Of a DNA stretch of 64,000 nucleotides, positions 1 through 64,000 are shown piece after piece. Within the stretch, counting starts at the first letter, position 1, and each line of letters opens with the position of its first letter. Below the pieces are notes generated by a model. That model was not told where the DNA came from and did not search any database. It saw nothing but the letters and a program-made list of their open reading frames with translations. Location: the NCBI GenBank assembly GCA_965224245.1, contig OZ245046.1, positions 2,084,148-2,148,147 of the forward strand. Direction: 5' to 3'. The DNA is from Candidatus Eiseniibacteriota bacterium (GTDB taxonomy: Bacteria > Eisenbacteria > RBG-16-71-46 > CAZAMP01). The position numbers and the translations under genes were made by a program.

Positions 1-16
1 TAAGCGTAAGTCCCTT

Positions 17-2470
17 CTAGACAATACCTTGCTCTTCCAGGTAGTCGATGTCGACGAGGACGTCGCGCGCCTTGCTACCCTCATAACCCGTCACGATACC
101 GGCCTGCTCCAACTGATCCATCAGCCGCCCGGCCCGGGCGTAGCCGATCTTGAGCCGGCGCTGCAGGAAGGACGTCGAGGCCTGCCCCTGGAGCACGACG
201 AGCCGAGCCGCCTCTCCGAACAGGGAGTCGATCTCATCGTCGACCTCGCCCGGCGCCGCCGCCTTCTCTTCGATGTCGATCGGATCGACGCTGGAGGAGA
301 AGCCTCGCAGGTACCGGCAGATGGCCTCGATGTCCTCGTCGGGCAGGAACGCCCCGTGCAACCTCAGTGGCACCGAGCTCCCCGACGGCATATACAGCAT
401 GTCGCCGCGTCCGACCAGGCTCTCGGCGCCGTTCTGGTCCAGGATGGTACGGGAGTCGGTTCGCTGGGCAACCTGAAACGCGATCCGGGCCGGAAAGTTC
501 GCCTTGATGACGCCCGTCAGCACGTCGACCGACGGCCGCTGCGTGGCCAGAACCAGGTGGATGCCCACCGCGCGCGCCATCTGGGCCAGCCGCGCGATCG
601 GCGCCTCGACCTCGGACGCGGTGGTCATCATGAGGTCGGCCAGCTCGTCCACGATGCAGACGATGTACGGCATCCACTCGGGCGGAACCTCCTCGTCGTT
701 CCGGGCCTTTCGCGGCTTCCCGTTCTCGTAGTAGCGCTCGTGGTACGACTTGATGTTTCGGACACCTTTGCCGGACAGGAGGCGGTAGCGGCGCTCCATC
801 TCGCGGACCAGCCAGTTGAGCGCCTTGGTGGCCTCCTTGGGCTCGGTGACGACCGGCAGCGCGAGGTGCGGGATGTTGTTGTAGCCCGTCAGCTCGAGCA
901 TCTTCGGATCGATCAGGATCAGGCGCAGATCCTCGGGCCGGTGCCGGAAGAGCAAGCTGGCGATGAGCGTGTTCACGCACACCGATTTCCCCGATCCCGT
1001 GGTGCCGGCCACCAGCAGATGCGGCATCGTCTCCAGATGATCGGCAAACGGACGGCCCGCCGCGTCCTTGCCGAGCGCGAGCGTGAGCACGCCGAGAGGC
1101 TCGGTGAACACCGGCGACGTCATGACGTCGGTGAAGTGGATCAGCTCGCGCTCGTCGTTGGGGATCTCGATGCCCACGGCGGCCTTTCCCGGCACGCGGG
1201 TCAGGATGCGAACGCGATCGGTGCGAAGCGCCAGCGCAATGTCGTCCTCGCGGCTGACGATCTGATTGACCTTCACCCCCGGCGCCGGCTCGAAGTCGTA
1301 CCGGGTGATGACGGGGCCGGGGTGAACCTCGGAGATTCGGCCGCGGATTCCGAACTCCTCGAGCGTGCGGCGCAGGGTCTCCGACAGACTGAGGATCGCC
1401 TGGCGATCGGTGCGCATCCTGGACGGCGGGGGTGTGGACAGGAGCGAGACCGGGGGCGGGCGGTACTCCGAGGCCGGACGCTTTCGCACCTCCTCGTCGC
1501 GCCGCACCTTGCGTGCCGGCGTGCGAGGCGAAACGTCCGACGCGGAGGGAAGCGGCTCGGGCTCGACGATCCCCGGTGGCGCATCGTCGAGGGGATCCTG
1601 CGCGCCGGGATCGGGCGGAGTGCCCTCTTCGGGCTGGGTTCCGGCAGACCGGGACGTGCCGGCACCGTTGGTCCTCTCCCCGATCGCCGCGCCACCTGCG
1701 AGCGCATCGACGCCGGCCTCGCCAGCGGACGGCTCGGGTGCCACGGATCGAATGGGCCGGGTCGCCGCCGCCCGGGACGCAGCGGCGGCGAGCTCGCGCC
1801 GGCGGGCCAACGCATCGGCGGCCGCGCGCCGGCGGGCCTCTCGGCGCTCTTCGCGCATCGCCGCCAGCGCCCGGCGGCGGCCGGCGAGCCAGCCCGCCAC
1901 CGTGGCCAGCTCGTCGACGAGACGGAGCCGGAGCGCCGAGGTGAGCGTGAGGACCCGGCGACCCACCGGATCGAGTCTCCCCGCGAGCCGGCCGAGCCGC
2001 AGAACGTCGCCGGCCAGAATGGCGGCCGCGATGATGATGGCGACGACCGCGATCCAGGCGCCCGCCCGCCCCACGACGCGTGTGAGGCCGGTGGCGACCA
2101 GGTCCCCGTAGGCGCCACCGGCGCCCGCGGACGCCAGAGCCGAGATCGGCGGCCACCCGAGGACGACGCCGACGAGGATGTTCCGGACGCGCGTGACGGG
2201 GGCCCCGGCCACCAGGCCGACCCCGACGATCGCCACGGCCAGGGGAAGCGCCGGCGCCGCCACCCCGCCGAGCACGTGCAGCGTGAAGCGGGCCAGGTAC
2301 AGTCCGGCCGAGCCGGTCACGTCCGGAGGAAGTGCCGGAATGCGCAACGTCTGCACCGCGACGTCGGAGACGCTCACGAGCGCGAGCAGCCAGAACGACG
2401 CGATCGCGACCGCGAGAACGCCCGCCAGTCTCACGTCTCGCGGGTGCGCTCGTCTTCGTGACCCTGCCAC
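17..2470 (-). CDS. ftsK: DNA translocase FtsK
   Basis: 817-aa ORF: N-terminal hydrophobic segments, Pro/Ala-rich linker, motor domain with Walker A 'GTTGSGKS', 'ATQRPSVDV', and C-terminal gamma domain 'FLQRRLKIGYARAGRLMDQLE'. Confidence 0.9.
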   Translation of the reverse strand: MAGSRRRAHPRDVRLAGVLAVAIASFWLLALVSVSDVAVQTLRIPALPPDVTGSAGLYLARFTLHVLGGVAAPALPLAVAIVGVGLVAGAPVTRVRNILVGVVLGWPPISALASAGAGGAYGDLVATGLTRVVGRAGAWIAVVAIIIAAAILAGDVLRLGRLAGRLDPVGRRVLTLTSALRLRLVDELATVAGWLAGRRRALAAMREERREARRRAAADALARRRELAAAASRAAATRPIRSVAPEPSAGEAGVDALAGGAAIGERTNGAGTSRSAGTQPEEGTPPDPGAQDPLDDAPPGIVEPEPLPSASDVSPRTPARKVRRDEEVRKRPASEYRPPPVSLLSTPPPSRMRTDRQAILSLSETLRRTLEEFGIRGRISEVHPGPVITRYDFEPAPGVKVNQIVSREDDIALALRTDRVRILTRVPGKAAVGIEIPNDERELIHFTDVMTSPVFTEPLGVLTLALGKDAAGRPFADHLETMPHLLVAGTTGSGKSVCVNTLIASLLFRHRPEDLRLILIDPKMLELTGYNNIPHLALPVVTEPKEATKALNWLVREMERRYRLLSGKGVRNIKSYHERYYENGKPRKARNDEEVPPEWMPYIVCIVDELADLMMTTASEVEAPIARLAQMARAVGIHLVLATQRPSVDVLTGVIKANFPARIAFQVAQRTDSRTILDQNGAESLVGRGDMLYMPSGSSVPLRLHGAFLPDEDIEAICRYLRGFSSSVDPIDIEEKAAAPGEVDDEIDSLFGEAARLVVLQGQASTSFLQRRLKIGYARAGRLMDQLEQAGIVTGYEGSKARDVLVDIDYLEEQGIV

Positions 2471-2479
2471 GGACGGCCT

Positions 2480-3652
2480 CTAGTTGCCGGCGACCGAGGT
2501 CAACCGTTCCGCGGACTTCCTGATGGCGTCTTTCCTGTCGGTGGCTTCCCAGGTGAAGCTGTCCAGCTCGCGTCCGAAATGACCGTAGGCCGCGGTCCGA
2601 CGATAGATCGGCCGCCACAGGTCGAGCATCTGGATGATGCCCGCCGGTGTCAGCTGGAAGTGCTCGCGTACGATCTGCTCGAGCGACGCGTCGGGCACGA
2701 CACCGGTCCCCAGCGTGTCGACCATCACCGAGACCGGTTCGGCCACCCCGATCGCATACGCGAGCTGCACCTCGCACCGGCGGCACAGTCCGGCCGCGAC
2801 GAGGTTCTTGGCCACGTAGCGGGCGGCGTAGCAAGCGGATCGGTCGACCTTGGTCGGGTCCTTCCCGCTGAACGCCCCACCGCCGTGCCGGCCCCACCCG
2901 CCGTACGTGTCGACGATGATCTTGCGTCCCGTGAGCCCCGTGTCGGCCTTGGGCCCGCCCTCGACGAACCGGCCGGTCGGATTGATGTGATAGACGACGT
3001 CGTCGTGAACGAGCGCGTCGGGCAGACACGGCTTGATCACCTCTTCACGGATCGCCTCGGTGAGCGCGTTCGTCGAGATGCTCGGCGCGTGCTGCGTGGA
3101 CACCACCACGGTGTGCACCCGGCGTGGTCGTCCGTCGTCACCATACTCGATCGTGACCTGGCTCTTGCCGTCGGGACGCAGCCAGGAGAGGGTGCCGTCC
3201 TTTCGCAGATCCGCGAGGCGATGGGTGATGCGATGCGCGATCAGAATCGGCGTCGGCATCAGCTCGTCGGTCTCGTCGGATGCGTAGCCGAACATCAAGC
3301 CCTGGTCGCCGGCACCGATCCCGTCGCTGCCGTCCACGCCCATCGCGATGTCCGGGGACTGCGCGTCGATGCTCGTGAGCACGGCGCAGGTGTCGGCGTC
3401 GAATCCGTAGTCGGCGTCGGTGTAGCCGATCTCGCGGATCACCCGCCGCACGACCTCGGGGATCTCGACGTAGCCGTTGGTGCGGATCTCGGCCGAGATG
3501 AACGCCAGACCCGTGGTCACCAGCGTCTCGCAGGCCACGCGCGCGTTCTCGTCCTGCCCGATGATCTCGTCGAGAATGCCGTCGGAAACCTGGTCGGACA
3601 CCTTGTCGGGATGTCCTTCGGTCACCGATTCCGACGTAAACAGAAAGCTCAT
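2480..3652 (-). CDS. metK: S-adenosylmethionine synthetase
   Basis: 390-aa ORF with MetK signatures '[14 protein letters not shown]', '[12 protein letters not shown]', '[16 protein letters not shown]'. Confidence 0.95.
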
Positions 3653-3808
3653 TTAGCACTCCCTCGGCGGGGGTGAGCGACTCGGGGCCAGCGAACGCAC
3701 GACACACGGCGCCACGACGTGACCGACGGCGACGAGACGCGTTCTCCAGGGAAGGATCCGACCCGGATGTGGCACTAGCAGCCAGAGGCGGGCCGTGACC
3801 GACCCGGT

Positions 3809-3837
3809 AATGTACGGATGCGTCGAACGCCTGTCAA
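3809..3837 (-). promoter_or_regulatory. putative sigma70-type promoter upstream of metK
   Basis: On the minus strand: perfect -35 TTGACA (revcomp of 3832-3837), 17-nt spacer, -10 TACATT (revcomp of 3809-3814); about 150 nt upstream of the metK ATG. Confidence 0.4.
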
Positions 3838-3863
3838 CGGGCGCCTCCGGCTGCGGGCGCGCG

Positions 3864-5663
3864 TCAGAGCCCTCGGACCGCGGCCAGCTCGGGGAAACGG
3901 TCGGCCAGGAAACCGCCGAGGAGCGACGCGACGTCCGCGGCGGTCGACATCCGCACCGCGCGAGTGGCCACGTCCCGGCTCTCGGCGTAGGAGATGGTGC
4001 GGATCACCTGCTTCACCTCGGGCAGTAGCGAGGGCGTCATCGACAGATCGTCGATCCCCAGCCCCACCAGGAGCACGGTGGCCAGCGTGTCCGCCGCGAG
4101 CTCGCCGCACAGGCTGACCCGGCAGCCCTCCCGGTGGGCGGCCTCGACGGTGGCGTGAATGGCCCGGAGCACGCTCGGGTGCAGCGGATTGAACAGATAG
4201 CCGAGCTTGGCGTTGGTGCGATCGACGGCCAGCGCATACTGAGTCAGGTCGTTGGATCCGATGGAGAAAAAGTCCACCGAGCGAGCCAGCACGTCCGCCA
4301 TCAGCACCGCGGCCGGCGTCTCGATCATGATCCCGATCGTGACGTGCCGATCGAACTCCACCCCCGCGTTCGTGAGCTCCTGCATCACCGCGTCGAGATG
4401 TTCGCGCACGCGATCGAGCTCCTCGGGCGTCGTGATCATGGGGAACAGGAGGCGGACCGGGCCGAACGCGCTCGCCCGGAGCGCGGCGCGCAGCTGCGCG
4501 CGGAACACGTCCTCGTGTCCCAGGAGATAGCGAATCCCCCGGAGTCCGAGAAACGGGTTCTTCTCTCGATCGGCGCCGATGTACGACGCGAACTTGTCGC
4601 CGCCGACGTCGAGCGTCCGGATCACCACCGGCTTGGGCGACAGCAGCTCGAGCGCCCGCCGGTAGATCGCGAACTGCTCGTCCTCGGACGCGAGGTGCGC
4701 GCGCTGCATCAACAGGAACTCGGTGCGGAACAGTCCGACGCCGCTGGCCCCGTAGCGATGCACGGCGTCGATCTCGAGCGGCATCTCGATGTTCGCCAGG
4801 AGGTGGATCTCGCGCCCGTCGGTGGTGACCGACGGCATCTCGCGTGACAGCTCCAGACGATCCATCATCTCGGCGTAGTGACGGCGCACGCGTTCGTACC
4901 GGCGCTCGTCCTCGTCGGTGGGATCGAGGATCAGCCGACCCCGCCAGCCGTCGAGGATCGCGCGACCACCGGCCGCGGTCTCGTCCAGAAGGTTCTCGAT
5001 GCCGAACACGGCGGGTAGCCCGCGCGCGCGGGCCATGATCGCGGCGTGCGCGGTGGCGCCGCCCCGCTCGGTCGCGAGCCCCCGCGCGCTCGTGCCCGCG
5101 ACCGCCACCGTGTCGCCGGGAGTCAGCTCGCGTGCGACGATGATGGCATCCTCGGCCGACACGGTGAGCCCGTCACGATCGTCCTCGGCCAGCCGCCGCA
5201 GGACGCGCCGCTTGACGTCGCGGATGTCGGCCGCGCGCTCGCGAAACAGCCCGCTCTGCATGCGATCGAACGTCTCGAGCACGCGGAGCACGTTCTGACG
5301 GAAGGCATACCCGGCGTTCCGGCGATGCTCTCGGATGTCGGTCTCGGTCGCATCGATGGCCAGGGGGTCGCTCAGGATCATCAGCTGTGCATCGAAGATC
5401 TCGGCGGACTCCGCCCCCAGCTCCTCCACCATCGCGTCGCGCAGGCCCGAGATCTCGTCGATGACGGCGCCCACCGCGGCCCGGAAGCGATCGATCTCCG
5501 CGTCGACGCCGTCGGCCTCGATCAGGAACTCGCCCACCACGACCTCGTTGGGCTCGGCGGTCGCGATGTCGCCGATGGCGATCCCGGGGGAAACCGCGAT
5601 GCCGTGAAGCACGCGCCGGCCGCTGCCGGCGCCCCCGGCTCCGGGAGTGACGCCGGCGGTCAC
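3864..5663 (-). CDS. ptsI: phosphoenolpyruvate-protein phosphotransferase (PTS enzyme I)
   Basis: 599-aa ORF with EI motifs 'GGATAHAAIMARARGLPAV', 'GLFRTEFLL', 'FFSIGSNDLTQY', 'SLCGELA'; 4-nt overlap with the upstream HPr gene. Confidence 0.9.
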   Translation of the reverse strand: MTAGVTPGAGGAGSGRRVLHGIAVSPGIAIGDIATAEPNEVVVGEFLIEADGVDAEIDRFRAAVGAVIDEISGLRDAMVEELGAESAEIFDAQLMILSDPLAIDATETDIREHRRNAGYAFRQNVLRVLETFDRMQSGLFRERAADIRDVKRRVLRRLAEDDRDGLTVSAEDAIIVARELTPGDTVAVAGTSARGLATERGGATAHAAIMARARGLPAVFGIENLLDETAAGGRAILDGWRGRLILDPTDEDERRYERVRRHYAEMMDRLELSREMPSVTTDGREIHLLANIEMPLEIDAVHRYGASGVGLFRTEFLLMQRAHLASEDEQFAIYRRALELLSPKPVVIRTLDVGGDKFASYIGADREKNPFLGLRGIRYLLGHEDVFRAQLRAALRASAFGPVRLLFPMITTPEELDRVREHLDAVMQELTNAGVEFDRHVTIGIMIETPAAVLMADVLARSVDFFSIGSNDLTQYALAVDRTNAKLGYLFNPLHPSVLRAIHATVEAAHREGCRVSLCGELAADTLATVLLVGLGIDDLSMTPSLLPEVKQVIRTISYAESRDVATRAVRMSTAADVASLLGGFLADRFPELAAVRGL

Positions 5664-5974
5664 GACGCCCGCCCTTCGGCGGCTCGCGACTTCTCGACGT
5701 CGAGGACCTCGTCGTCGAACTCCGAGGCGAACAGACGCTCGATCGCACCGACGGCCAGCTCCTCGTCCTCGCCGTCCGCGGAGATCGTCAGACGCGTGCC
5801 CGTGATCGCGGCCAGCATCAGGATGCCCATGATGCTCTTGCAGTCGACGCTCTGGTTGGCGCCGTCGGTCAGTGCGATGCGGCTCCGGAAGCGCGCGGCC
5901 AGGCTGGCCAGCATGCTCGCCGGGCGCGTGTGGAGCCCGGGGTCGTTCAGGACGACGACGTCTCGCTCAACCAT
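5660..5974 (-). CDS. ptsH: phosphocarrier protein HPr
   Basis: Internal ATG at 5972-5974 of the listed ORF gives a 104-aa protein 'MVERDVVVLNDPGLHTRPAS...DCKSIMGILMLAAITG' with the His-15 and Ser-46 sites; the upstream part of the listed ORF is Arg-rich read-through. Confidence 0.85.
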   Translation of the reverse strand: MVERDVVVLNDPGLHTRPASMLASLAARFRSRIALTDGANQSVDCKSIMGILMLAAITGTRLTISADGEDEELAVGAIERLFASEFDDEVLDVEKSRAAEGRAS

Positions 5975-5976
5975 CG

Positions 5977-8112
5977 TCACACCCCGGCATCGTCGCCCTC
6001 GGCCGCGGTGACCGGCTCGGGGACACGTGCGTCGGTGGACAGGATCTCGAGCGACGCGCGCAACGTGACGCGGCCGCGATCGGGCACCAGCGGCCAGACC
6101 AGAAACACCCGCGTGGACTGGAACACGCGGGTCGGAGCATGTCCGTTCAGCGACACCGTCTCGATCGGGAAGCGCAGCACGCGCACCCGCGGCTCCAGCG
6201 AGACGTTGACCTCGAAGCCTCTGCGCTCGTCGACGATCCCCCACCGGTCGACGTCGGGGATCTCGTCCTCGGTCCCGATGTCGTGCGACTCGCCTTCTGC
6301 GAATCGCATGTAGCGCCCGGCGCGTCCCGGGGCGCCCAGGCCGAACGTCCACTCCGTGGCGTACTGCATCCACCCGTCCGGCAGACCGTCGGGGAACGCG
6401 AGATGCCACACGACGTCGAAGCGTGCCCGCTCGGGATCGAGAACGACCTCGCGCTCGATCTCGACCACCGAGCTCTCGACCCGGCAGTTCGCGAAGAGGC
6501 GCAGCCGACCGGGCCCCTCGCGCTCCCACTCGTAGCGGGTGCGGGCGGGCGGCGCGCTGAGGGTGCGGAGGTCCTTGATCGTGGCCAGGGTCACGTCGTC
6601 GTCGAACACGTGATCGCGGAGGCTGTACAGCGGGAAGGGATCGTAGTTCAGGTACGAGGCCAGGTCGCTCTTCGACTGGCGGCGGCGCCCGCCCTTCGAG
6701 CCCGATGCGTCATCGCGCCGCTCCCGGATCGCCGAGTGGTACGACTCCTCGCGACGTGCGACCGTGTCGCACAGGTTCACCGCCCTGGGCTTCAGGTCCA
6801 GCGCGATCAGCGTGCCGCCGTCGTGGGGCGCCAGCGTCAGCGCCAGCTCGCGGTTCTCGACCACGACCTCGTCGTCTCCGTCCAGGTCGATGTCGCGATG
6901 ACTGAAGCGCTGGAACGGCTCGTCGCCGTGCTCCATCCGATCCATCAGCTCCCAGGCGCGGATCTGGTTGGTGAACACGGCGCGACGCAGCTGCGGCGCG
7001 TACACGCCCCCGTGTACGCCGTGCCAGTACGCGCCGTGACTCAGCGAGCGCCAGACCAGTCGCCGTGCCTCGGCGACCCGTTCGGGATCGGCCCCGCGAT
7101 CCTCCAGCGCCTGCACCCGACGCAGGAGATCCAGGCCGCGCTTGTGCATCCAGTTGGCCTCGGGGTAGCGCACGAGAAAGTTGCGCCAGTAGCCCATACC
7201 GAGGAATCGATCGAGTCCGTTGCCTTCCTGCTCCAGACGCGTGCGCAGCGAGTGATGGCGGCGCTGTGCCTCGGGGGGGATGGACCACTCCATCATCTCG
7301 CCGTACGTTCCGGTGGGCAGGTAGAGCTGCCCGGCGGCCTCGACGCCCTCGACCACCTCTTCCAGCGTGCACGTCTGGAGTCGATGGTGCTCGCGCTCGA
7401 GAAGCGCGAAGAAACGGGAGAGCCAGCGTCCCTCCTGGACGCGCTCGAACGAGCCCGGCCACGCGCCGAACTTGGCGCCGTCGTCGGCGAAGACGGCCAC
7501 CCTTCCGCCGCCGGTCTGGCGCTTCAGGAGCTGCGCGACGACCTCCTCGGGCTTCGCCGCGGGGATGAGATCGCGGAGGCTCCGCGGGACCGGAAAGACG
7601 CGGATGGGCATTCCCTCGTCCTCGGTCACGAACGAGTCGTACAGGCGCTTGTCGAGCACACCGATCCGCAGAAACGGCGTGTCGTCCAGCGGCATGTACT
7701 CGATGCCCGCCTGGCCGATGACCTTGGGCAGGGACGGCTCCCAGACGCGCTCGGCGAGCCACAGCCCCCTGGGCACGACGCCGAAGGTGCGCTCGATCAG
7801 CTCCTGGTGGGCGCGGATCTGCGCGACGCGCTCGCGCTCGGGGATGATCGCGAGAATGGGTTCGAAGATCGGCGACGAGAGCAGCTCGACCTGTCCCCGG
7901 TCGACCAGCTGCGAGAGGAGCTCCACGTACGCGGGCCGGCTGGCGATGAGCCACTCGAGCAGCGAGCCCGAGTTGTGGAGAACCACGCGAATCGACGGAT
8001 GCTCGGAGATGGTCACGAGGACCGGCCAGTACGCGCGCTCGTACGCCTCCTCCACGGCGCGGCGGGACTGCCCTTCGGGCTGGTGGTTGTGCAAGCAGAA
8101 CACGAACCTCAT
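5977..8112 (-). CDS. glycoside hydrolase family 57 enzyme (4-alpha-glucanotransferase / alpha-amylase type)
   Basis: 711-aa ORF; N-terminus 'FVFCLHNHQPEG...EEAYERAYWPVL...HNSGSLLEWL...RGQVELLSSPIFEPILAIIP...WLAERVWEP' matches the GH57 catalytic domain along its length (e.g. Pyrococcus 4-alpha-glucanotransferase 'FIFGIHNHQPLG...RGQVEIVVAGFYEPVLASIP...WLTERVWQP'). Confidence 0.8.
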   Translation of the reverse strand: MRFVFCLHNHQPEGQSRRAVEEAYERAYWPVLVTISEHPSIRVVLHNSGSLLEWLIASRPAYVELLSQLVDRGQVELLSSPIFEPILAIIPERERVAQIRAHQELIERTFGVVPRGLWLAERVWEPSLPKVIGQAGIEYMPLDDTPFLRIGVLDKRLYDSFVTEDEGMPIRVFPVPRSLRDLIPAAKPEEVVAQLLKRQTGGGRVAVFADDGAKFGAWPGSFERVQEGRWLSRFFALLEREHHRLQTCTLEEVVEGVEAAGQLYLPTGTYGEMMEWSIPPEAQRRHHSLRTRLEQEGNGLDRFLGMGYWRNFLVRYPEANWMHKRGLDLLRRVQALEDRGADPERVAEARRLVWRSLSHGAYWHGVHGGVYAPQLRRAVFTNQIRAWELMDRMEHGDEPFQRFSHRDIDLDGDDEVVVENRELALTLAPHDGGTLIALDLKPRAVNLCDTVARREESYHSAIRERRDDASGSKGGRRRQSKSDLASYLNYDPFPLYSLRDHVFDDDVTLATIKDLRTLSAPPARTRYEWEREGPGRLRLFANCRVESSVVEIEREVVLDPERARFDVVWHLAFPDGLPDGWMQYATEWTFGLGAPGRAGRYMRFAEGESHDIGTEDEIPDVDRWGIVDERRGFEVNVSLEPRVRVLRFPIETVSLNGHAPTRVFQSTRVFLVWPLVPDRGRVTLRASLEILSTDARVPEPVTAAEGDDAGV

Positions 8113-8609
8113 GTGCCCTCGATCCTCTCGTTCACCGCGTGCACGCTCGGGAGCGGCACGGCATCGTCGCCCGGGAGCGCCCGAAACGTGCTTCGTATGC
8201 CGGCCGTGGCCAGGCGCTCGAACGCGGCCGCCTCGGCGCGCGTCAGCTGTAGATCGTCGCGGAAGCGCACCCGATCCGGGGCCGCGTGCAGGCCGCCGAC
8301 GTTGATCTCATGCACCCGCACCCCTCGCTCGACCAGCGCTTCGACCGCCTCGGGTCCGCGCACCAGCACCAGCGTGACCGGGGCGTCGAACCGCCCCGCC
8401 GCGTAGGCCGTGGTGAACGCGTCGATCGTGATCACCTCGACCGGAACGTCGTCGGGCGCCGATGCCTCGTACACCTCGCGCTCCCACGCGTCCGCGGCCG
8501 CGCGGTCGTCGGCCACGACGATCCGATCGAGCGCCATCGTCGGCACCCACCCGTGGGAGACCTGACCGTGAAGCAGGCGATCGTCGACCCGCACCAGTGC
8601 GATCGGCAC
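8109..8609 (-). CDS. PTS mannose-family EIIB domain protein
   Basis: 166-aa ORF starting 'MPIALVRVDDRLLHGQV', the EIIB-Man signature; ATGA overlap with the GH57 start. Confidence 0.8.
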   Translation of the reverse strand: MPIALVRVDDRLLHGQVSHGWVPTMALDRIVVADDRAAADAWEREVYEASAPDDVPVEVITIDAFTTAYAAGRFDAPVTLVLVRGPEAVEALVERGVRVHEINVGGLHAAPDRVRFRDDLQLTRAEAAAFERLATAGIRSTFRALPGDDAVPLPSVHAVNERIEGT

Positions 8610-8610
8610 G

Positions 8611-9006
8611 TCAGCCGCTCTCCGTGCGGGCGTCGTGAATCCCGCGCCGTCCCTTCATGATGACGCGCTCCACGAGCGCCCCGGCCTCCAGCCGGGCGCG
8701 ATAGTGACAGAACTCGAGCAGCATGGGAAGGTTGACCCCGGCAACACTCTGACATCGTGTGTGTTGCGAGGCCAGGAGCCGGCACGCGGTCTCGCAGCTG
8801 CCTCCCGCGAGGTCGGTGAAGAGGACCAGGTCGTCGCCCGGCCCGAGCGCCTCGATGGCGCCCTCTACCCGCTCGCGGATCGCGTCGGCCGAGAGCCCGG
8901 CGTTGGAGATGACGTTCACGCCGTCCTGGGGCCCGAGAAAGCCCTCCACCGCCTCCACGAGCGCCTCACCCACGCGGCCGTGTGTGACGAGGAGCGCGCG
9001 GATCAC
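8611..9006 (-). CDS. PTS mannose-family EIIA domain protein
   Basis: 131-aa ORF 'MIRALLVTHGRVGEAL...LVLFTDLAGGS', EIIA-Man fold signature. Confidence 0.8.
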   Translation of the reverse strand: MIRALLVTHGRVGEALVEAVEGFLGPQDGVNVISNAGLSADAIRERVEGAIEALGPGDDLVLFTDLAGGSCETACRLLASQHTRCQSVAGVNLPMLLEFCHYRARLEAGALVERVIMKGRRGIHDARTESG

Positions 9007-9046
9007 CGCCGGCCTCTCCGCCCGAGGGGCCGCGGCCCGCGGCGCG

Positions 9047-10021
9047 TCACTCGCGATCCCCGCGCGCGATGGCCTGGAACTGCAGGCGCTTCTTCTGCTC
9101 CATCGTGCGCAGAAGGCGCTCGGAGAAGGCCTGCGCCGGATTGTACCCGTAGGCCTTCACGAGATAGTTCAGCGCGATGACCTCGGCGATGACCGTGATG
9201 TTCTTGCCCGGGAAAATGGGAATCTCGACCATCGGGATCTCGACCCCGAGGATCCGGGCGGTCTTGTTCTCGAGCCCCAGACGTTCGTAGTCCTCGCTGG
9301 AGTCCCAGTCCCGGAGATTGACCTCGACCTCGACGCGCTTCTGTCCGCGGATAGCCCGGATTCCGAACACGGCCTGCACGTCGATGATCCCCAGTCCGCG
9401 GATCTCCACGTGGTGGGTGACGACCGCGTTCGAGGCCCCGATCAGGATGTTGTCCTGGACCCGCTTGATCGACACGATGTCGTCGGCGACCAGCCGGTGG
9501 CCGCGCTCGACGAGATCCAGTGCACACTCGCTCTTGCCGATGGCCGAGCGCCCGGTGAACAGGAGCCCCACGCCGTACACGTCGACCAGGCTCGCGTGCA
9601 CGCTCAGCTCGGGCGCGAACGCCTCCTCGAGGATCGCCGCCAGTCGATGCTGGAAGGTCGTCGTGCCCAGCTCGGTCTGGAACAGCGGCGTTCCCGAGCG
9701 GTTCGCCTCCTGGATGAGGAGATCCTGGGCGGACGTGGTGTGCGCCACCACCACGCACGGCATCTTGAACGAGAAGAGCCGCTCGATGGCGATGCGCTGG
9801 TTGTCGGCATCGAGCGACGACAGGTACGCCTGCTCGACCTCGCCCAGAACCTGCACGCGTTCGCTGAGGAACGACTCCCGATACCCCGCCAGAAGCAGCC
9901 CGGGTCGATTGAGGTCGGACTGGGTGATCGGGATGGGCCCCTCGACCTGCTCGGTGAGGGCGTTGAGCGAGAGCTCGGAGCGATGATCCTCATAAAACTG
10001 GGAGACGCTGATGGTCTTCAT
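9047..10021 (-). CDS. hprK: HPr kinase/phosphorylase
   Basis: 324-aa ORF with P-loop 'GRSAIGKSECALDLVERGHRLVADD' and 'HVEIRGLGII' typical of HprK. Confidence 0.9.
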   Translation of the reverse strand: MKTISVSQFYEDHRSELSLNALTEQVEGPIPITQSDLNRPGLLLAGYRESFLSERVQVLGEVEQAYLSSLDADNQRIAIERLFSFKMPCVVVAHTTSAQDLLIQEANRSGTPLFQTELGTTTFQHRLAAILEEAFAPELSVHASLVDVYGVGLLFTGRSAIGKSECALDLVERGHRLVADDIVSIKRVQDNILIGASNAVVTHHVEIRGLGIIDVQAVFGIRAIRGQKRVEVEVNLRDWDSSEDYERLGLENKTARILGVEIPMVEIPIFPGKNITVIAEVIALNYLVKAYGYNPAQAFSERLLRTMEQKKRLQFQAIARGDRE

Positions 10022-10075
10022 GGGGCTCTCTTCGGGGCCGCGTCGAGCCGTGCCCGATCGCGCCCCCGAGACGTC

Positions 10076-10447
10076 CTAGTCGGTTTCGGCGGCCTCGCCC
10101 GCCTCGGACTCGGCTTGCTTGGCCGCGATCACCGAGCTGGTCGACTCGGCCTTCTCGCGCCGATCGACGAGCTTGTTCTTGTGCTTCTTGACCTGGCGCT
10201 CGAGTCGGTCGATCGCGCCGTCGATCGACGTCACGACGTCGGTGGTCTCCTCGCGGCTCACGAGGTCGGGGCCTCCGGCCACCTTCAGCGAGATCTCGGT
10301 CTGGTAGCGGAACTTCTCCTTGGTGATCGTCACGGTGGCATCGAATATCTTGCCGAAGTAGCGATCGAGGCGCTGCAGCTTCTCCTCGGCGTGCTCGCGT
10401 GTCTTCGGACTCAGCTCGAAATGGCGTGCCGTGGTCGTGATGTCCAT
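10076..10447 (-). CDS. hpf: ribosome hibernation promoting factor (sigma-54 modulation protein)
   Basis: Start moved to the internal ATG at 10445-10447 (SD-like GGAGAGGA upstream); 'MDITTTARHFELSPKTREHAEEKLQRLDRYF' HPF/RaiA-type; position directly downstream of rpoN. Confidence 0.85.
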   Translation of the reverse strand: MDITTTARHFELSPKTREHAEEKLQRLDRYFGKIFDATVTITKEKFRYQTEISLKVAGGPDLVSREETTDVVTSIDGAIDRLERQVKKHKNKLVDRREKAESTSSVIAAKQAESEAGEAAETD

Positions 10448-10546
10448 CGGAGCGTCCTCTCCTTCTGCGACTCGATCCGCCGGGTTCTCGTCGCGTCGCG
10501 ACCGGTTCGGCGAAACACTCACACGATCGGCGACCCGATCACGCGC

Positions 10547-11956
10547 TCAGAACCGCTTCCGGTAGCGCGCGGTCGGGATGCCGAGTTGCTCACGATACTT
10601 CGCGACCGTGCGCCGCGCGATGCGCACGCCGCGGTCGCCCAGGATGTCGGCGATCTTCTGATCGGACAGCGGGCGTTGCTTGTCCTCCTCGTCGATCAGC
10701 TGCGAGATGATGTCTCGGGCGGAGCGGGCGCTCATGTCGCCGCCGTCGTGGCGGGCGATGGCGGCCGAGAAGAAGTACTTCAGCTCGAAGACCCCGCGCG
10801 GCGTCTGCACGTACTTCCCGCGGGTGACCCGGCTCACCGTGGACTCGTGCATCCCGATGCGATCGGCGATCTGGCTCAGGGTGAGCGGCTTCAGATGGCT
10901 GACACCCTTCTCGAAGAACTCGCTCTGCACGTCCACGATGCAGGTCATGACCTTGATCATCGTCTTCCGGCGCTGCTCGATCGTCTGGATGAGCCACCTC
11001 GCGCTGTTGAGCTTGCCCTCGATGTACTCGCGTGCGCCGTCGGCGTCCTTGCCGCCGCGCAGGACGCTCTCGTACGCCGAGCTGATGCGGATGCGCGGCA
11101 CGTTGCGATCGTTCAAGTAGACCTCGTACTTGCCGCTGACGCGCTCGACGACCAGATCGGGGATCACGTACCGCGGGTCCTCGGATTCGATCTCGCCGCC
11201 GGGGTTCAGGCTCAGCATGGCGAGATGATCCTTGGCCAGCTGGACGTCCTCGTCGGAGACCGACAGGGCACGGGCGATCTCGTGGTGTCGGTTCTTGAGC
11301 ATGTCGTCGTAGTGATCGTGAATGATCTGGTAGGCGAGCGTGTCGTCCTCGCCGCGAACCCGGAGCTGGATCAGGAGCCCCTCGCGGTGATCGCGCGCCC
11401 CGACGCCCGCGGGCTCGAAGGTCTGAATGACGGCCAGCACGTTCTCGAGCTGCTCGACCGTCCATCCCGACGTCTCGGCGATCGTCTCCAGCGGCTCGAC
11501 CAGGAAGCCCCGCTCGTCCAGCGATCCGATCAGGTACTCGCCGATCTCGAGCGCCTCGGCATCGCCGACGCCGAGCCGCAGCTGACCCAGGAGGTGCTCG
11601 TGCAGCGATACCTCGGTCACGCGGACCTTCTCGAAGAACTCGGTGTCCTCGGACTCGCGACGCACCGCCGCCATGTCTCGGTCGTCCTGGTAGAACTCGG
11701 CCCAGTCGGGCTCGGTGCGGTCCTCGGGACGCTCCTTGTCGTCGGGCGTCAGCTGCTCTTCCTGGACCTTCTCCGTCTCCTCGTTCTCGAGATTGAGATC
11801 GACCTCCTCGAGAATCGGGTTCGTCAGGATCTCTTCCTTGAGCATCTGCTCGAGCTCGAGCGCGGGCATCTGGAGGATCTTCAGCGCCTGCTGAAGCCGG
11901 GGGGTCATGATGAGCTGCTGGCTCTGTCGGAGCTGCAGCCCAGGCTTCATTTCCAT
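10547..11956 (-). CDS. rpoN: RNA polymerase sigma-54 factor
   Basis: Region I 'GLQLRQSQQLIMTPRLQQALKILQMP', C-terminal HTH and RpoN box 'ARRTVAKYREQLGIPTARYRKRF'; start taken at Met-28 of the listed ORF (GGAGGAA 12 nt upstream); Met-15/Met-30 are alternatives. Confidence 0.9.
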   Translation of the reverse strand: MEMKPGLQLRQSQQLIMTPRLQQALKILQMPALELEQMLKEEILTNPILEEVDLNLENEETEKVQEEQLTPDDKERPEDRTEPDWAEFYQDDRDMAAVRRESEDTEFFEKVRVTEVSLHEHLLGQLRLGVGDAEALEIGEYLIGSLDERGFLVEPLETIAETSGWTVEQLENVLAVIQTFEPAGVGARDHREGLLIQLRVRGEDDTLAYQIIHDHYDDMLKNRHHEIARALSVSDEDVQLAKDHLAMLSLNPGGEIESEDPRYVIPDLVVERVSGKYEVYLNDRNVPRIRISSAYESVLRGGKDADGAREYIEGKLNSARWLIQTIEQRRKTMIKVMTCIVDVQSEFFEKGVSHLKPLTLSQIADRIGMHESTVSRVTRGKYVQTPRGVFELKYFFSAAIARHDGGDMSARSARDIISQLIDEEDKQRPLSDQKIADILGDRGVRIARRTVAKYREQLGIPTARYRKRF

Positions 11957-12055
11957 CTGTGGCTTCCGTTCCTCCGCGACGGCGACGGCCGCCATCGTCG
12001 GACGACCCCGCGTCCGGGCGCGGCGCCGGGTCGACACGAGAGCGTCACTCCGGCG

Positions 12056-12790
12056 CTAGAGCCGAAACGCCGCTCCCAGATAGAGCTTTCTGGCCGTGGG
12101 GTCGTTCGCGAGCTCCTCGGGCGACCCCGAGATGAGTATGCGGCCTTCGAACATCAGGTACGCTCGATCGGTCGTGTTGAGCGTCTCACGGACGTTGTGA
12201 TCGGTTATGAGCACTCCGAGACCGCGTCTCTTCAGGTCGCCGACGATCTGTTGAATATCGGCGACCGCGATCGGATCGATACCGACAAACGGTTCGTCTA
12301 GCAAGATGAAAGATGGCTTCGTCACCAGCACACGCGCGATCTCGACGCGGCGGCGTTCGCCGCCGGACAGCTGATACCCGCGACGATCCACGATGTGACC
12401 GATGTCGAGCTCCTCGAGCGCTTGCTGGAGTCGCGAGGCGCGCGCCTCGCGGTCCAGATCGAGCGTCTCCAGGATCGCCATCACGTTGTCACGCACCGTG
12501 AGTTTACGAAAAATCGAGGGCTCTTGGGCGAGATATCCAATCCCGAGCCTCGCGCGGCGATGCATGGCGAGATCGGTGATGTCGCGCCGGTCCAGGTAGA
12601 TGCGCCCGCCGTCGGGGCGCTCGTTCCCGACGATCATTCGAAACGTCGTCGTCTTGCCCGCGCCGTTGGGGCCCAAGAGCCCCACCACCTCGCCGGGCTC
12701 GACGGCGAGATCGACCTCGCGCACCGCCTCCAGCTTCCCGTACCGCTTGACGAGCTGTTCGACCTCGAGCGCTCGTGTCGTCGTGTCCAC
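12056..12790 (-). CDS. lptB: LPS export ABC transporter ATP-binding protein
   Basis: Walker A 'GPNGAGKTTTF', signature 'LSGGERRRVEIARVL', Walker B 'ILLDEPF'; GTG start at 12788-12790 chosen because the upstream listed residues are Arg-rich and the preceding gene ends at 12798. Confidence 0.85.
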   Translation of the reverse strand: MDTTTRALEVEQLVKRYGKLEAVREVDLAVEPGEVVGLLGPNGAGKTTTFRMIVGNERPDGGRIYLDRRDITDLAMHRRARLGIGYLAQEPSIFRKLTVRDNVMAILETLDLDREARASRLQQALEELDIGHIVDRRGYQLSGGERRRVEIARVLVTKPSFILLDEPFVGIDPIAVADIQQIVGDLKRRGLGVLITDHNVRETLNTTDRAYLMFEGRILISGSPEELANDPTARKLYLGAAFRL

Positions 12791-12797
12791 GCGCCAC

Positions 12798-13481
12798 CTA
12801 CTCCGGGACGCCGACACCGCCGGTGCCGTCGGGGTCCGTGTCTCGGTCGGGAGCACCGTCGAGCGCATCGTCGTCCTCGATCACCGTGCCCTCGAAGTCC
12901 TCGAGGATCTCGAACGAATCCAGCTCGGGATCGGAGACGAGCCCGACCCCGGTGTACAGGTTTCGGCCTTGCACGATCCGGACGGCCGCATCGCTTCGGA
13001 TGAGGCGGTCGCGCTCGTTCCACTCCAGAACCTCGGTCTCCAGGCGCTCCCCGTCGGGCGTGATCACGACGACGTTCGAGCGCGCGACCAGACGCCGCGT
13101 GGGGCCGGTCACCTCACCCTCGTCCGCGGTCAGCGTGGAGGACAGCTCGCCGTCGGAGTCGAAGAATCGAACGGTCACGCCGTGCAGCTCGGTGTGTGGC
13201 GGATCCTCGTGCTGGCGCGCCTCTTCGGCCTCGAGCTCCCACTTCGTGCGCCCGAGCTCGGTCTCTCGCACGCGGAGGCCCCAGCTCTGCTGGGACGTGC
13301 TCAGCGTGTCGGTCACCGGCGAGGTCGCCTCGGGGTCGCGCGCGCATCCGAGCAACGCCAGCACCAGCGCCGAGCTCGTCACCACGACCCGGACCGTGAT
13401 GACCCGGGCCGCGACCACGCGGGCCCCGACTGCGCGGGCCGCGATCGCGCGTGCGGGTGTCCGCGCGCGATGCGGCCTCAT
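12798..13481 (-). CDS. LptC/LptA-family (OstA-like) LPS transport protein, start uncertain
   Basis: Hydrophobic N-terminal anchor with 'LLGC', then beta-rich 'VTVRFFDSDGELSSTLTADEG...SNVVVITPDGERLETEVLEW' typical of OstA-like jellyroll; sits immediately upstream of lptB. Confidence 0.5.
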   Translation of the reverse strand: MRPHRARTPARAIAARAVGARVVAARVITVRVVVTSSALVLALLGCARDPEATSPVTDTLSTSQQSWGLRVRETELGRTKWELEAEEARQHEDPPHTELHGVTVRFFDSDGELSSTLTADEGEVTGPTRRLVARSNVVVITPDGERLETEVLEWNERDRLIRSDAAVRIVQGRNLYTGVGLVSDPELDSFEILEDFEGTVIEDDDALDGAPDRDTDPDGTGGVGVPE

Positions 13482-13494
13482 CGGACCGCGCGCG

Positions 13495-14430
13495 TCAGGC
13501 GGGAGGCGCATCTTTCCACCGTTCATGAAACCAGGCCCACTGTGCGGGATCCTCCCGGATCCACTCCTCGATCGCGGCCGTCCACGCGGTCGTCAACCTC
13601 GAGACCTCGGCGTGCCGAGGTCTCGACGGGTCGGCGTGGAGCACGGGGCCGACGCGTACCTGCCAGCCGCCCCTCGCGGACCGGCGGACTACCATAGGAA
13701 CGATCGGCACGCGGCACAAGACGGCCAGTGTCGCCGGTCCTCCCGACAACCACGCCGGCGCCCCGAGAAAGGTTCCCGCGATGCGTCGTCCGCGGGGGGT
13801 CTGGTCGGCCGCGATGGTCAGTGTCTCGCCTCTTCCGAGCGCACGCGCACACGCCAGCGCATCGGCTCTCGAGATCAGACGCACCCCCGCGCGGGTCCTG
13901 AGCGCCCCGACGAGTCGATCCAGACGCGCTTCGCGAACCCTCCGCACCACCGCGGCCACGCCGCCGGCGCGGCGCCGGGCCAGGATCGACGGCAGGAGCT
14001 CCCAGGGGCCGAGATGCGCCGTCACCACGATCAGCCCGCCCCCGGGGAGCGCATCCCATCGTCCACGCTCGAGCGGGATCTGATCCAGCCACGACCGGCC
14101 GCGCCGCCCCAGGCGTGCGGTATCGACCGCGTGGCGGCCCATCTCGGCGAACGCGGCCACCCCGACCCGCCGGCGCCACGACGACGTGGCATCGGGGTAC
14201 GCCACCCGGAGCTGTTCGTCCACGAGACCACGCTGACCGGGCATCAGCGCGCGCACGAGGGGGGCCAGCGCCCCGACCAGACGGCCGGTGGGACGGGTCG
14301 GCGCGTGGGCCAGCGTGGCCACGAGGGCGCGCGCGACGTGATAGCGCATCCATCGACGGTGCGGCTTCAGCGCCCGCGGAACGAGTCCGCGACCGGCGCG
14401 CGTGCGCCGCGCCGCCAGACCGGCGGTCAT
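13495..14430 (-). CDS. lipid A biosynthesis acyltransferase (LpxL/HtrB family)
   Basis: 311 aa from the ATG that overlaps the kdsD stop (ATGA); 'VVTAHLGPWELL' fits the H-x4-D/E acyltransferase motif; LPS-gene context. Confidence 0.65.
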   Translation of the reverse strand: MTAGLAARRTRAGRGLVPRALKPHRRWMRYHVARALVATLAHAPTRPTGRLVGALAPLVRALMPGQRGLVDEQLRVAYPDATSSWRRRVGVAAFAEMGRHAVDTARLGRRGRSWLDQIPLERGRWDALPGGGLIVVTAHLGPWELLPSILARRRAGGVAAVVRRVREARLDRLVGALRTRAGVRLISRADALACARALGRGETLTIAADQTPRGRRIAGTFLGAPAWLSGGPATLAVLCRVPIVPMVVRRSARGGWQVRVGPVLHADPSRPRHAEVSRLTTAWTAAIEEWIREDPAQWAWFHERWKDAPPA

Positions 14431-15400
14431 GGCCGCAGGCACTCGTGCAGGTGCACGACGCCGATCGGGACGCCGGACGGATCCACGACCACGAGCGAGG
14501 TGATCGCCCCTCGCGGGTTGTTCTCCATGCGCTCGACCGCCGAGGCCACGAGCGCGTCGGGGCCGATCGTCTTGGGCTCGCGGGACATCACGTCGCCCAC
14601 GGGCAGCGCCATCGGGTTCTCGTGCTTCAGCAGGATCCGCTTGAGATCGCCGTCGGTCAGGACGCCGACCAGCTTGCCGCCGTCGTCGACGACGGTCGTC
14701 ATGCCGAGCGCGCCACGGAGGATCTCGACGAGCGCGTCGCGCAGGCTGGCCGCAGCCGGCACGCGCGGCAGCGCCTCACCCACCGCCATCACGTCACGGA
14801 CCCGCCGCGCGATCTGCCGGCCGATCACGCCGCCCGGATGCAGGAACGCGAAGTCGGCCTCGCGAAATCCCCGCTCCTCCATGACCACGACGGCCAGCGC
14901 ATCCCCCACCGCCAGCATCGCGGTCGTGCTCGTGGTCGGCACCAGGCTGACCGACCCCGCCTCGGGCGCGTCGCCGCATCTCACGATCGCGCCTGCCGCC
15001 CGGGCCAGCGGACTGTCGGCGCGCGCGGTCAGCACCACGATGGGCACGCCCACGCGTTCGAGCGCGGGCACCAGCCGCAGAAGCTCCTCGGTGGCGCCGG
15101 TCTTGGAGCACAGGATGGCCACGTCGTCGCGCCGGAGCACGCCGAGGTCGCCGTGCGCGGCGTCGACCGCGTGCATGAAGACCGCGGGAGATCCGGTGCT
15201 GGTCAGCGTCGCGGCGATCTTTCGCGCGACGAGGCCCGACTTCCCCACACCCACCAGCACCACGCGCCCGGTCGCCCCGAGGACGAGTTCGACGGCCTCC
15301 GCGAAGCCGTCGTCGAGCGACTCCGACGCGGCCGCGAGCCCGGATGCCTCCGACGCGATGACGTCCCGTGCCCGGCGGACGAGGCGCATTCGCCGTTCCG

Positions 15401-15404
<4 letters not shown>
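14427..15404 (-). CDS. kdsD: arabinose-5-phosphate isomerase (KpsF/KdsD; SIS plus tandem CBS domains)
   Basis: Internal ATG at 15402-15404; 'VVLVGVGKSGLVARKIAATLTSTGSPAVFMH', CBS pair at the C-terminus; the listed 577-aa ORF carries an Arg-rich spurious 5' extension. Confidence 0.9.
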
Positions 15405-18592
<3,188 letters not shown>

Positions 18593-18797
18593 CACGCATC
18601 CTGACGGCGGTGGTCGCCTCGGTGTGCCGGCCGAGTGCTCGACCGGAGTGCGCTGACCCGGGAACGCCGAGTGGGTAACACCAGGTCCCACGGAGATTAG
18701 AGACGTCGTGCGCGAGCGTCAACCGCGGAGATCGGGGCCGCCCGCCTCCCCGCCGCCGGGCGCGAGCAGACGTCGCGGCGAGCGCCGGACATGCGAA

Positions 18798-18822
18798 CGC
18801 CCGCACCGGACCGGCGCGGGCG
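18798..18822 (-). terminator. putative intrinsic terminator hairpin downstream of rpmA
   Basis: On the minus-strand transcript 'CGCCCGCGCCGG-U-CCGGUGCGGGCG' forms a stem of about 10-12 bp (one G-U), 24 nt after the rpmA stop; no U-tract, as is common in GC-rich genomes. Confidence 0.3.
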
Positions 18823-18845
18823 AAGACGAACGGGACCGGGGATGT

Positions 18846-19106
18846 CTACGACTCGACCGGATAGACCGAGATGCGCTTGCGGCGCTTGCCCACGCGCTCG
18901 AACGCGACGGTGCCGTCGATGATCGCGAACAGCGAGTCGTCGCCGGCGCGCTTCACGTTGTTGCCCGGGTGGAACTTCGTGCCACGCTGGCGAACCAGGA
19001 TCGACCCCGCGGTCACGCGCTCTCCCCCGAACGCCTTCACGCCCAGGTACTGCGGGTTCGAGTCGCGGCCGTTCCGGGAGCTGCCGCCGGCTTTCTTGTG
19101 CGCCAT
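18846..19106 (-). CDS. rpmA: 50S ribosomal protein L27
   Basis: 86-aa ORF '[24 protein letters not shown]...[14 protein letters not shown]'. Confidence 0.95.
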
Positions 19107-19161
19107 CTCGCGTATCCTCCAAGCCCGTTCCGGGCGACCGGCGGGGCCGGTCCGGCCGGGG

Positions 19162-19470
19162 TCAGGCCGAGATCTTCGTGATCTTCAGCTCGGTGAAGTC
19201 TTGACGGTGACCGTTCTTTCGGTGGTAGTCGCGCCGGCGCAGAAACTTGCCGACGAGCACCTTCTTGCCGCGTCCATGCGAGACCACCTCGGCTTCCACG
19301 GACGTGCCGTCCACCGTGGGAGAGCCGACGCGGACCTCGTCGCCGCCGACGAAGAGCACCCGATCCATCACGACGGTGGCGCCGACCGCCTCGTCGCACT
19401 TCGGCACGCGGATCGTCTGATCCTCGGCCACCTTGAACTGAAATCCCTTGAAATCGACAATGGCGTACAT
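19162..19470 (-). CDS. rplU: 50S ribosomal protein L21
   Basis: Internal ATG at 19468-19470 gives '[18 protein letters not shown]...'; immediately upstream of rpmA. Confidence 0.9.
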
Positions 19471-19570
19471 CGCCCGACGCTCCACTGGAAGGGCCCCCAC
19501 GAGCGGAGACCCGGACTACCCCTCGAAGATAATCAAAGGCGGGGATTATGGGGGACGGCCGCCCCTCGGG

Positions 19571-21163
19571 TCAACCCACGATTTCCTTGGTCACGTCTTT
19601 CCCGTTGTGCTGCAAGATGATGCGGACTTCCTCGCGCGACAGCCGCGGATCGTCGCGGAGATCCAGCTCCAGGTCGAGCTCCTTCTCGAGCTCGGTCAGG
19701 CGCTTGCCGTTTCGTTCGAAGACGAAGGTGGCCACCTCGGGGGCGACGCGGACCTGGATCTCGCGCTCCTTGTTGGTGGCGGCGAACCGTCGGAGGAACC
19801 GCTCGAGCCGCATCGCGACCGTCTCCAGGGAGTAGACGTTGCCGGTTCCCCCGCAGCACGGGCACTCCTCGCTGTAGTAGTGCAGCAGTGACTGGCGCTC
19901 GCGCTGGCGCGTCATCTCGATGAGGCCCAGATCGGAGACCTTGAACGTCTTGGTGCGGGACCGGTCGTTGCGCAGTCCGTTCCGGAGCGCGTCCTGGACG
20001 GCCCGCTTGTTCGCCTCGATCTCCATGTCGATGAAGTCGATGACGATGATCCCGCCCACGTCTCGCAGGCGGAGCTGGCGCGCGATCTCCCGAGCCGCCT
20101 CCAGGTTGGTCCGGAGGATCGTCTCCTCCTGGTCCTTCTTGCCCGTGTAGCGGCCGGTGTTCACGTCGATCGCGACCATGGCCTCGGACTGGTCGATGAC
20201 GATGTACCCGCCCCGCTTCAGCCAGACCTTGCGCTCGAAGCTCTTCTCGATCTCGCCCTCGATGCCGTACTCGTCGAAGATCGGCACCCGCCCCTTGTAG
20301 AGGTGCACCCGGCTGACGAGCTCGGGCGAGACCCACTCGAGATAGTCGATGATCTCCTTGTGGACGGCCTCGTCGTCGAGGACGACGCGGTCGACCTGAT
20401 CGGTGAACACGTCCCGGATGAGGCTCCCGGCCAGCGCCATCTCGCGATGGACCAGCGCGGGCGCCGAGACGCGTGCGGCCTTCTTCTCGACGGTCTCCCA
20501 GATCCTCGCCAGGTACGAGATGTCGTTGGCGATGGCCTGGCGATCGCGTCCGCCGGCGGCCGTGCGCGCGATCAGGCCGACACCGTCGGGCCTGAGCTCC
20601 TTCAGGAGCGACCGGAGGCGCGAGCGCTCCTCGCGCTCGTAGATCTTCCGGGAGACCCCCACGTAGTTGACCCCCGGGACGAGCACCAGGTACCGGCCCG
20701 GGAGCGAGAGACGCGCGTTCACCTTCGGGCCCTTCGTGCTGATGGGCTCCTTGGTGATCTGGACCAGCAGCTCCTGGCCCTTCTGGACGAAGTTCTCGAT
20801 CCGGAAGTCGGAGTCCCGCGATCGCCGGCGACCCCCGCGACCGCGAGGCGCCGACTGGCGCGGCTTCTCCTTCTCCTTCTCCTTCTCGTCGTCGTCGTCC
20901 CCCATGTCGAAGTCGCGCATGAAGCCGACCATGTCCGACGCGTGGAGGAAGGCGGTCTTGGGCAGGCCGATGTCCAGGAACGCCGCCTGAATGCCGGGCA
21001 GGACCGCGTTCACGCGGCCCTTGTAGATGTCCCCGACGATGCGGCGGTCCTGAGGACGCTCGACCAGGAGCTCGGTCAGCGCTCCGTCCTCGAGGATGGC
21101 CACGCGCGTCTCGAGCTTCTCGGCGTTGATCACGATTTCGCGGAACATACTCGGCTTGGTCAC
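19571..21163 (-). CDS. rng: Rne/Rng-family ribonuclease (RNase G-like)
   Basis: 530-aa ORF: S1 domain 'GDIYKGRVNAVLPGIQAAFLDIG', catalytic core, zinc-link 'CPCCGGTG'. Confidence 0.85.
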   Translation of the reverse strand: MTKPSMFREIVINAEKLETRVAILEDGALTELLVERPQDRRIVGDIYKGRVNAVLPGIQAAFLDIGLPKTAFLHASDMVGFMRDFDMGDDDDEKEKEKEKPRQSAPRGRGGRRRSRDSDFRIENFVQKGQELLVQITKEPISTKGPKVNARLSLPGRYLVLVPGVNYVGVSRKIYEREERSRLRSLLKELRPDGVGLIARTAAGGRDRQAIANDISYLARIWETVEKKAARVSAPALVHREMALAGSLIRDVFTDQVDRVVLDDEAVHKEIIDYLEWVSPELVSRVHLYKGRVPIFDEYGIEGEIEKSFERKVWLKRGGYIVIDQSEAMVAIDVNTGRYTGKKDQEETILRTNLEAAREIARQLRLRDVGGIIVIDFIDMEIEANKRAVQDALRNGLRNDRSRTKTFKVSDLGLIEMTRQRERQSLLHYYSEECPCCGGTGNVYSLETVAMRLERFLRRFAATNKEREIQVRVAPEVATFVFERNGKRLTELEKELDLELDLRDDPRLSREEVRIILQHNGKDVTKEIVG

Positions 21164-21173
21164 GGGAAAGAGG

Positions 21174-21842
21174 TCAGTGGCCGCTCGGGGGTGTCCGAAA
21201 CGCGGTCGCCGCGCCGAAGACGCGGTGTCCGGCGTCTTCGAGAGCGCGCCGGCATTCGGAGATCGTGGCCCCGGTCGTCCAAACGTCGTCGATTAGAACG
21301 AGGGGAAGATAGGGTGAACTCGGTCGCACTGCAATTGCGCTCTCGAGATTGACGGCGCGTGCCCGCCGCCCGAGGCGCGTCTGCGTGCCCCGCCCCTCCC
21401 GCCGCCCGAGGAGCTCGAACACGGCGTGACCGAGCTCGGCCCCCAGGACACGTGCGAGATCCAGCGACTGGTTGAAGCCTCGCAACCGAAGCCGCGACCG
21501 TGACAGCGGCACCGGCACGAGAACGGCCCGCGGCGGCGGGTCCAGGTCGCCCCACGCGGCCAGGACCCCGTACGCCATCGTCCCGGCCAGCCCCCGGATG
21601 CCCCGGTACTTCCAGCGGTGCACGAGCCGGTGGGCGGTCTCCCCCGCGTACTCGAACCCCGAAATCCCGCCGTCCGGGTGCTCGACGGTCGGCTCCAAAG
21701 CGGCGAGACAGCCCGCGCACACGAACGCGCCGCCGTCCACCCGGGCGCCACACGCCTCGCAGAGATCGGGGGCCACGAGCCGACCGAGGGCCGTTCCCGT
21801 GATCACCGCCTCACGCCGGAGGGTCCGGAAGATCGAGCGCAC
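21174..21842 (-). CDS. ComF-family protein (zinc ribbon plus phosphoribosyltransferase domain)
   Basis: 'CEACGARVDGGAFVCAGC' zinc ribbon and PRTase motif 'LVLIDDVWTTGAT'. Confidence 0.7.
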   Translation of the reverse strand: MRSIFRTLRREAVITGTALGRLVAPDLCEACGARVDGGAFVCAGCLAALEPTVEHPDGGISGFEYAGETAHRLVHRWKYRGIRGLAGTMAYGVLAAWGDLDPPPRAVLVPVPLSRSRLRLRGFNQSLDLARVLGAELGHAVFELLGRREGRGTQTRLGRRARAVNLESAIAVRPSSPYLPLVLIDDVWTTGATISECRRALEDAGHRVFGAATAFRTPPSGH

Positions 21843-22695
21843 GTTCCATCTCCGAGACCGGCACCGGGGGACCGAACCAGTACTCGAACGCGGCCGCCCC
21901 CTGGTGCACCAGCATCCGCCGGCCGTCTTCGGCGCACAGACCGTGCGCCCGGGCCAAGCCGACGAACGTGGAGCCGGGGCGACCGTAGTTCAGATCGATC
22001 CCGATCACGTGTTCGGGAAGCCTCGACCACGGAAGCTCGGGCAGACGAGTGCCCTCTCGACCGAGCGGCGTGGCCTGGATCACGAGCGAGGCGCTCTCGA
22101 ACGCCGGGTCGCAACCCCACACCACCGGGTCCCACGGCAAGAGCCGGCCTCCGGCGGTCTCGACCCAGGACGCACGAGCCGCGTTCCGCGCACAGACGAC
22201 GACGTCGCCGGCGAGCCCGCTGCGAGCGAGGGTGGTCAACACCGCACGCGCGGCGCCGCCCGCGCCGAGGCACACGACCGATCCGCCATCCCACCCCAGC
22301 GCCTCGGCCGCCCGCACGAACCCGATCCCGTCGGTGCTGGTGCCCACCAGACGCCGTCCCTCGACACGGATCGTGTTCACCGAATCCGCCTCGCGGGCGT
22401 CGTCCTCCAGCTCGTCGCAGAGATCGGCCGCCTCTCGCTTGAACGGGATCGTGACGTTCGCACCGGCCAGCCCGTCGTCCACGAGCGCCCGGAACGTCTC
22501 GGCGAACCCGTCGCGGGGAAGCGGCACGGGGAGATACACCGCCGGCAGGTCCCTCGCCCGGAGCGCGGCGTTCTGCAGCGGCGGCGAGAGCGTCTCCGTG
22601 AGGGGATGTCCGACGACCCCGTACCACGCGGTCGCGCCGCCGGGGGCCGGGGACCGGTCGGGACGGGAGTCGGGCTCGCCGGGGCCGATCGTCAC
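21811..22695 (-). CDS. aroE: shikimate dehydrogenase
   Basis: 'YGVVGHPLTETLSPPLQNAAL', Rossmann 'VVCLGAGGAARAV'; the listed first codon is GTG and overlaps the lgt stop; exact start uncertain. Confidence 0.8.
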   Translation of the reverse strand: MTIGPGEPDSRPDRSPAPGGATAWYGVVGHPLTETLSPPLQNAALRARDLPAVYLPVPLPRDGFAETFRALVDDGLAGANVTIPFKREAADLCDELEDDAREADSVNTIRVEGRRLVGTSTDGIGFVRAAEALGWDGGSVVCLGAGGAARAVLTTLARSGLAGDVVVCARNAARASWVETAGGRLLPWDPVVWGCDPAFESASLVIQATPLGREGTRLPELPWSRLPEHVIGIDLNYGRPGSTFVGLARAHGLCAEDGRRMLVHQGAAAFEYWFGPPVPVSEMERALDLPDPPA

Positions 22696-23483
22696 GCGGC
22701 GGCCTCGGCGACACGGCGGTACCGGATGCCGTAGCCGATCAGCCCCACCAGGATCACGACCACCGACAGGATCTGGCTGTCGGTGATCCGGAGCCCGGCC
22801 ACGAGCGTCTCCTGTGACGCCTCGTAGAAGCGGAAGAAGTCGGCGATCAGACGTGCGACACCCTCACCGATCACGAGCAGCCAGAACACCTCGCCGTCGA
22901 ACCGGCGGCGCCGCCAGGCGATCGAGAGCAGCCCGAACAGCACGAAGCCGATCAGCGACTGGTAGAGCTGGCTGGGGTGCAGGTGGTGCGGGTAGCCGAG
23001 GGTGGCCGACGCGTAGGAGTCCGCCGGGAACGTGACGCCCCAGGGGACCTCGCAGCTGCGACCGAAGCAGCATCCGTTCAGGAAGCACCCGATGCGCGTG
23101 AAGCCCTGACCCAGGCAGACGAACGGCGCGAGCGTGTCCGTGTACGCCCACGGTCGATCGGTTCGCCGCCGGAGATAGAAGATCGTGGCCAGCGTCGCGA
23201 GGATCAGGCCGCCGTACAGCGTGAGCCCACCCGACCAGAGTCGGAAGATCTCGAGGGGATCCGAGAGGAACGGGTCGGGATGCTGGAGCGCGAACAGGAT
23301 GCGCGCCCCCGCGACGCCGGACACCACGATGAGCCAGGCCATGCCCAGGATGATCTCGCCGTCGAGTCCGATCGTGCGCGCGCGCTTCGCCGCCCATGGA
23401 ATGCCCACGAGAAACGAGAGCGCCATGAGCGCGCCGAACGATCGCAACGTCAGGGGTCCCAGATGGAACAGTGTCGGAAACAC
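22692..23483 (-). CDS. lgt: prolipoprotein diacylglyceryl transferase
   Basis: 263-aa polytopic membrane protein 'LGPLTLRSFGALMAL...RIGCFLNGCCFG'. Confidence 0.9.
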   Translation of the reverse strand: MFPTLFHLGPLTLRSFGALMALSFLVGIPWAAKRARTIGLDGEIILGMAWLIVVSGVAGARILFALQHPDPFLSDPLEIFRLWSGGLTLYGGLILATLATIFYLRRRTDRPWAYTDTLAPFVCLGQGFTRIGCFLNGCCFGRSCEVPWGVTFPADSYASATLGYPHHLHPSQLYQSLIGFVLFGLLSIAWRRRRFDGEVFWLLVIGEGVARLIADFFRFYEASQETLVAGLRITDSQILSVVVILVGLIGYGIRYRRVAEAAA

Positions 23484-23523
23484 GTGATCTCCTCGGGATC
23501 GGCGGTACGCGCGGGTGCGTGGA

Positions 23524-24813
23524 TCAGTAGGCGTGCCGGCGCATCGCGACGCCCTCGAGGATGCCGGTCAGCGCCATCGTGGCCACGAGGAACGATCCTC
23601 CGTAGCTGATGAACGGTAACGGCAACCCCGTCACCGGCGCCAGTCCCATCGTCATGAACAGATTCACGAACACGTGGTACGCGAGCAATCCCACCGTGCC
23701 CGCGGCCAGGAGGCTCGCGAATCGGTCTCGCGCCAGGAACGCGATGCGCACACCTCGGATCAGCACGAGAAGAAACAGCCCCATGACCCCGACGCTGCCC
23801 ACGAAGCCGAGCTCTTCCCCGACCACCGAGAACACGAAGTCGGTGTGCTGCTGCGGCAGATAGGCCAGGGCCTTCTGGGTTCCCTTCATGTAGCCCTTGC
23901 CGGTCAGCTCGCCCGACCCGATCGCGATCTTCGACTGGATGACCTGATACCCGGCCCCCGATGGATCCCGCCCCGGGTTCAGGAACGTCAGCACGCGGCT
24001 GCGCTGGTAGTCCTCCAGCCGATGCCAGGCATGCGGCGCGGCGAGCCCGACGCCGACGTGGACCACGAGCGTCAGCGCCACCAGGTGGCGCGCGGTTCCA
24101 CGCCAGGTGGAGATCATCACCACCACGATCAGAAACGCGGTCCACAGCACCAGGAGCAGCGCGATCTCGCCAGTGCGGGTCACGGTCCCGGCGCTCTGGG
24201 CGGGGTCCAGCGCCACGCCGAACGGGGGCAGTCGAAACGTCATCAGTCCGGTCACGCCGAGCGCGGCCAGGTAGACGAGCCACGAGAACGGGGTCCCGGC
24301 CCAGAAGAGCGTGGCCACCACCAGCCCCACGAACGCGAGCGCCGTGCCCAGGTCCGGCTGGTTCAGGATGAGCCCCATCGGCAGGAGCGCCAGCAGGAGA
24401 ACGCGCAGAATCGTCCCCGGTCGCGTCGGATCCACGCGCTTGCCGGCCAGAAAGCGCGCGATGACGATCAGCGTCGCGACCTTCGCCATCTCCGACGGCT
24501 GAATCCGGAGCGGCCCGAGATAGAGCCACCGCTTCGCGCCGAAGCCGCTCACGCCGAACACGGCGACCAGGATCAACAGGATGATGCTCGTCGCGTAGAA
24601 CACGTAGGCCATCGAATCGAGGTATCGATACGGGAGCGACGCAGCGGCCACGAAGACCCCGATCCCAACACCCAGCGCCAGGAGGTGCCGGATGAACAGA
24701 GGATCGCGCGGCGATCCGGACGTCGTGCTGTGGATCACCGCGACGCCGACGACCGACAGGAGCAGCACGGCGATCAGGAGCCACCAGTCGGCGTATCGAA
24801 GGCGGCGTCTCAT
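23524..24813 (-). CDS. rodA: peptidoglycan glycosyltransferase RodA (SEDS family)
   Basis: Internal ATG at 24811-24813 (ATGA overlap with the mrdA stop) gives 'MRRRLRYADWWLLIAVLLLS...'; SEDS motifs 'IQPSEMAKV', 'HTDFVFSVVGEELGF'; the listed ORF has a long Arg-rich spurious extension. Confidence 0.85.
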   Translation of the reverse strand: MRRRLRYADWWLLIAVLLLSVVGVAVIHSTTSGSPRDPLFIRHLLALGVGIGVFVAAASLPYRYLDSMAYVFYATSIILLILVAVFGVSGFGAKRWLYLGPLRIQPSEMAKVATLIVIARFLAGKRVDPTRPGTILRVLLLALLPMGLILNQPDLGTALAFVGLVVATLFWAGTPFSWLVYLAALGVTGLMTFRLPPFGVALDPAQSAGTVTRTGEIALLLVLWTAFLIVVVMISTWRGTARHLVALTLVVHVGVGLAAPHAWHRLEDYQRSRVLTFLNPGRDPSGAGYQVIQSKIAIGSGELTGKGYMKGTQKALAYLPQQHTDFVFSVVGEELGFVGSVGVMGLFLLVLIRGVRIAFLARDRFASLLAAGTVGLLAYHVFVNLFMTMGLAPVTGLPLPFISYGGSFLVATMALTGILEGVAMRRHAY

Positions 24814-26681
24814 CCGACCGTCCCGTCCACGTCGCCGGCCAGGTGTGCGTCGCGCCAGTCTCGGTAGCGCTTCCAGAACTCGGCGGCGACCGGTGCGGCC
24901 ACGGCTCCCCCGTGCCCTCGTCGTTCGAGGATGACCACGAGCGCGACCTCGGGCTCGTCGGCGGGCGCAAAGGACACGAAGAGTGCATGGTCCTCGCCGT
25001 GCGGGTTCTGCGACGTGCCGGTCTTGCCGGCCACCGCGAGGCCGTCGATGCGAAGCGTGCGCGCGGTGCCGTTGGTGTCGGTGACGACCCGGCGCATCAT
25101 CCCGCGGACCTGGCCCAGCCAGCCCGCCAGATGCCGCGCGATCTCCGGGGGGGGCTCCGATCCGGGACGTCCGACCCCGGGCCGCTCCACCAGATGCGGA
25201 CGCACCAGACGCCCATCGTTGGCGATCGTGGCCACGTGCGACGCGAGCGCGAGGGGCGTCATCAGGAACTCTCCCTGGCCGATCGCCATGTTCAGTGCGG
25301 CCCCTCGGCTCCAGCCCCGCGATCCGTAGCGATCGGTCAGGTACGCCGCGTCGGGGACGAGCCCGCGTTCCTCGCCCCGGATGTCGATGCCGGTACGCCT
25401 GGCCACGCCGAACGCGTTGGCGTAGCGTGCGATCCCATCGACGCCCAGCATGTCGCCGAGCTGGTAGAAGTAGACGTCGCAGGACTGCGCCAGCGCGCCC
25501 GAGAGCGAGAGCGTGCCGTGGCCCGAGCGCTTCCAGCAGCCGAACGAGCGATTGCCGTAGCGGAACGACCCCCAGCACGGGCTCAGCTCCGTGGACGCAC
25601 GCACGAGCCCCGAGTCGAGCGCGGCGATCGCGATCAACATCTTGAACGTCGATCCCGGCGGGTAGCGGCCCTTCAGGACCCGGTTCAACAGCGGCTTCTC
25701 CGCGTCGGTGGAGAGCGCCGTCCAGCTCGCACGCCCCAGACCGGCCGCGAACTGGTTGGGGTCGAACGTCGGCCTGGAGGCCATCGCGAGGATGGCGCCG
25801 GTGTGGACGTCGAGCGCCACGCCCGCCCCGACGATGGGGGCCCCCCGACGCGGAGCCACCACGGCCACGCTGTCGGTTGCGTCGAGCGCGTTCTCGAGCG
25901 CTCGCTGCAGGTCGAGGTCGATCGTCAGTACCAGATCCTCGCCCGGGACCGCCGGTGTGGGTGTCCTGACGCTCGAGAAGTTCCGGGCGCGGCCGAACGC
26001 GTCGACCTCGACGTAGCTGACGCCGTTGCGCCCGTGGAGGGCGCGATCGAACGCCTCCTCGATCGCCGTCTTGCCCACCTGGTCGTCGGGCTCGTAGCCC
26101 TCCTCGGCCCGGTCCCGGTACTCGTCCGGACTGATCTCGCCGACGTATCCCAGGAGGTGCGCGGCGAGCTTGCCGTGCGGATAGCGGCGAAGCGGCTCCA
26201 CGCGCAGATCCACCCCCGGCAGCTCGGCCAGCGCCTCCGCGACCCGGGCCACGGCCTTCTCGGGAATGTTCTGAGCGACGCGAACGGGCAGATAGCTGCG
26301 GCGCCGGGCCGAGGCCACGCCGTCGAAGATCTCCGCCGAGTCGCGGTCCACGATCGCGGCGACGCGGCCGATCATCTCGGCGAGCCGATCCCCGCCCCGG
26401 AGCTCGGGTGCGTGGGGGTTGATCGTGACCACGAAGCTGGCGAAGTTGTCCACCAGCACGCGCCCCTGGCGGTCGAGGATGTGGCCGCGGCGCGCTCGGA
26501 GGACCTCCTTGCGGAACCGATTGTGGTCGGACATCTCGCGATTGTCCGAGCCCTCGATGACCTGAAGCTCGAAGAGCCGCCCCGCACCGGTCAGGAAGAT
26601 CGCGACCAGCGCGACCGAGAGCCCGATCATGCGACGCCGCCGTGCATCCTCGTTTCCGTACGCTCTCACCGCGCCCCCCAT
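24810..26681 (-). CDS. mrdA: penicillin-binding protein 2 (elongasome transpeptidase)
   Basis: 623-aa ORF with N-terminal anchor, dimerisation domain and transpeptidase motifs 'STFK', 'SRG', 'KTGT'. Confidence 0.9.
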   Translation of the reverse strand: MGGAVRAYGNEDARRRRMIGLSVALVAIFLTGAGRLFELQVIEGSDNREMSDHNRFRKEVLRARRGHILDRQGRVLVDNFASFVVTINPHAPELRGGDRLAEMIGRVAAIVDRDSAEIFDGVASARRRSYLPVRVAQNIPEKAVARVAEALAELPGVDLRVEPLRRYPHGKLAAHLLGYVGEISPDEYRDRAEEGYEPDDQVGKTAIEEAFDRALHGRNGVSYVEVDAFGRARNFSSVRTPTPAVPGEDLVLTIDLDLQRALENALDATDSVAVVAPRRGAPIVGAGVALDVHTGAILAMASRPTFDPNQFAAGLGRASWTALSTDAEKPLLNRVLKGRYPPGSTFKMLIAIAALDSGLVRASTELSPCWGSFRYGNRSFGCWKRSGHGTLSLSGALAQSCDVYFYQLGDMLGVDGIARYANAFGVARRTGIDIRGEERGLVPDAAYLTDRYGSRGWSRGAALNMAIGQGEFLMTPLALASHVATIANDGRLVRPHLVERPGVGRPGSEPPPEIARHLAGWLGQVRGMMRRVVTDTNGTARTLRIDGLAVAGKTGTSQNPHGEDHALFVSFAPADEPEVALVVILERRGHGGAVAAPVAAEFWKRYRDWRDAHLAGDVDGTVG

Positions 26682-27169
26682 CGAACGCGCCGCGGGATGA
26701 GGTGCCGTCCCACCAGTGCGAAGATCACCGCCGCCGCCACCAGGGTGTACAGGACGTCCGGGACGCGCGCCACGAAGAACTCCGCGAGGCCCACGAGCGG
26801 ACGTGTCAGGTGACGTGCGGTCGTGACCACGATCGCGTCGGTCAGCCCCGCGGCCGCCAGCAGGATGACCTGCACCGGGAGGCTCGTCGAGTCGACGTGC
26901 TCGGCGGCTCGTCCGAGTAGCCAGGCGGTGATCGACAGCGAGAGGGCGCGGGCGCCGAGATACTCCGGGGTCGACACGTCCAGAAACAGCCCCGACACGA
27001 ACCCCGCCCAGACGCCGACGTTCCCGCCGAAGCGCAGCGTGACCACGAACACGCCCATCAGCGCGAAGTCGGGTCGAACGCCCCGGATCGCGACGGCGTC
27101 CGGGAGCTTGTCGTGAATCACCAGCGCGGGCACCAGGATCGCCACGACCCGCCAGATCACGTCACGCAT
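26666..27169 (-). CDS. mreD: rod shape-determining protein MreD
   Basis: 167-aa polytopic membrane protein directly downstream of mreC; call rests on position and hydrophobicity. Confidence 0.7.
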   Translation of the reverse strand: MRDVIWRVVAILVPALVIHDKLPDAVAIRGVRPDFALMGVFVVTLRFGGNVGVWAGFVSGLFLDVSTPEYLGARALSLSITAWLLGRAAEHVDSTSLPVQVILLAAAGLTDAIVVTTARHLTRPLVGLAEFFVARVPDVLYTLVAAAVIFALVGRHLIPRRVRWGAR

Positions 27170-27200
27170 GTCGAAGATCCGTTCGGCGTGCGGCCGCGCG

Positions 27201-28037
27201 TCATGGCGTCAACCCCTCCGGCAGCTCGTCCAGCGTCGGCTGTCCCGGCGTCAGGAACACCTCCTCGAGCCGGGAGAACTCGACGAAGGGGTCCACCCAC
27301 ACCCGGCGGATGAGCTCGTTGTCCGACGGCTCCACGCGCGTGACCGTCCCCACCGGGATCCCTTTCGGAAAGATCGTGCCCAGCCCGCTCGTGACGAGCG
27401 TGTCGCCGGGCGCGACGTCCTCCTGCGTGGGCACGTGGTCCAGCCGGAGGCGCCGGCCGCCGGGCCCTTCGGAGCGCACGACGCCGGCGACCCGGCTTCG
27501 CCGGGTCAGGACGTGGACGGCGCTCCGCGAGGACGCCAGCGAGCGAACGAGCGCGAAGCCCAGACCGCGCTCCACCACGTGCCCGACCAGGCCGTCGGGC
27601 GTCAGCGCGACCAGCGACCGCGAGGCCAGCGAGTCGGGCAACGAGACCCGGAGCGTCAGGTAGTTCCAGTCCCGGTTGACGTCCTGACCGCGACCCACGA
27701 CACGCGCCGCGATGAGCGTGTCCGAACGCTGGGCGCGAAACCCCAGGAGCGCCGTCAGGCGCTCGTTCTCGGCCGAGGCCTCCACGAGACGTGCGATGTC
27801 CTGCTCGGCATCGGCCAGCGCCCGGCGGAGCTCCTCGTTCTCGGCCCGCACCTCCCACAGGTCCTTCAGGGTCGCGTCGACGGCGCCGGCCGGGTACAAG
27901 ATGGACGCACGGATCCCACGCACCAGCGACAGCTGAACGGTGTCGCCGAGAGAGAGGAAGAGAATCGACAAGAACGTCGTCGTGGCGAGAGGGCCCCAGC
28001 TCTGCCACCAGTGGGCGGGAATGAACCGCCAGATCAT
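27201..28037 (-). CDS. mreC: rod shape-determining protein MreC
   Basis: N-terminal anchor, coiled coil 'ENEELRRALADAEQD', C-terminal beta domain 'TSGLGTIFPKGIPVGTV'. Confidence 0.85.
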   Translation of the reverse strand: MIWRFIPAHWWQSWGPLATTTFLSILFLSLGDTVQLSLVRGIRASILYPAGAVDATLKDLWEVRAENEELRRALADAEQDIARLVEASAENERLTALLGFRAQRSDTLIAARVVGRGQDVNRDWNYLTLRVSLPDSLASRSLVALTPDGLVGHVVERGLGFALVRSLASSRSAVHVLTRRSRVAGVVRSEGPGGRRLRLDHVPTQEDVAPGDTLVTSGLGTIFPKGIPVGTVTRVEPSDNELIRRVWVDPFVEFSRLEEVFLTPGQPTLDELPEGLTP

Positions 28038-28125
28038 CGAATGCGTTCCTCGACCGAGTGGGACTTCGAGCCGCCCTCGAGCCCGCCCCCGGCGCGACGC
28101 GGGGTCGCGGGCCGGGGACGTGCCG

Positions 28126-29175
28126 TCAGCTCATGCTCCTCATGAGGACTTTCTCGTACTCCTCGAACTTCTCGTGGATTCGACCGGCCCCGAGCACCAC
28201 GCAGAGCAGGGGATCCTCGGCCACGAGGATGTTGAGGTTGGTGGCTTCCTTGAGGAGCTGGTCGAGGCCGCGCAGGAGCGCGCCGCCGCCGGTGAGCACG
28301 ATGCCGCGATCGACGATGTCGGCGGCGAGTTCGGGCGGCGTCCGCTCGAGCGTCTGCTTGAGTGCCTCGACGATCGAGTCGATGGGCTCCTTCAGCGCTT
28401 CGCGCACCTCGACGCTGGAGATCTTGATGCTCTTGGGGATGCCCGTGATCAGATCGCGCCCCTTGATCTCCATCTCTTCTTCCGGGTCGATCGGAAACGC
28501 CGATCCGATCTTGATCTTGATCTGCTCGGCGGTCTGATCCCCGATCAGGACGTTGTAGGCGCGCTTGACGTACTGGACCACGGCCTCGTCCGCCTTGTCG
28601 CCCGCGACGCGAACGCTGGTCGCGTTCACGATGCCGTTGAGCGTCATGACCGCGATCTCGCTGGTGCCGCCCCCGATGTCCAGGATCATGTTGCCGCAGG
28701 GCTTGCTGACCGGCAGCCCCACGCCGATGGCCGCCGCGATCGGCTCGGGCACGAGGTACACTTCGCGGGCCCCGGCCTGCTCGGCCGAGTCGCGGACGGC
28801 GCGCTTCTCGACCTCGGTGATGCCCGACGGAACCGAGATGATCACGCGCGGCCGCACCAGGAACCGCGACGTGATGACGCGGGAGATGAAGCGACGCAGG
28901 AGCTGCTCGGTGCTCTCGAAGTCGGCGATGACGCCGTCCTTCAACGGGCGAACCGCCTCGATCGTGCCGGGCACCTTCCCGACCATCGCCTTGGCGTCCT
29001 TGCCCACCGCGACGACCTTGCCGGTACTCTTCTCGACCGCCACCACCGAGGGCTCGTTCAGCACGAGGCCCTGGCCCTTGACGTAGACGAGCGTGTTGGC
29101 AGTGCCCAGGTCGATCGCGATGTTGTTGGTAAACATCGTCTTGAGACGATTGAACACGCTGGCGTTCCTCTTCAT
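28126..29175 (-). CDS. mreB: rod shape-determining protein MreB
   Basis: 'IAIDLGTANTLVYVKGQGLVLNEPSVVAV...DIGGGTSEIAV...LTGGGALLRGLD' aligns with E. coli MreB; start set at Met-18 of the listed ORF, Met-14 (29187) is equally possible. Confidence 0.9.
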   Translation of the reverse strand: MKRNASVFNRLKTMFTNNIAIDLGTANTLVYVKGQGLVLNEPSVVAVEKSTGKVVAVGKDAKAMVGKVPGTIEAVRPLKDGVIADFESTEQLLRRFISRVITSRFLVRPRVIISVPSGITEVEKRAVRDSAEQAGAREVYLVPEPIAAAIGVGLPVSKPCGNMILDIGGGTSEIAVMTLNGIVNATSVRVAGDKADEAVVQYVKRAYNVLIGDQTAEQIKIKIGSAFPIDPEEEMEIKGRDLITGIPKSIKISSVEVREALKEPIDSIVEALKQTLERTPPELAADIVDRGIVLTGGGALLRGLDQLLKEATNLNILVAEDPLLCVVLGAGRIHEKFEEYEKVLMRSMS

Positions 29176-29489
29176 GGTGGTCGTCATCGCGGGGTGGGAT
29201 CCTTTCGGTAGGAAGCGCGGCGACAATCGCCGCGGAACGTATCAGCCCCTTCCGTACAGCCGCAATACCTTTTCAATCGGACCACTCGCGTAACATCCTG
29301 AATCCGCTGATCTTGACCGGCCACACCGTCGGTGCTAGCGTCCGTCCCCCGACGCACCCGACGTCGTGACACGGCGTTCCGGCGATCGCGGCGGGAACCG
29401 CCGCGCGAGATCGCGGTTCAGACGGCTATGGACTCCAATCCTCGTCTCAGCGCCGCGCGGTGCGGCGCGCGAAACGGAAGGGTCGATCG

Positions 29490-29942
29490 ATGAAGCACTT
29501 CCTCATCGCCGTGACGGCGATCGCCCTGGCCGTCGGTCTCGCCGCGGGCCCGGCCTCGGCCCAGGACGAGCTGACCGGCTACACCGGCGTCGTCCGCGTT
29601 CAGGGGCAGCTCGACGGCTCACCCGCCGCGACGGTTCGCGCCTACGTCAGCGGCTTGCTGGTCGCCGAGGCCGAAGCCGGTCCCACGGGGTCGTACACGA
29701 TCGAGTTCGAGGTCTCGGGCGCGGTCGATCAGACCGTGGTCGTCTGGTTCATCCCCTCGGACGAGGACAAGGTGCCCGATCTCCTGATCCTGAAGGAGAG
29801 CTCGCGGGCCCGACGCAACCAGGTGTGGAACCCGTGTCTGCCGCGCGCCAAGGCCCAGGACCTCGTGCTGTACGACTGCCAGTTCAAGAGCGAGAAGGAC
29901 TACTTCGACGCCCTCGAGGGCAACGACTGCTGGAACGAGTAG
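29490..29942 (+). CDS. hypothetical secreted protein
   Basis: ATG at 29490 (GGAAGGG 8 nt upstream); signal peptide 'MKHFLIAVTAIALAVGLAAGPASA'; four Cys in the mature part; high GC3. Confidence 0.6.
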   Translation: MKHFLIAVTAIALAVGLAAGPASAQDELTGYTGVVRVQGQLDGSPAATVRAYVSGLLVAEAEAGPTGSYTIEFEVSGAVDQTVVVWFIPSDEDKVPDLLILKESSRARRNQVWNPCLPRAKAQDLVLYDCQFKSEKDYFDALEGNDCWNE

Positions 29943-29988
29943 TCACGCCCGGGCCGGCCGCCGCCCGGCCGATCCGACGGGCCGGGAC

Positions 29989-30813
29989 CTACATGGCCCT
30001 CGCGCGATAGGCGGCACGGAACCGATCGGCCAGGTCGGCATCGCGCCCCTCGGCCCACTCCCCGACGCGTACCCACGCTCTCGCGTGAATGAACCGGTCC
30101 CGGTCCAGCGCCAGACCGACGTGGCTGGCCCGCTCGCCCTCACCCCAGAAGATCACGTCGCCGGGGCGAAGGTCGGCCCGCTGGACGCGATCGCCGCGGG
30201 TGCGAAACCACTCCTCCTGCTGCCACGAATCGCGTGGCGCCGGCAGCCCGCCGGCGACCAGCGCCATCTGGACGAGGCCCGAACAGTCGACGCCGCTCGG
30301 CGTGCGCCCGCCCCATCGGTACGGGGTGCCCAGGAGCGCCGAGGCCAGCGCCAGCGACGTGGTTCCGACGTGAACGTCGTCGGCGTAGAACGGTCGTTCG
30401 GCGTCGGCGGGCACCTCGCCCGGCGTGCCGTCCGGGAGCACCACCGCATGTCCGCGGTGCGAGCGCCCTTCGCGGCGCAGGACGCCCCCGTACACCCAGG
30501 TCCGGATGGGGACCCCTTCGCGCGTGCGAACGATCGTCTCGCGCGCGCCGACGCGCACCGGAGACGGTCCGGGCCAGGTCGTGTCGACCCGGACGGTCTG
30601 CTCGGCGGGGACCCAGCCGGAGTATCGGTCGGGCATCGTCACGCGGAGCCACGTGTCGCCGTCCACGACGCGGACCTCCCCGACGTCGAGGGGCTCGCCG
30701 CCGAGCGCTTCCGAGACGCGCTCGGTCGCGCGGCTCGGCTCTCTTCGGAGCGCGACCAGCCCGACGTTGGGCGCCACGCGGGAGGTGTCGTTCCAATCGG
30801 TTGGTGATGTCAT
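29989..30813 (-). CDS. NlpC/P60 (C40) family peptidoglycan endopeptidase
   Basis: Catalytic 'YRWGGRTPSGVDCSGLVQ' and 'GDVIFWGEG...SHVGLAL'; start set at the ATG that overlaps the upstream gene stop (ATGA). Confidence 0.8.
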   Translation of the reverse strand: MTSPTDWNDTSRVAPNVGLVALRREPSRATERVSEALGGEPLDVGEVRVVDGDTWLRVTMPDRYSGWVPAEQTVRVDTTWPGPSPVRVGARETIVRTREGVPIRTWVYGGVLRREGRSHRGHAVVLPDGTPGEVPADAERPFYADDVHVGTTSLALASALLGTPYRWGGRTPSGVDCSGLVQMALVAGGLPAPRDSWQQEEWFRTRGDRVQRADLRPGDVIFWGEGERASHVGLALDRDRFIHARAWVRVGEWAEGRDADLADRFRAAYRARAM

Positions 30814-32183
30814 CGGAACACCTGTACCAAGTGATAGTCGCCGAGGCCGATCTCGTCGACGAACCGGAATTCGCGCCCGAGCGCCGCGTAATACCACACC
30901 TCGACCCACGGGCGCCCGCCGCTGGACGGAGTCCGGTCGATTCGATCAGGGTGTCCGTTCTGAAGCAACACGAAACCGCGATCGGTCTTCCAGCCCGGCT
31001 GCGTTCCCGTGCCGAAGTGCTGGTTCGCGAAGCGCAGCCGTCGAAAGAAGTCGTCGCGGTACTCGTTGGTCGGCGTGCTCGGATCCGGATCCCGCTCGGC
31101 CCAGAACGCGGCCCAGGCCTCGGCGCGATCCTCGGGGGCGACGTTGCGCAGTTCGTCCAGCTCGTCGTCGCTCGCGATCGCGTCGATGATCTCCAGCGTC
31201 TCGCTGAAGCCGGTACGCAGCGAGAGCAGCGACTCGTCGGCGCTGAACCAGATCTCGCGGTAGATCTCGTGGCTCTCTCGCGGGATCTTGACGCTCACCT
31301 CGACCCGGTAGTCGCCGAAGCCGAGGCTTCCCGTGTCGAGGGGCAGCATCACCAGCGTGCGGAACCCCTCGCAGGGCAGCTCCTCGGTCCGCGCCTGGAG
31401 CGTGCGCTCGTAGTCGTCCACGAGCCGATAGCTCACCCGGTAGCGCTCGCGGCAGCCGTGGGGCGCGTAGAGCTCCCCGACCAGGGTCAGCGACGTGGCG
31501 TCCCGGCCCACCACGCGGCTCACGATCGGGAACCCGAGATCGCCGGCCGGTCGGGCCACGATGCGACTCGCCGGCTCGGCCGATAGATACATCGTGCTCA
31601 GGGTGAACGGGGACTCCGAGATCGAGTCGATCCGGAGATCGCGCTTCACGCGCGAACGCCGTTCGGTTCCGGGTTGTCCGAGCTCCACCTGGAGCTGATA
31701 CCGGCCCGGGTCGAGCCGGATGGGAATGACCTGCAGCACGTGCCGATCCTCGGACACCGGATCGTCCACCGTGACCGACTGGGTCAGGACGTCGCCGTCC
31801 ACCTGCGTGCCGCCGCGCCGAACCTGCCACGCCACCACGTACTCGGTGGACGTCTCCCCGGGCTCGAAGAACAGGTGCGTGACCGCCAGGTCGAGTGTGA
31901 TCCAGACCGTGCCCTGGTCGCTGCCCTCGGTGTGGAAGACGAGAACGTCGGCCGTGAAGGGGTGGTTGCCGGCCGCCTCGAGAGGCGGCGGCTCCGCCCC
32001 CGCGGGACGGGGGCCGCCGATTGCGATCAGGGCCGCCAGAACAGCGACGCCGAGCGCGTGGTGGCCGCTCCACCGTCGCGCACGCGGCCCGGCGCGGCGC
32101 GAGGGGTGGCGACGCCGTCCGCGCCGAATGCCGGGGATCCGGTGCGCCGGCGTCGAAACGTCCGCTGTCGACATCGAGGTCAC
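30810..32183 (-). CDS. GWxTD domain-containing protein
   Basis: 457-aa ORF with signal peptide and the eponymous motif 'QPGWKTDRGFVLLQNGHPD'. Confidence 0.75.
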   Translation of the reverse strand: MTSMSTADVSTPAHRIPGIRRGRRRHPSRRAGPRARRWSGHHALGVAVLAALIAIGGPRPAGAEPPPLEAAGNHPFTADVLVFHTEGSDQGTVWITLDLAVTHLFFEPGETSTEYVVAWQVRRGGTQVDGDVLTQSVTVDDPVSEDRHVLQVIPIRLDPGRYQLQVELGQPGTERRSRVKRDLRIDSISESPFTLSTMYLSAEPASRIVARPAGDLGFPIVSRVVGRDATSLTLVGELYAPHGCRERYRVSYRLVDDYERTLQARTEELPCEGFRTLVMLPLDTGSLGFGDYRVEVSVKIPRESHEIYREIWFSADESLLSLRTGFSETLEIIDAIASDDELDELRNVAPEDRAEAWAAFWAERDPDPSTPTNEYRDDFFRRLRFANQHFGTGTQPGWKTDRGFVLLQNGHPDRIDRTPSSGGRPWVEVWYYAALGREFRFVDEIGLGDYHLVQVFR

Positions 32184-32190
32184 TCCGATC

Positions 32191-33072
32191 TCATCCGTAT
32201 GCGCGCCGGACGGTCTCTGTCAGCAGTCGGCGAAACGAGGCCGAAACCTTACCCGCGATCTCGGTGACCTCGTCGTGTGTGAGCTTGTGGGGCGAGAGGC
32301 CCGTGCCGAGGTTGCTGATGCACGAGATGGCCAGCACCTCCGGACCCGACAGTCGCGCCGCGATCGCCTCGGGCACGGTGGACATGCAGGCCGCATCGCC
32401 CCCCAACCACCGGTACAGCCGGACCTCGGCCGGGGTTTCGTACGAGGGACCGCGTCCGAACACGAGACACCCTTCGCGAAGCGCGATTCCGGTCGCGGCC
32501 GCCGCCTCGTGGGCGGCCGCGCGCAGACGTGGCGAGTAGAGCCAGTCACCGCCGAGTGCATCCCCACGGGCACCGCCGCGGCCCGCGGGCACGAGCGAGG
32601 CGACGTCGCCGCCGGCGATCGTCGGGGTCAGCCCGAGGCTGATGTGGTCGGCCACGAGCATCAGGCTTCCGGGCGTCAGATCCGACCGCATCGCGCCGGC
32701 CGCGTTGGTCAGCACGACGCCCCGCACCCCGAGGGCGGCCATCACGCGCACCATGTGCGTCACGGCCCCTGCGTCGTATCCCTCGTACCGATGTACGCGC
32801 CCCTGGAGCACCACGACCGGCACGCCCTCGACCCGACCCGCCACCACCCGACCCGCGTGACCGGCGACGGTGCTCACCGGCACGTGGGGCAGCGCGTCGG
32901 TCGGGACCGCGCGGGCGTCGTCCAGGGCGTCGGCGAACGGGCCCAGGCCCGAGCCGAGGACGACGCCGGCCCGGGGCTCGGCCTCGTCGGAGAGGCCGAG
33001 CGCGTCCCGCACCGCATCGGCGGTCTCACGAACCCGACGAGGCGGGACGACCCGGTCCAACGCGACCTCCAC
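32191..33072 (-). CDS. purine nucleoside phosphorylase (PNP/MTAP family)
   Basis: 'GVVLGSGLG', 'TVAGHAGRVVAGRVEGVPVVVLQGRVHRYEGY', 'CMSTVPEAIAA'. Confidence 0.85.
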   Translation of the reverse strand: MEVALDRVVPPRRVRETADAVRDALGLSDEAEPRAGVVLGSGLGPFADALDDARAVPTDALPHVPVSTVAGHAGRVVAGRVEGVPVVVLQGRVHRYEGYDAGAVTHMVRVMAALGVRGVVLTNAAGAMRSDLTPGSLMLVADHISLGLTPTIAGGDVASLVPAGRGGARGDALGGDWLYSPRLRAAAHEAAAATGIALREGCLVFGRGPSYETPAEVRLYRWLGGDAACMSTVPEAIAARLSGPEVLAISCISNLGTGLSPHKLTHDEVTEIAGKVSASFRRLLTETVRRAYG

Positions 33073-34798
33073 GTGGTCTCTGGATGCCGAACTTCTTCAT
33101 CTTGTACCGCAGGTTTCGCTCGGAGATCCCCAGCTCGCCGGCGGCGCGCGTCTGGATCCAGTCGTGCTTCTCGAGGGCCTGAACCAGCGCCGTCTGTTCG
33201 AGATCCTCGAGGGTGGCCCCGTCCAGGGAGAGCGAGCGTCCATCCCCGTCTCCGGCGGCCCGTACCTCGGGAGAGAGCAGATCGACGTCGATCGTCTCGT
33301 CCTGACTCAGCACCAGGGCGCGGGAGATCACGTTCTCGAGCTCTCGTACGTTGCCCGGCCAGTCGTACTTGCAGAGCGCATCCAGCGCGGCCGGCGTCAG
33401 CCGGCGCCCGGGGCTCTCGAACTGCTGTCCCAGCGTGGACAGAAAGTGATCGGCCAGGAGCGGGATGTCCTCGGGACGGTCGCGGAGCGCGGGCAGCGTC
33501 AGCTCGATCACCTTGAGCCGGTAGTAGAGGTCCTCGCGGAATCGCTTCTCGGCGATCGCGTTCTCCAGGTCGATGTTGGTGGCGGCGATGATCCGGACGT
33601 CCACGTCGATGGACTTGCGTCCCCCGACGCGCTCGAACTGCTTCTCCTGGACGACGCGGAGCACCTTGGCCTGCACGACGAGGCTCATGTCGCCGATCTC
33701 GTCCAGGAACAGCGTGCCTCCGTTCGCCTGCTCGAACTTCCCGGCACGCCCCTCCACACCGGTGGCGGTGCCCTTCTCGATCCCGAAGAGCTCGGACTCG
33801 ATCAACGTCTCGGGCAACGCCGCGCAGTTCACCGACACGAAGGGACCCGTGCGCGTGCCCTGGTAGTGGATGACCTTCGCGATCAGCTCCTTGCCGGTGC
33901 CGTTCTCTCCCCGGATCAAGACGCTGACCGGTTTTCGTCCCACTCGTTCGGCCAGGGCGAACACGTCGCGCATGGGTCGCGATCGGCCGATGATCCCGTG
34001 GAACGAGAACCGATCGGAGACCTCGGCGCGCAGGCGCGCGTTCTCCTCGGCCAGGCGAGATTCCTCGTGGCGCACCCGGGCGAACGCGAGGGAGTTGCGG
34101 AACGCCACGCCGGCATGGTCGCAGAACATGCGCAGGAAGGTGCGATCGGACTCGTCGAAGAGACCCTTCACCGAGCGGCTCTCGAGATACACGACGCCGT
34201 AGACCTCGCCGTCCAGCAGGATGGGCGCGGCGAGGACCGAGAGGATCTGCAGCGCGACCACGGACTGCTTCGAGCGCAGCGCGTCGTCGTCGAGCGCGTT
34301 TCGCGTGTAGTACGGCTCGCGGGTCTCGCGCACCTTCGCGACCACGGTCTGGCTGATCTCCCGCTCGGCGCCCTCGATCGTCTGCTGGTCCACGTTGCGG
34401 GCGGCCCGGATCACGAGATCGTCGCCGGCGCTCAGGAAGAAGAACCCGCGCTCGGCGCGCGAGTGCTCGATCACGAGATCCATGACCACGTCGAACAGCT
34501 CGTCCTCTTCGAGGACGGCCGACAGCGTCCGTGTCACCTCGAGGATCGTCCGCGCCATCGTCTCCGCCGCGCCGTCGCCGCCGGGCGCCTCGGTCCGGAG
34601 CTCGGGGAGCAGCGTCTCGCGTCCCTCACGCAGCAGCTGGTCCAGCCGACTCAGGGCCAGCCGGACCGTCTCGATCTCCGACCCGGTGATCGGCGCGTTC
34701 GGGTCCACCCCAGAGGCGAACTCGGCGGCCCGTCGCACGAGGCGATGCGCCTGATCGATCAGCTGGTCGAGACGCGCGAGCGCATCGGTGGACGACAT
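33026..34798 (-). CDS. sigma-54-dependent transcriptional activator (GAF sensor, AAA+ domain, Fis-type HTH)
   Basis: Internal ATG at 34796-34798 gives a 590-aa protein; Walker A 'GENGTGKE', GAFTGA-type loop 'ESELFGIEKGTATG', Walker B 'GGTLFLDEIG', C-terminal HTH; the listed ORF has an Arg-rich extension. Confidence 0.85.
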   Translation of the reverse strand: MSSTDALARLDQLIDQAHRLVRRAAEFASGVDPNAPITGSEIETVRLALSRLDQLLREGRETLLPELRTEAPGGDGAAETMARTILEVTRTLSAVLEEDELFDVVMDLVIEHSRAERGFFFLSAGDDLVIRAARNVDQQTIEGAEREISQTVVAKVRETREPYYTRNALDDDALRSKQSVVALQILSVLAAPILLDGEVYGVVYLESRSVKGLFDESDRTFLRMFCDHAGVAFRNSLAFARVRHEESRLAEENARLRAEVSDRFSFHGIIGRSRPMRDVFALAERVGRKPVSVLIRGENGTGKELIAKVIHYQGTRTGPFVSVNCAALPETLIESELFGIEKGTATGVEGRAGKFEQANGGTLFLDEIGDMSLVVQAKVLRVVQEKQFERVGGRKSIDVDVRIIAATNIDLENAIAEKRFREDLYYRLKVIELTLPALRDRPEDIPLLADHFLSTLGQQFESPGRRLTPAALDALCKYDWPGNVRELENVISRALVLSQDETIDVDLLSPEVRAAGDGDGRSLSLDGATLEDLEQTALVQALEKHDWIQTRAAGELGISERNLRYKMKKFGIQRPRGGRVGPGRPASSGS

Positions 34799-34854
34799 GG
34801 CGAGACCTTCCCCTTTCCGATGACGCGCCCGGTCAGTGAGCGGCCGGGGCGCGC

Positions 34855-36039
34855 TCAGGTGACGCGGAGCCGCTCCCAGACCCGTCGTGGCCAGTCTCGC
34901 ACGCCACGCACGCGTGCGCGCACGCTTCCCGACGCCGGCACGCCCGCCGCCGCGCAGTCGAGCAGTCCCAGGAGGCCGACCAGCGTCGAGTCGTCGTGCG
35001 CCGCGGGGGCGAACGCGTCGGGCACCCGGGCGCGACGGACCGACGTCCGCGCGACGCGCTCGGCGCGCTCGGTGGCGCCGGGGGCCTCGGCCGGCACACC
35101 GGCGATGACCCAGCCGCCGATCGTCGGCGGATGCTCGAGCCCCGCCCAGGTGTTGTCGAGGGCGCGACGAGCGGCCTGAAGCGTATCGTCGATGAAGTCG
35201 GCCACGATCCGCGAGAGCGGATCGCCGGCCGGCGAGACCGGCATCGTGGGCACCCGCCGACGCGCCTCGTCGGGCGTCATGGGAACCTCCAGCGCCAGCG
35301 CACTGGCCAGGGCCGAGAATCCCGGCTCGATGCTGCGATGGTAATAGAGACGGCGATCGCTGAAGACCGACAGCCGTGACGCGTCCCAGGCGATCTCGAG
35401 GTGTGCGGTCCCCTGGCGTCGCTCGTAGTCGGTCAGCGCGAACGGTGCCGCCGCCACGGACCCGAGCACGAGCTCGGCGCCGGTCAGCCCCAGCTCGTCG
35501 AACACGTCCTGGTAGTCGGCGTACGGGGCGGACTGCGCGTAGATCCCCAGCGCCTCGATGCCGAGCACGTCGCCCCGGAGCCCGACCGGGTTGTCGGTCT
35601 CGCGGTACTCGTCCAAAACGAAACGCCACGGCAGCACCTGCAGGAGCGCCCGATCGTCGGCGGCCCGTCTCGCGGTGTCGTGGACGAGGCGTGCGACGTC
35701 GTCGTCGGTCAGAGGACCGCCGGGCGGCAGCTCGCAGGATCGGGTCAGAAACTGGATCTCGATGAACGATCCGTGCACCCCGCACACGATCCGGTCGAGG
35801 GGCTGCGTCGCCGAGACGCGCTCGAGGCTCGTGACCAGGCGATCGAGGGCGTCGGCGAAGGCGGCGGCGTCGGCCACCGTCCCACCCCTGAGGCCCGCGC
35901 TCTCGGTCTGCTCGACGAAGTCGAGGGTTGCCAGGCGTCCCTCGCGTGCGCGACCGACTGCCAGCGTGAGCTTGTCCTCGTCGAAGGTCAGGGCCGCGAT
36001 CTTCCGCGAGCGCTCCGGATCACGTGAGGACAACGGCAT
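34855..36039 (-). CDS. hypothetical protein, possibly an actin-like ATPase of the FtsA/PilM type
   Basis: ATG at 36037-36039; 'KIAALTFDEDKLTLAV...ESAGLRGGTVAD' resembles the N-terminal region of FtsA/PilM-like proteins; weak assignment. Confidence 0.4.
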   Translation of the reverse strand: MPLSSRDPERSRKIAALTFDEDKLTLAVGRAREGRLATLDFVEQTESAGLRGGTVADAAAFADALDRLVTSLERVSATQPLDRIVCGVHGSFIEIQFLTRSCELPPGGPLTDDDVARLVHDTARRAADDRALLQVLPWRFVLDEYRETDNPVGLRGDVLGIEALGIYAQSAPYADYQDVFDELGLTGAELVLGSVAAAPFALTDYERRQGTAHLEIAWDASRLSVFSDRRLYYHRSIEPGFSALASALALEVPMTPDEARRRVPTMPVSPAGDPLSRIVADFIDDTLQAARRALDNTWAGLEHPPTIGGWVIAGVPAEAPGATERAERVARTSVRRARVPDAFAPAAHDDSTLVGLLGLLDCAAAGVPASGSVRARVRGVRDWPRRVWERLRVT

Positions 36040-36223
36040 CTCGCCCCTGTGTTTCGCGCGTACGTGCGCGTTTTCGCCGGCCGCCGCCGTCACCGGTCCC
36101 GGCGCGGCCCGGGCGGCGCGCACCAGCCGTTGACCCGCAAACCCGTGGGACTGCTAGAATGACCGGCTTCGAAGGACACGTCAGCCGCAATTTAGCCTAT
36201 TCGGCGATGAGGAGTACAGCCCC

Positions 36224-37339
36224 ATGGCGAAGTCCAAGGTCGTGGTGATCAAGACGACACCCGAAACCGTCGTGGACGACTACGTGCGCGGCATGAAGCT
36301 CGCGGGCGTGGACACGGCGATCGACAGGTCGGCCACGACCATTCTGAAGGACAACATCTCCTGGCACTTCCCGTTCCCGGGCGCGAACACGACGCCCTGG
36401 CAGCTGGAAGCGGCCATCGTGGGGTTGAGATCGTTCGGGAACGCCGACCTCGTGTGCGTGCAGAACAAGACCGTCGTCACCGACGCCCACAAGGGCGAGC
36501 GACTCAATCACTACGACTCGGTCTTCGAGGCCTACGACCTGCCCGTCCTCTACAACTTCAAGAAGTCCGACATGACCTGGTCGACGTACCAGCCCAAGGC
36601 TCGGATGCGGATCCTCCCTCACATCTATCCCGAGGGGATCCTGATTCCCGACTACTTCTTCGGAAAGAACATCGTCCACCTCCCCACCGTGAAGACGCAC
36701 ATCTACACGACCACCACCGGCGCCATGAAGAACGCGTTCGGGGGTCTCTTGAACACGCGGCGGCACTACACGCACAGCGTCATCCACGACACGCTGGTGG
36801 ATCTGCTCGCGATCCAGAAGGAGATCCACCCCGCGGTGGTGGCGATGATGGACGGAACCACCGCGGGATCGGGACCGGGGCCGCGCACGATGACGCCGCA
36901 CGAGAAGGACGTGATTCTCGTCTCCACCGACTCGGTGGCCATCGACGCCATCGCGGCCAAGATGATGGGCATCGATCCGATGAGCCTGAAGTACATCGCG
37001 CACGCGCACGAGGACGGGCTCGGCTGCGGCGACGTCCGCGACGTCGAGGTGATCGGCGAGGACATCTCGAACGTGAACTGGAAGTTCAGCGTGGGCAACA
37101 ACGGAGCCAGCCGCGTGGGCAACGTGATGTGGTTCGGGCCGCTCAAGTCGATCCAGAAGGTGTTCTTCCACACGCCGCTGGTGAACGTGTTCGTGATGGG
37201 GTCGTTCCTGTACCACGACTACGTCTGGTGGCCGACGTACGGCACGCGCATCTTCTCGGAGTGGCGAAAGACCAAGTGGGGCCGCCTGTTCGATCAGTAC
37301 CAGTCGTCGGTGCCCTCCCGCCCGACAGCCGCCTCGTAG
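36224..37339 (+). CDS. DUF362 domain-containing protein
   Basis: 371-aa ORF; GAGGAG 10 nt upstream; family-level resemblance only; high GC3. Confidence 0.65.
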   Translation: MAKSKVVVIKTTPETVVDDYVRGMKLAGVDTAIDRSATTILKDNISWHFPFPGANTTPWQLEAAIVGLRSFGNADLVCVQNKTVVTDAHKGERLNHYDSVFEAYDLPVLYNFKKSDMTWSTYQPKARMRILPHIYPEGILIPDYFFGKNIVHLPTVKTHIYTTTTGAMKNAFGGLLNTRRHYTHSVIHDTLVDLLAIQKEIHPAVVAMMDGTTAGSGPGPRTMTPHEKDVILVSTDSVAIDAIAAKMMGIDPMSLKYIAHAHEDGLGCGDVRDVEVIGEDISNVNWKFSVGNNGASRVGNVMWFGPLKSIQKVFFHTPLVNVFVMGSFLYHDYVWWPTYGTRIFSEWRKTKWGRLFDQYQSSVPSRPTAAS

Positions 37340-37374
37340 GCGTCGACGTGTCTCCTCGGAATCCGGATGGTGGC

Positions 37375-38505
37375 GTGCTCCGGTGCGCTCGGCGCCGCCG
37401 GTGGGGCCCTCGCGGCGCCCCTCTCCGGGCGACTGCGCCCCTCCTCGCGCTGGCGGCGACGCTCGCCGGGATCCCGCGCGAGGCGAGCGCCGGCGCGGCC
37501 GACGAGGCCGTCATCGCGCCGCTCCGGACCCGCGTCGACAACGAGCTCTATCCCCTGGCCGGCACGCGCTGGGGCGGGATCGACCTGAACCGGCGCTCCG
37601 GCTTCATCGAGTGGCAGCGCCGCAGCGCGCCTCCCGAGCTCTGGCGGGAGATCGCGCACACGTGCTCGACGCTCGTGGCGATCATGCCCACGGCCGCCGC
37701 GCGCCAGGAGCTCGTGGGGCTTCACCTGGCGGCCGCCGCGTACCCGTGGCTCCTCGATCCCGGGTTCGGCGACGACGCCTGGGCCGACATGATGGCCGCC
37801 CAGTCCCGCCTCTTCGAGGCCTGGCTGGACGTGTACCCCGACGTCCTGGATCCCGAAGGTCCCCAGCGGAGCGGCGCCCCCGGCGGCATCCGGCAGATGA
37901 CGATGGCGATGTCGGCCCTCCGCTCGACGACCCCCCCGCCTCCCTCGGAGGACGACCCCAACCCGCGCGAGCGCGTGTACTGCATCGAGTTCGCCGAGGG
38001 GGTGTCGGTCCTGGACCCGACCCTCTTCGCATGGCTCACCGTGCAGGTCATGCACACCTTCGTGGACCGCGCCACCGGGTTCGACTGTCCGTGCGTGTAC
38101 GACAACGCGATGTGCTTCTGGGTGGATCTCTTCGACGCACGTCACGACGAGCAGCCCTGGTCACCGTACGTGGAGACGGTTCGTGAGCGCGTGGCGCGGT
38201 CGTGGAGGCTCGATCGCGCTCGCATCCTGCGCTGCATCCGGCGCGGCTACGAGCAGATCGGCTCGGAGATGGACCTGGCCGGGATCGATCGCGGCGACGT
38301 GCTCGCGCTCGCGCTGGCCGGATCCGCCGAGCGCAACCGGTACCTTCGCTGGTGCGGCCTGCCCTCGAGATCGGGGACGTTCCCGGCGAATCCGGACGCG
38401 TTCTATCTGCCGTCGCCCGATGAGATCCGGGCCATCCTGGCCGGCGCCGATGCGGAGACGGTGACGTTCCCGACCCTCGACGCGTGGTGTCCGGGCGCCG
38501 AGTGA
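37375..38505 (+). CDS. hypothetical secreted protein
   Basis: Frame-1 ORF with high GC3; GTG at 37375 gives a signal-peptide-like N-terminus 'RCARRRRWGPRGAPLRATAPLLALAATLAGIPREASA'; the opposite-strand ORF 37294-38145 is Arg/Gly-rich and was rejected. Confidence 0.5.
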   Translation: MLRCARRRRWGPRGAPLRATAPLLALAATLAGIPREASAGAADEAVIAPLRTRVDNELYPLAGTRWGGIDLNRRSGFIEWQRRSAPPELWREIAHTCSTLVAIMPTAAARQELVGLHLAAAAYPWLLDPGFGDDAWADMMAAQSRLFEAWLDVYPDVLDPEGPQRSGAPGGIRQMTMAMSALRSTTPPPPSEDDPNPRERVYCIEFAEGVSVLDPTLFAWLTVQVMHTFVDRATGFDCPCVYDNAMCFWVDLFDARHDEQPWSPYVETVRERVARSWRLDRARILRCIRRGYEQIGSEMDLAGIDRGDVLALALAGSAERNRYLRWCGLPSRSGTFPANPDAFYLPSPDEIRAILAGADAETVTFPTLDAWCPGAE

Positions 38506-38533
38506 GCGCCGGCGACGGGGAGCGTGCCGGCGG

Positions 38534-39391
38534 TCACGTCGAGGCCGGCTTGCGGGCCACGACGGCGAACTCGGACGCCGCGGGATCGAACTCGCCTCCG
38601 GCCACGTCCCCGAGAACCTCCTCGACGACGAGACCGCTCCCCTCGACCTCACGCGTGAGCGCACCCGGATCGTAGTGCTGGAGCCAGTTGTAGACGACCC
38701 GTACCCGCGCCGGCTCCACGATCGTGTACCGGTCGAGCACCACTTTCTCCGCGTCGTACTTGAAGGTGCGGAGGAAACCGAAGTACGGCTCGGGCGACCA
38801 GAACCCCCCGAGGAGATCGCGGCCGACCTCGAGGCGCTCCTCCCGGCGCTCGAATGCGCCGAGCGACACGACGTCGAGGAGGAGCGCTCCGCCCGGCTCC
38901 AGGATCGCCTGGAACACGTCCAGCAGGCGGCGTCGCTGAACGGGACCGAGCGCGCAGAAGTCGCACATGATCATCGTGACGAGGTCGAACCGTTCACTCC
39001 ATCGGTGCTCGAGGTAGTCGGCGTGAACGTGATCGACCGAGACCCCCCGGCGCCGGGACAGCTCGCGCGCGTATCGGATCGAGCGCTCGGAGAAGTCGAT
39101 TCCGTGCACGCGAGCGCCGGCGGCCGCGAGCCGCGTGGTATAGAGCCCCGGCCCGCAGCCGAAGTCGGCCACGCGGGCGCCGCCCCCGAGTGCGAACCGA
39201 TCGGCGATCCAGGCCGCGGACCGATCGATGAACGCCCCCGATCGCGACGCCAGGTCGCTCGTTCCGTCCAGGTGACACTCCAGCATCCGGGCCGACGTGT
39301 GTGGATCGGTCCAGAGCTCGGCGACCGTGTGAACCTCGAACGGTGCCGGTCGCGCGTCGATGCTCTCGAGCGCGCCGTAGAGGTCGTTCAT
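38534..39391 (-). CDS. class I SAM-dependent methyltransferase
   Basis: Internal ATG at 39389-39391 (ATGA overlap with the permease stop); motif I 'VADFGCGPGLYT'. Confidence 0.8.
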   Translation of the reverse strand: MNDLYGALESIDARPAPFEVHTVAELWTDPHTSARMLECHLDGTSDLASRSGAFIDRSAAWIADRFALGGGARVADFGCGPGLYTTRLAAAGARVHGIDFSERSIRYARELSRRRGVSVDHVHADYLEHRWSERFDLVTMIMCDFCALGPVQRRRLLDVFQAILEPGGALLLDVVSLGAFERREERLEVGRDLLGGFWSPEPYFGFLRTFKYDAEKVVLDRYTIVEPARVRVVYNWLQHYDPGALTREVEGSGLVVEEVLGDVAGGEFDPAASEFAVVARKPAST

Positions 39392-40302
39392 GCGCGGCTC
39401 TCCTCGTCGTACGGAACGCCCACGTTCCCCGGCGGTGTCGATCGTCCGATGAAGCCGCACAGGACGACGAGCGTCAACACGTACGGAATCATCTGCACGA
39501 CGTGTGAGGGCACGTCCACGCCGAGCGAGGTCTGGAGCCTGATCTGGAGCGCCTCGGCGAACCCGAACACCAGGCTGGCCAGGACGGCCCCCCCGGGGCG
39601 CCACTTGCCCACGATCATCGCCGCCAGCGCGATGTATCCGCGTCCAGCGGTCATTCCGGACGTGAACGACGCCTGCTCGCTGGCCAGATACGCCCCCGCG
39701 AGCCCGGCCAGGAGGCCCGAGGCGAGAACGCCCGCCGTCCTCACCCGGCGCACGCGGATGCCGAGGCTCGCCGCCGCCACGGCGTGCTCGCCCACCGCGC
39801 GCAGCCGGAGCCCGAAGCGGGTCCGGTAGAGCACGACGTGCGAGGCCACCGCGATCAGGAGCGTGGCCAGGACGAGCGGATGCGAGAGGGTCGGGCCGAC
39901 CACCGGAATCGCCGACAGCCCCGACACCGCCCCCGGATCGAACCCGACGATGCGCGGCGAGTTCGAACTCGAGCCGAACACGAGCTTCAAGGTGAAGTCG
40001 GTGGCTCCGAGCATCGTCAGGTTGATCGCGATGCCCGAGACGATCTGCTCGCCGCGAAAGCGGATGGTCACGATCGCGTGCACGCCCGCCACGGCGAGAC
40101 CGACCAGGAGTGCCGCGAGCACGCCGAGCTCCGGAGCCTGACCGAAGTACGCACCGATCGCGAAGCCGAACGCGCCGGCGAGCATGATGCCCTCGAGCGC
40201 GATGTTCACCACCCCCCCGCGCTCGGAGAACATCCCCCCCAGCGACGCCAGCACGTACGGGATCGAGATGCGGAGTCCCTGGGCCACGAAGGCGATCTCC
40301 AT
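39388..40302 (-). CDS. ABC transporter permease (BMP/nucleoside-type system)
   Basis: 304-aa polytopic membrane protein, second permease of the operon. Confidence 0.8.
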   Translation of the reverse strand: MEIAFVAQGLRISIPYVLASLGGMFSERGGVVNIALEGIMLAGAFGFAIGAYFGQAPELGVLAALLVGLAVAGVHAIVTIRFRGEQIVSGIAINLTMLGATDFTLKLVFGSSSNSPRIVGFDPGAVSGLSAIPVVGPTLSHPLVLATLLIAVASHVVLYRTRFGLRLRAVGEHAVAAASLGIRVRRVRTAGVLASGLLAGLAGAYLASEQASFTSGMTAGRGYIALAAMIVGKWRPGGAVLASLVFGFAEALQIRLQTSLGVDVPSHVVQMIPYVLTLVVLCGFIGRSTPPGNVGVPYDEESRA

Positions 40303-40303
40303 G

Positions 40304-41368
40304 TCAGGACCTCCCGGCCAGTGCGGCCTTCGCGCGCTCGACCCGGAGCCGCTCGGCGACCGAGCGGCTCACCAGGATCATCAGGATCACGACACCCTGG
40401 AGGATCGAGACGATCTCCTTCGGCACGAGGTCGCTGACGGTCAGCCCGCCGTGCTGCATCGCCCCGAACAGGAGCGCGGCCAGCACGACGCCGATGGGCC
40501 GGCTCTGCCCCAGCATCGCCACCGCGATGCCCATGAAGCCGACGCCGTCGGAGAAGTTCGCTCCGAAGTAGTGCCGGTAGCCGAGCACCTCGTGCACCCC
40601 GACCAGCCCCGCCATCGCACCGCCCAGCACGAAGGCCGTCCGCTGGCGGGCCCCGACGGCGATGCCCGCCGCGCCGGCCGCGCGCGGGTTCAGCCCCACC
40701 GCGCGGAGCTCGAATCCGAGCGGGGTCCTCCACAGGAATACGTGGACGAGCGCGGCGACGACCAGCGCGACCGCGAGGGCGACGCTCACCGATGCGCCCC
40801 GGAAGGCCGGGATGATCGTCGAGAGCCGGGGCAGCCAGATCGACGACGGCACGTGCTCGGTATGGATGGTCTCGGGCACCGCCATGTGGTACGTCACGAC
40901 GTATCCGGTCAGCGCGATCGCGACGAAGTTCAGCATGATCGTGCTGATCACCTCGTGCGCGCCGAAGCGGCTCTTCAAGGCGCCGGCGATCCCGCCCCAG
41001 AGCGCGCCCCCGAGCGCCGCGGCGATCATCACGCCCGCGCACAGCATCGGTCCGGGCACGCCCGGCAACGCCAGCGCCAGCGCCGCGGCGGCGAACGCGC
41101 CGACGTAGAGCTGACCCTCGGCGCCGATGTTGAACAGCCCCGCGCGAAACGGAAGCGCCACCGCGAGCCCCGTGAAGATCAGCGGCGTGGCGTTGAACAG
41201 CGACTGCCCCAGGCCGTAGGGGGACAGGAGCGTCTCGGAGACGAGCCGCGCCAGCACCACCATCGGAGACGCACCGGCCACGGCGACCAGGATCGCGCCG
41301 ATGCCGAGCGTCAACGCAGCGGCGGCGACGGCGGTGACGAGATCGATCCGTCTCGCGTCGGTGCTCAT
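40304..41368 (-). CDS. ABC transporter permease (BMP/nucleoside-type system)
   Basis: Polytopic membrane protein; start at the ATG that overlaps the ATPase stop (ATGA). Confidence 0.8.
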   Translation of the reverse strand: MSTDARRIDLVTAVAAAALTLGIGAILVAVAGASPMVVLARLVSETLLSPYGLGQSLFNATPLIFTGLAVALPFRAGLFNIGAEGQLYVGAFAAAALALALPGVPGPMLCAGVMIAAALGGALWGGIAGALKSRFGAHEVISTIMLNFVAIALTGYVVTYHMAVPETIHTEHVPSSIWLPRLSTIIPAFRGASVSVALAVALVVAALVHVFLWRTPLGFELRAVGLNPRAAGAAGIAVGARQRTAFVLGGAMAGLVGVHEVLGYRHYFGANFSDGVGFMGIAVAMLGQSRPIGVVLAALLFGAMQHGGLTVSDLVPKEIVSILQGVVILMILVSRSVAERLRVERAKAALAGRS

Positions 41369-42912
41369 CGGACGCTCGCTCGACCGCCGAGCATCCACTC
41401 ACCCAGCACCTCGGGCGTGGCCTCCTCACCCGGAAGCTCGGCCACGATCGCACCGCGCACCATCACCAGGATGCGATGCGACAGCGTCGTCAGCTCGTCC
41501 AGCTCGGCGCTCACGAGCAGCACCCCCAGCCCGTCCGAGGCCGCCTCGGCCAGCATGCGGTGGAGCGACGCCACCGCGCCCACGTCCACGCCGCGCGTGG
41601 GCCCGGCCGCCACCAGGAGGACCGGATCTCCGGCCAGCGCGCGGGCCAGGACCACCTTCTGCTGATTGCCGCCCGAGAGTTCCTCCACCGGTGCCCCGGC
41701 GTCGGGCGGTCGCACGTCGTAGCGCCCGACGAGCGCCTCCGCCTCGCGGGTGACGGCCGCGCGATCGCGGAGGAGCGCGTTCGCGAACGGGCGGCGGCGA
41801 TGTCGGCCCAGGACGAGATTGTCCGCGACCGAGAACGTCGAGACGAGCCCCTCGTCCAGCCGGTCCTCGGGGACCAGTCCGATGCCGGCGTCGGCGAAGG
41901 CACCGCGGTCCCGCCCGCGGAGCTCGGTCGCGCCCAGCGTGATCCGCCCCGAGTCCGGCGCCCGCAGTCCGGACACGACCTCCACGAGCTCGGTCTGTCC
42001 GTTTCCGGCCACACCGGCCACGCCCACCACCTCGCCCGCGCGCACGCCGAGGGACACGTCGTCGAGAAGCGTGTGGCCGTGGGAGTCCGTCAGCGAGACC
42101 CGATCCAGCGACAGGAGCATCTCGCGCGAGCGCGGCGCCGTCCGCCGCGGCGGCACCGGCAGCGAGCGTCCGACCATCGCGTGCGCGAGAGACTCGATGG
42201 TCACGTCCGACACGGCGGACGTGGAGATGGTGCGACCGCGCCGCATGACGGTGGCGCGATCGGCCACCCGCACCACCTCGGACAGGCGGTGCGTGATCAG
42301 GATGATCGTGCGTCCCGACGCTGACAGCCCGGTCAGCGCACGGAACAGTCCGTCGGTCTCCTGGGGGGTCAGCACCGCGGTGGGCTCGTCGAGCACCAGC
42401 ACGCGGGCGCCCCGGTGCAGGAGCTTCAGGATCTCGACCTGCTGCTTTGCACCCACGCCGAGCGTGTCCACGCGAGCGCACGGATCGACCGGCATGCCGT
42501 GCTCGGCGCCCAGCTCCGCCACGCGCGTGTCCGCCCGGCCGCGGAGGTGGAAGCCGGCGCGTACCGGCTCGTGACCGAGGACGACGTTGTCGGCCACCGT
42601 GAGGGGTGCGACCAGCGTGAAGTGCTGGTGGACCATGCCGATGCCGGCCGCGATGGCGTCGCGCGGAGACCGGAGCTCGATCTCGCGTCCGTCGACGCGG
42701 ATCTGGCCCGCGTCGGGACGCGTCTCGCCGTAGAGGATGCGCATCAGCGTGGATTTGCCGGCGCCGTTCTCGCCCACGATCGCGTGGATCTCGCCCCGGT
42801 TCGCCGAGAACGACACGCCGTCGTTGGCGATCACACGCGCGAACCGCTTGACGATGCCGGTCAGCTCGACCGCGGGCGTCGTGCCGTTGTCCGCCCTCGC
42901 CCCGGGGGTCAT
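41365..42912 (-). CDS. ABC transporter ATP-binding protein with tandem nucleotide-binding domains
   Basis: Internal ATG at 42910-42912; first NBD 'GENGAGKST', 'VLVLDEPTA'; second NBD 'GVAGNGQTEL', 'LSGGNQQKV'; the listed ORF has an Arg-rich 5' extension. Confidence 0.85.
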   Translation of the reverse strand: MTPGARADNGTTPAVELTGIVKRFARVIANDGVSFSANRGEIHAIVGENGAGKSTLMRILYGETRPDAGQIRVDGREIELRSPRDAIAAGIGMVHQHFTLVAPLTVADNVVLGHEPVRAGFHLRGRADTRVAELGAEHGMPVDPCARVDTLGVGAKQQVEILKLLHRGARVLVLDEPTAVLTPQETDGLFRALTGLSASGRTIILITHRLSEVVRVADRATVMRRGRTISTSAVSDVTIESLAHAMVGRSLPVPPRRTAPRSREMLLSLDRVSLTDSHGHTLLDDVSLGVRAGEVVGVAGVAGNGQTELVEVVSGLRAPDSGRITLGATELRGRDRGAFADAGIGLVPEDRLDEGLVSTFSVADNLVLGRHRRRPFANALLRDRAAVTREAEALVGRYDVRPPDAGAPVEELSGGNQQKVVLARALAGDPVLLVAAGPTRGVDVGAVASLHRMLAEAASDGLGVLLVSAELDELTTLSHRILVMVRGAIVAELPGEEATPEVLGEWMLGGRASVR

Positions 42913-43985
42913 CGCGTGCGCGGCACCGTCACGCGCCCGGAGACGATGTCGTCCCGGTAGGCCTCGACCTGCGCGTGCACGTCGTCGTCGATCAGCTCCC
43001 GGTTGTGATCGTCGTAGACGTAGTCGACGCCCCGCTCGGCCAGTCCCAGCTCGCGCACGCCTCCCGAGAAGCGACCGGCCAGCTCGGCCTTGATCGTCTC
43101 GAAGACCGCGACGTCCACGCGCTTGACCATGCTGGACAGGATGCGCCCTGGCGCCTCCTCGTATTGATCGGAATCGACGCCGATCGCGAAGCGCCGCGTC
43201 TGGCGCGCCGCCTCGAACACGCCGAGACCGGTGGCGCCGGCCGCGTGGAAGATCACGTCCGCCCCGGACTCGTACTGCGCGAGGGCCAGCTCCTTGCCCT
43301 TCGACGGGTTCGCGAACGCCTCGCCGGTGACCCCGGCGTAGCTGACGAAGACGGTCACGTCCTCGCGCGCGTGCTCGGCGCCGGCCTCGTACCCCGCCTG
43401 GAAGCGATGGATCAGCGGGATGTCCATGCCGCCCACGAACCCGATCTTGCCCGTCTTCGACGTCAGCGCGGCCAGCGCGCCGACCAGGAACGAGCCCTCT
43501 TCCTCCCGGAACCGGAGCGCCGTCAGGTTCGGCGGCAGCGTCTCGCCGTCCTTCAGCGAGTAGTCCACGCAGGCGAAGTGCCGATCGGGGAACTCCTCGG
43601 CGATGTGCCGGATGTCGTCGGAGAACAGAAACCCGACCCCGAACACGAGCTTCAGGTCGGACGCCGCCATCTTCCTGAGCGACGGCTCGCGATCCGCGCC
43701 CGATGGTGGCTCCAGGATCTCGAAGTCGATCCCGAGCGAGTCGCGGGCCCGCAGGAGTCCCCGGTATGCGGCGTCGTTGAACGACTTGTCCCCGAGACCG
43801 CCCACGTCGAACACGAGCCCGACCACGGGACGGGACTGGCTGGACGACTGGTCCGCGCGGCATCCCCAGAGCACGACCGCCCCCAGCGAGAGGCCCACGA
43901 GCGCGGCCGACACCCCGCGGGCGAGGCGGCGCCGGGGCGGGTCCGGAACGCGCGTGCCACAGCGGTCGGCCATCATCCCTCCCTC
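42909..43985 (-). CDS. BMP-family ABC transporter substrate-binding lipoprotein (nucleoside-binding type)
   Basis: Start at 43983-43985 (GAGGGAGGG upstream); lipobox 'LWGC'; '[17 protein letters not shown]', 'FGVGFLF'. Confidence 0.8.
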
Positions 43986-44545
43986 GGCGGCTGGAAGCAG
44001 TGGCGGCATCGCGCCTCGTAGACGTCGGCGGCCCCGACCACGATGCGCTCGCCCGACGGTGTCTTGCGCTGGCTCCGATTGCCCGGCCCCCCGCACACCA
44101 CGCAGATGGCCAGCGTCTTGGTGATGTACTCGGCGATGGCCAGGAGCTCGGGGATCGGCTCGAACGGGCGACCGCGGTAGTCGGTGTCGAGCCCGGCGAC
44201 GATCACCCTCCGGCCGCCCGCCGCGAGATCCTGACACACACCGACCACGCGCGGACCGAAGAACTGCACCTCGTCGATGCCCACGACCTGGGCGTCGCCG
44301 GCCAGCTCGGCGATCTCGGCCGACGTGGACACGGCCTGCGACGGCAGGCTGATCTGACTGTGCGACACGATGTGATCGGCGCGGTAGCGGTCGTCGAGCT
44401 TGGGCTTGAAGATCGCCACCCGCTGCTTGGCGATCTCGGCGCGGCGCAGACGGCGAATGAGCTCCTCGGACTTTCCGCTGAACATGCTGCCGCAGATGAC
44501 TTCGACCCAGCCCGGCCGTCCGGCCGGATGCGGCGGTGGATTCAT
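43973..44545 (-). CDS. tdk: thymidine kinase
   Basis: '[17 protein letters not shown]', '[10 protein letters not shown]', C-terminal zinc ribbon 'CVVCGGPG...RCRHCF'. Confidence 0.85.
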
Positions 44546-44598
44546 GCGAGGACTCCCGACGACCGCCGGCGCCGTGGATCGCGCCGGGTCGTCCGCGT

Positions 44599-45237
44599 TC
44601 AGTTCATGCCCGCGAGCTGCGAGCGGATCTTGGTCTTCAACAGATCGACGGCCACGTGATTGTAGCCGCCCTCGGGAATGATGACGTCGGCGTAGCGCTT
44701 GGTGGGCTCGATGAACTGCTGGTGCATCGGCCGGACGTACGCCTCGTACTGCGCGATGATCGACTCGACCGAGCGCCCGCGCTCGAACACGTCCCGCTTG
44801 AGGCGGCGGATGAACCGCACGTCGGGATCGGTGTCGATGTACACCTTGATCCGCATCTTCTCGCGCAGTCGCCGGTCGTAGAACACGAGAATACCCTCCA
44901 GGATCACGATCCGCGAGCCGCCGGCGCGCGTGGTCTCCCGGGTGCGAACGTGGTTGACGTAGTCGTACACGGGGACGTCCACGTGCGTGCCGGACAGCAG
45001 CGTGTCGACGTGAGCCCGCAGGAGGTCGGTGTCGAACGCGTCTGGATGGTCGAAGTTGAACGCGGCGCGCTCGGGCTCGGGCATGTGGCCGAGGTCACGG
45101 TAGTAGTTGTCCTGCCGGAGGATGACGACCTTGTCGGGCCCCAGGTCGTCGTAGATGGACCGGGCCACCGACGTCTTGCCGGAGCCGCTGCCACCGGCGA
45201 TGCCGATCAGGATCCCCTCCTGCTCGCGCAGGATCAT
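44599..45237 (-). CDS. udk: uridine kinase
   Basis: Internal ATG at 45235-45237 gives 212 aa '[15 protein letters not shown]...LRQDNYYRD...YDYVNHVR'. Confidence 0.9.
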
Positions 45238-45539
45238 GCCCCACCTCCCCCGGAGTCCCGGCCGGACGACGGCGAGCGCGATACGTCGTCCACCACCCCG
45301 ACGATCATCGTGCGTACGGGACCACGGCCGGTCTCCATGACCACCGCGGCGCCGCCGCCTTCGTCGTTGACGAGGACCCGATCGCCCACACCCGCGTCCA
45401 CGCTGTCCAGCGCGATCACGTCGTCGGGCTCGAGCTCGCCGCGATCGTTCTCGTACGCGATCACGAGCAGCTTCCATCCCACGAGCGCGGGATGCTTGAC
45501 GGTGGACACCACCTCGCCGGTCACCCGCGCGACACGCAC
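45234..45539 (-). CDS. EutN/CcmL/PduN-family bacterial microcompartment vertex protein homolog
   Basis: GTG at 45537-45539 (GGAGGA 8 nt upstream, 1 nt after the dNK stop) gives 101 aa 'VRVARVTGEVVSTVKHPALVGWKLLVI...ALDSVDAGVGDRVLV...PVRTMIVGVVDDV', collinear with E. coli EutN; the stop overlaps the udk ATG. Confidence 0.7.
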   Translation of the reverse strand: MRVARVTGEVVSTVKHPALVGWKLLVIAYENDRGELEPDDVIALDSVDAGVGDRVLVNDEGGGAAVVMETGRGPVRTMIVGVVDDVSRSPSSGRDSGGGGA

Positions 45540-45540
45540 G

Positions 45541-46194
45541 TCAGTCCTCCGGTCCCGCGTCCAGCGCACCCAGGCGACGCGCGCGGGCCCGTACGTCTCG
45601 GTAGATCCGCTCGAGGCCGTCGTCGAGAAAGTCGGGCGCCTCGGTGTCGACCTCGAGCACCTCGAAGCGATCGCGCGCCTCGGCCATCCAGGCCGCATAC
45701 GCGTTCTCCAGCCGCTGCAGGTACTCGCGCGAGATCCCCTGCTCGCACTCGCGGCCCCGGCTCTGGATCCGCTCCACGTGGGTGTCGATCGACGCCTTGA
45801 GGTACAGGATGAGATCTGGCGGGCGAAGCCCGTCGACCATCTCCCAGAACAGCGATCGGTAGGTGTCGTAGTCGATGCGCGACATGTCCCCTTGCCGGAG
45901 CAATGTCGTCGCGAAGACCTCGGCGTCCTCGTAGATCGTGCGATCCTGGATGAACGAGCGTTTCTCCATCACGAAGCGCTTCTGGGCCTTGTAACGCTCG
46001 GAGAGAAAGTACATCTGCAGGTGGAACGACCACCGCGCCATGTCGGCGTAGAAGTCCTCGAGATACGGGTTCTCGATGACGGGCTCGTAGTACACCGGCC
46101 AGCCCAGTCGCTGGCTGAGCGTGCTCGAGACGTGCGTCTTGCCCACGCCGATGTTGCCGGCGACCGCCAGGAAGAAGCCGCGCCCGGCGCTCAC
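45541..46194 (-). CDS. deoxynucleoside kinase (dAK/dGK/dCK family)
   Basis: P-loop 'VAGNIGVGKTH', 'YYEPVIENPYLEDFY', 'ERS'-type motif region; GTGA overlap with the hpt stop. Confidence 0.85.
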   Translation of the reverse strand: MSAGRGFFLAVAGNIGVGKTHVSSTLSQRLGWPVYYEPVIENPYLEDFYADMARWSFHLQMYFLSERYKAQKRFVMEKRSFIQDRTIYEDAEVFATTLLRQGDMSRIDYDTYRSLFWEMVDGLRPPDLILYLKASIDTHVERIQSRGRECEQGISREYLQRLENAYAAWMAEARDRFEVLEVDTEAPDFLDDGLERIYRDVRARARRLGALDAGPED

Positions 46195-46718
46195 ACGCCC
46201 GCCTCGGCCGGATCGAGAACGCCGATGTAGGGCAGCTCGCGGTGCCGCTCGGCGTAGTCCATGCCGTACCCGACCACGAACTTGTCGGGGATCGCGAAGC
46301 CCACGTAGTCCACCTTCACGTCCACCTCGCGCCGATCCACCTTGTCCAGGAGCGCGCAGGTCCTGAAGGACCGGGGGCGCCGGATCTGGAGGCTATCGCG
46401 CATGTAGGCCAGCGAGCGACCCGAGTCCACGATGTCCTCGACGAGCAAGAGATCGCGGCCGGAGACGTCGGTGTCCAGGTCCTTCAGCAGGCGCACGACG
46501 CCGCTGGAGGACGTGCCGTCCCCGTACGAGGACACGGACATGAAGTCGACCTCGTGCGGGATCGGCAGCCTGCGCATGAGGTCCGACATGAACATGAACG
46601 AGCCCTTGAGGACGCCGACCAGGATCAGGTCGGCGTCGGGACCGTAATCGCGCGTGATCTCCCCGGCGAGCTCGTCGACCCGCCGGTCGATCGCCTCGCG
46701 CGTGATGAGTATCTCCAC
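46191..46718 (-). CDS. hpt: hypoxanthine phosphoribosyltransferase
   Basis: GTG at 46716-46718 (GGGGGGAG upstream) gives 175 aa; PRPP motif 'LLLVEDIVDSGRS', 'YVGFAIPDKFVVGYGMDYAERHR'. Confidence 0.85.
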   Translation of the reverse strand: MEILITREAIDRRVDELAGEITRDYGPDADLILVGVLKGSFMFMSDLMRRLPIPHEVDFMSVSSYGDGTSSSGVVRLLKDLDTDVSGRDLLLVEDIVDSGRSLAYMRDSLQIRRPRSFRTCALLDKVDRREVDVKVDYVGFAIPDKFVVGYGMDYAERHRELPYIGVLDPAEAGV

Positions 46719-46851
46719 GGCTGAGCTCCCCCCTGCGCGCGCTTGCGGAATTGAGTCGGCGAGGGTAGCGTCCCGCTCGAGAGGGGTCAATCGGTCTCCC
46801 CGGCACACGCCGCAACGCGGTACGGCTCCGAACGCTCGCCCCGAGGTCGCC

Positions 46852-47949
46852 ATGGCAGACGACGCCACCACCCATCCTCCGATCACCCGCGAGCTGATCC
46901 TCGCGCTTCCCAAGACCGACCTCCACGTACACCTGGACGGATCCCTCCGGCCGGAGACCGTGCTGGAGCTGGTCGGGCAGTACGGGATCGAGCACCCGGC
47001 GAGGACTCCCGCCGAGATGCAGCGCGCGCTCAGCGTGGACGGGTCCCGATCCCTCGAGGAGTACCTCGAGGTCTTCGAGTTCACGCTGCGCCTGCTCCAG
47101 GAGCGCTCGTCCATCGAGCGAGTGGCCTACGAGCTGGCCGTCGACGCGGCCGCCGAGAACGTCCGGCACCTGGAGGTGCGATTCGCCCCGATTCTCCATC
47201 AGAGTCAGGGCCTCTCGCTGGACGAGATCCTGGACGCGGCCCTCGCCGGGCTCTCGCGGGCGAACTCCGAGACCGGCATCCGGACCGGCGTCATCGTGTG
47301 CGGCATCCGGCACATCCGCCCCGAGCGCTCGCTCGATCTGGCCGACCTGGCCGTGCGCTACAAGCACCGGGGCGTGGTCGCGTTCGATCTGGCCGGCGCC
47401 GAGCGGGACAACCCCGCCAAGCATCACCTGGAGGCGTTCTACCGGGTCCTCAATGCGAACCTCAGCTGCACCGTGCACGCCGGTGAGGCGTTCGGCCCGG
47501 CCTCCATCCACCAGGCCATTCACTACTGCGGCGCGCACCGGATCGGGCACGGCACACGGCTTCGGGAGGACCCCGAGCTCCTGGCCTACGTCAACGATCA
47601 CCGGATCCCGATCGAGATGTGCCTCACGTCCAACCTGCACACCGGCGCGATCTCGCGCCTCGAGGACCATCCGTTCCGCGACTACTTCGACCTGGGGCTC
47701 CGGGTCACGCTGAACACCGACAACCGGCTCATCTCGAACACGACGGTCACCGACGAGCTGGTCCTGGCCTGCGAGATGTTCCGGCTCACGCCCGGCGAGC
47801 TACGCTACGTGATCCTGAACGGATTCAAGAGCGCCTTCCTGCCCTTCGCCGAGAAGGTCGAGATGATGGCCCGCGTCGTGGAGGAGCTGGATTCGGTGCT
47901 CCAGGCGCATCATCCCGACAGCTCCCACCACGGCCGGTCGATCCTCTGA
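46852..47949 (+). CDS. add: adenosine deaminase
   Basis: Internal ATG at 46852; 'LPKTDLHVHLDGSLRPET', 'HAGE', 'HRIGHG', 'TLNTDN'; the listed ORF has a spurious 5' extension. Confidence 0.9.
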   Translation: MADDATTHPPITRELILALPKTDLHVHLDGSLRPETVLELVGQYGIEHPARTPAEMQRALSVDGSRSLEEYLEVFEFTLRLLQERSSIERVAYELAVDAAAENVRHLEVRFAPILHQSQGLSLDEILDAALAGLSRANSETGIRTGVIVCGIRHIRPERSLDLADLAVRYKHRGVVAFDLAGAERDNPAKHHLEAFYRVLNANLSCTVHAGEAFGPASIHQAIHYCGAHRIGHGTRLREDPELLAYVNDHRIPIEMCLTSNLHTGAISRLEDHPFRDYFDLGLRVTLNTDNRLISNTTVTDELVLACEMFRLTPGELRYVILNGFKSAFLPFAEKVEMMARVVEELDSVLQAHHPDSSHHGRSIL

Positions 47950-47992
47950 ACATCCCCGTCCACGCGGTCCTCACCTCGTGGCGGGAACACGC

Positions 47993-47998
47993 TATAAT
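47993..47998 (+). promoter_or_regulatory. isolated consensus -10 hexamer (TATAAT)
   Basis: Perfect TATAAT 60 nt upstream of the 48059 ATG in a 70% GC background; no good -35 partner. Confidence 0.25.
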
Positions 47999-48058
47999 GG
48001 ACGGGTCGCGCATGCGCGGCGCGAACCGTCGACGCACATCCCCGGAGCTCCATTCGGC

Positions 48059-48517
48059 ATGCCTCAGCTCGAGCAAACGAAGGTCCGTGTCTCCCGCCAA
48101 ACCGTTCGAATCCTCTGGTGGGCCTACGCCGGCGCCGTGGCGCTCTCCACCGTCCTGACCCTGGTCGGAACGGGCACGCGTGGAGAGACCGGGACGACCT
48201 GGTCGATTCCGGTGGCCGTGTGCCTGGGGGCCGCGCTGGTGGCCGCCATCTTCTCCTACCAGGTCATGATGTCGCTGCCCGGAGCCGGACATCAGATCTT
48301 CGACACCGTCGGCGATCACTTCGAGCTGGCGATTCGCAACCTCTTCTTGCGATTCGTTCTCGCCGGCGGCGCGGCGACCGGCACCGGGCTCGTGGGGGCC
48401 GTCACGTTCGCGCTCGGTGCGAACGGCGTGCTCAGCCTGGCCGTGATCGGCCTGGCGTTCGGGCTCCTGTTGCTCCTCCGCCAGCGCGTCGCACCGCTGG
48501 TTCACTACCTGGCCTAG
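48059..48517 (+). CDS. hypothetical membrane protein
   Basis: ATG at 48059 (GGAG upstream); about 4 hydrophobic segments; high GC3; the opposite-strand ORF is Arg-rich. Confidence 0.55.
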   Translation: MPQLEQTKVRVSRQTVRILWWAYAGAVALSTVLTLVGTGTRGETGTTWSIPVAVCLGAALVAAIFSYQVMMSLPGAGHQIFDTVGDHFELAIRNLFLRFVLAGGAATGTGLVGAVTFALGANGVLSLAVIGLAFGLLLLLRQRVAPLVHYLA

Positions 48518-48593
48518 CTCACCGGACCCGTCGCGCGCGGGCACGGGAGCGGGCGCGCTGCACCGCGATCCCCCGGACGGGCACCGAGGTCGC

Positions 48594-48622
48594 TTGAACC
48601 GAACGCCTTACGCGGCTATGCT
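48594..48622 (+). promoter_or_regulatory. putative sigma70-type promoter
   Basis: TTGAAC (48594-48599), 17-nt spacer, TATGCT (48617-48622), about 90 nt upstream of the 48715 ATG. Confidence 0.35.
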
Positions 48623-48714
48623 GTGCGGCCTTCGAACGCCCCCGGGGCGAACGGGCGTCTCCGACGTGCTCCGTCCCGGCTCGATTTCTCCCCCAAACGG
48701 AGGGCTTCCCGAAC

Positions 48715-49359
48715 ATGCCCAAAGCGATCTGCGGAGTCGTACTCGCCGCCGGCTACGGATCGGTCGGTGAGCAGCGGAAGGTCCATCTGACGGTCGACCG
48801 GAAGACGCTGGTGCGTCGAGCCGTGGATCGCTTCGACGAGACCGGCGTCTCCAGCGTGCTGGCCGTCATCGACCCCCGGGACGAGACCACGCGCCGGTCC
48901 CTGGAAGGCAGCCGGGCCACGATCGTCGAGGCGGCCACCGCACAGGTGAGCGCCGGCGTCGCCGCGGCGCTGGAGGGCGCGACGCCCGACGCCGACGCCT
49001 ACGCGTTCGTGCCGGCCACGCTGGCGCTGATCACGCCCGAGCTCCTGGCTCAGTCCCTGTCGGCCTTCGAAGAGACCGCCGACGGGATCCTGGCCACGGT
49101 CTACCAGGCGGTCCCGGGCTATCCGATGATCGTCGAGCGCCGGTTCCGGGATCCGCTCCTGGCCGCGGTGAAGGAGCAGTCGGACCCCCTGGGGCTTCTC
49201 CTGCTCGACCACCCTCGGGACGTGTTCGATCTCCACGTGATCACCGACGCGCCGATCTTCGACGTCGACGACGAGAGCGACTACGAGGAGCTGCACCGGC
49301 GGCTGGGGCTGAGCGTGCCCGAGTCGAGCCCCTCGTCCTCCGAGGGAGCCGGCGTCTGA
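48715..49359 (+). CDS. nucleotidyltransferase-family protein (MobA/MocA-like)
   Basis: 'ICGVVLAAGYGS...G' N-terminal NTP-transferase motif and C-terminal 'DVDDESDYEEL', as in MocA-type cytidylyltransferases. Confidence 0.6.
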   Translation: MPKAICGVVLAAGYGSVGEQRKVHLTVDRKTLVRRAVDRFDETGVSSVLAVIDPRDETTRRSLEGSRATIVEAATAQVSAGVAAALEGATPDADAYAFVPATLALITPELLAQSLSAFEETADGILATVYQAVPGYPMIVERRFRDPLLAAVKEQSDPLGLLLLDHPRDVFDLHVITDAPIFDVDDESDYEELHRRLGLSVPESSPSSSEGAGV

Positions 49360-49409
49360 CGACGCGCACCCTGCGCCTCATCCAGCGCCGGCGTCCCGCC
49401 GGACACGAG

Positions 49410-49445
49410 AAACGCCTCCCCGGGCCGGTGCCCGGGGAGGCGTTT
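49410..49445. terminator. bidirectional intrinsic terminator hairpin
   Basis: Perfect 15-bp inverted repeat AAACGCCTCCCCGGG / CCCGGGGAGGCGTTT with a 6-nt loop, between convergent genes ending at 49359 (+) and 49511 (-). Confidence 0.6.
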
Positions 49446-49510
49446 CGTCGTGTCGTCCGAGACCGTTGCCGGCCGAGGCGGCCCGTGGCCGCCCCGGGTC
49501 GACATCCGGT

Positions 49511-51289
49511 CTAGCGATACTGGCTCTTGATCTGGCCCCAGCTCTTGCGGTGGATCGGGGTCGGGCAGCTGACGCCGTCCTCGATGTCCGTCCGCCGCCG
49601 CGGCAGGACCTGGTAGCCCTCGTCGTACGGCGAGGAGCTGTCGAACTGGCCCGCGATCCCGGTGATCGTGAACGGCATGACCGGAATGGCCGAGCCGTCG
49701 ATGTCGGTGTCGCTGTCCACGCGCATCTCCGAGGGACCGGTACCGTCGTCGATCACGAGGTTGACGCTCACGCCGTCGGCCGGCCACTCGCCCGAGATGA
49801 TCTCGACGCCGCAGATCTTGATCAGGCAGTCGTCGTAGGCCTCGCCGTTGGAGGCGTACTCGCCGGTCGTGATCTCGATGGGCTCCGGCAGCGGCGCGGT
49901 GCCGGAGATCACGAGGCTCGTGATGCTGGTGATCTCGGTCTTGCCGTTGAAGAAGTCCAGCGTCCCGACGACCTCGGTGATGAAGTCACCCTCGGCGATC
50001 GGGTTGGCGAAGGTGTCGTAGCTGAAGTCGAAGAGCGTGATGCAGCAGCCGGTCGACGGCTGGTAGACCTGGATCTCCAGGCCGCCCACCCGGAACACGT
50101 CGGTGGCCACGGTGGCCACGACGTCCGTGATGCGCACGAGCTCGCCGAAGTGAACCGGGAAGCCGTTCGCGTCGTTCTCGTCCAGCTGACAGACGGTGTA
50201 GTCGGTCGGATCGGTGACCGGATCGCAGTCCGGATCGTTGAACGCGCCCGGCGTGGGCGTGATGTCGGCCACGAAGTCCTCGGCGTTGTCGTCGGTGTCC
50301 ACGCCGTCGGGGCAACGCGCGATCGACGTGCCACCCGGGACGTCCGGCGCCGCGGTCCCGCCCTCGCAGACCAGGTCCGGATCCTCGCCGTAGCACACGC
50401 TGTCGATGTTCTCGGCGGGGTCGGTGATGTCGTATGTGCCGTCGCCGTTGGCGTCGAAGGCCAGGACGACCTGGTCCGGTCCGTTCTGCCAGTCGGCGGT
50501 CGCGTCGATGAAGTCGGCCTCGGCCACCGTCGCGTCCTGGGCCACCACGAAGTAGCCGTCGCCCGGGATCGCGTTGCCGTCGAGCACGAGCGTCGCGTAC
50601 ACGACGCCGCCGTTGCCGTTCACGCCGATGAGCGCGTGACCGTCGAGGCTCTGGCCCGCGTTGCCGTAGAGCTCGGTGAACATACCCACGTCGGTGCCCG
50701 AGCCGTCGTAGAGCACCTCGTTGATCACGAGCGCGACGCCCGTGCCGCAGACGAGATCGTTCTCGGCGCCCGGCGTCGGCGTGTCGTCGGCCAGGAAGTC
50801 GACCTCGTTGTCGTCGGTGTCGGAGCCGTCCGGACAGCGGGCGAGCGAGACGCCGCCGAAGACGTCCTCGGCGAAGGTGCCGCCCTCGCAGACGAGGTCG
50901 GGATCGGAGCCGTAGCACACGCTGTCGATGATGTTCACTCCCTGCACCAGGCGGACCTGATCGGGGCCGTTCTGCCAGTCCGCGGTGCCGTCGACGAGGT
51001 CGGCCTCGGTCACGGTCGCGTCCTGACCGACGACGAAGTAGCCGTCGGCGGGAATCACGGATCCGGTCAGATCGATCGTCGCGTACACGACGCCGCCGTT
51101 GCCGTTGACGCCCTCGAGCGCGTACCCGTCGAGGCTCGTGCCGGGCTCGCCCTTGAGCTCGGTGAACATGCCCGCATCGGTGCCCGGGCCGTCGTACAGC
51201 AGCTCGTTGATGACGATCTGCGCTCCTGCCGTCCCGGCGAACCCGGTCAGCGCGAGAACGGACGCGATCGTCACTTGCAACCGCTTCAT
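49511..51289 (-). CDS. secreted protein with two tandem lamin-tail-like domains
   Basis: Internal ATG at 51287-51289 (AAGGAG upstream); signal peptide 'MKRLQVTIASVLALTGFAGTAGA'; two ~162-aa repeats each with 'INE(L/V)LYDG.GTD.GMFTEL', 'GVNGNGGVVYAT', 'GYFVV.QDATV', 'DSVCYG.DPDLVCEGGT', 'ARCPDG.DTDDN'. Confidence 0.75.
   Translation of the reverse strand: MKRLQVTIASVLALTGFAGTAGAQIVINELLYDGPGTDAGMFTELKGEPGTSLDGYALEGVNGNGGVVYATIDLTGSVIPADGYFVVGQDATVTEADLVDGTADWQNGPDQVRLVQGVNIIDSVCYGSDPDLVCEGGTFAEDVFGGVSLARCPDGSDTDDNEVDFLADDTPTPGAENDLVCGTGVALVINEVLYDGSGTDVGMFTELYGNAGQSLDGHALIGVNGNGGVVYATLVLDGNAIPGDGYFVVAQDATVAEADFIDATADWQNGPDQVVLAFDANGDGTYDITDPAENIDSVCYGEDPDLVCEGGTAAPDVPGGTSIARCPDGVDTDDNAEDFVADITPTPGAFNDPDCDPVTDPTDYTVCQLDENDANGFPVHFGELVRITDVVATVATDVFRVGGLEIQVYQPSTGCCITLFDFSYDTFANPIAEGDFITEVVGTLDFFNGKTEITSITSLVISGTAPLPEPIEITTGEYASNGEAYDDCLIKICGVEIISGEWPADGVSVNLVIDDGTGPSEMRVDSDTDIDGSAIPVMPFTITGIAGQFDSSSPYDEGYQVLPRRRTDIEDGVSCPTPIHRKSWGQIKSQYR
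50219..51220 (-). repeat. intragenic tandem duplication (2 x about 486 bp)
   Basis: DNA-level repeat, e.g. 'cgtcgcgtacacgacgccgccgttgccgtt' at 50591-50620 and again at 51077-51106; period 486 nt equals the 162-aa protein repeat. Confidence 0.65.
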
Positions 51290-51530
51290 GCGATGCACTC
51301 CTTTTGCGTTGCTGGCACTGGACCGCCGGAGCCTCACCCGGCCGGGTCCCGCGCGCAGGCGGGCACCCTCCCGGCCGGCCGACACCCGAACGGTCGGTCG
51401 CTGGATCTCCCATGGTCGCGTCATTTGCGTCAAGTCTATCACCGGCCTCGGTTTGGTACCACATGCGCGGCCCCCATCGGGCCCCATCACGAAGTTCTCA
51501 TCCACCGGCGCGCTTGCTAGACTGCCGCGC

Positions 51531-51974
51531 ATGAGCGCTCACCCCAAGCGACCGGACGGCCCTGCGCGCCCCGATCCGGGCACACGGGCCGCCCTCGAGG
51601 GCCTCGTCTCCCGGTGCGGGCCGTCGCCCGGTGACCAGTGCCCCGCTCTCGCGGCCTGCGGCGACACCGCGGGCCCGATCGGGGTCGCGGTCACGGTCCG
51701 GAGCCAGACGCCCGGCCTCGGCGCCTGCGCGACCCGGCTCGTCCTGGCCCGCGCCGTGGCCGAGGGACGGGCCGCCACACACCTGGTCGTGGACGGCGAC
51801 TGGCAACGGCTGTGCGGGCTCTGCCTGCAGACCCTGCTCGAGCTGGCGCCCGAAGCCCCGGTCTTTCCGCTCGGCCCCAACCCCTCGGCCCCGGTGCCCT
51901 GGCGATCGTTGATCCCGGATCCGTTCGTCTCGTTCATCCCCGAGCCGGCCCCCGGAGGCCCCCGTGTCGACTGA
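51531..51974 (+). CDS. hypothetical Cys-containing protein
   Basis: ATG at 51531; high GC3; 147 aa with 'CGPSPGDQCPALAACGD' and 'CGLC'; its stop overlaps the rpiB start. Confidence 0.5.
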   Translation: MSAHPKRPDGPARPDPGTRAALEGLVSRCGPSPGDQCPALAACGDTAGPIGVAVTVRSQTPGLGACATRLVLARAVAEGRAATHLVVDGDWQRLCGLCLQTLLELAPEAPVFPLGPNPSAPVPWRSLIPDPFVSFIPEPAPGGPRVD

Positions 51975-52431
51975 CCGGCCGAGGCGGGTCGCCATCGGAG
52001 CCGACCATGCCGCCTATCGTTACAAGGTCTCGCTCATGGAGTGGATGAGAGAGGAGCTGGCGGGCGTGTCGGTCCTGGACTGCGGCACCCACTCCGAGGC
52101 CCCGGTCGACTACCCCGACATCGCGGCCGCGGTCGCGAACGCGGTCCGGACCGGCGAGGTGGACCGCGGCATCGTCATCGATCACGCCGGGATCGGATCC
52201 ACGATGGCCGCGAACAAGATCCGCGGGGTCCGGTGCGCGCTGTGCCACGACGAGGCGACCGTCCTCAACAGCCGCCGCCACAACGACGCGAACGTCCTGG
52301 CGCTGGGAAGCGCGGTCGTGAACGTCGGCTACGCGCGCACGCTCGTCCGCGTGTGGCTCGCCGCGCCGTTCGAGGGCGGACGGCACGCGCGGCGCGTGGA
52401 CAAGATCATGGCGCTCGAGGGCTCGTCGTGA
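51964..52431 (+). CDS. rpiB: ribose-5-phosphate isomerase B (RpiB/LacAB family)
   Basis: 'RVAIGADHAAY...VIDHAGIGSTMAANKIRGVRCAL...RRHNDANVLALG...EGGRHARRV' aligns with E. coli RpiB; GTG start. Confidence 0.85.
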   Translation: MSTDRPRRVAIGADHAAYRYKVSLMEWMREELAGVSVLDCGTHSEAPVDYPDIAAAVANAVRTGEVDRGIVIDHAGIGSTMAANKIRGVRCALCHDEATVLNSRRHNDANVLALGSAVVNVGYARTLVRVWLAAPFEGGRHARRVDKIMALEGSS

Positions 52432-53234
52432 TCGTCCCCGGCGGCAACGCCGTCCCGCCCGCGCTCCGCCGGGCCATCGAGGAGCGCGGCCCGAGCGCGA
52501 GTCCGGCGGCCGGGGGCCGTGCCCCGATCGCCTCGATCGCGTCGGTCGTCGACCACACGCTGCTCCGGGCCGACGCCTCGCAGACCCAGATCGAGACGCT
52601 CTGTGCCGAGGCGATCGAGTACGGCTTCGCGTCGGTGTGCGTGAATGCGATCTGGGTGCCGGTGGCCGCGCGCGCGCTCACCGGGTCGGACGTGAGCGTG
52701 TGCACGGTGGTCGGCTTTCCGCTGGGTGCCATGCGCTCGCCGATCAAGGCGCTCGAGGCCGAGACCGCCCGGGCACGCGGCGCGCGGGAGATCGACATGG
52801 TGGTGAACGTGGGCGAGCTGATCGGCGGCGGCGCCGACCGGGTCCGCGAGGACATCGCAACCGTCCGCCGCGTGCTGTCACCCGACGCCACGCTGAAAGT
52901 GATCCTGGAGACGGCGTTCCTCTCCGACGACCAGAAGCGACTGGGCGCCCGCGTGGCCGTCGAGGCCGGCGCGGACTTCGTGAAGACGTCCACCGGCTTC
53001 GGCCCCGGCGGAGCGACGGTGCCCGACGTGCGGCTGCTCGCCGAGACCGTGGGCGAGCGGTGCCGGGTCAAGGCCTCGGGCGGCATCCGGACGCTCGCCG
53101 CGGCGCGGGCCCTCGTCGAGGCGGGCGCGGCGCGCATCGGGGCCAGCGCCGGCGTGGCGATGGCGCGTGAGGAGCGCGGGCTCTCGACGACGACGACGAT
53201 CCCATCGGCCCCACCGCCTCACGGCGGCTACTGA
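52428..53234 (+). CDS. deoC: deoxyribose-phosphate aldolase
   Basis: GTG at 52428 overlapping the rpiB stop; 'VDHTLL', 'VVGFPLG', 'KVILET', Schiff-base lysine region 'AGADFVKTSTGF', 'KASGGIRT'. Confidence 0.85.
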   Translation: MIVPGGNAVPPALRRAIEERGPSASPAAGGRAPIASIASVVDHTLLRADASQTQIETLCAEAIEYGFASVCVNAIWVPVAARALTGSDVSVCTVVGFPLGAMRSPIKALEAETARARGAREIDMVVNVGELIGGGADRVREDIATVRRVLSPDATLKVILETAFLSDDQKRLGARVAVEAGADFVKTSTGFGPGGATVPDVRLLAETVGERCRVKASGGIRTLAAARALVEAGAARIGASAGVAMAREERGLSTTTTIPSAPPPHGGY

Positions 53235-53365
53235 GCCGGATCCGGCCTCGCTCCCGGCGGTCGCCGCGCCCGGGCCCACCCGGAAAAGGGTGGCGAACGC
53301 CCGAAGCGGAACACTAGACTCGCCCGCACGTGAACACCCGTCGACGACCCCAACGCTCCCGTGGG

Positions 53366-56269
53366 ATGCGCATGACGTTGCCGCTTCATCAGCGCCGCCG
53401 AGCCCTCCCGGGCCTCGTCGCGATCGTCCTGGTCACGCTGGCGACGCTCGTCGCGTCGACGACGACCGCCGGCCTCGCGCGCGCGGCGGACGCCCCCGCC
53501 GGTCAGACCGGCATCGTCCGGGGCACGGTCGTGGACGGCGACTCCCAGGAGCCCCTCCCCTTCGCCAGCATCATCGTCAAGGGGACCACGCGCGGCGCTC
53601 CGTCGCGCGACGACGGCTCGTTCGGCATTCGCGGCGTCGCCACCGGCAGCCAGGCGCTGCTGGTGACCTACGTCGGCTACTCGCCGATGGAGTTCCCCGT
53701 CCTCATCCATGCCGGCGAGGTGACCACGGTGCGCATCGAGCTGTCGCGGTCGGTCGGCTCGGTCGAGGAGGTCAAGGTCTTCGGAGACCGTCCCCTCGTG
53801 GACGTGCGCGAGACGTCCTCGTTGAAGACGCTCTCCACGCAGGACATCGACGACCTGACGATCGAGCCCACGCTGGAGTCGCTGCTGGGTCAGCAGGCCG
53901 GCGTGTCGGTCCAGGACGGTGAGATCCACATCCGGGGCGGACGATCCGACGAGACCGCGCTGATCGTGGACGGCGTGTCGCTGAAGGACGCCGTCTCGGG
54001 CGCGGCGGTGGCGGGCGCGCTCAGCGCCGGATCGGCGGCCGAGGTGTCGGTGGCCAAGGGCGGCTGGAGCTCCAAGCACGGTGACGCGATCAGCGGCGTC
54101 GTCGACGTGCGGGTGCGCGAGGGCACCGAGCAGTGGAAGGGCTCGGTCAGCTACACCACCGATGCGATGGTGGGCACGCAGTCGCTGCACTACGCCAATC
54201 TCCAGCTGAGCGGACCCAACGTGCTGTTGAAGCCGTTCTCGGCGCTGTTCGGCATCGACCGCTCGCAGCCGGCCACGTTCCACCTCGACCTGTCGACCGA
54301 GCTGTCGGACACGTACCTGCCCTCGGTCCGGGATCTCGGCCCGGGACGCCGGCGACTGAAGTCGTCGTACGTCAACACGCTCCTCGGGAAAGACCTCGAC
54401 TTCGGAGACTTCTTCACCCCGCGCGGCAGCAACGACTGGCGCTTGACCGCGAAGACGGGCTGGACGGTTCATCCCGCGCACAAGCTCACCGCCACGTACA
54501 TCAAGTCGCTCGGCTTCTCGAGCCAGTTCCAGGCGGTGGACATCGGGGAGGTGAACCAGAACATCACGCAGTACCCGTGGGCCTGGAGCCACCGCCTCGA
54601 CGACCACTACACGATCTCGACCGACTTCTACGCGCTGTCGCTGCAGTGGAAGCACTCGCTGGGCGACACGAAGTACCATCAGCTGCGCACCAAGTATCGC
54701 TTCTCGGCCACGCACCAGGACGTCCGCGGCCTGAACTGGGCCGACTACGAGGAGCCGTCGGACGAGATTCTCGACGACGATCACCCGTACTTCGTCGACT
54801 CCGGCACCGCGCCCCAGTACCACGACCGCTACTCCGAGCTGGCCGGCATCGACTGGGACTTCGTGTCCAACGGCGAGCACCACGACGTCGAGTTCGGGGT
54901 CAGTGCCGGCTACGAGGACGTGCAGTACTTCAGCCTCGACGCCTACAGCGTGACCCAGGACGCGCCCCTCGGTGACGAGTACGACCTCTTCCGCGTCTTC
55001 CCGGCCAAGGGCAGCTTCTACGTCGACGACAAGATCGAGTATCCCGGCATCGTCATGCGCGTGGGTGTGCGCGGCGACGTCTTCTTCCCGGGCGAACGCG
55101 TGGAGCGCCTGTTCGACGCGGCCGATCGACCGGGCTTCAACGAGGCCACGCGGGCGGAGTGGTACGACGCCACGAACGAGATCTTCGGGCGGCGCTACAA
55201 GATCCGCTTCAGTCCGAGCCTGGGGATCAGCCATCCGATCACCGATCGCAGCAACTTCTTCTTCAACTACGGTCGGTTCACGAAGTGGCCCACGTACTTC
55301 TACATGTACGCGGCCACGGGCGGCATCTCGTCGCCGGAGTTCGCCAACATCGGCAACCCCAACCTCGACCCACAGATCTCCGCGCAGTACGAGTTCGGTG
55401 TGGGGCACCGGCTCTCGGATCGGCTCTCGCTTCGCGCACAGGTCTTCTTCAAGGACATCTACGACTACCCGACGTCGGTGCCCGTGGAGCTCGGCACCCG
55501 CGAGACCCGGCGCCAGACGTTCTTCGTCTACCGCAACGCCGACTACGGGCGATCGCGTGGAATCGAGATCGAGGTGCAGCGCCGGCGCGAGCGCTACGCC
55601 TGGTACTCGGCCAGCTACTCGTTCTCGGTGGCCTCCGGCAAGTCGTCCGATCCTAATGCGCTCAACGTCGTGCAGTCGCTCGGTGGCGACGCGCGAGAGA
55701 CCGATCTCGAGGAGCAGTTCCTGTGGTGGCATCGCCCACACAAGCTGACGCTGTCGGGCGGCTATCAGGTCGACGCCGATCAGCGCGCCCCGAAGCTCTT
55801 CGGGTGGAGGCTTCCCAGGGAGTGGAAGCTGAGCTTCTTCTGGCTTCTCCAGTCCGGCGAGGCCTACACGCCGACCACCCCGCTGGGTACGCGCATCGAC
55901 AAGAGCTACTCGCGCAACGGCCCCATCGACAGCGTGTTCGATCTGAACGTGGTCAAGACGTTCCGGGTGGGCGATCGGCCCTTCCAGCTCACGTTCTCGG
56001 CCCGCAACCTTTTCAACCACCGGACGGTGCTCGAGATCGACTCGGCCACCGGAGACTCGCCGCGATCGGGGCTGGGCTCGAACTGGCGACCCGCCGAGAG
56101 CCCGCAGGAGCTCGTCGCCGTGGGCTACACGGTGCGTGAGACCGACACGCTGTACGAGGAGCTGGCCGGCTTGAACGACGCCATCGTGCGTTCGATGACC
56201 GGGCTGTTGAACCCCGCGTACATCGCCGCGCCGCGCAGCCTCCGGGTGGGCATCGGCTATGAGTGGTAG
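53366..56269 (+). CDS. TonB-dependent receptor, SusC-like (carboxypeptidase-regulatory-like domain, plug, beta-barrel)
   Basis: Signal peptide; 'GIVRGTVVDGDSQEPLPFASIIVKG...YVGYSP' CarboxypepD_reg-like; plug 'VEEVKVFGDRPLVD...IHIRGGRSDETALIVDGVSL'; barrel ending in an aromatic residue '...RVGIGYEW'; start could be 53330 (GTG), 53366 or 53372. Confidence 0.8.
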   Translation: MRMTLPLHQRRRALPGLVAIVLVTLATLVASTTTAGLARAADAPAGQTGIVRGTVVDGDSQEPLPFASIIVKGTTRGAPSRDDGSFGIRGVATGSQALLVTYVGYSPMEFPVLIHAGEVTTVRIELSRSVGSVEEVKVFGDRPLVDVRETSSLKTLSTQDIDDLTIEPTLESLLGQQAGVSVQDGEIHIRGGRSDETALIVDGVSLKDAVSGAAVAGALSAGSAAEVSVAKGGWSSKHGDAISGVVDVRVREGTEQWKGSVSYTTDAMVGTQSLHYANLQLSGPNVLLKPFSALFGIDRSQPATFHLDLSTELSDTYLPSVRDLGPGRRRLKSSYVNTLLGKDLDFGDFFTPRGSNDWRLTAKTGWTVHPAHKLTATYIKSLGFSSQFQAVDIGEVNQNITQYPWAWSHRLDDHYTISTDFYALSLQWKHSLGDTKYHQLRTKYRFSATHQDVRGLNWADYEEPSDEILDDDHPYFVDSGTAPQYHDRYSELAGIDWDFVSNGEHHDVEFGVSAGYEDVQYFSLDAYSVTQDAPLGDEYDLFRVFPAKGSFYVDDKIEYPGIVMRVGVRGDVFFPGERVERLFDAADRPGFNEATRAEWYDATNEIFGRRYKIRFSPSLGISHPITDRSNFFFNYGRFTKWPTYFYMYAATGGISSPEFANIGNPNLDPQISAQYEFGVGHRLSDRLSLRAQVFFKDIYDYPTSVPVELGTRETRRQTFFVYRNADYGRSRGIEIEVQRRRERYAWYSASYSFSVASGKSSDPNALNVVQSLGGDARETDLEEQFLWWHRPHKLTLSGGYQVDADQRAPKLFGWRLPREWKLSFFWLLQSGEAYTPTTPLGTRIDKSYSRNGPIDSVFDLNVVKTFRVGDRPFQLTFSARNLFNHRTVLEIDSATGDSPRSGLGSNWRPAESPQELVAVGYTVRETDTLYEELAGLNDAIVRSMTGLLNPAYIAAPRSLRVGIGYEW

Positions 56270-57284
56270 CGCGCACGCAGCCGCGGCGATCGGCGCTGCC
56301 CGCGCGGCCGCCGCCGCTCTCGCGGCGATGGCGGTCCTCTCGTGCCTGGCGGGCCCCGTCTCGGCCATCGGCGACCAGCGCTCGGGCACCAGCTCGGGCA
56401 CGTTCCTCAAGATCGCCGCCGATCCCCGGGGCGCCGCGATGGGCAACGCCGTGGTGGCCGACGCGCCCGGGATCACCGCGCTCGTCTGGAACCCGGCATC
56501 GCTGACCACGCTGGGCACGATGCAGCTCATGGCGTCGTACACGCGCTGGCCGGGCGAGATCGACTACTCGTACGCGGCGCTGGCCAGCTACGTCGGGCGC
56601 TTCTCCGGCACCGTGGGGCTCCAGATCGGCCACCTCGGCGTCGTCATGGAGGAGACGACCGAGGCCAATCCGACCGGGACCGGCGAGAACTTCGGCGTCC
56701 GGGACTGGTTTCTGGCGGGAACCTACGCGCGCCGGTTCACCGACCGGCTCTCGTTCGGCCTCACCGCCCGGTTGGTGCGCGAGGAGCTCGGCACCGAGAT
56801 CGGCGGTCCGTCCTCCACGAACGTGCTGTTCGACTTCGGGACGCTCTACTACATGGACTTCCTCGATCTGAAGCTGGCGTTCGCGCTCCAGCACTTCGGT
56901 CCCGAGTTTCAGCCCAGCGGTGAGTACGTCTCGGCCGCGACCGGCGCGGAGACGAGCTACGAGCCCTTCGCCCCTCCCACGACGTTCCGCCTCGGCGTTT
57001 CGGGTCCCATCCATCGCACCGAGCACACGCTGATCCGGGGCAACGTCGAGATGAACCACTTCTCGGACGCCGACGAGACGCTCCGCGTGGGCACCGAGTT
57101 CGGCTTCGACGACATGTTCTTCGTGCGCGCCGGATACGACATCGCCGCGGACGCGATGAAGTTCTCGGCTGGAGCGGGCTTCCACACGCGTTTCGGATTC
57201 AGCACCGGAGACGCGGACTACGCGTTCACCGATGCCGGCCCACTGGGAGTGGTACACCGCGTTGCGATTCGCATCGATCTGTAG
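56259..57284 (+). CDS. PorV/PorQ-like (FadL-fold) outer-membrane beta-barrel protein
   Basis: Signal peptide; N-terminal 'GTFLKIAADPRGAAMGNAVVADAPGITALVWNPASL' matches the FadL/PorV-family motif; amphipathic beta-strand pattern; start overlaps the last codons of the receptor gene. Confidence 0.5.
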   Translation: MSGSAHAAAAIGAARAAAAALAAMAVLSCLAGPVSAIGDQRSGTSSGTFLKIAADPRGAAMGNAVVADAPGITALVWNPASLTTLGTMQLMASYTRWPGEIDYSYAALASYVGRFSGTVGLQIGHLGVVMEETTEANPTGTGENFGVRDWFLAGTYARRFTDRLSFGLTARLVREELGTEIGGPSSTNVLFDFGTLYYMDFLDLKLAFALQHFGPEFQPSGEYVSAATGAETSYEPFAPPTTFRLGVSGPIHRTEHTLIRGNVEMNHFSDADETLRVGTEFGFDDMFFVRAGYDIAADAMKFSAGAGFHTRFGFSTGDADYAFTDAGPLGVVHRVAIRIDL

Positions 57285-57312
57285 ACCGGCGCACCCCGGC
57301 GCCCCTGGGCGC

Positions 57313-59274
57313 GTGGGCCGCGCCCGGAGGATCCTGGCGCTCTGGGGGACGGGTACGATCGTGATCGGTTGTGCCGAGAAGTTCGACCTGCCGCCGGTGC
57401 CCGAGCCGTTCATCCCGGTACCCGGTGCGTACAACTTCGACCACGAGTGGCGCGGCATGGGACGCGTCGTGGACATGGCGATGACGGGCGTGCAGCTGTA
57501 CGTGCTGACCGAGCGCGACGGCAGCCGCACCGTGGAGGGCTACCTGGCCACCGCGGCCGAGCCGGTCGAGCTCCCGGACTTCCTGATCGGCGACTACGCC
57601 GGCGCCCGGCGCCCGGTCGCGATTGCGCAGCAGGGCGATCACCTGTACGTGGCCGATGCACGCGGCCCCGACGCCTTGACCCTCGAACGCGAGTGCGGCG
57701 GCGACGACTGCGCGCTTCGGCTGACCGCGGGCGCCGGCGGCTCGATCCAGCACCTGGCCGGCCGCGACCTCGTCGAGCGCGTCCGACAGGACTTCCGGCT
57801 CGACATGCGCTTCCGCCTCGACGCGTTCCCCGACGGGTCGCGCGCGTGGATCACGCTGGGGACGGCACCCGGGCGGCCGGCGATCTGGCTCGAGGTGGGG
57901 CGCGATCGGTTCATCCGGCCCGTGCGCTCGGACGGCGCGTTCCCGGTGGACTCGCTGGCCTTCGGGCTCGGCGAATGGCACGACATCTCGATTCGTCACG
58001 ATTGGGCCGGAAGCACGTACGCGGTCACGATGGACGGCACGCGCTTCACGACCAACGTCCCCGTCTACTATCCGCTGGAGGACGACGCCATCGGCGCGCT
58101 GTCGATCCGGCTGACCGGCGACGGTGTCTCGGGCGCCGTGGACGACGTCGTGCTGTCGATCGACCAGAGGGCGCCGGGCGCGATCACCGATCTGACCGTC
58201 GAGCCGGTCAGCGCGGCGGCGGTGCGTCTGCGCTGGACGGCACCCGGCGACGACGGCGACACCGGCACCGTGGAGCGATACGAGATCCTGTGGGCTCGCC
58301 GCGAGGCGCTGCTCGAGGACGGCACTCCGGTACCGGGGCCCACCCCGCTGCCGGCGGGGAGCCTCCAGACGTTCGATCTCCTGGGCCTGGGAGGCGCCGA
58401 TTCGGTCTACGTGTACGTGACCGCATACGACGAGAGCGACAACGCGGGTCCCCCGTCGAACCTGGCGGTCACCGCCGTGACGTCGCCGCATCGCGTCCCG
58501 CGGGCTGCGCGAGCGGGACGGCCGGCCCGCACGCTTCCGGACACGCTCCTCGTCATCGACTTCGAGGACGTGTCGGAGCTGGACGCGTGGACTCTCGGTC
58601 CGTTCTTCACCAACGACCCGGCCCCGGCCGTCCTGCGCTACGATCTCCGCGAGGGCGGCGACCCGGAGCTCGCGATGACGAACCCCGACTGGTATCACGT
58701 GCACGGGATCGCGGTCTCCCCCACGCGCATCGTGTACGTGTCGGTGGAGACGCGCGACCCGGCCGATCCGTCCGGGGTGCTCCGGCTGGGCGAGATCCAG
58801 CGCTTCGACGCCGCGGGGCGCCCGCTCGAGCCCCTGGCCGAGAGCGGGAGCGGCGCCGGCTTCGTCTCCTCGCCGCGTGGCATCTACTTCGACAGCGAGA
58901 ACGTGCTCGTGGCCGACGCCGAGCTGAACCGCGTGCAGAAGCTGGACGCGTCCACCACCAACGAGGGTCTCGTGCAGATCCCTCCGCTCGACGTCAGCGA
59001 GGCCTGGTTCAGCGCGCCCACCGAGGTGGTCAGCGACGAGCGGCTGTTCATCTACGTCGCGGACACCGGCTCGGATCGCATCCTCCGCTTCGACCGCGAG
59101 GGTGCGTTCGCGGACACCGTGTACGCCCCGATGTACGAGCCGACCATCGGCGCCGGCGTCCTCGCGCGCCCCAGCGCGATCGAGGCCGACTCCGCCAGCG
59201 TGTGGGTGGCCGACCCGGCAAACGAGCGCATCGTCGTCCTGACGCGGGCGGGCACGATCTCGGGAGGTGGATGA
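57313..59274 (+). CDS. lipoprotein with fibronectin-III-like and NHL-repeat-like regions
   Basis: GTG at 57313 gives signal plus lipobox 'RILALWGTGTIVIGC'; 'VRLRWTAPGDDGDTGTVERYEIL' Fn3-like; repeated 'LY(V/I)AD...R(I/V)..LD' NHL-like blades; the ATG at 57232 is an alternative start. Confidence 0.6.
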   Translation: MGRARRILALWGTGTIVIGCAEKFDLPPVPEPFIPVPGAYNFDHEWRGMGRVVDMAMTGVQLYVLTERDGSRTVEGYLATAAEPVELPDFLIGDYAGARRPVAIAQQGDHLYVADARGPDALTLERECGGDDCALRLTAGAGGSIQHLAGRDLVERVRQDFRLDMRFRLDAFPDGSRAWITLGTAPGRPAIWLEVGRDRFIRPVRSDGAFPVDSLAFGLGEWHDISIRHDWAGSTYAVTMDGTRFTTNVPVYYPLEDDAIGALSIRLTGDGVSGAVDDVVLSIDQRAPGAITDLTVEPVSAAAVRLRWTAPGDDGDTGTVERYEILWARREALLEDGTPVPGPTPLPAGSLQTFDLLGLGGADSVYVYVTAYDESDNAGPPSNLAVTAVTSPHRVPRAARAGRPARTLPDTLLVIDFEDVSELDAWTLGPFFTNDPAPAVLRYDLREGGDPELAMTNPDWYHVHGIAVSPTRIVYVSVETRDPADPSGVLRLGEIQRFDAAGRPLEPLAESGSGAGFVSSPRGIYFDSENVLVADAELNRVQKLDASTTNEGLVQIPPLDVSEAWFSAPTEVVSDERLFIYVADTGSDRILRFDREGAFADTVYAPMYEPTIGAGVLARPSAIEADSASVWVADPANERIVVLTRAGTISGGG

Positions 59275-61307
59275 TGCGGCGGTGGTTCGAACGAGGGGTG
59301 TGTGCTCTCGGACGCGTGGCGATCGCCGCCGGGATGGGTGCGCTCGTCGCGGGCCCGCTCACCGAGGCGGCGGCCCAGATCACCGCGTTCGACGAACGCG
59401 TCACCACCGCCGGCAACATCGGCCTCACGGTCTCCAACTACGCCAGACAGGGGAACGACTTCCGCAACCGATCCTCGTCGTTCGAGTTTCCCGCCCGGAG
59501 CGGCGAGGAGCACATGACGCGGGGCGGAATCTGGATCGGCGGCATCGTCCTGAACGCCGCCGACGCGTCGCTGGACACCCTCGTGACCACGTCGGTCAGC
59601 GACGACTACGGCGGTGCCGAGCTGGGCTCGAGCGCCGAGTTCACGCCGGTGCGCGGCGCGGGCTGGCCTCCGGGCACGTCGATGCTCGAGCGATCCGCCC
59701 AGCCCTCGAGCGCGTTCTTCTCGCCGCAGGCCATCGCCGATCAGGAGTTCGTGGCCATCTGCGTGGACACCGTGCGCGTGGGGACCGGCGTGGATCGACA
59801 TCGCCCCCTGAACGTCAAGCTGCGCCAGGAGGCACTGGTCTGGGGCTTCAACCCGTACGACGGGATCGTGTTCATCAACTTCGAGCTGACGAACCTGAGC
59901 CGCACCCGCAACGTCTTCGACGTCTACGTGGGTCTCTACACCGAGCTGACCAGCGGCAACAAGGACGCCGCCGATCGGTGGCCGCCGCCGGGCGCGTGGT
60001 ACGGCACGAAGAACATCGCGTGGGTCGACTCGCTGCGCTATCTGGCCGAGCAGCGCGCGCCGGGGCTGTCGGGCGACCCGTACGAGGTGTCCTCCTGGTG
60101 CGGCGCTCAGATGCTGGGCATCTCCACGTCGATCCCGGGGGACGACTCCACGATCGACGACAAGACGACCACGTTCGTGTGGTGGGAGTGGCAGGACGAG
60201 ACCCCGGAGACCGATCGGGAGCGATACGAGGTCATGTCCTCGGGCGAGACCACGCCGACGCAGTTCGACGAGTTCAGCGATCTCGGCGCCGATCCGGTCT
60301 CCCTGACCTCGATCGGGCCGTTCTCCACGCTGTCCGCCAACGAGGCCGACACGGTGCGCTTCTCGATCGCGTACATCGGCGGGCTGGACGCCGAGGACCT
60401 CAACGACCGAGCGAAGATCGCGCTCGACGCGTACCGCCAGGGCTTCCGCATCCCGAAGCCGCCACCGGCCCCGGACTACCTCGTGGAGCCCGGACCGAAC
60501 GAGATCACGATCCGCTGGGACGACACGGCCGAGCGCACGCCCGACCCGCAGACGGGCCTGATCGACTTCGAGGGCTACCGGCTCTATCTGGGCCGATCGT
60601 CCGAGTCGACCGCGCTGGATCTCCTGAAGGAGGTCGACGTCGTGGACGACTACACGTACTCGCCCGACGCCACGCAGGAGGACATCCGCTTCAACACGGG
60701 GCTGGAGTCGGTCCTGTCCGACGATCCGATCATCGTCGTGGACGGCGAGGACACGCTGCGCTACGTGTACGAGTACGTGATCCGCGACCTCCGTGACGGG
60801 TTCAAGTACTGGACGTCGCTGACCGCGTTCGACAAGGGCACGCAGGAGATCGGTCCCCTGGAGAGCGGCCTGGCGCTGACCCAGCGCCTGTCGATACCGG
60901 GATCGAGCCCGGTGCCGGTCGACGACGGGTCGGGGCGCGTGTCGGTGTTTCCGAACCCGTACCGGGGATCGGCGGCCTGGGACGGCGAGCAGCTCCGCGA
61001 TCGCTATCTCTGGTTCCGCAATCTGCCCCAGCGGGCGCGCATCCGGATCTACACGCTGGGCGGGGATCTCGTGGATTCGTTCGACTTCGACGGCGACACC
61101 TACGACGCGCGGGACGTGCGCGGCATCTACGATCCGACCGACCCGCGGAACCCGGAGATCGATCTCCCCGTCATGTCCGGCGGCATGGCGGCCTGGGACC
61201 TGATCACGCGAGACGACCAGGCGATCGCCACCGGACTCTATCTGTTCAGCGTCGAGGACCTGGCGACCGGCCGCCGGGACCTCGGGAAGTTCCTGGTTCT
61301 GAAGTAG
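59271..61307 (+). CDS. secreted protein with C-terminal sorting-type domain (FlgD-Ig / T9SS-CTD-like)
   Basis: ATG overlapping the upstream stop; signal peptide 'ALGRVAIAAGMGALVAGPLTEAAAQ'; last ~110 aa 'VSVFPNPYRGS...RIRIYTLGGDLVDSFDFDG...AAWDLITRDDQAIATGLYLFSVED...GKFLVLK'. Confidence 0.6.
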   Translation: MMRRWFERGVCALGRVAIAAGMGALVAGPLTEAAAQITAFDERVTTAGNIGLTVSNYARQGNDFRNRSSSFEFPARSGEEHMTRGGIWIGGIVLNAADASLDTLVTTSVSDDYGGAELGSSAEFTPVRGAGWPPGTSMLERSAQPSSAFFSPQAIADQEFVAICVDTVRVGTGVDRHRPLNVKLRQEALVWGFNPYDGIVFINFELTNLSRTRNVFDVYVGLYTELTSGNKDAADRWPPPGAWYGTKNIAWVDSLRYLAEQRAPGLSGDPYEVSSWCGAQMLGISTSIPGDDSTIDDKTTTFVWWEWQDETPETDRERYEVMSSGETTPTQFDEFSDLGADPVSLTSIGPFSTLSANEADTVRFSIAYIGGLDAEDLNDRAKIALDAYRQGFRIPKPPPAPDYLVEPGPNEITIRWDDTAERTPDPQTGLIDFEGYRLYLGRSSESTALDLLKEVDVVDDYTYSPDATQEDIRFNTGLESVLSDDPIIVVDGEDTLRYVYEYVIRDLRDGFKYWTSLTAFDKGTQEIGPLESGLALTQRLSIPGSSPVPVDDGSGRVSVFPNPYRGSAAWDGEQLRDRYLWFRNLPQRARIRIYTLGGDLVDSFDFDGDTYDARDVRGIYDPTDPRNPEIDLPVMSGGMAAWDLITRDDQAIATGLYLFSVEDLATGRRDLGKFLVLK

Positions 61308-61318
61308 GGGTATCGCCG

Positions 61319-62839
61319 ATGGAGTCGAGTCGATCGATTGGAGCCATCGGGGCGCGCGCGGCTCTCGCGGCGGCCTCGGTGGTGCTGGTCGTGGCCGGCT
61401 GCGAGGCCCCCACCGGCTCCCGGGTCGGCAACCTGCCGCCCGAGACGTACCTGTTCATCAGTGACGCCGAGACCGACACCACGAGCTACGTCGTGGACCT
61501 CCACTGGTGGGGATCGGACCCCGACGGCGACGTGGTCGAGTATCAGTTCCGGATCGACAGCCTGTGGACTCCCGATCCGACCGATACGTTGACCGCCGAC
61601 GACCCGCCGTGGGTCCGCACGGTCCGCACCGAGCGGACGTTCACGCTGCCGGTCGAGGGCACCGGCCGGTCGGCGGTGGTGACGTTCCGCGCCGTCGACG
61701 ACGCGGGCGCGATCGACCCGATGCCGGTCACCCAGACCTTCCACCTCCGGAACCGAAAGCCGACGCTGGAGTTCGGCACAGACCTGGCTCGGCCCACCCG
61801 CTCGCTGCCCGCGGTCACGTTCTCGGTGGTCGCCGAGGACCCCGAGGGCGACGAGACGATCGTCGGCTACCGCGTGTGGTTCGACGGCGAGGACCGGGAG
61901 ACGGACGCGCGCACGATCCCCGGGCCCGCGGTGGCCCAGATCGCGCTCGGTCCCGACGACTTCCCGAGCGCCGGCGCGCTGACGATCAACATCGTGGCCG
62001 TCGACGACTCGAACACCGAGAGTGACCGGGTGCTCCGGCACACGTGGGACGTCATCGACACCGAGGCCAAGCGGGTCCTCATCGTCGATCAGTATCCCGC
62101 CGGTGGGCTGTTCGACGCGGACATCGCCGCGTTCTGGCGGAACGTCACCGAGGCGCGCCTGTCACCGGACGAGATCATCACGTTCGACTACACGGCCGAC
62201 GGCGGCTTTCGCACGACGGCCGAGGTGGAGCTGAGCTTCTCGGCATTCGAGGCGGTCATCTGGTACTCGGGGCTCCAGCCGAACAACCTGACCCAGACGC
62301 TCCGGCGCATCCAGGAGCTCAGGCGGGCCAGCCAGGCGATGGAGCGATACACCGCCGGCGGCGGGAACGTGCTCCTGTCGAGCACGTTCGCGTTCGGAAA
62401 TGCAGTGAACCCGACCGAGGGTGCGGCGTCGGCCGCCTGGGATTCCGCCGCCACGTATCGCCTCTTGCGGATCACGCGCGAGTTCACGAACCCTCAGGGC
62501 AACACGAACTTCCTGTTGTTCCCGACGATCACGTTCGGCTTTCCGGCCGAGTGGGCACTCCCGACCACGCATCCGCAGGGACTGCTGAACTACGTGGACT
62601 TCCTGGCCGTCCCGACCCGCATGACCCGGCTCATGTGGGTGCCTCCGGGGTCTCTCAACGTGGGCTTCGACGATGACGGCAACTTCGTCCAGAACGAGGT
62701 CGACTACGACTGCGCGTTCCGGATCGACACCGAGGGCGGCGGCGCGTTCGTCATCGCCACGCTGCCGCTGTCGCGGCTGAACCCGATCACCTCGGGCGAG
62801 ACGTTCGTGAACCGGGCGTTCGATGCGTTCGGGCTCTGA
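61319..62839 (+). CDS. hypothetical lipoprotein
   Basis: AGGGG 10 nt upstream; signal plus lipobox 'AALAAASVVLVVAGC'; 506 aa with no recognisable catalytic motif. Confidence 0.55.
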   Translation: MESSRSIGAIGARAALAAASVVLVVAGCEAPTGSRVGNLPPETYLFISDAETDTTSYVVDLHWWGSDPDGDVVEYQFRIDSLWTPDPTDTLTADDPPWVRTVRTERTFTLPVEGTGRSAVVTFRAVDDAGAIDPMPVTQTFHLRNRKPTLEFGTDLARPTRSLPAVTFSVVAEDPEGDETIVGYRVWFDGEDRETDARTIPGPAVAQIALGPDDFPSAGALTINIVAVDDSNTESDRVLRHTWDVIDTEAKRVLIVDQYPAGGLFDADIAAFWRNVTEARLSPDEIITFDYTADGGFRTTAEVELSFSAFEAVIWYSGLQPNNLTQTLRRIQELRRASQAMERYTAGGGNVLLSSTFAFGNAVNPTEGAASAAWDSAATYRLLRITREFTNPQGNTNFLLFPTITFGFPAEWALPTTHPQGLLNYVDFLAVPTRMTRLMWVPPGSLNVGFDDDGNFVQNEVDYDCAFRIDTEGGGAFVIATLPLSRLNPITSGETFVNRAFDAFGL

Positions 62840-63106
62840 GGTCCGAGGCCGCCCCGCGGCCCGGCCGGGATCCCGGTCGCGCTGACCGGACGGACACCCG
62901 CGTCGAGCCCCGCATCTGTTGTCGGCTCCGAGGGCCATGTGATAGACTCTGCGCGCTCGAAACAGACGAGACGCGCGCCGCACCGACAACGCAACTTCGC
63001 CATTTACAGCCACTTGCGGCCGTCATCCAGAAACGGAAACAAGGGCGACGGACGCCGCAGATCGCGTCGGCGGCCCCGGCACCGCATCCGATCGAAGGAG
63101 CCTCTC

Positions 63107-64000
63107 ATGCAGCGAGCCATCGGCTCTCTCGTGTGCGCCGGCGTGGCGTTGACCGCGATGGTCGCCCCCGCCGTCGCCGACCTGACCATCTACGACATCC
63201 AGGGATACGGAGCTGTGACGCCGGGCAATCCCGTGGACGTCGACGGCGTCGTCGTCACGGGCATCTACGCGTTCGGGTTCATGGCGCAGGAGCCCGACGA
63301 GGATGCCGGGTCGTCGATGTTCGGCCGCACGTACGGCGGGATCTGGGTGTACACCGGCGGCGCGCCGGACGTCGAGTTCGGCGATCTCGTGGACCTGGAA
63401 GGCGAGTACCAGGAGTTCTTCGACGAGTCCGAGATCGACGTGACGGTGGCCGGCAGCAGCGTGATGATCGTCGGAACCGCCCCGCAGCCGCCGTACCTTC
63501 CGGTCGTCATCACCGACATCAACGACGAGCTCGCCGGTGAGCCGTGGGAGGGCGTCCTGATCGAGACCACGCAGCCGAACATGGTCTCCACCGATACCCT
63601 CAACACCGGCTGCGGCAGCGCCTCCCCGACGCGCTGGGGCGTCTACCAGACCAGCGCGCCGACCGACTCGCTCTTCGTGCGAAACTCGGTCACCACGCAC
63701 GAGATCCCGATCCCCGGATCGCCGATCTCGTACCTCCGTGGCCCGATGAGCTTCCACCGGTGCCTCCGGAAGGTCATTCCCCGGGACAACGACGACATCG
63801 GCTACATCGCCGCGCCCAACATCGTCTGGGCGTACTCGACCGGCAACACGTCGTGCGACATCGTGTTCAGCCGCGACGTCACCCAGGCCAGCGCCGAGGA
63901 TGTGCTCAACTACTTCTTCGCCTCCGGGGTCGCGGTTCTCGCCGCCGAGCGCGACGCGAGCGACTTCAGCGTCGTCCACCTGACGACGTCGACACAGTTC
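63107..64000 (+). CDS. hypothetical secreted protein, 3'-truncated by the window edge
   Basis: Not in the ORF track because it has no stop; ATG at 63107 with AAGGAG 7 nt upstream; 298 codons open to the window end; signal peptide 'MQRAIGSLVCAGVALTAMVAPAVA'; high GC3. Confidence 0.55.
   Translation, partial: MQRAIGSLVCAGVALTAMVAPAVADLTIYDIQGYGAVTPGNPVDVDGVVVTGIYAFGFMAQEPDEDAGSSMFGRTYGGIWVYTGGAPDVEFGDLVDLEGEYQEFFDESEIDVTVAGSSVMIVGTAPQPPYLPVVITDINDELAGEPWEGVLIETTQPNMVSTDTLNTGCGSASPTRWGVYQTSAPTDSLFVRNSVTTHEIPIPGSPISYLRGPMSFHRCLRKVIPRDNDDIGYIAAPNIVWAYSTGNTSCDIVFSRDVTQASAEDVLNYFFASGVAVLAAERDASDFSVVHLTTSTQF

Follow-up and report, generated by a model that had tools for sequence, protein, structure and literature searches.

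The window, the whole 64-kb stretch of DNA that we analysed, encodes an alpha-glucan enzyme of family GH57 inside an operon for a PTS phosphorelay. This raises the question of what a glucan-active protein does among the genes of carbon-status signalling. To our knowledge, PTS control of glycogen metabolism is documented mainly for HPr and glycogen phosphorylase of E. coli, whose genes lie far apart. We favour, with slightly better than even confidence, the reading that the GH57 gene is an inherited cistron and that glucan handling shares its expression, and probably its control, with the PTS/HprK carbon-status signal.

We observed the order rpoN-hpf-hprK-EIIA(Man)-EIIB(Man)-GH57-ptsH-ptsI on the minus strand of the window; sequence reads, Pfam and NCBIfam bore out the hprK-to-ptsI order proposed in the initial annotation. 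All coordinates below are on this strand. The sigma-54 gene rpoN (10547-12037; Pfam Sigma54_AID, Sigma54_CBD and Sigma54_DBD) lies upstream in the block and keeps its position in all relatives. It is followed by hpf, encoding a ribosome hibernation/sigma-54 modulation protein (10076-10522; PF02482, E = 1e-23), and by hprK, encoding HPr(Ser) kinase/phosphorylase with Hpr_kinase_N and Hpr_kinase_C domains (9047-10021; TIGR00679, 343.6 bits, cutoff 240). EIIA(Man) (8611-9006; PF03610, E = 3e-17) and the mannose/sorbose-family EIIB (8109-8609; PF03830, E = 1e-38) keep their phospho-accepting histidines, His9 (VTHG) and His14 (RLLHGQV), respectively. The GH57 gene (5977-8112) encodes 711 aa. HPr, the product of ptsH (5660-5974; PF00381, E = 9e-26, 90 bits), contains the GLHTRP (His15) and KSIMG (Ser46, the HprK target) motifs and, according to alignments, a C-terminal tail of ~15 aa specific to the window's clade. 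Enzyme I is encoded by ptsI (3864-5663; TIGR01417, 552 bits), with a GTG start in the sequence read. The span 5660-8609 takes in HPr, GH57 and EIIB. In the clade members compared by alignment, EIIA, EIIB and HPr all keep their phospho-sites, and the block in which hprK, ptsH and ptsI adjoin rpoN-hpf is common to relatives. The window also encodes a SusC-like receptor and a GWxTD-domain protein, away from the operon. Scanning the window for Rfam families, tRNAs and tandem repeats gave no relevant match.

The cistrons are closely packed. The stop codon of EIIB overlaps the start codon of GH57 in an ATGA at 8109-8112, as the initial annotation had read it, and the identical 4-nt overlap was present in five relatives (L002, L083, L090, L091 and L146). 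The GH57 TGA stop (5977-5979) is followed by CG and then by the HPr ATG at 5974; the start described earlier as lying 3 nt after the stop is thus separated from it by 2 nt, with the ATG beginning on the third base past the stop. HPr and ptsI overlap in a GTGA (5660-5663), the EIIA stop is 1 nt from the GTG start of EIIB, and hprK and EIIA are 40 nt apart. We found no internal sigma-70-like promoter and no convincing terminator in the hprK-ptsI stretch. The sole same-strand promoter-like site, at 3837-3809 in the ptsI/metK gap, is a consensus match only (10/12 positions) and likely marks the downstream end of the operon. Because GH57 is an internal, tightly packed cistron, we infer that it is very likely co-transcribed and translationally coupled with the hprK-EII-ptsHI operon.

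The assignment of the open reading frame to GH57 was upheld by profile, sequence-to-structure and fold evidence. PF03065 matched at 127.9 bits (cutoff 21.2; E = 6e-37), the middle helical domain PF09094 at 81 bits and the C-terminal beta-sandwich PF09095 at 126 bits. A phmmer comparison with PDB 1k1w gave E = 3e-98 over residues 2-510, and the AF2 model (pLDDT 79.9) had 1k1x as its best Foldseek match, full-length, with TM 0.72/0.80. The window GH57 is a three-domain protein of the Thermococcus litoralis 4-alpha-glucanotransferase type, sharing the architecture and fold of that enzyme (PDB 1K1W, 1K1X, 1K1Y) at ~28-35% identity. An exact look-up returned no identical sequence on record, and no GH57-PTS domain fusion of the Rosetta-stone kind occurred among the best 120 homologues.

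All five conserved sequence regions were recognisable, and both the catalytic Glu and the catalytic Asp, which had been proposed as a check on the assignment, are present. E121 (codon 7750-7752; WLAERVWEP, CSR-3) aligns with the nucleophile Glu123 of T. litoralis 1k1w, a Glu in all 207 family members surveyed. D211 (FADDGAKFG, CSR-4; D211-G212-A213 codons 7474-7482) corresponds to the acid/base Asp214. The position of Glu216 is occupied by Ala213, and the window protein is the sole exception among the 207 sequences to a Glu here (206/207). A sequencing slip was ruled out for A213: its codon, GCC, is not one base from GAG or GAA. Gln11 (Gln14) and Glu76 (Glu79) are also present; the near-invariant Asp/Cys354 is replaced by Gly, and the equivalents of T. 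litoralis N18, H148, Y183, N353, D354 and F361 are all replaced. Since Glu216 and several other near-invariant residues are gone, the activity or specificity of the window GH57 is probably altered or reduced.

Losses of this kind were concentrated in the window's clade. Of the 207 sequences, 199 have an Asp at position 214, and the eight that do not all belong to the clade; losses of Gln14 and Asp354 are limited to it as well. The acid/base Asp is absent in six of ten clade members (P0002, P0003, P0005, P0006, P0007 and P0010). Clade GH57 proteins keep 59 of 89 family-conserved positions (66%), compared to 91-97% in seven control clades, and 28 positions, 8 of them arginines, are conserved specifically in the clade. 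The GH57 active site is eroding in the window's lineage, so the window protein may be something other than an ordinary glucanotransferase or amylase. The open reading frames are full length in every complete clade sequence (1 of the 10 available sequences is without its N-terminus). The GH57/HprK divergence ratio was 1.8-2.2 within the clade and 1.4-2.1 for comparably close outgroup pairs, which suggests that constraint on the whole GH57 protein is not much relaxed. A decaying pseudogene was ruled out by the intact complete open reading frames at 51-60% identity, together with the outgroup-like ratios.

These data bear on the possibility that the protein is now a largely non-catalytic glucan binder that signals the state of glycogen or maltodextrin to the soluble phosphorelay, or a protein that HPr or EIIB phosphorylates or binds, replacing the permease as partner of EIIB. 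The clade-confined losses, the Glu216 loss peculiar to the window protein, the new clade-conserved positions and the maintenance of a full-length protein at near-outgroup divergence all fit this possibility, as does the co-occurrence of the conserved clade-specific HPr tail with the drifted GH57. Proteins of this general kind are also a recognised class: Martinovicova and Janecek 2018 (PMC6037648) describe 63 bacterial-only "4-alpha-glucanotransferase-like proteins" of GH57 that lie near the 4-alpha-glucanotransferases and are without one or both catalytic residues. By that definition, 6 of 10 members of the window's clade belong to this class because they are without Asp214, whereas the window GH57 falls outside it, having kept both nucleophile and proton donor. 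The passages of that paper that were searched gave no genomic context or link to the PTS. The window protein could still be active, given its two catalytic residues, and in another clade member, P0009/L083, the active site is entirely canonical; these two facts, and the nucleophile Glu that no surveyed sequence has lost, speak against a non-catalytic role, which we consider rather unlikely.

Eight distinct relatives, sampled independently and with GH57 identities of 51-60%, had the same gene order. The arrangement is thus neither due to chance nor unique to one assembly, a question that had been left to a synteny survey, and misassembly was ruled out. In relatives, the flanks read lptC-lptB-rpoN-hpf-hprK on one side and ptsH-ptsI and metK on the other, and the slot between hprK and ptsH is filled variably. 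In L086, the closest relative without GH57, the slot contains EIIA-EIIB-EIIC-EIID, so that GH57 in the window fills the place held there by EIIC/EIID. The sister genome L085 reads hprK-GH57-ptsH, with zero EII genes. Because L085 keeps GH57 in this way, the linkage is to the whole rpoN/hprK/ptsHI block and not to EIIB specifically.

The closest named relatives of the window GH57 and HprK alike are Candidatus Eisenbacteria, and the SusC-like receptor and GWxTD-domain protein of the window would fit that broad group. Named Eisenbacteria (L088, L089) and a Firestonebacteria locus (L070) have the operon rapZ or cofD-EIIA-EIIB-GH57-EIIC-EIID-ptsH-ptsI, which shares with the window operon its flanks, the EIIB-GH57 adjacency and the GH57 subfamily. 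Unlike the window operon, it encodes the EIIC/EIID permease, and the active site of its GH57 is canonical throughout. Similar arrangements occur in L073 (EIIB-GH57-EIID-HPr-PtsI) and in L104, where GH57 lies between EIIB and EIIC-EIID. GH57 was not wedged into the relay, as the initial annotation had put it; it is an old resident, which in Eisenbacteria and Firestonebacteria has EIIB on one side and EIIC-EIID on the other. The window's lineage is in a derived state, with EIIC/EIID gone from the operon and GH57 diverged. A tblastn search with Firestonebacteria queries gave no match to mannose-family EIIC/EIID within the window, which covers only 64 kb of a 6.45-Mb genome, so that these genes and the remaining glycogen metabolism could lie elsewhere. 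In seven clade relatives, no EIIC (PF03609) or EIID (PF03613) was called ≤6-10 kb from the operon.

The linkage was also assessed across phyla. In a GH57-alignment scan of a genome collection, the control set comprised GH57 relatives at 31-37% identity, with the window's close clade absent; 14 of 80 unrelated GH57 loci, among the matches listed, were in or beside an rpoN/hprK/PTS block. Linkage was found in Eisenbacteria, Firestonebacteria, Zixibacteria, Hydrogenedentota, NC10 and Thermodesulfobacteriota. An HPr-anchored metagenome sample (HPr relatives at 33-51% identity, among the matches listed) contained GH57 in 1 of ~6 EII(Man)-containing loci among those matches, and with the PTS as starting point, linkage to GH57 is the minority case. 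The GH57-PTS linkage is much older than the window's lineage. We found no description of it in the literature on GH57 with HPr, HprK, PTS or DUF1926.

GH57 could be a neutral passenger fixed by chance at its position in the operon and have no functional link to the PTS, since function cannot be read from gene order alone; the placement of GH57 relative to the block also differs between phyla. This is very improbable in light of the recurrence in 14/80 loci from many phyla (among the matches listed), the linkage in 8/8 clade members at 51-60% identity, with overlapping codons in most, and the persistence of GH57 in L085 at a site where the EII genes are gone.

In Eisenbacteria, Firestonebacteria, L073 and L104, the placing of GH57 between the EIIB and EIIC-EIID genes would suit an enzyme whose substrate is a phosphorylated alpha-glucoside brought in by the Man-type PTS, like the phospho-glycosidases of other PTS operons. 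The window operon, however, is without permease genes, and the same GH57 subfamily occurs elsewhere beside glycogen synthesis genes or in the rpoN block without EII genes. We know of no GH57 enzymes that act on 6-phospho-sugars, and we regard a phospho-glucoside substrate as highly unlikely.

Other recurrent neighbours of the GH57 subfamily belong to the glycogen pathway: a GT5 synthase, an NDP-sugar pyrophosphorylase-PGM fusion, a second GH57 and a ROK glucokinase, the last ≤5 kb from the GH57 gene in 6 other loci. Downstream of ptsI, relatives encode a PGI/PMI-type isomerase and an NDP-sugar pyrophosphorylase. Such neighbours are consistent with metabolic channelling, the PTS counterpart of the MalQ-plus-glucokinase pairing, in which GH57 would disproportionate maltodextrin or glycogen and free glucose, and the adjacent Man-type EII would phosphorylate that glucose from PEP. 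The recurrent glucokinase suits a need to phosphorylate freed glucose, and the EIIB-GH57-EIIC-EIID order of Eisenbacteria and Firestonebacteria and the overlap of the GH57 start with the EIIB stop point the same way. In the mannose family of the PTS, however, EIIB(Man) requires EIIC/EIID for sugar presentation, and these are not in the window operon. L085 retains GH57 without any EII gene, and the loss of the acid/base residue in 6/10 clade members argues against a flux-carrying enzyme in the window's lineage. We therefore consider channelling unlikely here.

In the reading that we prefer, joint expression and probable control with the carbon-status signal, GH57 would be a cytoplasmic protein acting on alpha-1,4-glucans (glycogen or maltodextrin), like the T. 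litoralis 4-alpha-glucanotransferase; the gene of that enzyme differs in lying in an archaeal maltodextrin context, not a PTS operon. GH57 would be a cistron inherited within the hprK-EII(Man)-ptsH-ptsI operon, which follows rpoN-hpf; in an older form of this operon it would have been flanked by EIIB and by the EIIC-EIID permease genes, which are missing from the operon in the window's lineage. The remaining soluble phosphorelay would run from EI through HPr and EIIA to EIIB, with HprK acting on Ser46 of HPr, and GH57 would be translated from the same message. Storage-glucan handling would then be expressed, and probably controlled, in step with this relay. In the window's lineage the protein stays intact even as it departs from canonical catalysis. 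Phosphorylated HPr, EIIA or EIIB may control GH57 directly; gene neighbourhood by itself does not distinguish direct protein-protein control from co-regulation.

Mechanistically, the nearest precedent for a link from PTS to glycogen comes from E. coli, where HPr directly controls glycogen phosphorylase through binding and histidine phosphorylation (PMC13324651; reviewed in PMC11046441). That phosphorylase belongs to GT35 and its gene is distant from ptsH, whereas the candidate target in the window is a GH57 protein encoded beside it. Permease-less regulatory PTSs include the alphaproteobacterial HprK-EIIA(Man)-NPr module, for example in Brucella (PMC2937029), and PTS-Ntr. The window operon differs from these by encoding an alpha-glucan enzyme and by its EIIB(Man), full-length HprK and carbohydrate-type EI, and neither ptsN nor rapZ is part of it.

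In DhaKLM, the PTS-dependent dihydroxyacetone kinase, an EIIA(Man)-type domain hands PEP-derived phosphate to a soluble enzyme system that does not serve transport. A comparable arrangement would follow if the GH57-derived protein replaces EIIC/EIID as the partner of EIIB(Man), and EIIB~P or HPr~P phosphorylates GH57 itself or glucose/malto-oligosaccharide in the remodelled cleft, a speculation that we rate as distinctly unlikely. The catalytic partners in DhaKLM are unrelated to GH57, and the comparison is relevant only to this speculation. If it is true, the locus would encode a soluble, PEP-driven PTS branch on a cytoplasmic storage glucan with DhaKLM-like logic, and the clade-specific GH57 arginines and the acidic/basic HPr C-terminal tail would be a new interface or phosphate site.

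If the favoured coupling amounts to mere co-expression with carbon storage genes, it is a useful annotation point and not new biology. At this locus the gene of an alpha-glucan enzyme is a fixed part of the hprK/ptsHI operon, and this wiring recurs across poorly studied phyla. GH57 is a concrete candidate for what a permease-less "regulatory" PTS controls in such bacteria. The window's lineage is a natural experiment: its operon retains an intact relay without the transporter genes, and the GH57 protein persists while its active site is remodelled. Transitions from enzyme to regulator often show such a pattern.

All genes of interest lie on the minus strand of the window, which has a G+C content of 69%. 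We observed the order lptB (12056-12868), rpoN (10547-12037), hpf (10076-10522), hprK (9047-10021), EIIA(Man) (8611-9006), EIIB(Man) (8109-8609), a 711-aa GH57 ORF (5977-8112), ptsH (5660-5974), ptsI (3864-5663), metK (2480-3652) and ftsK (17-2470). The assignments from rpoN to ptsI were all above the curated cutoffs of Pfam and NCBIfam; lptB, metK and ftsK were assigned from our own translation together with Pfam-annotated genes at equivalent positions in relatives. The initial annotation had placed GH57 between EIIB and ptsH with tight junctions, and this was borne out: the stop codon of EIIB and the start codon of GH57 overlap as ATGA at 8109-8112, and the GH57 stop codon (TGA, 5977-5979) is separated by two bases from the ptsH ATG at 5974. 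ptsH and ptsI likewise overlap by a GTGA that holds the stop codon of the first and the GTG start of the second, and the spacers are 1 base between EIIA and EIIB and 40 bases between hprK and EIIA. In a consensus scan the hprK-ptsI stretch had neither a promoter-like site nor a convincing terminator; the sole promoter-like match on the minus strand was between ptsI and metK.

Gene content differs at two further points of the block. Between hpf and EIIA (9047-10522), ptsN and rapZ are both absent from the window, while rapZ is present in L088 (an Eisenbacteria locus, 3776-7031) and a ptsN-sized gene plus rapZ in the deltaproteobacterial loci L024, L033 and L050. In L088 and L089 a radical-SAM gene separates rpoN from hpf. 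A spacer of just 211 bp with the promoter-like site is all that the window has between ptsI and metK (3652-3864), where L002, L083, L085, L086 and L088 encode a PGI/PMI-type isomerase, an NDP-sugar pyrophosphorylase (PF00483) or both. At this point, too, the block has lost genes of sugar metabolism.

The ORF was confirmed as GH57. It matches the catalytic domain PF03065 as well as PF09094 and PF09095, which in the alpha-amylase/4-alpha-glucanotransferase subgroup are the middle and C-terminal domains. Among solved structures, its only relative by sequence is 1k1w, the Thermococcus litoralis 4-alpha-glucanotransferase (E=3e-98, residues 2-510). An AlphaFold2 model (pLDDT 79.9, pTM 0.82) superposes full-length on 1k1x (TM 0.72/0.80), and its other structural matches, to other GH57 enzymes and GH38 mannosidases, are far weaker. 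The catalytic Glu and Asp were both found by alignment to 1k1w: the nucleophile Glu123 (T. litoralis numbering) corresponds to E121 and the proton donor Asp214 to D211, this Asp being the third residue of conserved sequence region 4 (CSR-4), in line with PMC6037648. The position of T. litoralis Glu216 is A213 in the window protein. Its codon is GCC, so a one-base slip from a Glu codon was ruled out. As the window protein and the intracellular T. litoralis enzyme align from their N-termini onwards, there is no room for a signal peptide. Two segments of the model had pLDDT < 50. Residues 364-370 (about 7003-7020, minus strand) form the loop after CSR-5, WHGVHGG, in which His replaces a family-invariant Phe; residues 451-486 (about 6655-6762, minus strand) are a charged linker, RERRDDASGSKGGRRRQSKS, joining the middle and C-terminal domains.

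Besides one exact copy on a 6.45-Mb contig, a protein search returned nine GH57 relatives at 51-60% identity, with the next ones at 39% or less; these nine and the window protein are referred to as the window clade. Gene context was recovered for seven of the nine (L001, L002, L083/L084, L090, L091, L145 and L146), which were sampled independently (JGI, ENA, NCBI and Logan data). The order lptC-lptB-rpoN-hpf-hprK-EIIA-EIIB-GH57-ptsH-ptsI-...-metK was common to all seven, and most kept the 4-nt EIIB/GH57 overlap. The arrangement is thus not unique to this assembly, a concern raised in the initial annotation, and identical order in independent relatives rules out a misassembly. The nearest named relatives of GH57 and of HprK alike are Candidatus Eisenbacteria. 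Elsewhere in the window, a SusC-like TonB-dependent receptor (N-terminal domain CarboxypepD_reg), an unannotated ORF of 341 aa and an NHL-repeat protein are encoded in succession at 53330-59274 (plus strand), and a GWxTD-domain protein lies at 30810-32183 (minus strand); we read such genes as compatible with FCB-group character.

We compared the slot between hprK and ptsH in sister lineages using an HprK search as anchor, which is unbiased towards GH57. The flanks were identical and the slot contents differed. The slot holds EIIA-EIIB-GH57 in the window clade, EIIA-EIIB-EIIC-EIID without GH57 in L086 (HprK 61% identical), and EIIA-EIIB-GH57-EIIC-EIID in the named Candidatus Eisenbacteria loci L088 and L089, preceded by rapZ in L088. 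A Firestonebacteria MAG (L070) has cofD-like-EIIA-EIIB-GH57-EIIC-EIID, and an unclassified MAG (L073) has EIIB-GH57-...-EIID. GH57 is alone in the slot in L085, a 4.58-Mb circular MAG contig (HprK 59% identical) that reads hprK-GH57-ptsH-ptsI at 8001-13494 without EIIA, EIIB, EIIC or EIID; its GH57 has a fully canonical active site. An adjoining EIIB is therefore not needed by GH57, whose tie is to the block as a whole and not specifically to EIIB.

A scan of genome collections gave 80 GH57 loci among the matches listed (31-37% identity, many phyla, the close clade not among them), of which 14 have GH57 in or beside an rpoN/hprK/PTS block. GH57 lies between EIIA and ptsH in an NC10 MAG (L048) and between hprK and ptsH in Hydrogenedentota (L071); Zixibacteria and relatives (L007, L011 and L058) have it behind hprK or EIIB, together with an MlaD-like gene. 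In five Deltaproteobacteria/Thermodesulfobacteriota MAGs (L013, L024, L033, L044 and L050) it is just upstream of lpt-rpoN-hpf-ptsN-hprK-rapZ-EIIA-EIIB-ptsH-ptsI. In a Rokubacteria MAG (L045:7629-14340) it has rpoN on one side and metK on the other, which are the outer flanks of the window block too; no hprK, EII, ptsH or ptsI was found at that locus by tblastn. An HPr-anchored metagenome sample, the close clade again not among its matches, gave RapZ-EIIA-EIIB-GH57-EIID-ptsH-ptsI at L104 and, among the matches listed, five other loci with EII(Man) genes without GH57. Taken with the slot variation, these loci show that the linkage is ancient, recurrent and patchy. Neutral hitch-hiking of GH57 with the block is unlikely because the linkage recurs across phyla. 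An MlaD-domain protein of ~300 aa is encoded directly upstream of GH57 in L007 (5487-6383), L011 (9099-9995), L058 (9075-9989) and L031 (286-1113), from Zixibacteria, Ignavibacteria and a 'Bacteroides sp. SM23_62' MAG; three of the four loci have it sandwiched between GH57 and either hprK or EIIB.

Within 5 kb of GH57 in the 80 loci listed from other phyla, we counted a single-domain response regulator in 12, a second GH57 and a GalT-like transferase in 9 each, an NDP-sugar pyrophosphorylase-PGM fusion in 8, a GT5 glycogen synthase in 7 and a ROK glucokinase in 6. These glycogen-pathway neighbours support a putative role of the GH57 subfamily in storage alpha-glucan metabolism. The response-regulator loci are L003, L010, L016, L020, L024, L033, L038, L042, L049, L050, L062 and L077; in L016 the regulator (9491-9973) is directly upstream of GH57 at 10001. 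They constitute a second, independent link of the GH57 enzyme to phospho-signalling proteins. The ROK loci (L026, L028, L057, L063, L064 and L065; for example L057:7404-8393) are mostly from Chloroflexi/Dehalococcoidia, and the kinase would be an ATP-dependent counterpart to PTS phosphorylation of glucose freed by a glucanotransferase.

No match to EIIC or EIID was found by tblastn within the 64-kb window, and gene calls around the operon included neither of them in the clade relatives with context. Metabolic channelling, in which glucose released by GH57 passes to EII-dependent phosphorylation, would fit the glucokinase neighbours in other loci; however, it is opposed by the missing EIIC and EIID and by the EII-less L085. 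Processing of an imported phospho-glucoside by GH57 is unlikely here. The phosphorelay is intact: the phospho-sites EIIA His9, EIIB His14, and HPr His15 and Ser46 were kept in the clade members compared. Clade HPr also has a conserved C-terminal tail of ~15 residues (consensus ..F-D/E-D/E-x-V-L-x-x-E-K-x-R-A..), encoded at 5660-5715 (minus strand) in the window and at the ptsH 3' ends of L001, L002, L083, L090 and L091. It is absent in L085, L086, L088 and L089, and co-occurs with the EIIC/EIID-less, GH57-drifted state.

Among 207 aligned members of the GH57 subfamily, the nucleophile was Glu in all 207. Asp214 was Asp in 199, and the eight exceptions (including duplicate copies of two proteins) all belong to the window clade, 6 of whose 10 proteins have lost it. 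P0003 is one that lacks Asp214; P0009 of the clade and Eisenbacteria copies are canonical. Glu216 was Glu in 206, the window protein being the sole exception, and deviations at Gln14 and Asp/Cys354 were all within the clade. In a control analysis of positions with ≥95% conservation across the family outside the clade (n=89), the clade retained 59 (66%) versus 91-97% in seven other clades of similar depth. By these alignments the active site is eroding, in the window clade only. The GH57/HprK divergence ratio within the clade (1.8-2.2) was close to that of outgroup pairs of like distance (1.4-2.1). In a relative-rate comparison the acceleration specific to GH57 was only modest, at 1.17-fold versus 1.04-1.07 for HprK, RpoN and PtsI. 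Complete clade ORFs are full length (P0007, a clade GH57, is N-terminally truncated in the available data), and 28 positions are newly conserved, eight of them arginine; the clade-specific arginines include positions 156, 198, 244, 516, 524, 554 and 668. The GH57 protein is maintained despite the active-site drift. A complete change of role, to a glucan sensor or pseudoenzyme, would account for the erosion and fits the GH57 'like' proteins described in 2018 (PMC6037648), but the window copy keeps both catalytic residues, which speaks against it. Catalysis in the window lineage is probably altered or reduced.

The component families are all known already, as are permease-less regulatory PTS modules linked to rpoN, for example in Brucella (PMC2937029), and GH57 proteins with incomplete catalytic machinery (PMC6037648). 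A full-text literature search returned no description of a GH57 gene inside an hprK/ptsHI operon or of its cross-phylum distribution. In E. coli, HPr binds glycogen phosphorylase, which is His-phosphorylated by HPr (PMC13324651; PMC11046441), a direct precedent for a PTS-to-storage-glucan link. Gene identity, order, conservation and residue state are observed; we infer every further step of the working proposed here. GH57 would be a cytoplasmic alpha-1,4-glucan-active protein, and one message would carry it with the HprK/HPr/EI/EIIA/EIIB relay. We somewhat favor the reading that, through this shared message, storage-glucan handling is tied to the PTS carbon-status signal. In the window lineage, the operon, once a unit for transport and metabolism, would have moved in the direction of a soluble, regulatory one.

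What the first reader, a model, noticed from the sequence alone, without database searches (positions are those of the whole stretch)
3864..11956. Transporter-less PTS (EI, HPr, HprK, soluble EIIA/EIIB of the mannose family) attached to rpoN-hpf
No EIIC or EIID permease is present, so this is a regulatory phosphorelay rather than a sugar uptake system. It occupies the slot downstream of rpoN-hpf that the nitrogen-PTS occupies in Proteobacteria, but uses mannose-family EIIA/EIIB domains and an HprK-phosphorylatable HPr (Ser-46 context 'DCKSIMGI' is present). This points to a distinct wiring of sigma-54-linked carbon signalling.
Basis: partly seen in the sequence, partly recalled or inferred. 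Interest (0 to 1): 0.4.

Follow-up and report, generated by a model that had tools for sequence, protein, structure and literature searches.

The report
Permease-less sugar-phosphorelay with embedded amylase-like gene
Next to the sigma-54 gene this bacterium keeps all the soluble parts of a mannose-type sugar phosphotransferase system, plus an amylase-like gene wedged between them, but has lost the membrane channel that its relatives still encode at that spot. It therefore most likely works as a carbon-status signalling relay rather than as a sugar importer.

Summary
On the minus strand, lptB-rpoN-hpf is followed by hprK, EIIA(Man), EIIB(Man), HPr and EI. All phospho-sites are intact, and no EIIC or EIID is found in the 64-kb window.

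It is translationally coupled between EIIB and HPr.

Comparative loci give the history:
- Relatives labelled Eisenbacteria and Latescibacterota, and other MAGs, carry rpoN-hpf-hprK-IIA-IIB-GH57-IIC-IID-HPr-EI.
- The window's clade (8 lineages) has exactly this minus IIC-IID, so the loss is derived.
- EIIA and EIIB stay under purifying selection (dN/dS about 0.27) with invariant catalytic histidines.
- The clade's GH57 has eroded catalytic motifs. The acid/base Asp is lost in 6 of 10 members. The window keeps it but lacks 20 of 89 family-invariant residues.
- Permease loss with EIIB kept recurs in other lineages. Some lineages have only hprK-GH57-HPr-EI.

rpoN-linked, permease-less PTS with HprK and EIIA(Man) is already described (Xanthomonas, Brucella; Comas 2008). 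The new elements are the retained soluble EIIB and the conserved GH57 partner.

Whether the rest of the genome lacks EIIC/EIID could not be tested.

Verdict: new variant of a known kind, moderate interest.

The parts
12056..12790 (-). lptB (LPS export ATPase). Upstream context gene of the conserved lptC-lptB-rpoN row.
   Evidence: Pfam ABC_tran E=2.2e-38. Same position in all related loci.
10547..11956 (-). rpoN (sigma-54). The longest ORF reaches 12037. The start at 11956 (MEMKPG...) fits the 461-470 aa of relatives.
   Evidence: Sigma54_AID, Sigma54_CBD and Sigma54_DBD. TIGR02395 454 bits against a cut-off of 277.
10076..10447 (-). hpf, short-form ribosome hibernation factor (123 aa from the ATG preceded by GGAGAGG).
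   Evidence: Ribosomal_S30AE E=1.2e-23. TIGR00741. Junction sequence.
9047..10021 (-). hprK, full-length HPr(Ser) kinase/phosphorylase.
   Evidence: Hpr_kinase_N and Hpr_kinase_C. TIGR00679 344 bits. P-loop GRSAIGKSE and EIRGLGIIDVQ are invariant in 8 clade members.
8611..9006 (-). Soluble EIIA of the mannose family (131 aa). The phospho-His is in VTHG.
   Evidence: PF03610 E=2.8e-17. His9 aligns with ManX His10. The His is invariant in the clade.
8109..8609 (-). Soluble EIIB of the mannose family (166 aa). The phospho-His is in DDRLLHGQV. Its start lies 1 nt after the EIIA stop.
   Evidence: PF03830 E=1.2e-38. His14 aligns with ManX His175. The motif is invariant in the clade. dN/dS is 0.27.
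5977..8112 (-). GH57-family protein of the 4-alpha-glucanotransferase/alpha-amylase type (711 aa, no signal peptide). Its start overlaps the EIIB stop (ATGA).
   Evidence: PF03065, PF09094 and PF09095. PDB 1K1W E=2.8e-98, with Glu121 and Asp211 aligned to the positions recalled as the T. litoralis catalytic Glu123/Asp214. 20 of 89 family-invariant residues are replaced.
5660..5974 (-). HPr (104 aa) with His-15 (GLHTRPA), the HprK target Ser (KSIMGI) and a clade-specific acidic C-terminal tail. Its ATG lies 2 nt after the GH57 stop.
   Evidence: PF00381 E=4.9e-23. Translation. Alignments.
3864..5663 (-). Enzyme I (ptsI, 599 aa, no GAF domain). Its GTG start overlaps the HPr stop (GTGA).
   Evidence: Three PEP-utilising domains. 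TIGR01417 552 bits. TAHAAIMARA and CGE motifs are conserved. Junction sequence.

Best explanation
The region is a reduced, permease-less form of an old gene module: lptB-rpoN-hpf-hprK-EIIA(Man)-EIIB(Man)-GH57-IIC-IID-HPr-EI. The window's lineage deleted IIC-IID and kept everything else.

Shown:
- The five phosphorelay proteins are intact and conserved.
- The five genes from EIIA to EI are translationally coupled.
- The permease genes are absent in cis throughout an 8-lineage clade.
- The loss is derived.

Inferred:
- PEP phosphorylates EI, which passes the phosphoryl group to HPr-His15, then EIIA-His9, then EIIB-His14.
- HprK phosphorylates the HPr serine in response to glycolytic metabolites and gates this flow.
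- With no sugar acceptor the relay does not drain. The phosphorylation state of HPr, EIIA and EIIB then reports the cell's PEP/pyruvate and carbon status.
- The most likely direct partner is the co-translated GH57-like protein. The precedent is E. coli HPr, which binds and histidine-phosphorylates glycogen phosphorylase.
- In this clade the GH57 protein has drifted at catalytic positions. It probably now acts mainly as an alpha-glucan-binding or regulatory subunit, linking the relay to storage-glucan metabolism, rather than as a bulk enzyme.
For: Identity and active sites.

Operon coupling: ATGA and GTGA overlaps and 1-2 nt spacers.

No IIC/IID in 64 kb.

The same permease-less order occurs in 7 further independent contigs, with GH57 identity down to 51%: L001, L083, L088, L089, L090, L091, L092.

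Relatives have IIC-IID in that slot: L085/L086, L003 and the map of 30 loci.

In a tree the clade is monophyletic (100%) and sits among permease-bearing lineages.

Purifying selection on EIIA and EIIB (dN/dS 0.28 and 0.27) is no weaker than in permease-bearing pairs, where EIIB is 0.29-0.44.

Only one EIIB(Man) protein from the 6.45-Mb source contig appeared among the EIIB homologs.

GH57 is a recurrent neighbour of hprK/ptsH/ptsI regardless of the EII parts:
- L094 and L116 are hprK-GH57-HPr-EI.
- L162 is an independent IIA-IIB-GH57-HPr-EI.
- L093, L109 and L130 are delta-proteobacterial forms.

GH57 motif erosion is limited to this clade, which lies on the longest internal branch of the GH57 tree.

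Precedents: permease-less regulatory PTS (PMC6916182, PMC2937029, PMC13104625), loss of IIB/IIC/IID from the rpoN cluster (PMC2405797), and HPr phosphorylating glycogen phosphorylase (PMC13324651).
Against: - The rest of the 6.45-Mb genome could not be searched. The one attempt failed technically.
- No direct evidence links EIIB or HPr physically to GH57. No fusions were seen in the homolog lists, and no residue specific to PTS-linked GH57 was found.
- Only 11 of 80 sampled GH57 homologs are PTS- or rpoN-linked, so the family as a whole does not depend on the PTS.
- The window's own GH57 keeps both catalytic carboxylates, so it may still be an active enzyme.
- dN/dS estimates are crude: Nei-Gojobori method, GC3 about 0.9, and dS partly saturated.
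- Deep nodes of the tree are weakly supported (26-63%).
Confidence: 0.55

Rival explanations
1. An ordinary sugar-uptake PTS whose membrane subunits are encoded elsewhere. EIIA and EIIB serve IIC/IID genes at another locus, and GH57 processes the imported or stored glucoside.
For: EIIB(Man) has no established role other than phosphorylating sugar bound to IIC/IID. EIIA and EIIB are under purifying selection. Relatives use the same proteins with IIC/IID. The rest of the genome was not searched.
Against: In every permease-bearing locus seen here, IIC-IID lie directly beside IIA/IIB. The deletion is clean: 2 nt separate GH57 and HPr. It is stable across 8 lineages. Permease loss with EIIB kept recurs independently in L162, L052/L040 and L058/L036. 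No second EIIB(Man) from the same contig was detected.
Confidence: 0.17
2. A soluble PTS-dependent kinase. The GH57-like protein has taken over from IIC/IID as the sugar-holding partner. EIIB~P then phosphorylates glucose or a malto-oligosaccharide bound to it in the cytoplasm, as the EIIA(Man)-like DhaM energises dihydroxyacetone kinase.
For: The EIIB stop and GH57 start overlap. The adjacency is conserved across phyla. GH57 in this clade has lost hydrolase-type constraints but gained new invariant residues such as R495L, K554R and M326G, and keeps the nucleophile Glu. EIIB keeps its phospho-His.
Against: There is no precedent for EIIB(Man) acting on a soluble protein-bound sugar. In L094 and L116, GH57 sits with HprK, HPr and EI without any EIIB, so the GH57 link does not need EIIB. 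No structural or co-evolution test could be run.
Confidence: 0.08
3. Decaying remnants. After the permease was lost, EIIA, EIIB and GH57 are no longer needed and are drifting toward pseudogenes. Only HprK, HPr and EI are functional.
For: EIIB is the fastest-evolving protein of the cluster: 39-50% identity between the window and the other clade members, against 69-77% for HprK. GH57 has lost family-invariant residues, including the acid/base Asp in 6 of 10 members. L089 and L092 have substitutions at two otherwise invariant EIIB positions. Lineages exist with no EII parts at all (L094, L116).
Against: All 8-10 lineages keep full-length ORFs at dS of about 0.8 to 2. dN/dS is 0.12-0.42, not near 1. 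EIIB evolves equally fast where the permease is present. The phospho-His motifs are invariant. GH57 shows new clade-wide invariant residues.
Confidence: 0.05

Closest known systems
Proteobacterial nitrogen PTS (rpoN-hpf-ptsN-rapZ-npr; EI-Ntr/NPr/EIIA-Ntr)
   Same: Same genomic slot directly downstream of lptB-rpoN-hpf (E. coli locus). It is a phosphorelay without a permease that acts through protein-protein contacts (PMC13104625).
   Different: The window has no EIIA-Ntr (PF00359), no RapZ and no GAF-containing EI. HPr scores far below the NPr model: 48.6 bits against a cut-off of 119. It uses mannose-family EIIA and EIIB plus HprK, and carries a GH57 gene.
Incomplete PTS with HprK and EIIA(Man): Xanthomonas campestris XC_1304-1310, Brucella melitensis, alpha- and beta-proteobacteria
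   Same: EI, HPr, HprK and EIIA(Man) without a permease. In Xanthomonas the cluster is next to rpoN/hpf. A regulatory role was shown genetically (PMC6916182, PMC2937029, PMC13104625).
   Different: Those systems lack EIIB and have ptsN and a rapZ-like gene in the cluster. None has a GH57 gene. The window's lineage is not proteobacterial by context: its nearest relatives are labelled Eisenbacteria.
Ancestral rpoN-linked mannose-class PTS proposed for Proteobacteria (Desulfovibrio vulgaris type; Comas et al. 2008, PMC2405797)
   Same: An rpoN cluster carrying hprK, IIA(Man), IIB, IIC, IID, HPr and EI, with later loss of the EII parts in most lineages. The delta-proteobacterial loci L093 and L109 show this cluster.
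   Different: The paper covers Proteobacteria only and does not mention GH57. Here the loss stopped after IIC-IID, leaving EIIB. The module extends to MAGs labelled Eisenbacteria, Latescibacterota, Endomicrobia and Hydrogenedentes.
Canonical mannose PTS (E. coli ManXYZ)
   Same: The EIIA and EIIB domains are homologous, with the phospho-histidines aligned to His10 and His175 of ManX.
   Different: No ManY or ManZ equivalents. EIIA and EIIB are separate small proteins. They score below the TIGRFAM transporter cut-offs: 52.5 against 98 and 100.6 against 164.
Thermococcus litoralis 4-alpha-glucanotransferase (GH57; PDB 1K1W)
   Same: Same three-domain architecture. E=2.8e-98 over residues 2-510. 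Both catalytic carboxylates align in the window protein.
   Different: 20 of 89 family-invariant residues are replaced in the window protein, including Glu213 of DDGEKFG and much of the [15 protein letters not shown] motif. Most clade members lack the acid/base Asp. The gene is embedded in a PTS operon.
HPr control of E. coli glycogen phosphorylase
   Same: A general PTS protein binds and histidine-phosphorylates an alpha-glucan-degrading enzyme (PMC13324651; also PMC11046441). This gives a working model for a PTS to GH57 link.
   Different: A different enzyme family (GT35 phosphorylase rather than GH57). There is no gene linkage in E. coli. No interaction has been shown here.

Membership tests
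Mannose-family PTS Enzyme II complex | EIIA(Man) domain with the N-terminal phospho-histidine | tested here: met
   PF03610 E=2.8e-17. His9 aligns with ManX His10.
Mannose-family PTS Enzyme II complex | EIIB(Man) domain with the phospho-histidine in the DDRLxHGQV motif | tested here: met
   PF03830 E=1.2e-38. His14 aligns with ManX His175.
Mannose-family PTS Enzyme II complex | Membrane subunits IIC (PF03609) and IID (PF03613) encoded with IIA/IIB | tested here: not met
   No hit in the cluster or in the six-frame translation of the 64-kb window. The same HMMs hit 71 and 69 related loci. The rest of the genome was not searched.
Proteobacterial nitrogen PTS (PTS-Ntr) | EIIA-Ntr (PtsN, PF00359) as terminal acceptor, encoded after hpf | tested here: not met
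   No PF00359 protein in the window. tblastn with E. coli PtsN found it in the delta-type loci but not in the window.
Proteobacterial nitrogen PTS (PTS-Ntr) | [quoted passage not shown] | tested here: not met
   In EI, PEP-utilisers_N begins at residue 20, so there is no GAF domain. The PtsP-type model NF008283 scores 389 bits against a cut-off of 583, and the NPr model 48.6 against 119.
Proteobacterial nitrogen PTS (PTS-Ntr) | Location directly downstream of rpoN-hpf | tested here: met
   Gene order, compared with E. coli rpoN-hpf-ptsN-rapZ-npr.
Incomplete regulatory PTS with HprK and EIIA(Man) (Xanthomonas/Brucella type) | HprK, an HPr with both His-15 and Ser-46 sites, EIIA(Man) and EI, with no permease in the cluster | tested here: met
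   Published description in PMC6916182 and PMC2937029.
Incomplete regulatory PTS with HprK and EIIA(Man) (Xanthomonas/Brucella type) | No EIIB; EIIA(Man) is the terminal acceptor | tested here: not met
   A conserved EIIB(Man) with its phospho-His is present and under purifying selection.
GH57 4-alpha-glucanotransferase/alpha-amylase (T. litoralis type) | GH57 catalytic domain plus the AmyA middle and C-terminal domains | tested here: met
   PF03065, PF09094 and PF09095. PDB 1K1W E=2.8e-98.
GH57 4-alpha-glucanotransferase/alpha-amylase (T. litoralis type) | Catalytic nucleophile Glu and acid/base Asp | tested here: met
   Glu121 and Asp211 of the window protein align with Glu123 and Asp214 of 1K1W. 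That these are the catalytic pair is from memory of the T. litoralis structure paper. The Asp is lost in 6 of 10 clade members.
GH57 4-alpha-glucanotransferase/alpha-amylase (T. litoralis type) | Conservation of the family's invariant motif residues, as a proxy for enzyme activity | tested here: inconclusive
   The window keeps 69 of 89 columns that are at least 97% conserved in 110 homologs. Permease-linked relatives keep 83-88. Activity needs an assay.
HPr kinase/phosphorylase | N- and C-terminal domains, P-loop and the EIRGxGIIDV signature | tested here: met
   PF02603 and PF07475. TIGR00679 above its cut-off. Motifs shown.

The most novel reading that the evidence does not exclude
In this clade the GH57-like protein has lost hydrolase constraints and replaced the IIC/IID membrane subunits as the partner of EIIB~P. 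It would act in one of two ways. It could be a soluble sugar-presenting subunit, making a PEP-dependent cytoplasmic glucose or maltodextrin kinase. Or it could be an alpha-glucan sensor whose ligand state sets the phosphorylation level of the relay, and through HPr/HprK the sigma-54 and hibernation neighbourhood. Repeated retention of soluble EIIA-EIIB(Man) after permease loss in several phyla would then reflect a general, undescribed permease-independent function of EIIB(Man).
Probability: 0.12. Interest if true: 0.8.

Novelty: new variant of a known kind. Interest (0 to 1): 0.5.

Why it matters
Permease-less PTS relays are known regulators, but their outputs outside Proteobacteria and Firmicutes are largely unknown.

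This locus offers a natural reduction series of one module across phyla:
1. complete,
2. minus IIC-IID,
3. minus all EII parts.

One constant non-PTS member runs through the series, a GH57 alpha-glucan enzyme. That points to storage-glucan metabolism as a conserved output or input of the HprK/HPr relay. The same theme was recently shown in E. coli with a different enzyme, where HPr phosphorylates glycogen phosphorylase.

The locus also shows that soluble EIIB(Man) is kept and constrained after its only known partner is gone. This is directly testable with purified proteins.

The catalytic-site erosion of GH57 in exactly this clade is a candidate case of an enzyme turning into a regulatory pseudoenzyme.

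Tried and rejected
- **Source look-up.** Looking up the window's GH57 and EIIB in the contig index found nothing on record. The cluster-member look-up gave no names or accessions, only that the proteins come from one 6,451,234-bp contig. The GTDB-representative scan did not return the window's own species.
- **Genome-wide IIC/IID check.** I searched the protein database with a concatenated IIC+IID from L085, hoping to spot hits from the 6.45-Mb contig. It failed technically: 8000 low-complexity candidates, none scored, not even the query's own source proteins. It is uninformative, not negative evidence.
- **Second EIIA(Man)-like hit.** A tblastn hit at 51707-52009 (E=3.8e-4) translates to low-complexity Arg/Gly/Ser-rich sequence, in a stretch largely without a confident gene call and just upstream of, and slightly overlapping on the opposite strand, the rpiB-like gene. 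Rejected as spurious.
- **Sigma-54 promoter consensus.** The scan found 16 matches against 13 expected, and none upstream of the cluster genes.
- **Sigma-70 and terminator scan.** It found only a promoter-like site upstream of metK, and stem-loops inside the GH57 coding sequence.
- **Rfam.** No match in the window.
- **Residues specific to PTS-linked GH57.** I looked for residues such as a conserved His conserved in both the permease-linked set and the window's permease-less clade but not in other homologs. Only one Trp/Tyr position turned up.
- **EIIB relaxation after permease loss.** Not seen.
- **Universal PTS linkage of the GH57 subfamily.** Two arbitrary look-ups were both PTS-linked, which suggested it. 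The 80-locus sample corrected this to 11 of 80.
- **Literature.** Searches for 'DUF1926' and for GH57 together with PTS found no description of the synteny.

Full report
**1. What is in the sequence**

The window has about 69% G+C, so raw ORF lists are crowded with spurious frames. Frames were chosen by third-position GC and by family matches.

On the minus strand, read in the direction of transcription, the row is:
- kdsB, pyrG, kdsA, kdsD, a lipid A acyltransferase, lptC, lptB (12056-12790)
- rpoN (10547-11956)
- hpf (10076-10447)
- hprK (9047-10021)
- EIIA(Man) (8611-9006)
- EIIB(Man) (8109-8609)
- a GH57 protein (5977-8112)
- HPr (5660-5974)
- EI (3864-5663)
- metK, ftsK

This rests. Every assignment has a strong Pfam or NCBIfam match.

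The phospho-sites are in place:
- EIIA His9 aligns with ManX His10, and EIIB His14 with ManX His175.
- HPr has GLHTRPA and KSIMGI.
- HprK has its P-loop and signature motif, and EI has TAHAAIMARA and CGE.

The junctions show one translationally coupled unit from EIIA to EI:
- EIIA TGA-C-GTG EIIB
- EIIB/GH57 overlap ATGA
- GH57 TGA-CG-ATG HPr
- HPr/EI overlap GTGA

It left out the 2.1-kb GH57 gene in the middle.

**2. No permease in the window**

- tblastn with E. coli ManY and ManZ finds nothing.
- HMMs for IIC and IID, built iteratively from related loci, detect 71 and 69 of those loci. They find nothing at E<=10 in the six-frame translation of the 64-kb window.
- Pfam scans of the other predicted genes show housekeeping functions and no PTS permease.
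- A weak second EIIA-like tblastn hit at 51707-52009 is low-complexity noise.

The rest of the genome could not be examined. The window's proteins come from a single 6,451,234-bp contig. The one indirect attempt failed for technical reasons. A weak indirect point remains: among 64 EIIB(Man) homologs found, only the window's own protein comes from that contig.

**3. Where it comes from**

A scan of species-representative genomes with an EIIB alignment, look-ups of contigs encoding homologs and a context map give a consistent picture.

- **Complete form.** The order is lptB-rpoN-hpf-hprK-EIIA-EIIB-GH57-IIC-IID-HPr-EI. It occurs in MAGs labelled Eisenbacteria (L017, L038, L057, L073), in a Latescibacterota MAG (L027), in several unclassified MAGs (L003, L025, L045, L055) and in L085/L086. 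In L085/L086 the called genes after GH57 are a 233-aa PF03609 protein and a 230-aa PF03613 protein. In L003 the ORF after GH57 matches PF03609.
- **Endomicrobia** loci have IIAB-GH57-IIC-IID-HPr-EI.
- **Gemmatimonadota** loci have hprK-EIIA-EIIB-IIC-IID-HPr-EI without GH57.
- **Permease-less form.** In the window and seven further independent contigs (L001, L083/L084, L088, L089, L090, L091, L092), GH57 runs straight into HPr.

These eight form a clade that is deep but coherent. GH57 identity to the window is 51-60%, and the next homolog is at 39%. RpoN identity within the clade is 70-92%. A neighbour-joining tree of HprK+EIIA+EIIB recovers the clade with 100% bootstrap. It is sister (63%) to the Eisenbacteria-labelled complete clusters, with other permease-bearing lineages outside. 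Deep nodes are weak. Whatever their order, every neighbouring lineage has IIC-IID in that slot, so a single loss in the clade's ancestor is the simplest reading.

**4. Are the leftover parts still in use?**

The phosphorelay motifs are invariant in all eight permease-less lineages.

For the closest pair (L001/L083, dS 0.4-0.9), dN/dS is as follows:

| Protein | dN/dS |
|---|---|
| HprK | 0.08 |
| EI | 0.15 |
| HPr | 0.16 |
| GH57 | 0.22 |
| EIIB | 0.27 |
| EIIA | 0.28 |

Pairs that keep the permease give EIIB 0.29-0.44 and EIIA 0.30-0.65. At matched HprK identity, EIIB is about as divergent with or without the permease. These estimates are crude because of strong GC3 bias and the Nei-Gojobori method. 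They argue against neutral decay and against relaxation after the loss. Two members (L089, L092) do have substitutions at two otherwise invariant EIIB positions.

**5. The GH57 protein**

It matches the Thermococcus litoralis 4-alpha-glucanotransferase (PDB 1K1W) at E=2.8e-98. Glu121 and Asp211 align with Glu123 and Asp214 of that enzyme. That those are the catalytic nucleophile and acid/base is from my memory of the structure paper. The first catalytic motif starts at residue 8, so there is no signal peptide and the protein is cytoplasmic.

The clade's GH57 proteins have lost residues that are invariant elsewhere.
- Of 89 columns at least 97% conserved in 110 other homologs, permease-linked relatives keep 83-88. 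The clade keeps 62-76, and the window keeps 69.
- The acid/base Asp is replaced in 6 of 10 clade members: ADAIEKFG, ADAGEKFG, ADVGEKFG, ADGGERFG, AGPGEAFG and ADVAEKFG.
- The window keeps it but has FADDGAKFG, where the Glu is invariant in the other 129 sequences. Its last motif is also heavily altered: SLSHGAYWHGVHGGVYAPQLR against [20 protein letters not shown].
- The nucleophile Glu is kept in all.
- New clade-wide invariant residues appear, such as Arg495 to Leu and Lys554 to Arg.
- The clade sits on the longest internal branch of the GH57 tree.

Full-length ORFs and low dN/dS rule out pseudogenes. This looks like a change of function.

Permease loss alone does not require this erosion. 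L162 is an independent EIIA-EIIB-GH57-HPr-EI locus with canonical GH57 motifs.

**6. How general is the GH57-PTS link?**

- Two homologs looked up at random were both linked. L093 (a delta-proteobacterial MAG) has GH57-kdsC-lptC-lptA-lptB-rpoN-hpf-ptsN-hprK-rapZ-EIIA-EIIB-IIC-IID-HPr. L094 (Hydrogenedentes) has hpf-hprK-GH57-HPr-EI with no EII part at all.
- A broader sample of 80 metagenome loci gives 11 that are PTS- or rpoN-linked. Many of those contigs are short, so this is a lower bound. The link is clearly not universal.
- Soluble EIIA-EIIB pairs without adjacent IIC/IID also follow rpoN-hpf-hprK in Thermodesulfobacteriota-type loci (L052, L040) and in L058 (Calditrichaeota label) and L036. 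In the last two the next gene is mlaD-like.

Permease loss with EIIB kept has therefore happened several times. GH57 travels with hprK/ptsH/ptsI whether or not EII parts are present.

**7. Mechanism**

Shown:
- The relay's parts are present and conserved.
- The genes are translationally coupled.
- No acceptor permease is encoded in cis.
- The state is derived.

Inferred:
- The phosphoryl group passes from PEP to EI, HPr-His, EIIA-His and EIIB-His.
- HprK gates the flow at the HPr serine.
- The relay has no sugar drain, so the phosphorylation state reports PEP/pyruvate and glycolytic status.

The co-inherited GH57-like protein is the best candidate partner. The analogy is E. coli HPr, which binds and histidine-phosphorylates glycogen phosphorylase (PMC13324651; PMC11046441). 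I put 0.55 on the regulatory-relay reading as a whole. The GH57-partner step alone is less certain.

Rivals are:
- a permease encoded elsewhere (0.17)
- a soluble PTS-dependent kinase with GH57 as the sugar holder (0.08)
- decay (0.05)

**8. Comparison with what is known**

The slot is the one that ptsN-rapZ-npr occupies in E. coli. The defining PTS-Ntr parts are nevertheless absent: EIIA-Ntr, a GAF-containing EI, and NPr.

The closest described systems are the incomplete PTS of Xanthomonas campestris, Brucella and the alpha-proteobacteria. The Xanthomonas cluster is ptsI-ptsH-EIIA(Man)-rapZ-like-hprK-ptsN-hpf by rpoN, with no EIIB or EIIC (PMC6916182). The others are described in PMC2937029 and PMC13104625.

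Comas et al. (PMC2405797) already proposed an ancestral proteobacterial rpoN cluster with hprK, ptsI, ptsO, ptsN and IIA(Man). They noted a putative mannose-class transporter in the D. vulgaris cluster and suggested that IIB, IIC and IID were lost in most lineages.

The present locus extends that scheme beyond Proteobacteria. It shows an intermediate state with EIIB retained, and it adds GH57 as a conserved member. I found no paper describing the GH57-PTS synteny, but the searchable library is incomplete.

**9. Verdict**

- It is a new variant of a known kind.
- Interest is moderate (0.5). The concept is known, but three things are new and testable: the reduction series, the constrained orphan EIIB, and the GH57 partner with eroded catalytic motifs.

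**Caveats**

- Taxon labels are those of MAG records. At least one, 'Saccharimonadales' for L006/L085, is doubtful for a locus carrying LPS-transport (lptB/lptC) and rpoN genes.

Noticed in passing
window 5660-5725 (C-terminus of HPr, minus strand): HPr of the permease-less clade is 103-104 aa and ends in a conserved acidic tail, S(E/G)F(D/E)(D/E)xV(L/M)xxE(K/R)(S/E/T)(R/K). The tail is absent from the 77-90-aa HPr of permease-bearing relatives, from L162 and from L094. It could be a new binding surface gained around the time IIC-IID were lost.
   Followed up: partly
window 33026-34798 (-): A sigma-54-dependent enhancer-binding protein with GAF, AAA+ (Sigma54_activat) and HTH_8 domains lies 21 kb from rpoN. 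It has no PRD or PTS domain. In L058 a sigma-54 activator gene lies about 3 kb downstream of EIIB.
   Followed up: no
window 10076-10522 (-), compared with L085 3418-3951: The window's clade has a short HPF (119-135 aa, S30AE domain only). The permease-bearing relatives L085 and L093, and the EII-less L094, have the long form with the C-terminal dimerisation domain PF16321.
   Followed up: no
window 41365-47949: A nucleoside-salvage block: a PnrA/Bmp-type ABC transporter (binding protein, double ATPase, two permeases), thymidine kinase, uridine kinase, deoxynucleoside kinase, a phosphoribosyltransferase and adenosine deaminase. A sigma-54-like -24/-12 match with 2 mismatches (TGGCACGCGCGTTCCG, 43944-43959) lies about 30 nt upstream of the binding-protein gene. 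Such matches are no more frequent in the window than expected by chance.
   Followed up: partly
window 49511-51298 (-): A large secreted-looking protein with repeated lamin-tail domains (LTD). The opposite strand carries long spurious ORFs typical of the high G+C content.
   Followed up: no
window 56328-64000 (+) and 37375-38505 (+): Five sizeable predicted proteins (318, 663, 486, at least 290, and 376 aa) have no Pfam match at E<=1e-5. A neighbouring 653-aa protein matches only an NHL repeat. All have strong coding signal, with GC3 of 0.92-0.94.
   Followed up: no
window 3653-3863 (between EI and metK, minus strand): A 210-nt intergenic region holds the only good sigma-70-like promoter of the region (TTGACA-17-TACATT at 3837-3809), upstream of metK. 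No SAM riboswitch or other Rfam family was detected.
   Followed up: partly
L052 32-1957, L051 9-1622, L093 10001-12097, L098, L109, L130: In delta-proteobacterial and Thermodesulfobacteriota loci the same GH57 type sits at the upstream end of the kdsC-lptC-lptA-lptB-rpoN-hpf-ptsN-hprK-rapZ-EIIA-EIIB row instead of between EIIB and IIC. The association with the rpoN/PTS row therefore holds in two different arrangements.
   Followed up: partly
L003 12835-14466: In several Eisenbacteria-type loci the region after GH57 reads as one long ORF with an IIC-like N-terminal half and an IID-like C-terminal half. This is a possible natural IIC-IID fusion. Only the IIC half reaches Pfam significance.
   Followed up: partly
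whole window /: The scan of 185,579 species-representative genomes returned no member of the window's clade, although the search pattern matches the window's EIIB. The clade is known here only from metagenome contigs, one NCBI MAG (GCA_975963955.1) and the unnamed 6.45-Mb contig.
   Followed up: no

Follow-up and report, generated by a model that had tools for sequence, protein, structure and literature searches.

Nucleoside ABC importers of the CUT2 family that have a Bmp/PnrA lipoprotein include PnrA/TmpC of Treponema pallidum, NupNOPQ of Bacillus subtilis and RnsBACD of Lactococcus and Streptococcus. What defines a microcompartment as being of the SPU (sugar-phosphate utilization) type is the combination of a BMC-P triplet with DeoC, RpiB and aldehyde dehydrogenase, and it has been proposed that such compartments use deoxyribose-5-phosphate released when nucleic acids are broken down (PMC8217296, PMC11585597). 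Shell genes can also be dispersed, as in the known satellite and FRAG loci; both the FRAG and HO types have dispersed BMC-P triplets, and the origin of satellite loci by fission of a main locus is documented (PMC8217296, PMC11585597). We found no description of a pentamer gene in a nucleoside operon and no literature combining BMC-P, satellite and nucleoside, and the main text of PMC11585597 uses neither “nucleoside” nor “satellite”.

The locus analysed here lies in a 64,000-nucleotide stretch of DNA (the window) from a Candidatus Eiseniibacteriota bacterium. As in the CUT2 nucleoside importers, nucleoside-metabolism genes are clustered here with those for a PF02608 binding lipoprotein, two PF02653 permeases and a single ATPase that has two nucleotide-binding domains; unlike in them, one array also takes in a shell protein gene, hpt and the genes for three kinases. 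Its likeness to SPU loci lies in DeoC and RpiB genes that adjoin each other, a pentamer that groups with the third paralogue of triple-pentamer loci, encapsulation-peptide-like extensions on RpiB and DeoC of related bacteria, and the proposed SPU substrate, which derives from nucleic-acid breakdown. Unlike SPU loci, the window contains only one pentamer gene, located inside a kinase and transporter operon, neither a shell hexamer nor an aldehyde dehydrogenase gene, and an RpiB without an encapsulation peptide. We consider it fairly probable that this is a nine-gene, Eisenbacteria-like operon for nucleoside uptake and salvage with lineage-added genes at its 3' end, in which the vertex gene is a relocated satellite shell gene. 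The tightly packed array observed in a preliminary description of this DNA was confirmed, and its interpretation was upheld in part.

Nine genes of a nucleoside import and salvage set, and a methyltransferase gene, form one array

The array reads on the minus strand from 46718 to 38534 and consists of ten genes, given here in their order together with the neighbouring upstream features.

46852..47949, plus strand: adenosine deaminase; PF00962, E 1e-95; TIGR01430, 310 bits (cut-off 217)
46719..46851, no strand: divergent intergenic region between hpt and adenosine deaminase, 133 bp
46191..46718, minus strand: hpt, hypoxanthine phosphoribosyltransferase; 175 aa, GTG start; TIGR01203, 222 bits (cut-off 150), NCBIfam model positions 1-166 of 167; PF00156
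45541..46194, minus strand: dNK, deoxynucleoside kinase; 217 aa, GTG start; PF01712, E 8e-53
45234..45539, minus strand: EutN/CcmL BMC-P vertex pentamer protein; 101 aa, GTG start; PF03319 over its full length, E 3e-21
44599..45237, minus strand: udk, uridine kinase; 212 aa; NF004018, 297 bits (cut-off 180); TIGR00235, 289 bits (cut-off 220)
44546..44598, minus strand: udk/tdk spacer, 53 nt, the sole real gap of the array
43973..44545, minus strand: tdk, thymidine kinase; 190 aa; NF003296, 246 bits (cut-off 183); PF00265
42909..43976, minus strand: Bmp/PnrA-family substrate-binding protein; 355 aa; PF02608, E 7e-62
41365..42912, minus strand: ABC ATPase with two nucleotide-binding domains; 515 aa; two PF00005 stretches
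40304..41368, minus strand: ABC permease 1; 354 aa; PF02653, E 1e-44
39388..40302, minus strand: ABC permease 2; 304 aa; PF02653, E 6e-42
38534..39391, minus strand: class I SAM methyltransferase; 285 aa; generic Methyltransf_25/11/12/31/23 families

All ten identities proposed earlier were borne out by Pfam and NCBIfam, with TIGR01203, NF004018/TIGR00235, NF003296, PF01712, PF03319, PF02608, PF00005 (twice), PF02653 (twice) and Methyltransf_25/11/12/31/23 above their curated cut-offs. The gene set supports nucleoside import and salvage, as had been suggested. The Bmp/PnrA-family protein begins with a hydrophobic stretch ending in LWGC and is thus probably a lipoprotein. Along its whole length the ATPase can be aligned to models of CUT2-type sugar/nucleoside ATPases, none of whose equivalog cut-offs it reaches, and the best NCBIfam matches of the transporter are “putative B6 ABC transporter” models, well below threshold; because no equivalog cut-off was reached, we infer the transported substrate from context only. 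Adenosine deaminase is indeed divergent from the operon, its plus-strand start (46852) lying 133 bp from that of hpt, and the gene occupies a like position in five related loci (L001, L002, L003, L088, L130). The region between the two genes is weakly conserved with L001-L003 and contains no match to a sigma-70 or sigma-54 consensus.

The order of the first nine genes is conserved among relatives

The first nine genes, from hpt to permease 2, form a conserved unit in about 18 related loci of Candidatus Eisenbacteria-like bacteria (L001, L002, L003, L061, L088, L091, L092, L094, L103, L104, L106, L108, L113, L117, L127, L128, L155 and L167), while in locus L130 the operon lacks the vertex gene. 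The dNK protein is 73-95% identical to its orthologues in L001, L002, L003 and L167, and identity falls to about 50% across the relatives with this gene order. Such synteny, which the preliminary description had named as a check, argues strongly on comparative grounds for an operon. The operon of ten genes that it had claimed stands, however, for nine of them: the methyltransferase gene is missing from every related locus (8/8) that extends more than 1 kb past permease 2.

Overlapping starts and stops allow, but do not prove, translational coupling

Read from hpt onwards, the junctions are a GTGA in which the hpt stop overlaps the dNK start, a 1-nt gap between dNK and the vertex gene, an ATGA in which the vertex stop overlaps the udk start, the 53-nt gap between udk and tdk, three ATGA overlaps (tdk/Bmp, Bmp/ABC ATPase and ABC ATPase/permease 1), a 1-nt gap between the permease genes, and an ATGA overlap of permease 2 with the methyltransferase. 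The six ATGA or GTGA overlaps counted earlier are therefore correct, whereas there are two 1-nt gaps rather than one, and the 53-nt gap had gone unmentioned. These overlaps are beyond chance. They occur at 6 of 9 operon junctions, while elsewhere (window 1-33 kb) only 4 of 25 same-strand junctions even permit one; moreover, an A-ending last codon, which creates the ATGA, is found in 5 of the 9 upstream genes, as compared to 3.2% A-ending codons in the operon genes (binomial P = 3.8e-6). Most starts of the array, that of the methyltransferase included, are preceded by GGAG-type Shine-Dalgarno motifs.

Four-nucleotide overlaps permit translational coupling and are no proof of it, and the earlier idea of obligate co-translation did not hold, as the positions of the overlaps vary among relatives and the array is broken at udk/tdk by a spacer that measures 12-152 nt in these bacteria. 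Co-transcription with translational coupling would nevertheless be the natural reading of the tight packing: the overlaps, together with Shine-Dalgarno motifs placed within the upstream genes, most likely give a single transcript whose genes are translationally coupled, with the udk-tdk gap as a possible exception. In line with an operon, neither a sigma-70-type promoter nor an intrinsic terminator was found within the array by scans covering E. coli-type consensus sequences only, so that there may yet be internal promoters.

The gap raises the question of two transcription units, hpt-dNK-P-udk and tdk-Bmp-ABC-permeases(-methyltransferase), divided at the spacer. Besides being the only real gap here, udk/tdk is the widest first-half junction in most relatives too, and the spacer folds as a GC-rich hairpin of -28.3 kcal/mol. 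However, this stability is no better than that of shuffled sequences (z-score -0.68), no T-run terminator was found in the spacer, nor was a promoter-like site in the E. coli-type consensus scan, and no relative departs from the gene order across the gap. We thus regard a division as unlikely and keep to the single transcript.

The vertex gene resembles the third pentamer of triple-pentamer microcompartments

A vertex gene kept between two kinase genes, on which the preliminary description did not dwell, is a truly unusual operon member. In 16 related loci its neighbours are likewise dNK and udk, and two more are cut at a contig end. Over its full length the protein is homologous to the shell structure 6owf and to two structures of pentameric CcmL, 4jvz and 2qw7; it keeps all near-invariant residues of shell-locus pentamers, and carries a 15-aa low-complexity C-terminal tail; its core residues are conserved across relatives down to 47-50% identity. 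The gene is under purifying selection, with dN/dS values of 0.15-0.36, like those of neighbouring genes; in the comparison with the closest relative, L167, where dS is 0.40, dN/dS amounts to 0.20, and most substitutions fall in the C-terminal tail.

When 139 pentamer proteins were compared by neighbour-joining over 90 columns, in a tree that carries no support values, the P1, P2 and P3 clades were apart and all salvage-operon copies fell in P3. With the third pentamer of the Eisenbacteria shell locus the vertex protein shares 55-62% identity, with the other two 35-45%. It belongs to the “third pentamer” (P3) clade of triple-pentamer, SPU-like microcompartments. That shell locus (L086 and about 50 GTDB loci) has the order BMC-H, BMC-H, P, aldehyde dehydrogenase, BMC-T, P, P, is preceded by an Opp-type ABC transporter and has no DeoC or RpiB within 10 kb; its third pentamer, the closest non-operon relative of our vertex protein, resides in these genomes in the shell locus and not in a salvage operon. 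Among 80 genome loci from 80 different assemblies, none combined a shell-locus P3 with a salvage-operon P3, which fits relocation.

Two further genes, 5 kb upstream of the operon and joined by a GTGA overlap, bear on the question of a compartment.

51964..52431, plus strand: RpiB, ribose-5-phosphate isomerase B; 155 aa; PF02502, E 1e-50; TIGR01120 above cut-off
52428..53234, plus strand: DeoC, deoxyribose-phosphate aldolase; 268 aa; TIGR00126, 248 bits (cut-off 117), residues 37-245

The window RpiB, upstream of whose start only 17 codons are open, has no encapsulation peptide, and the 36-residue N-terminus of DeoC (…PPALRRAIEERGPSASPAAGG) is at best a degenerate one. The DeoC of L002 has a clear encapsulation peptide (…RDVLVQAITREVIRRL…), and amphipathic N-terminal extensions are present on operon-adjoining RpiB proteins of L002, L003, L091, L094, L103, L106, L108 and L127/128; such encapsulation-peptide-like helices occur in both sub-clades of relatives and resemble those on RpiB and DeoC in true SPU loci (L077, L078, L080). 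The link to a compartment may therefore be eroding here. Genes for BMC-H, BMC-T, aldehyde dehydrogenase and PduL are all absent from the 64-kb window, so that any microcompartment shell in this genome would have to be encoded outside it. The source contig (6.45 Mb) is not among the best 120 matches listed in a search with an Eisenbacteria P1 protein.

It should be mentioned that the operon enzymes are anabolic (kinases, hpt), and that the phosphorylase and phosphopentomutase producing deoxyribose-5-phosphate are not in the operon, which speaks against a compartment; a purine-nucleoside phosphorylase, encoded 5 kb away, is alone of this pair nearby.

One might suppose that the vertex protein has been co-opted for a compartment-free job, for example as a small oligomeric scaffold or a regulatory partner of the flanking nucleoside kinases, which would explain its retention despite the loss of the RpiB encapsulation peptide. 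The purifying selection and the lack of any shell gene within 64 kb agree with this, as does the embedding between kinases in both sub-clades, by a 1-nt gap and an ATGA here and by a 50-nt overlap and an ATGA in the L091 group. Yet the conserved shell-pentamer residues and the full-length alignment to structurally proven shell pentamers argue against it, relatives of like arrangement have an encapsulation-tagged RpiB next door, and the literature searched gave no precedent for a pentamer role outside a compartment; we find co-option distinctly unlikely. That the gene is a decaying relic of a lost microcompartment, carried by its place in an essential operon, is very improbable: the untagged RpiB, the degenerate DeoC peptide and the loss of the vertex gene in L130 would suit such decay, but the frame is intact, with a Shine-Dalgarno motif and a rare A-ending codon making the ATGA overlap with udk, dN/dS against L167 is low, with most substitutions in the tail, and the core residues are conserved. 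A relocated P3 shell gene remains our preferred reading.

The terminal methyltransferase gene is probably a lineage-specific addition

The eight relatives that lack the methyltransferase past permease 2 are L002, L003, L091, L092, L094, L103, L106 and L130; in L002 and L003, the two closest of these, a convergent DUF362 gene follows permease 2 directly. Here, the methyltransferase gene faces another reading frame.

37342..38505, plus strand: orphan ORF of about 387 aa, convergent on the methyltransferase gene; start codon uncertain

This ORF has no Pfam or NCBIfam match and no homologue in 167 fetched loci; the GC3 of the antisense ORF (0.94) and a shadow-frame pattern support the plus-strand coding frame. 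Absence of the methyltransferase from the relatives indicates that it and the convergent ORF are a lineage-specific insertion.

Homologues of the methyltransferase, 60-69% identical, are stand-alone genes in unrelated contexts, and the family is large, with about 60% identity across several phyla. No NCBIfam equivalog and no nucleoside, nucleic-acid or rRNA methyltransferase family was matched above cut-off. Among solved structures, 9rfr gave the best match by sequence (E 3.5e-20), and the nearest folds to the predicted structure (pLDDT 91) found by Foldseek are CcbJ, NmbA and CypM (E 1e-18 to 1e-19, target-normalised TM-score 0.72-0.76); the best PDB matches, by both sequence and fold, are small-molecule or peptide methyltransferases. 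CcbJ (4hh4), NmbA (9ri2) and CypM (7wzg) share a four-strand cap (PMC12719100), and the model likewise has a seven-strand Rossmann core with a beta cap, but differs in a family-specific N-terminal helical region. Identity to these three is 18-25%, which is under the 35% lower bound of the sequence-similarity network (35-95%) used for NmbA, a bacillithiol N-methyltransferase (PMC12719100). Sequence and predicted fold together thus place the enzyme on the natural-product-type, small-molecule side rather than with rRNA/tRNA methyltransferases; the classification by HMM, proposed earlier as a check, gave matches to the generic families only. It had also been remarked that the enzyme has no obvious role in salvage, with which its absence from relatives and its folds, typical of natural-product N- and C-methyltransferases, agree.

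It is highly unlikely that the ten genes are one obligately co-translated unit whose methyltransferase is tied to the transporter or to salvage, for instance by methylating an imported nucleoside or base: the gene's start overlaps the permease 2 stop as ATGA through a last codon of the rare A-ending kind, this start is preceded at 8 nt by a GAGGAG motif, and no terminator was found in between by the E. coli-type scan, but against this stand its absence from all eight relatives, the solitary position of close homologues (63-66% identical) beside unrelated genes, and the family and fold assignments given above. The gene is probably co-transcribed here without a functional tie to salvage.

Proposed role of the operon

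Judging from the gene families, the Bmp/PnrA-type lipoprotein, the tandem-domain ABC ATPase and the two permeases would import nucleosides, which deoxynucleoside kinase, uridine kinase and thymidine kinase would trap as monophosphates; hpt would salvage purine bases, and the divergent adenosine deaminase would turn adenosine into inosine. This genome would have gained two genes at the 3' end of the operon, the convergent orphan ORF and the methyltransferase gene that now overlaps the permease 2 stop. The most likely reading of the vertex gene is that of a satellite shell gene: it would be the P3 of a SPU/FRAG-like microcompartment that has three pentamers and processes aldehydes, and the adjacent DeoC and RpiB are the signature enzymes of this compartment type. 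Having moved from a shell locus into the salvage operon, P3 would be produced together with the nucleoside import machinery.

Ten genes of the salvage array and their junctions

Ten consecutive genes, assigned with Pfam and NCBIfam, emerged when the minus strand between 47200 and 38400 was read alongside the ORF list; the G+C content of the window is ~69%.

Genes of the array, in order of transcription
46718-46191, minus strand, hpt
46194-45541, minus strand, deoxynucleoside kinase (dNK)
45539-45234, minus strand, EutN/CcmL protein (vertex gene)
45237-44599, minus strand, udk
44545-43973, minus strand, tdk
43976-42909, minus strand, Bmp-family binding protein
42912-41365, minus strand, tandem-domain ABC ATPase
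41368-40304, minus strand, permease 1
40302-39388, minus strand, permease 2
39391-38534, minus strand, class I methyltransferase

From hpt to the methyltransferase, the junctions are GTGA, +1, ATGA, +53, ATGA, ATGA, ATGA, +1 and ATGA; the first nine genes, which are the conserved ones and all lie on the same strand, are thus separated by -4, +1, -4, +53, -4, -4, -4 and +1 nt. The preliminary description had counted six 4-nt overlaps, which our reading of the sequence bears out, and a single 1-nt gap, where there are in fact two; the 53-nt spacer between udk and tdk had gone unmentioned. It was right about the divergent adenosine deaminase gene (ada), whose start at 46852 lies on the opposite strand, 133 bp from that of hpt.

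ATGA overlaps are common in compact high-GC operons. Here, 4-nt overlaps occur at 6 of the 9 operon junctions, while they are merely possible at 4 of the 25 other same-strand junctions in window positions 1-33 kb. The last codon ends in A in five of the nine upstream genes (GCA, GGA, CGA, CGA, GCA), creating ATGA; as A-ending codons make up 3.2% of all codons in the array genes, the binomial P for five out of nine is 3.8e-6. GGAG-type motifs are found 5-9 nt before most starts. Taken together, these three observations indicate that the starts at the overlaps are genuine and selected. Such overlaps would permit translational coupling, without proving it.

The importer consists of a PF02608 binding protein, a tandem-NBD ATPase and two PF02653 permeases according to Pfam, and no NCBIfam equivalog model scored above its cut-off for the transporter components. 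We infer from the family name and from the neighbouring genes that nucleosides are the transported substrate. Clustering of a Bmp-type nucleoside importer with salvage genes has precedents.

A scan covering only E. coli-type signals revealed neither sigma-70-type promoters nor intrinsic terminators within the array. Neither riboswitches nor any other RNA families turned up in an Rfam scan of the whole window, and the 53-nt udk-tdk gap contains a hairpin whose stability does not exceed that of shuffled sequences. As the window carries rpoN and a gene for a GAF-type enhancer-binding protein, we also tried a sigma-54 promoter pattern, which gave 16 matches versus 13 expected, a chance-level yield, none of them in the hpt-ada region; alignment of this intergenic region with those of three relatives showed no convincing conserved operator. 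The array is best read as a single predicted transcript, and a second transcription start may be present at tdk.

Nine genes form a predicted conserved operon for nucleoside import and salvage

Related loci were gathered via homologues of the vertex protein, a genome scan and a metagenome scan with dNK, and synteny was mapped by tblastn of the window proteins onto all fetched loci, complemented by precomputed Pfam tables. The order hpt-dNK-EutN-udk-tdk-Bmp-ABC-permease-permease is common to about 18 related loci, across which dNK identity falls to about 50%.

Loci sharing the nine-gene order
Close relatives: L001, L002, L003, L167
Further loci: L061 (labelled Candidatus Eisenbacteria), L088, L155
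More distant group: L091, L092, L094, L103, L104, L106, L108, L113, L117, L127, L128

Packing is tight in all of these relatives, and the positions of the overlaps differ among them. The dNK frame extends 50 nt into the vertex gene in L091 (10644-10693), and the same 50-nt overlap is present in L092, L094, L103, L104, L106, L108, L117, L127 and L128; the vertex/udk overlap is ATGA in the distant sub-clade, and the udk-tdk gap of the relatives ranges from 12 to 152 nt. The distant sub-clade also has an Amidohydro_1-family enzyme in place of adenosine deaminase, and RpiB without an adjacent DeoC.

Judged by this comparison, the array is predicted to be a conserved nucleoside import and salvage operon of nine conserved genes. 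The earlier proposal of a ten-gene, obligately co-translated unit holds as far as the operon is concerned; the synteny speaks against the tenth gene, and the varying overlap positions against obligate coupling.

The terminal methyltransferase appears to be a lineage-specific addition

Eight of the loci (L002, L003, L091, L092, L094, L103, L106 and L130) extend more than 1 kb past permease 2, and none of them contains a homologue of the methyltransferase, even at E = 0.01. In the two closest of these, L002 and L003, permease 2 is directly followed by a convergent DUF362 gene and an FtsA-like gene, whose counterparts in the window lie at 36224-37339 and 34855-36123, respectively. From the absence of the methyltransferase in the relatives and this direct junction, it follows that the window has a 2-kb insertion specific to its lineage. 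Relative to L002 and L003, it contains the methyltransferase and one convergent orphan ORF:

~37342-38505, plus strand, orphan ORF of ~387 aa, with 28 bp between its stop and that of the methyltransferase

The orphan ORF has no match in Pfam or NCBIfam and no homologue in the 167 fetched loci, and no direct or inverted repeats suggestive of a mobile element flank the insertion.

The methyltransferase belongs to a very large family (>4,900 matches, ~60-69% identical) spread over Acidobacteriota, Planctomycetota, Myxococcota, Thermodesulfobacteriota and others, and those members whose surroundings were examined stand alone among unrelated genes. Conservation within this uncharacterised family (38534-39391, minus strand, in the window; P0110-P0229 in our protein set) is unusually high, with invariant N-terminal positions W27, D29, S33, M36, L37, H40, L41, S49 and R50 in a region common to PDB 9rfr. 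This entry is also the best sequence match among solved structures (E 3.5e-20); a literature search on it found nothing relevant.

No NCBIfam equivalog cut-off was reached. An rRNA or tRNA methyltransferase could be dismissed, as the Erm and RlmC models scored 20-24 bits versus cut-offs of 350-558, and the top 50 fold matches were all small-molecule, peptide or uncharacterised methyltransferases. UbiG (TIGR01983, 39 bits versus a cut-off of 103) and CpaM (58 bits versus 180) were rejected as well. The nearest folds to the confident structural model (pLDDT 91) are CcbJ, NmbA (bacillithiol N-methyltransferase) and CypM, natural-product methyltransferases with a four-strand cap (PMC12719100). The fold is similar to theirs, whereas identity is 18-25%; an NmbA orthologue was rejected at 21-22% identity to 9ri2. 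The terminal enzyme is thus of the small-molecule type. It is probably co-transcribed with the operon in the source genome. That it has no obvious role in salvage, as had been remarked before, agrees with its absence from all eight related loci and with its solitary homologues, and on these comparisons it lies outside the conserved salvage unit, as an apparently unrelated add-on in the source genome.

The vertex gene belongs to the third clade of microcompartment pentamers

The vertex protein has 101 aa; PF03319 covers model positions 1-83 of 83, the conserved residues of the family are present, and the protein is homologous over its full length to pentameric CcmL and to the pentamers of solved shells. 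Sixteen related loci have its gene between dNK and udk, and in two more, which are cut by the contig end, it adjoins dNK. A metagenome contig, L130, has the same operon (2144-9002) without the vertex gene, dNK and udk overlapping by 4 nt, and so provides a natural comparison case.

Outside the operon, the vertex protein comes closest, at 55-62% identity, to the product of the last of the three pentamer genes that Candidatus Eisenbacteria shell loci contain, in the order BMC-H, BMC-H, P, aldehyde dehydrogenase, BMC-T, P, P. More distant relatives (42-53%) occur with RpiB, DeoC and BMC-H in loci of the sugar-phosphate utilization (SPU) type from Acidobacteriota, Planctomycetota, Verrucomicrobiota, Chloroflexota and Spirochaetes. 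When 139 pentamer sequences were placed in a neighbour-joining tree, they separated into three clades, one for each gene position in the triplet (P1, P2 and P3), and all operon-embedded copies fall into the P3 clade. Among the best 80 genome loci, each from a different assembly, no assembly has a third-type pentamer in both a shell locus and a salvage operon, which fits relocation of the third pentamer gene, subject to the top-80 cut and to the incompleteness of metagenome-assembled genomes.

It is possible that the vertex protein has a compartment-independent role, or that its gene is at the onset of decay. The latter is opposed by purifying selection: dN/dS is 0.20 versus the 89% identical copy of L167 and 0.15-0.36 versus others, a constraint similar to that on udk and tdk and somewhat weaker than that on dNK (0.07) in the closest comparison.

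Microcompartment signature enzymes adjoin the operon

Upstream of the operon, at a distance of 5 kb, are two genes that share a GTGA overlap:

51964-52431, plus strand, RpiB (TIGR01120, above cut-off)
52428-53234, plus strand, DeoC (TIGR00126, above cut-off)

SPU compartments have RpiB and DeoC as their two signature enzymes (PMC8217296, PMC11585597). In relatives, the operon-side RpiB has an N-terminal amphipathic helix followed by a linker, which is encapsulation-peptide-like. Such extensions are present on RpiB in L002, L003, L091, L094, L103, L106, L108, L127 and L128, and in L002 on DeoC too (...RDVLVQAITREVIRRL...). The extension includes ...ELEKLVESVAREMI... in L003 and ...EKIRRVVREVLDEAL... 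in L091, whose RpiB has 213 aa with the domain at residues 70-207. These extensions closely resemble those of RpiB and DeoC in true SPU loci such as L077, L078 and L080, and agree with how SPU encapsulation peptides have been described (PMC11585597).

In the window, RpiB has only 17 open codons upstream, with no amphipathic helix in any frame, and the N-terminus of DeoC is short, broken by prolines and looks degenerate. A 136-aa ORF without family (51638-52048, plus strand) overlaps the RpiB start by about 60-85 nt, and this overlap may mark a deletion that removed the RpiB extension. The L003 counterpart of this ORF (850-1284) has a weak cytidine/dCMP deaminase match (E 4e-4, below cut-off). 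The C-terminal helix of dNK was considered as an encapsulation peptide and set aside because dNK-family proteins normally end in a helix.

Several other genes accompany the region. A CarboxypepD_reg-type TonB-dependent receptor and a PorV/PorQ-family outer-membrane protein (53330-57284, plus strand) adjoin the RpiB/salvage region in two sub-clades (L002, 43-2883; L091, 2609-6799) and might serve in the uptake of nucleosides or oligonucleotides across the outer membrane. A 673-aa protein with two lamin-tail-domain stretches and no other recognisable domain (49511-51532, minus strand) is kept between adenosine deaminase and RpiB in L001, L002 and L003. On the other side, 5 kb downstream of the operon, lies a purine-nucleoside phosphorylase (32191-33072, minus strand; NF006054 above cut-off), conserved nearby in relatives and the sole enzyme of the window that could release (deoxy)ribose-1-phosphate. 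Between it and the FtsA-like gene is the gene for the sigma-54 enhancer-binding protein with a GAF domain, and rpoN, a hibernation factor gene, HPr kinase and PTS IIA/IIB genes follow further along (spans noted for this set of genes: 33026-34561, 10547-12037 and 8109-10021, minus strand).

The embedded pentamer as a candidate satellite shell gene

The embedded pentamer is best read, from its sequence and gene context, as a putative satellite shell gene of a triple-pentamer microcompartment resembling the SPU type or FRAG, the type with dispersed shell genes. There is precedent for satellite loci arising by fission and for dispersed FRAG shell genes (PMC8217296); in the literature searched, we found no description of a pentamer within a nucleoside kinase and transporter operon. 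Of the SPU features, a DeoC-type aldolase and RpiB are present in the window, N-terminal encapsulation peptides on both being absent.

Three points weigh against a satellite shell gene. The operon enzymes are anabolic and do not produce deoxyribose-5-phosphate; the RpiB of the source genome has lost its targeting helix; and the window contains no shell gene to accompany the pentamer, as tblastn with PduA, EutM and CcmK2 over the 64 kb detected no shell hexamer, and aldehyde dehydrogenase, PduL and a second or third pentamer gene are likewise absent from the 64-kb window. The missing aldehyde dehydrogenase and pentamers could lie elsewhere in the 6.45-Mb source genome. A search for homologues of Eisenbacteria P1 returned 2514 matches, the best 120 of which are all at least 72% identical, so P1 is too conserved to reveal the shell locus of the source genome.

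As first framed, with its overlaps, importer and salvage genes and terminal methyltransferase, the array is ordinary; what matters is the conserved shell-vertex gene within the operon. Few kinds of microcompartment are more widespread than the SPU type. Deoxyribose-5-phosphate from nucleic-acid breakdown has been proposed as its substrate, mainly on the grounds of locus content and in-vitro DERA activity, and PMC11585597 states that the reason for its three pentamer paralogues is unknown. We put forward as a tentative and rather doubtful proposal that the third BMC-P paralogue of triple-pentamer (SPU/FRAG-like) compartments is functionally tied to nucleoside and nucleotide handling, having throughout a clade moved into, and become translationally coupled with, a nucleoside import and kinase operon that adjoins encapsulation-tagged RpiB and DeoC. 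The P3 pentamer could then link nucleoside supply to the compartment, for example as a specialised vertex, a gate or a docking site. If true, this would be the first functional handle on why SPU/FRAG-like compartments carry three pentamer paralogues, as well as genomic evidence that imported nucleosides feed such compartments.

One specific pentamer paralogue alongside genes of nucleoside import and phosphorylation would offer a concrete and testable link, by putative co-expression, between scavenging and the compartment. Relatives with and without the vertex gene, together with a source genome in which the RpiB targeting helix is lost, constitute a natural experiment, and the finding bears on two points that PMC11585597 leaves open or only predicts, namely the source of the material that SPU-type compartments consume and the reason for their three pentamer paralogues.
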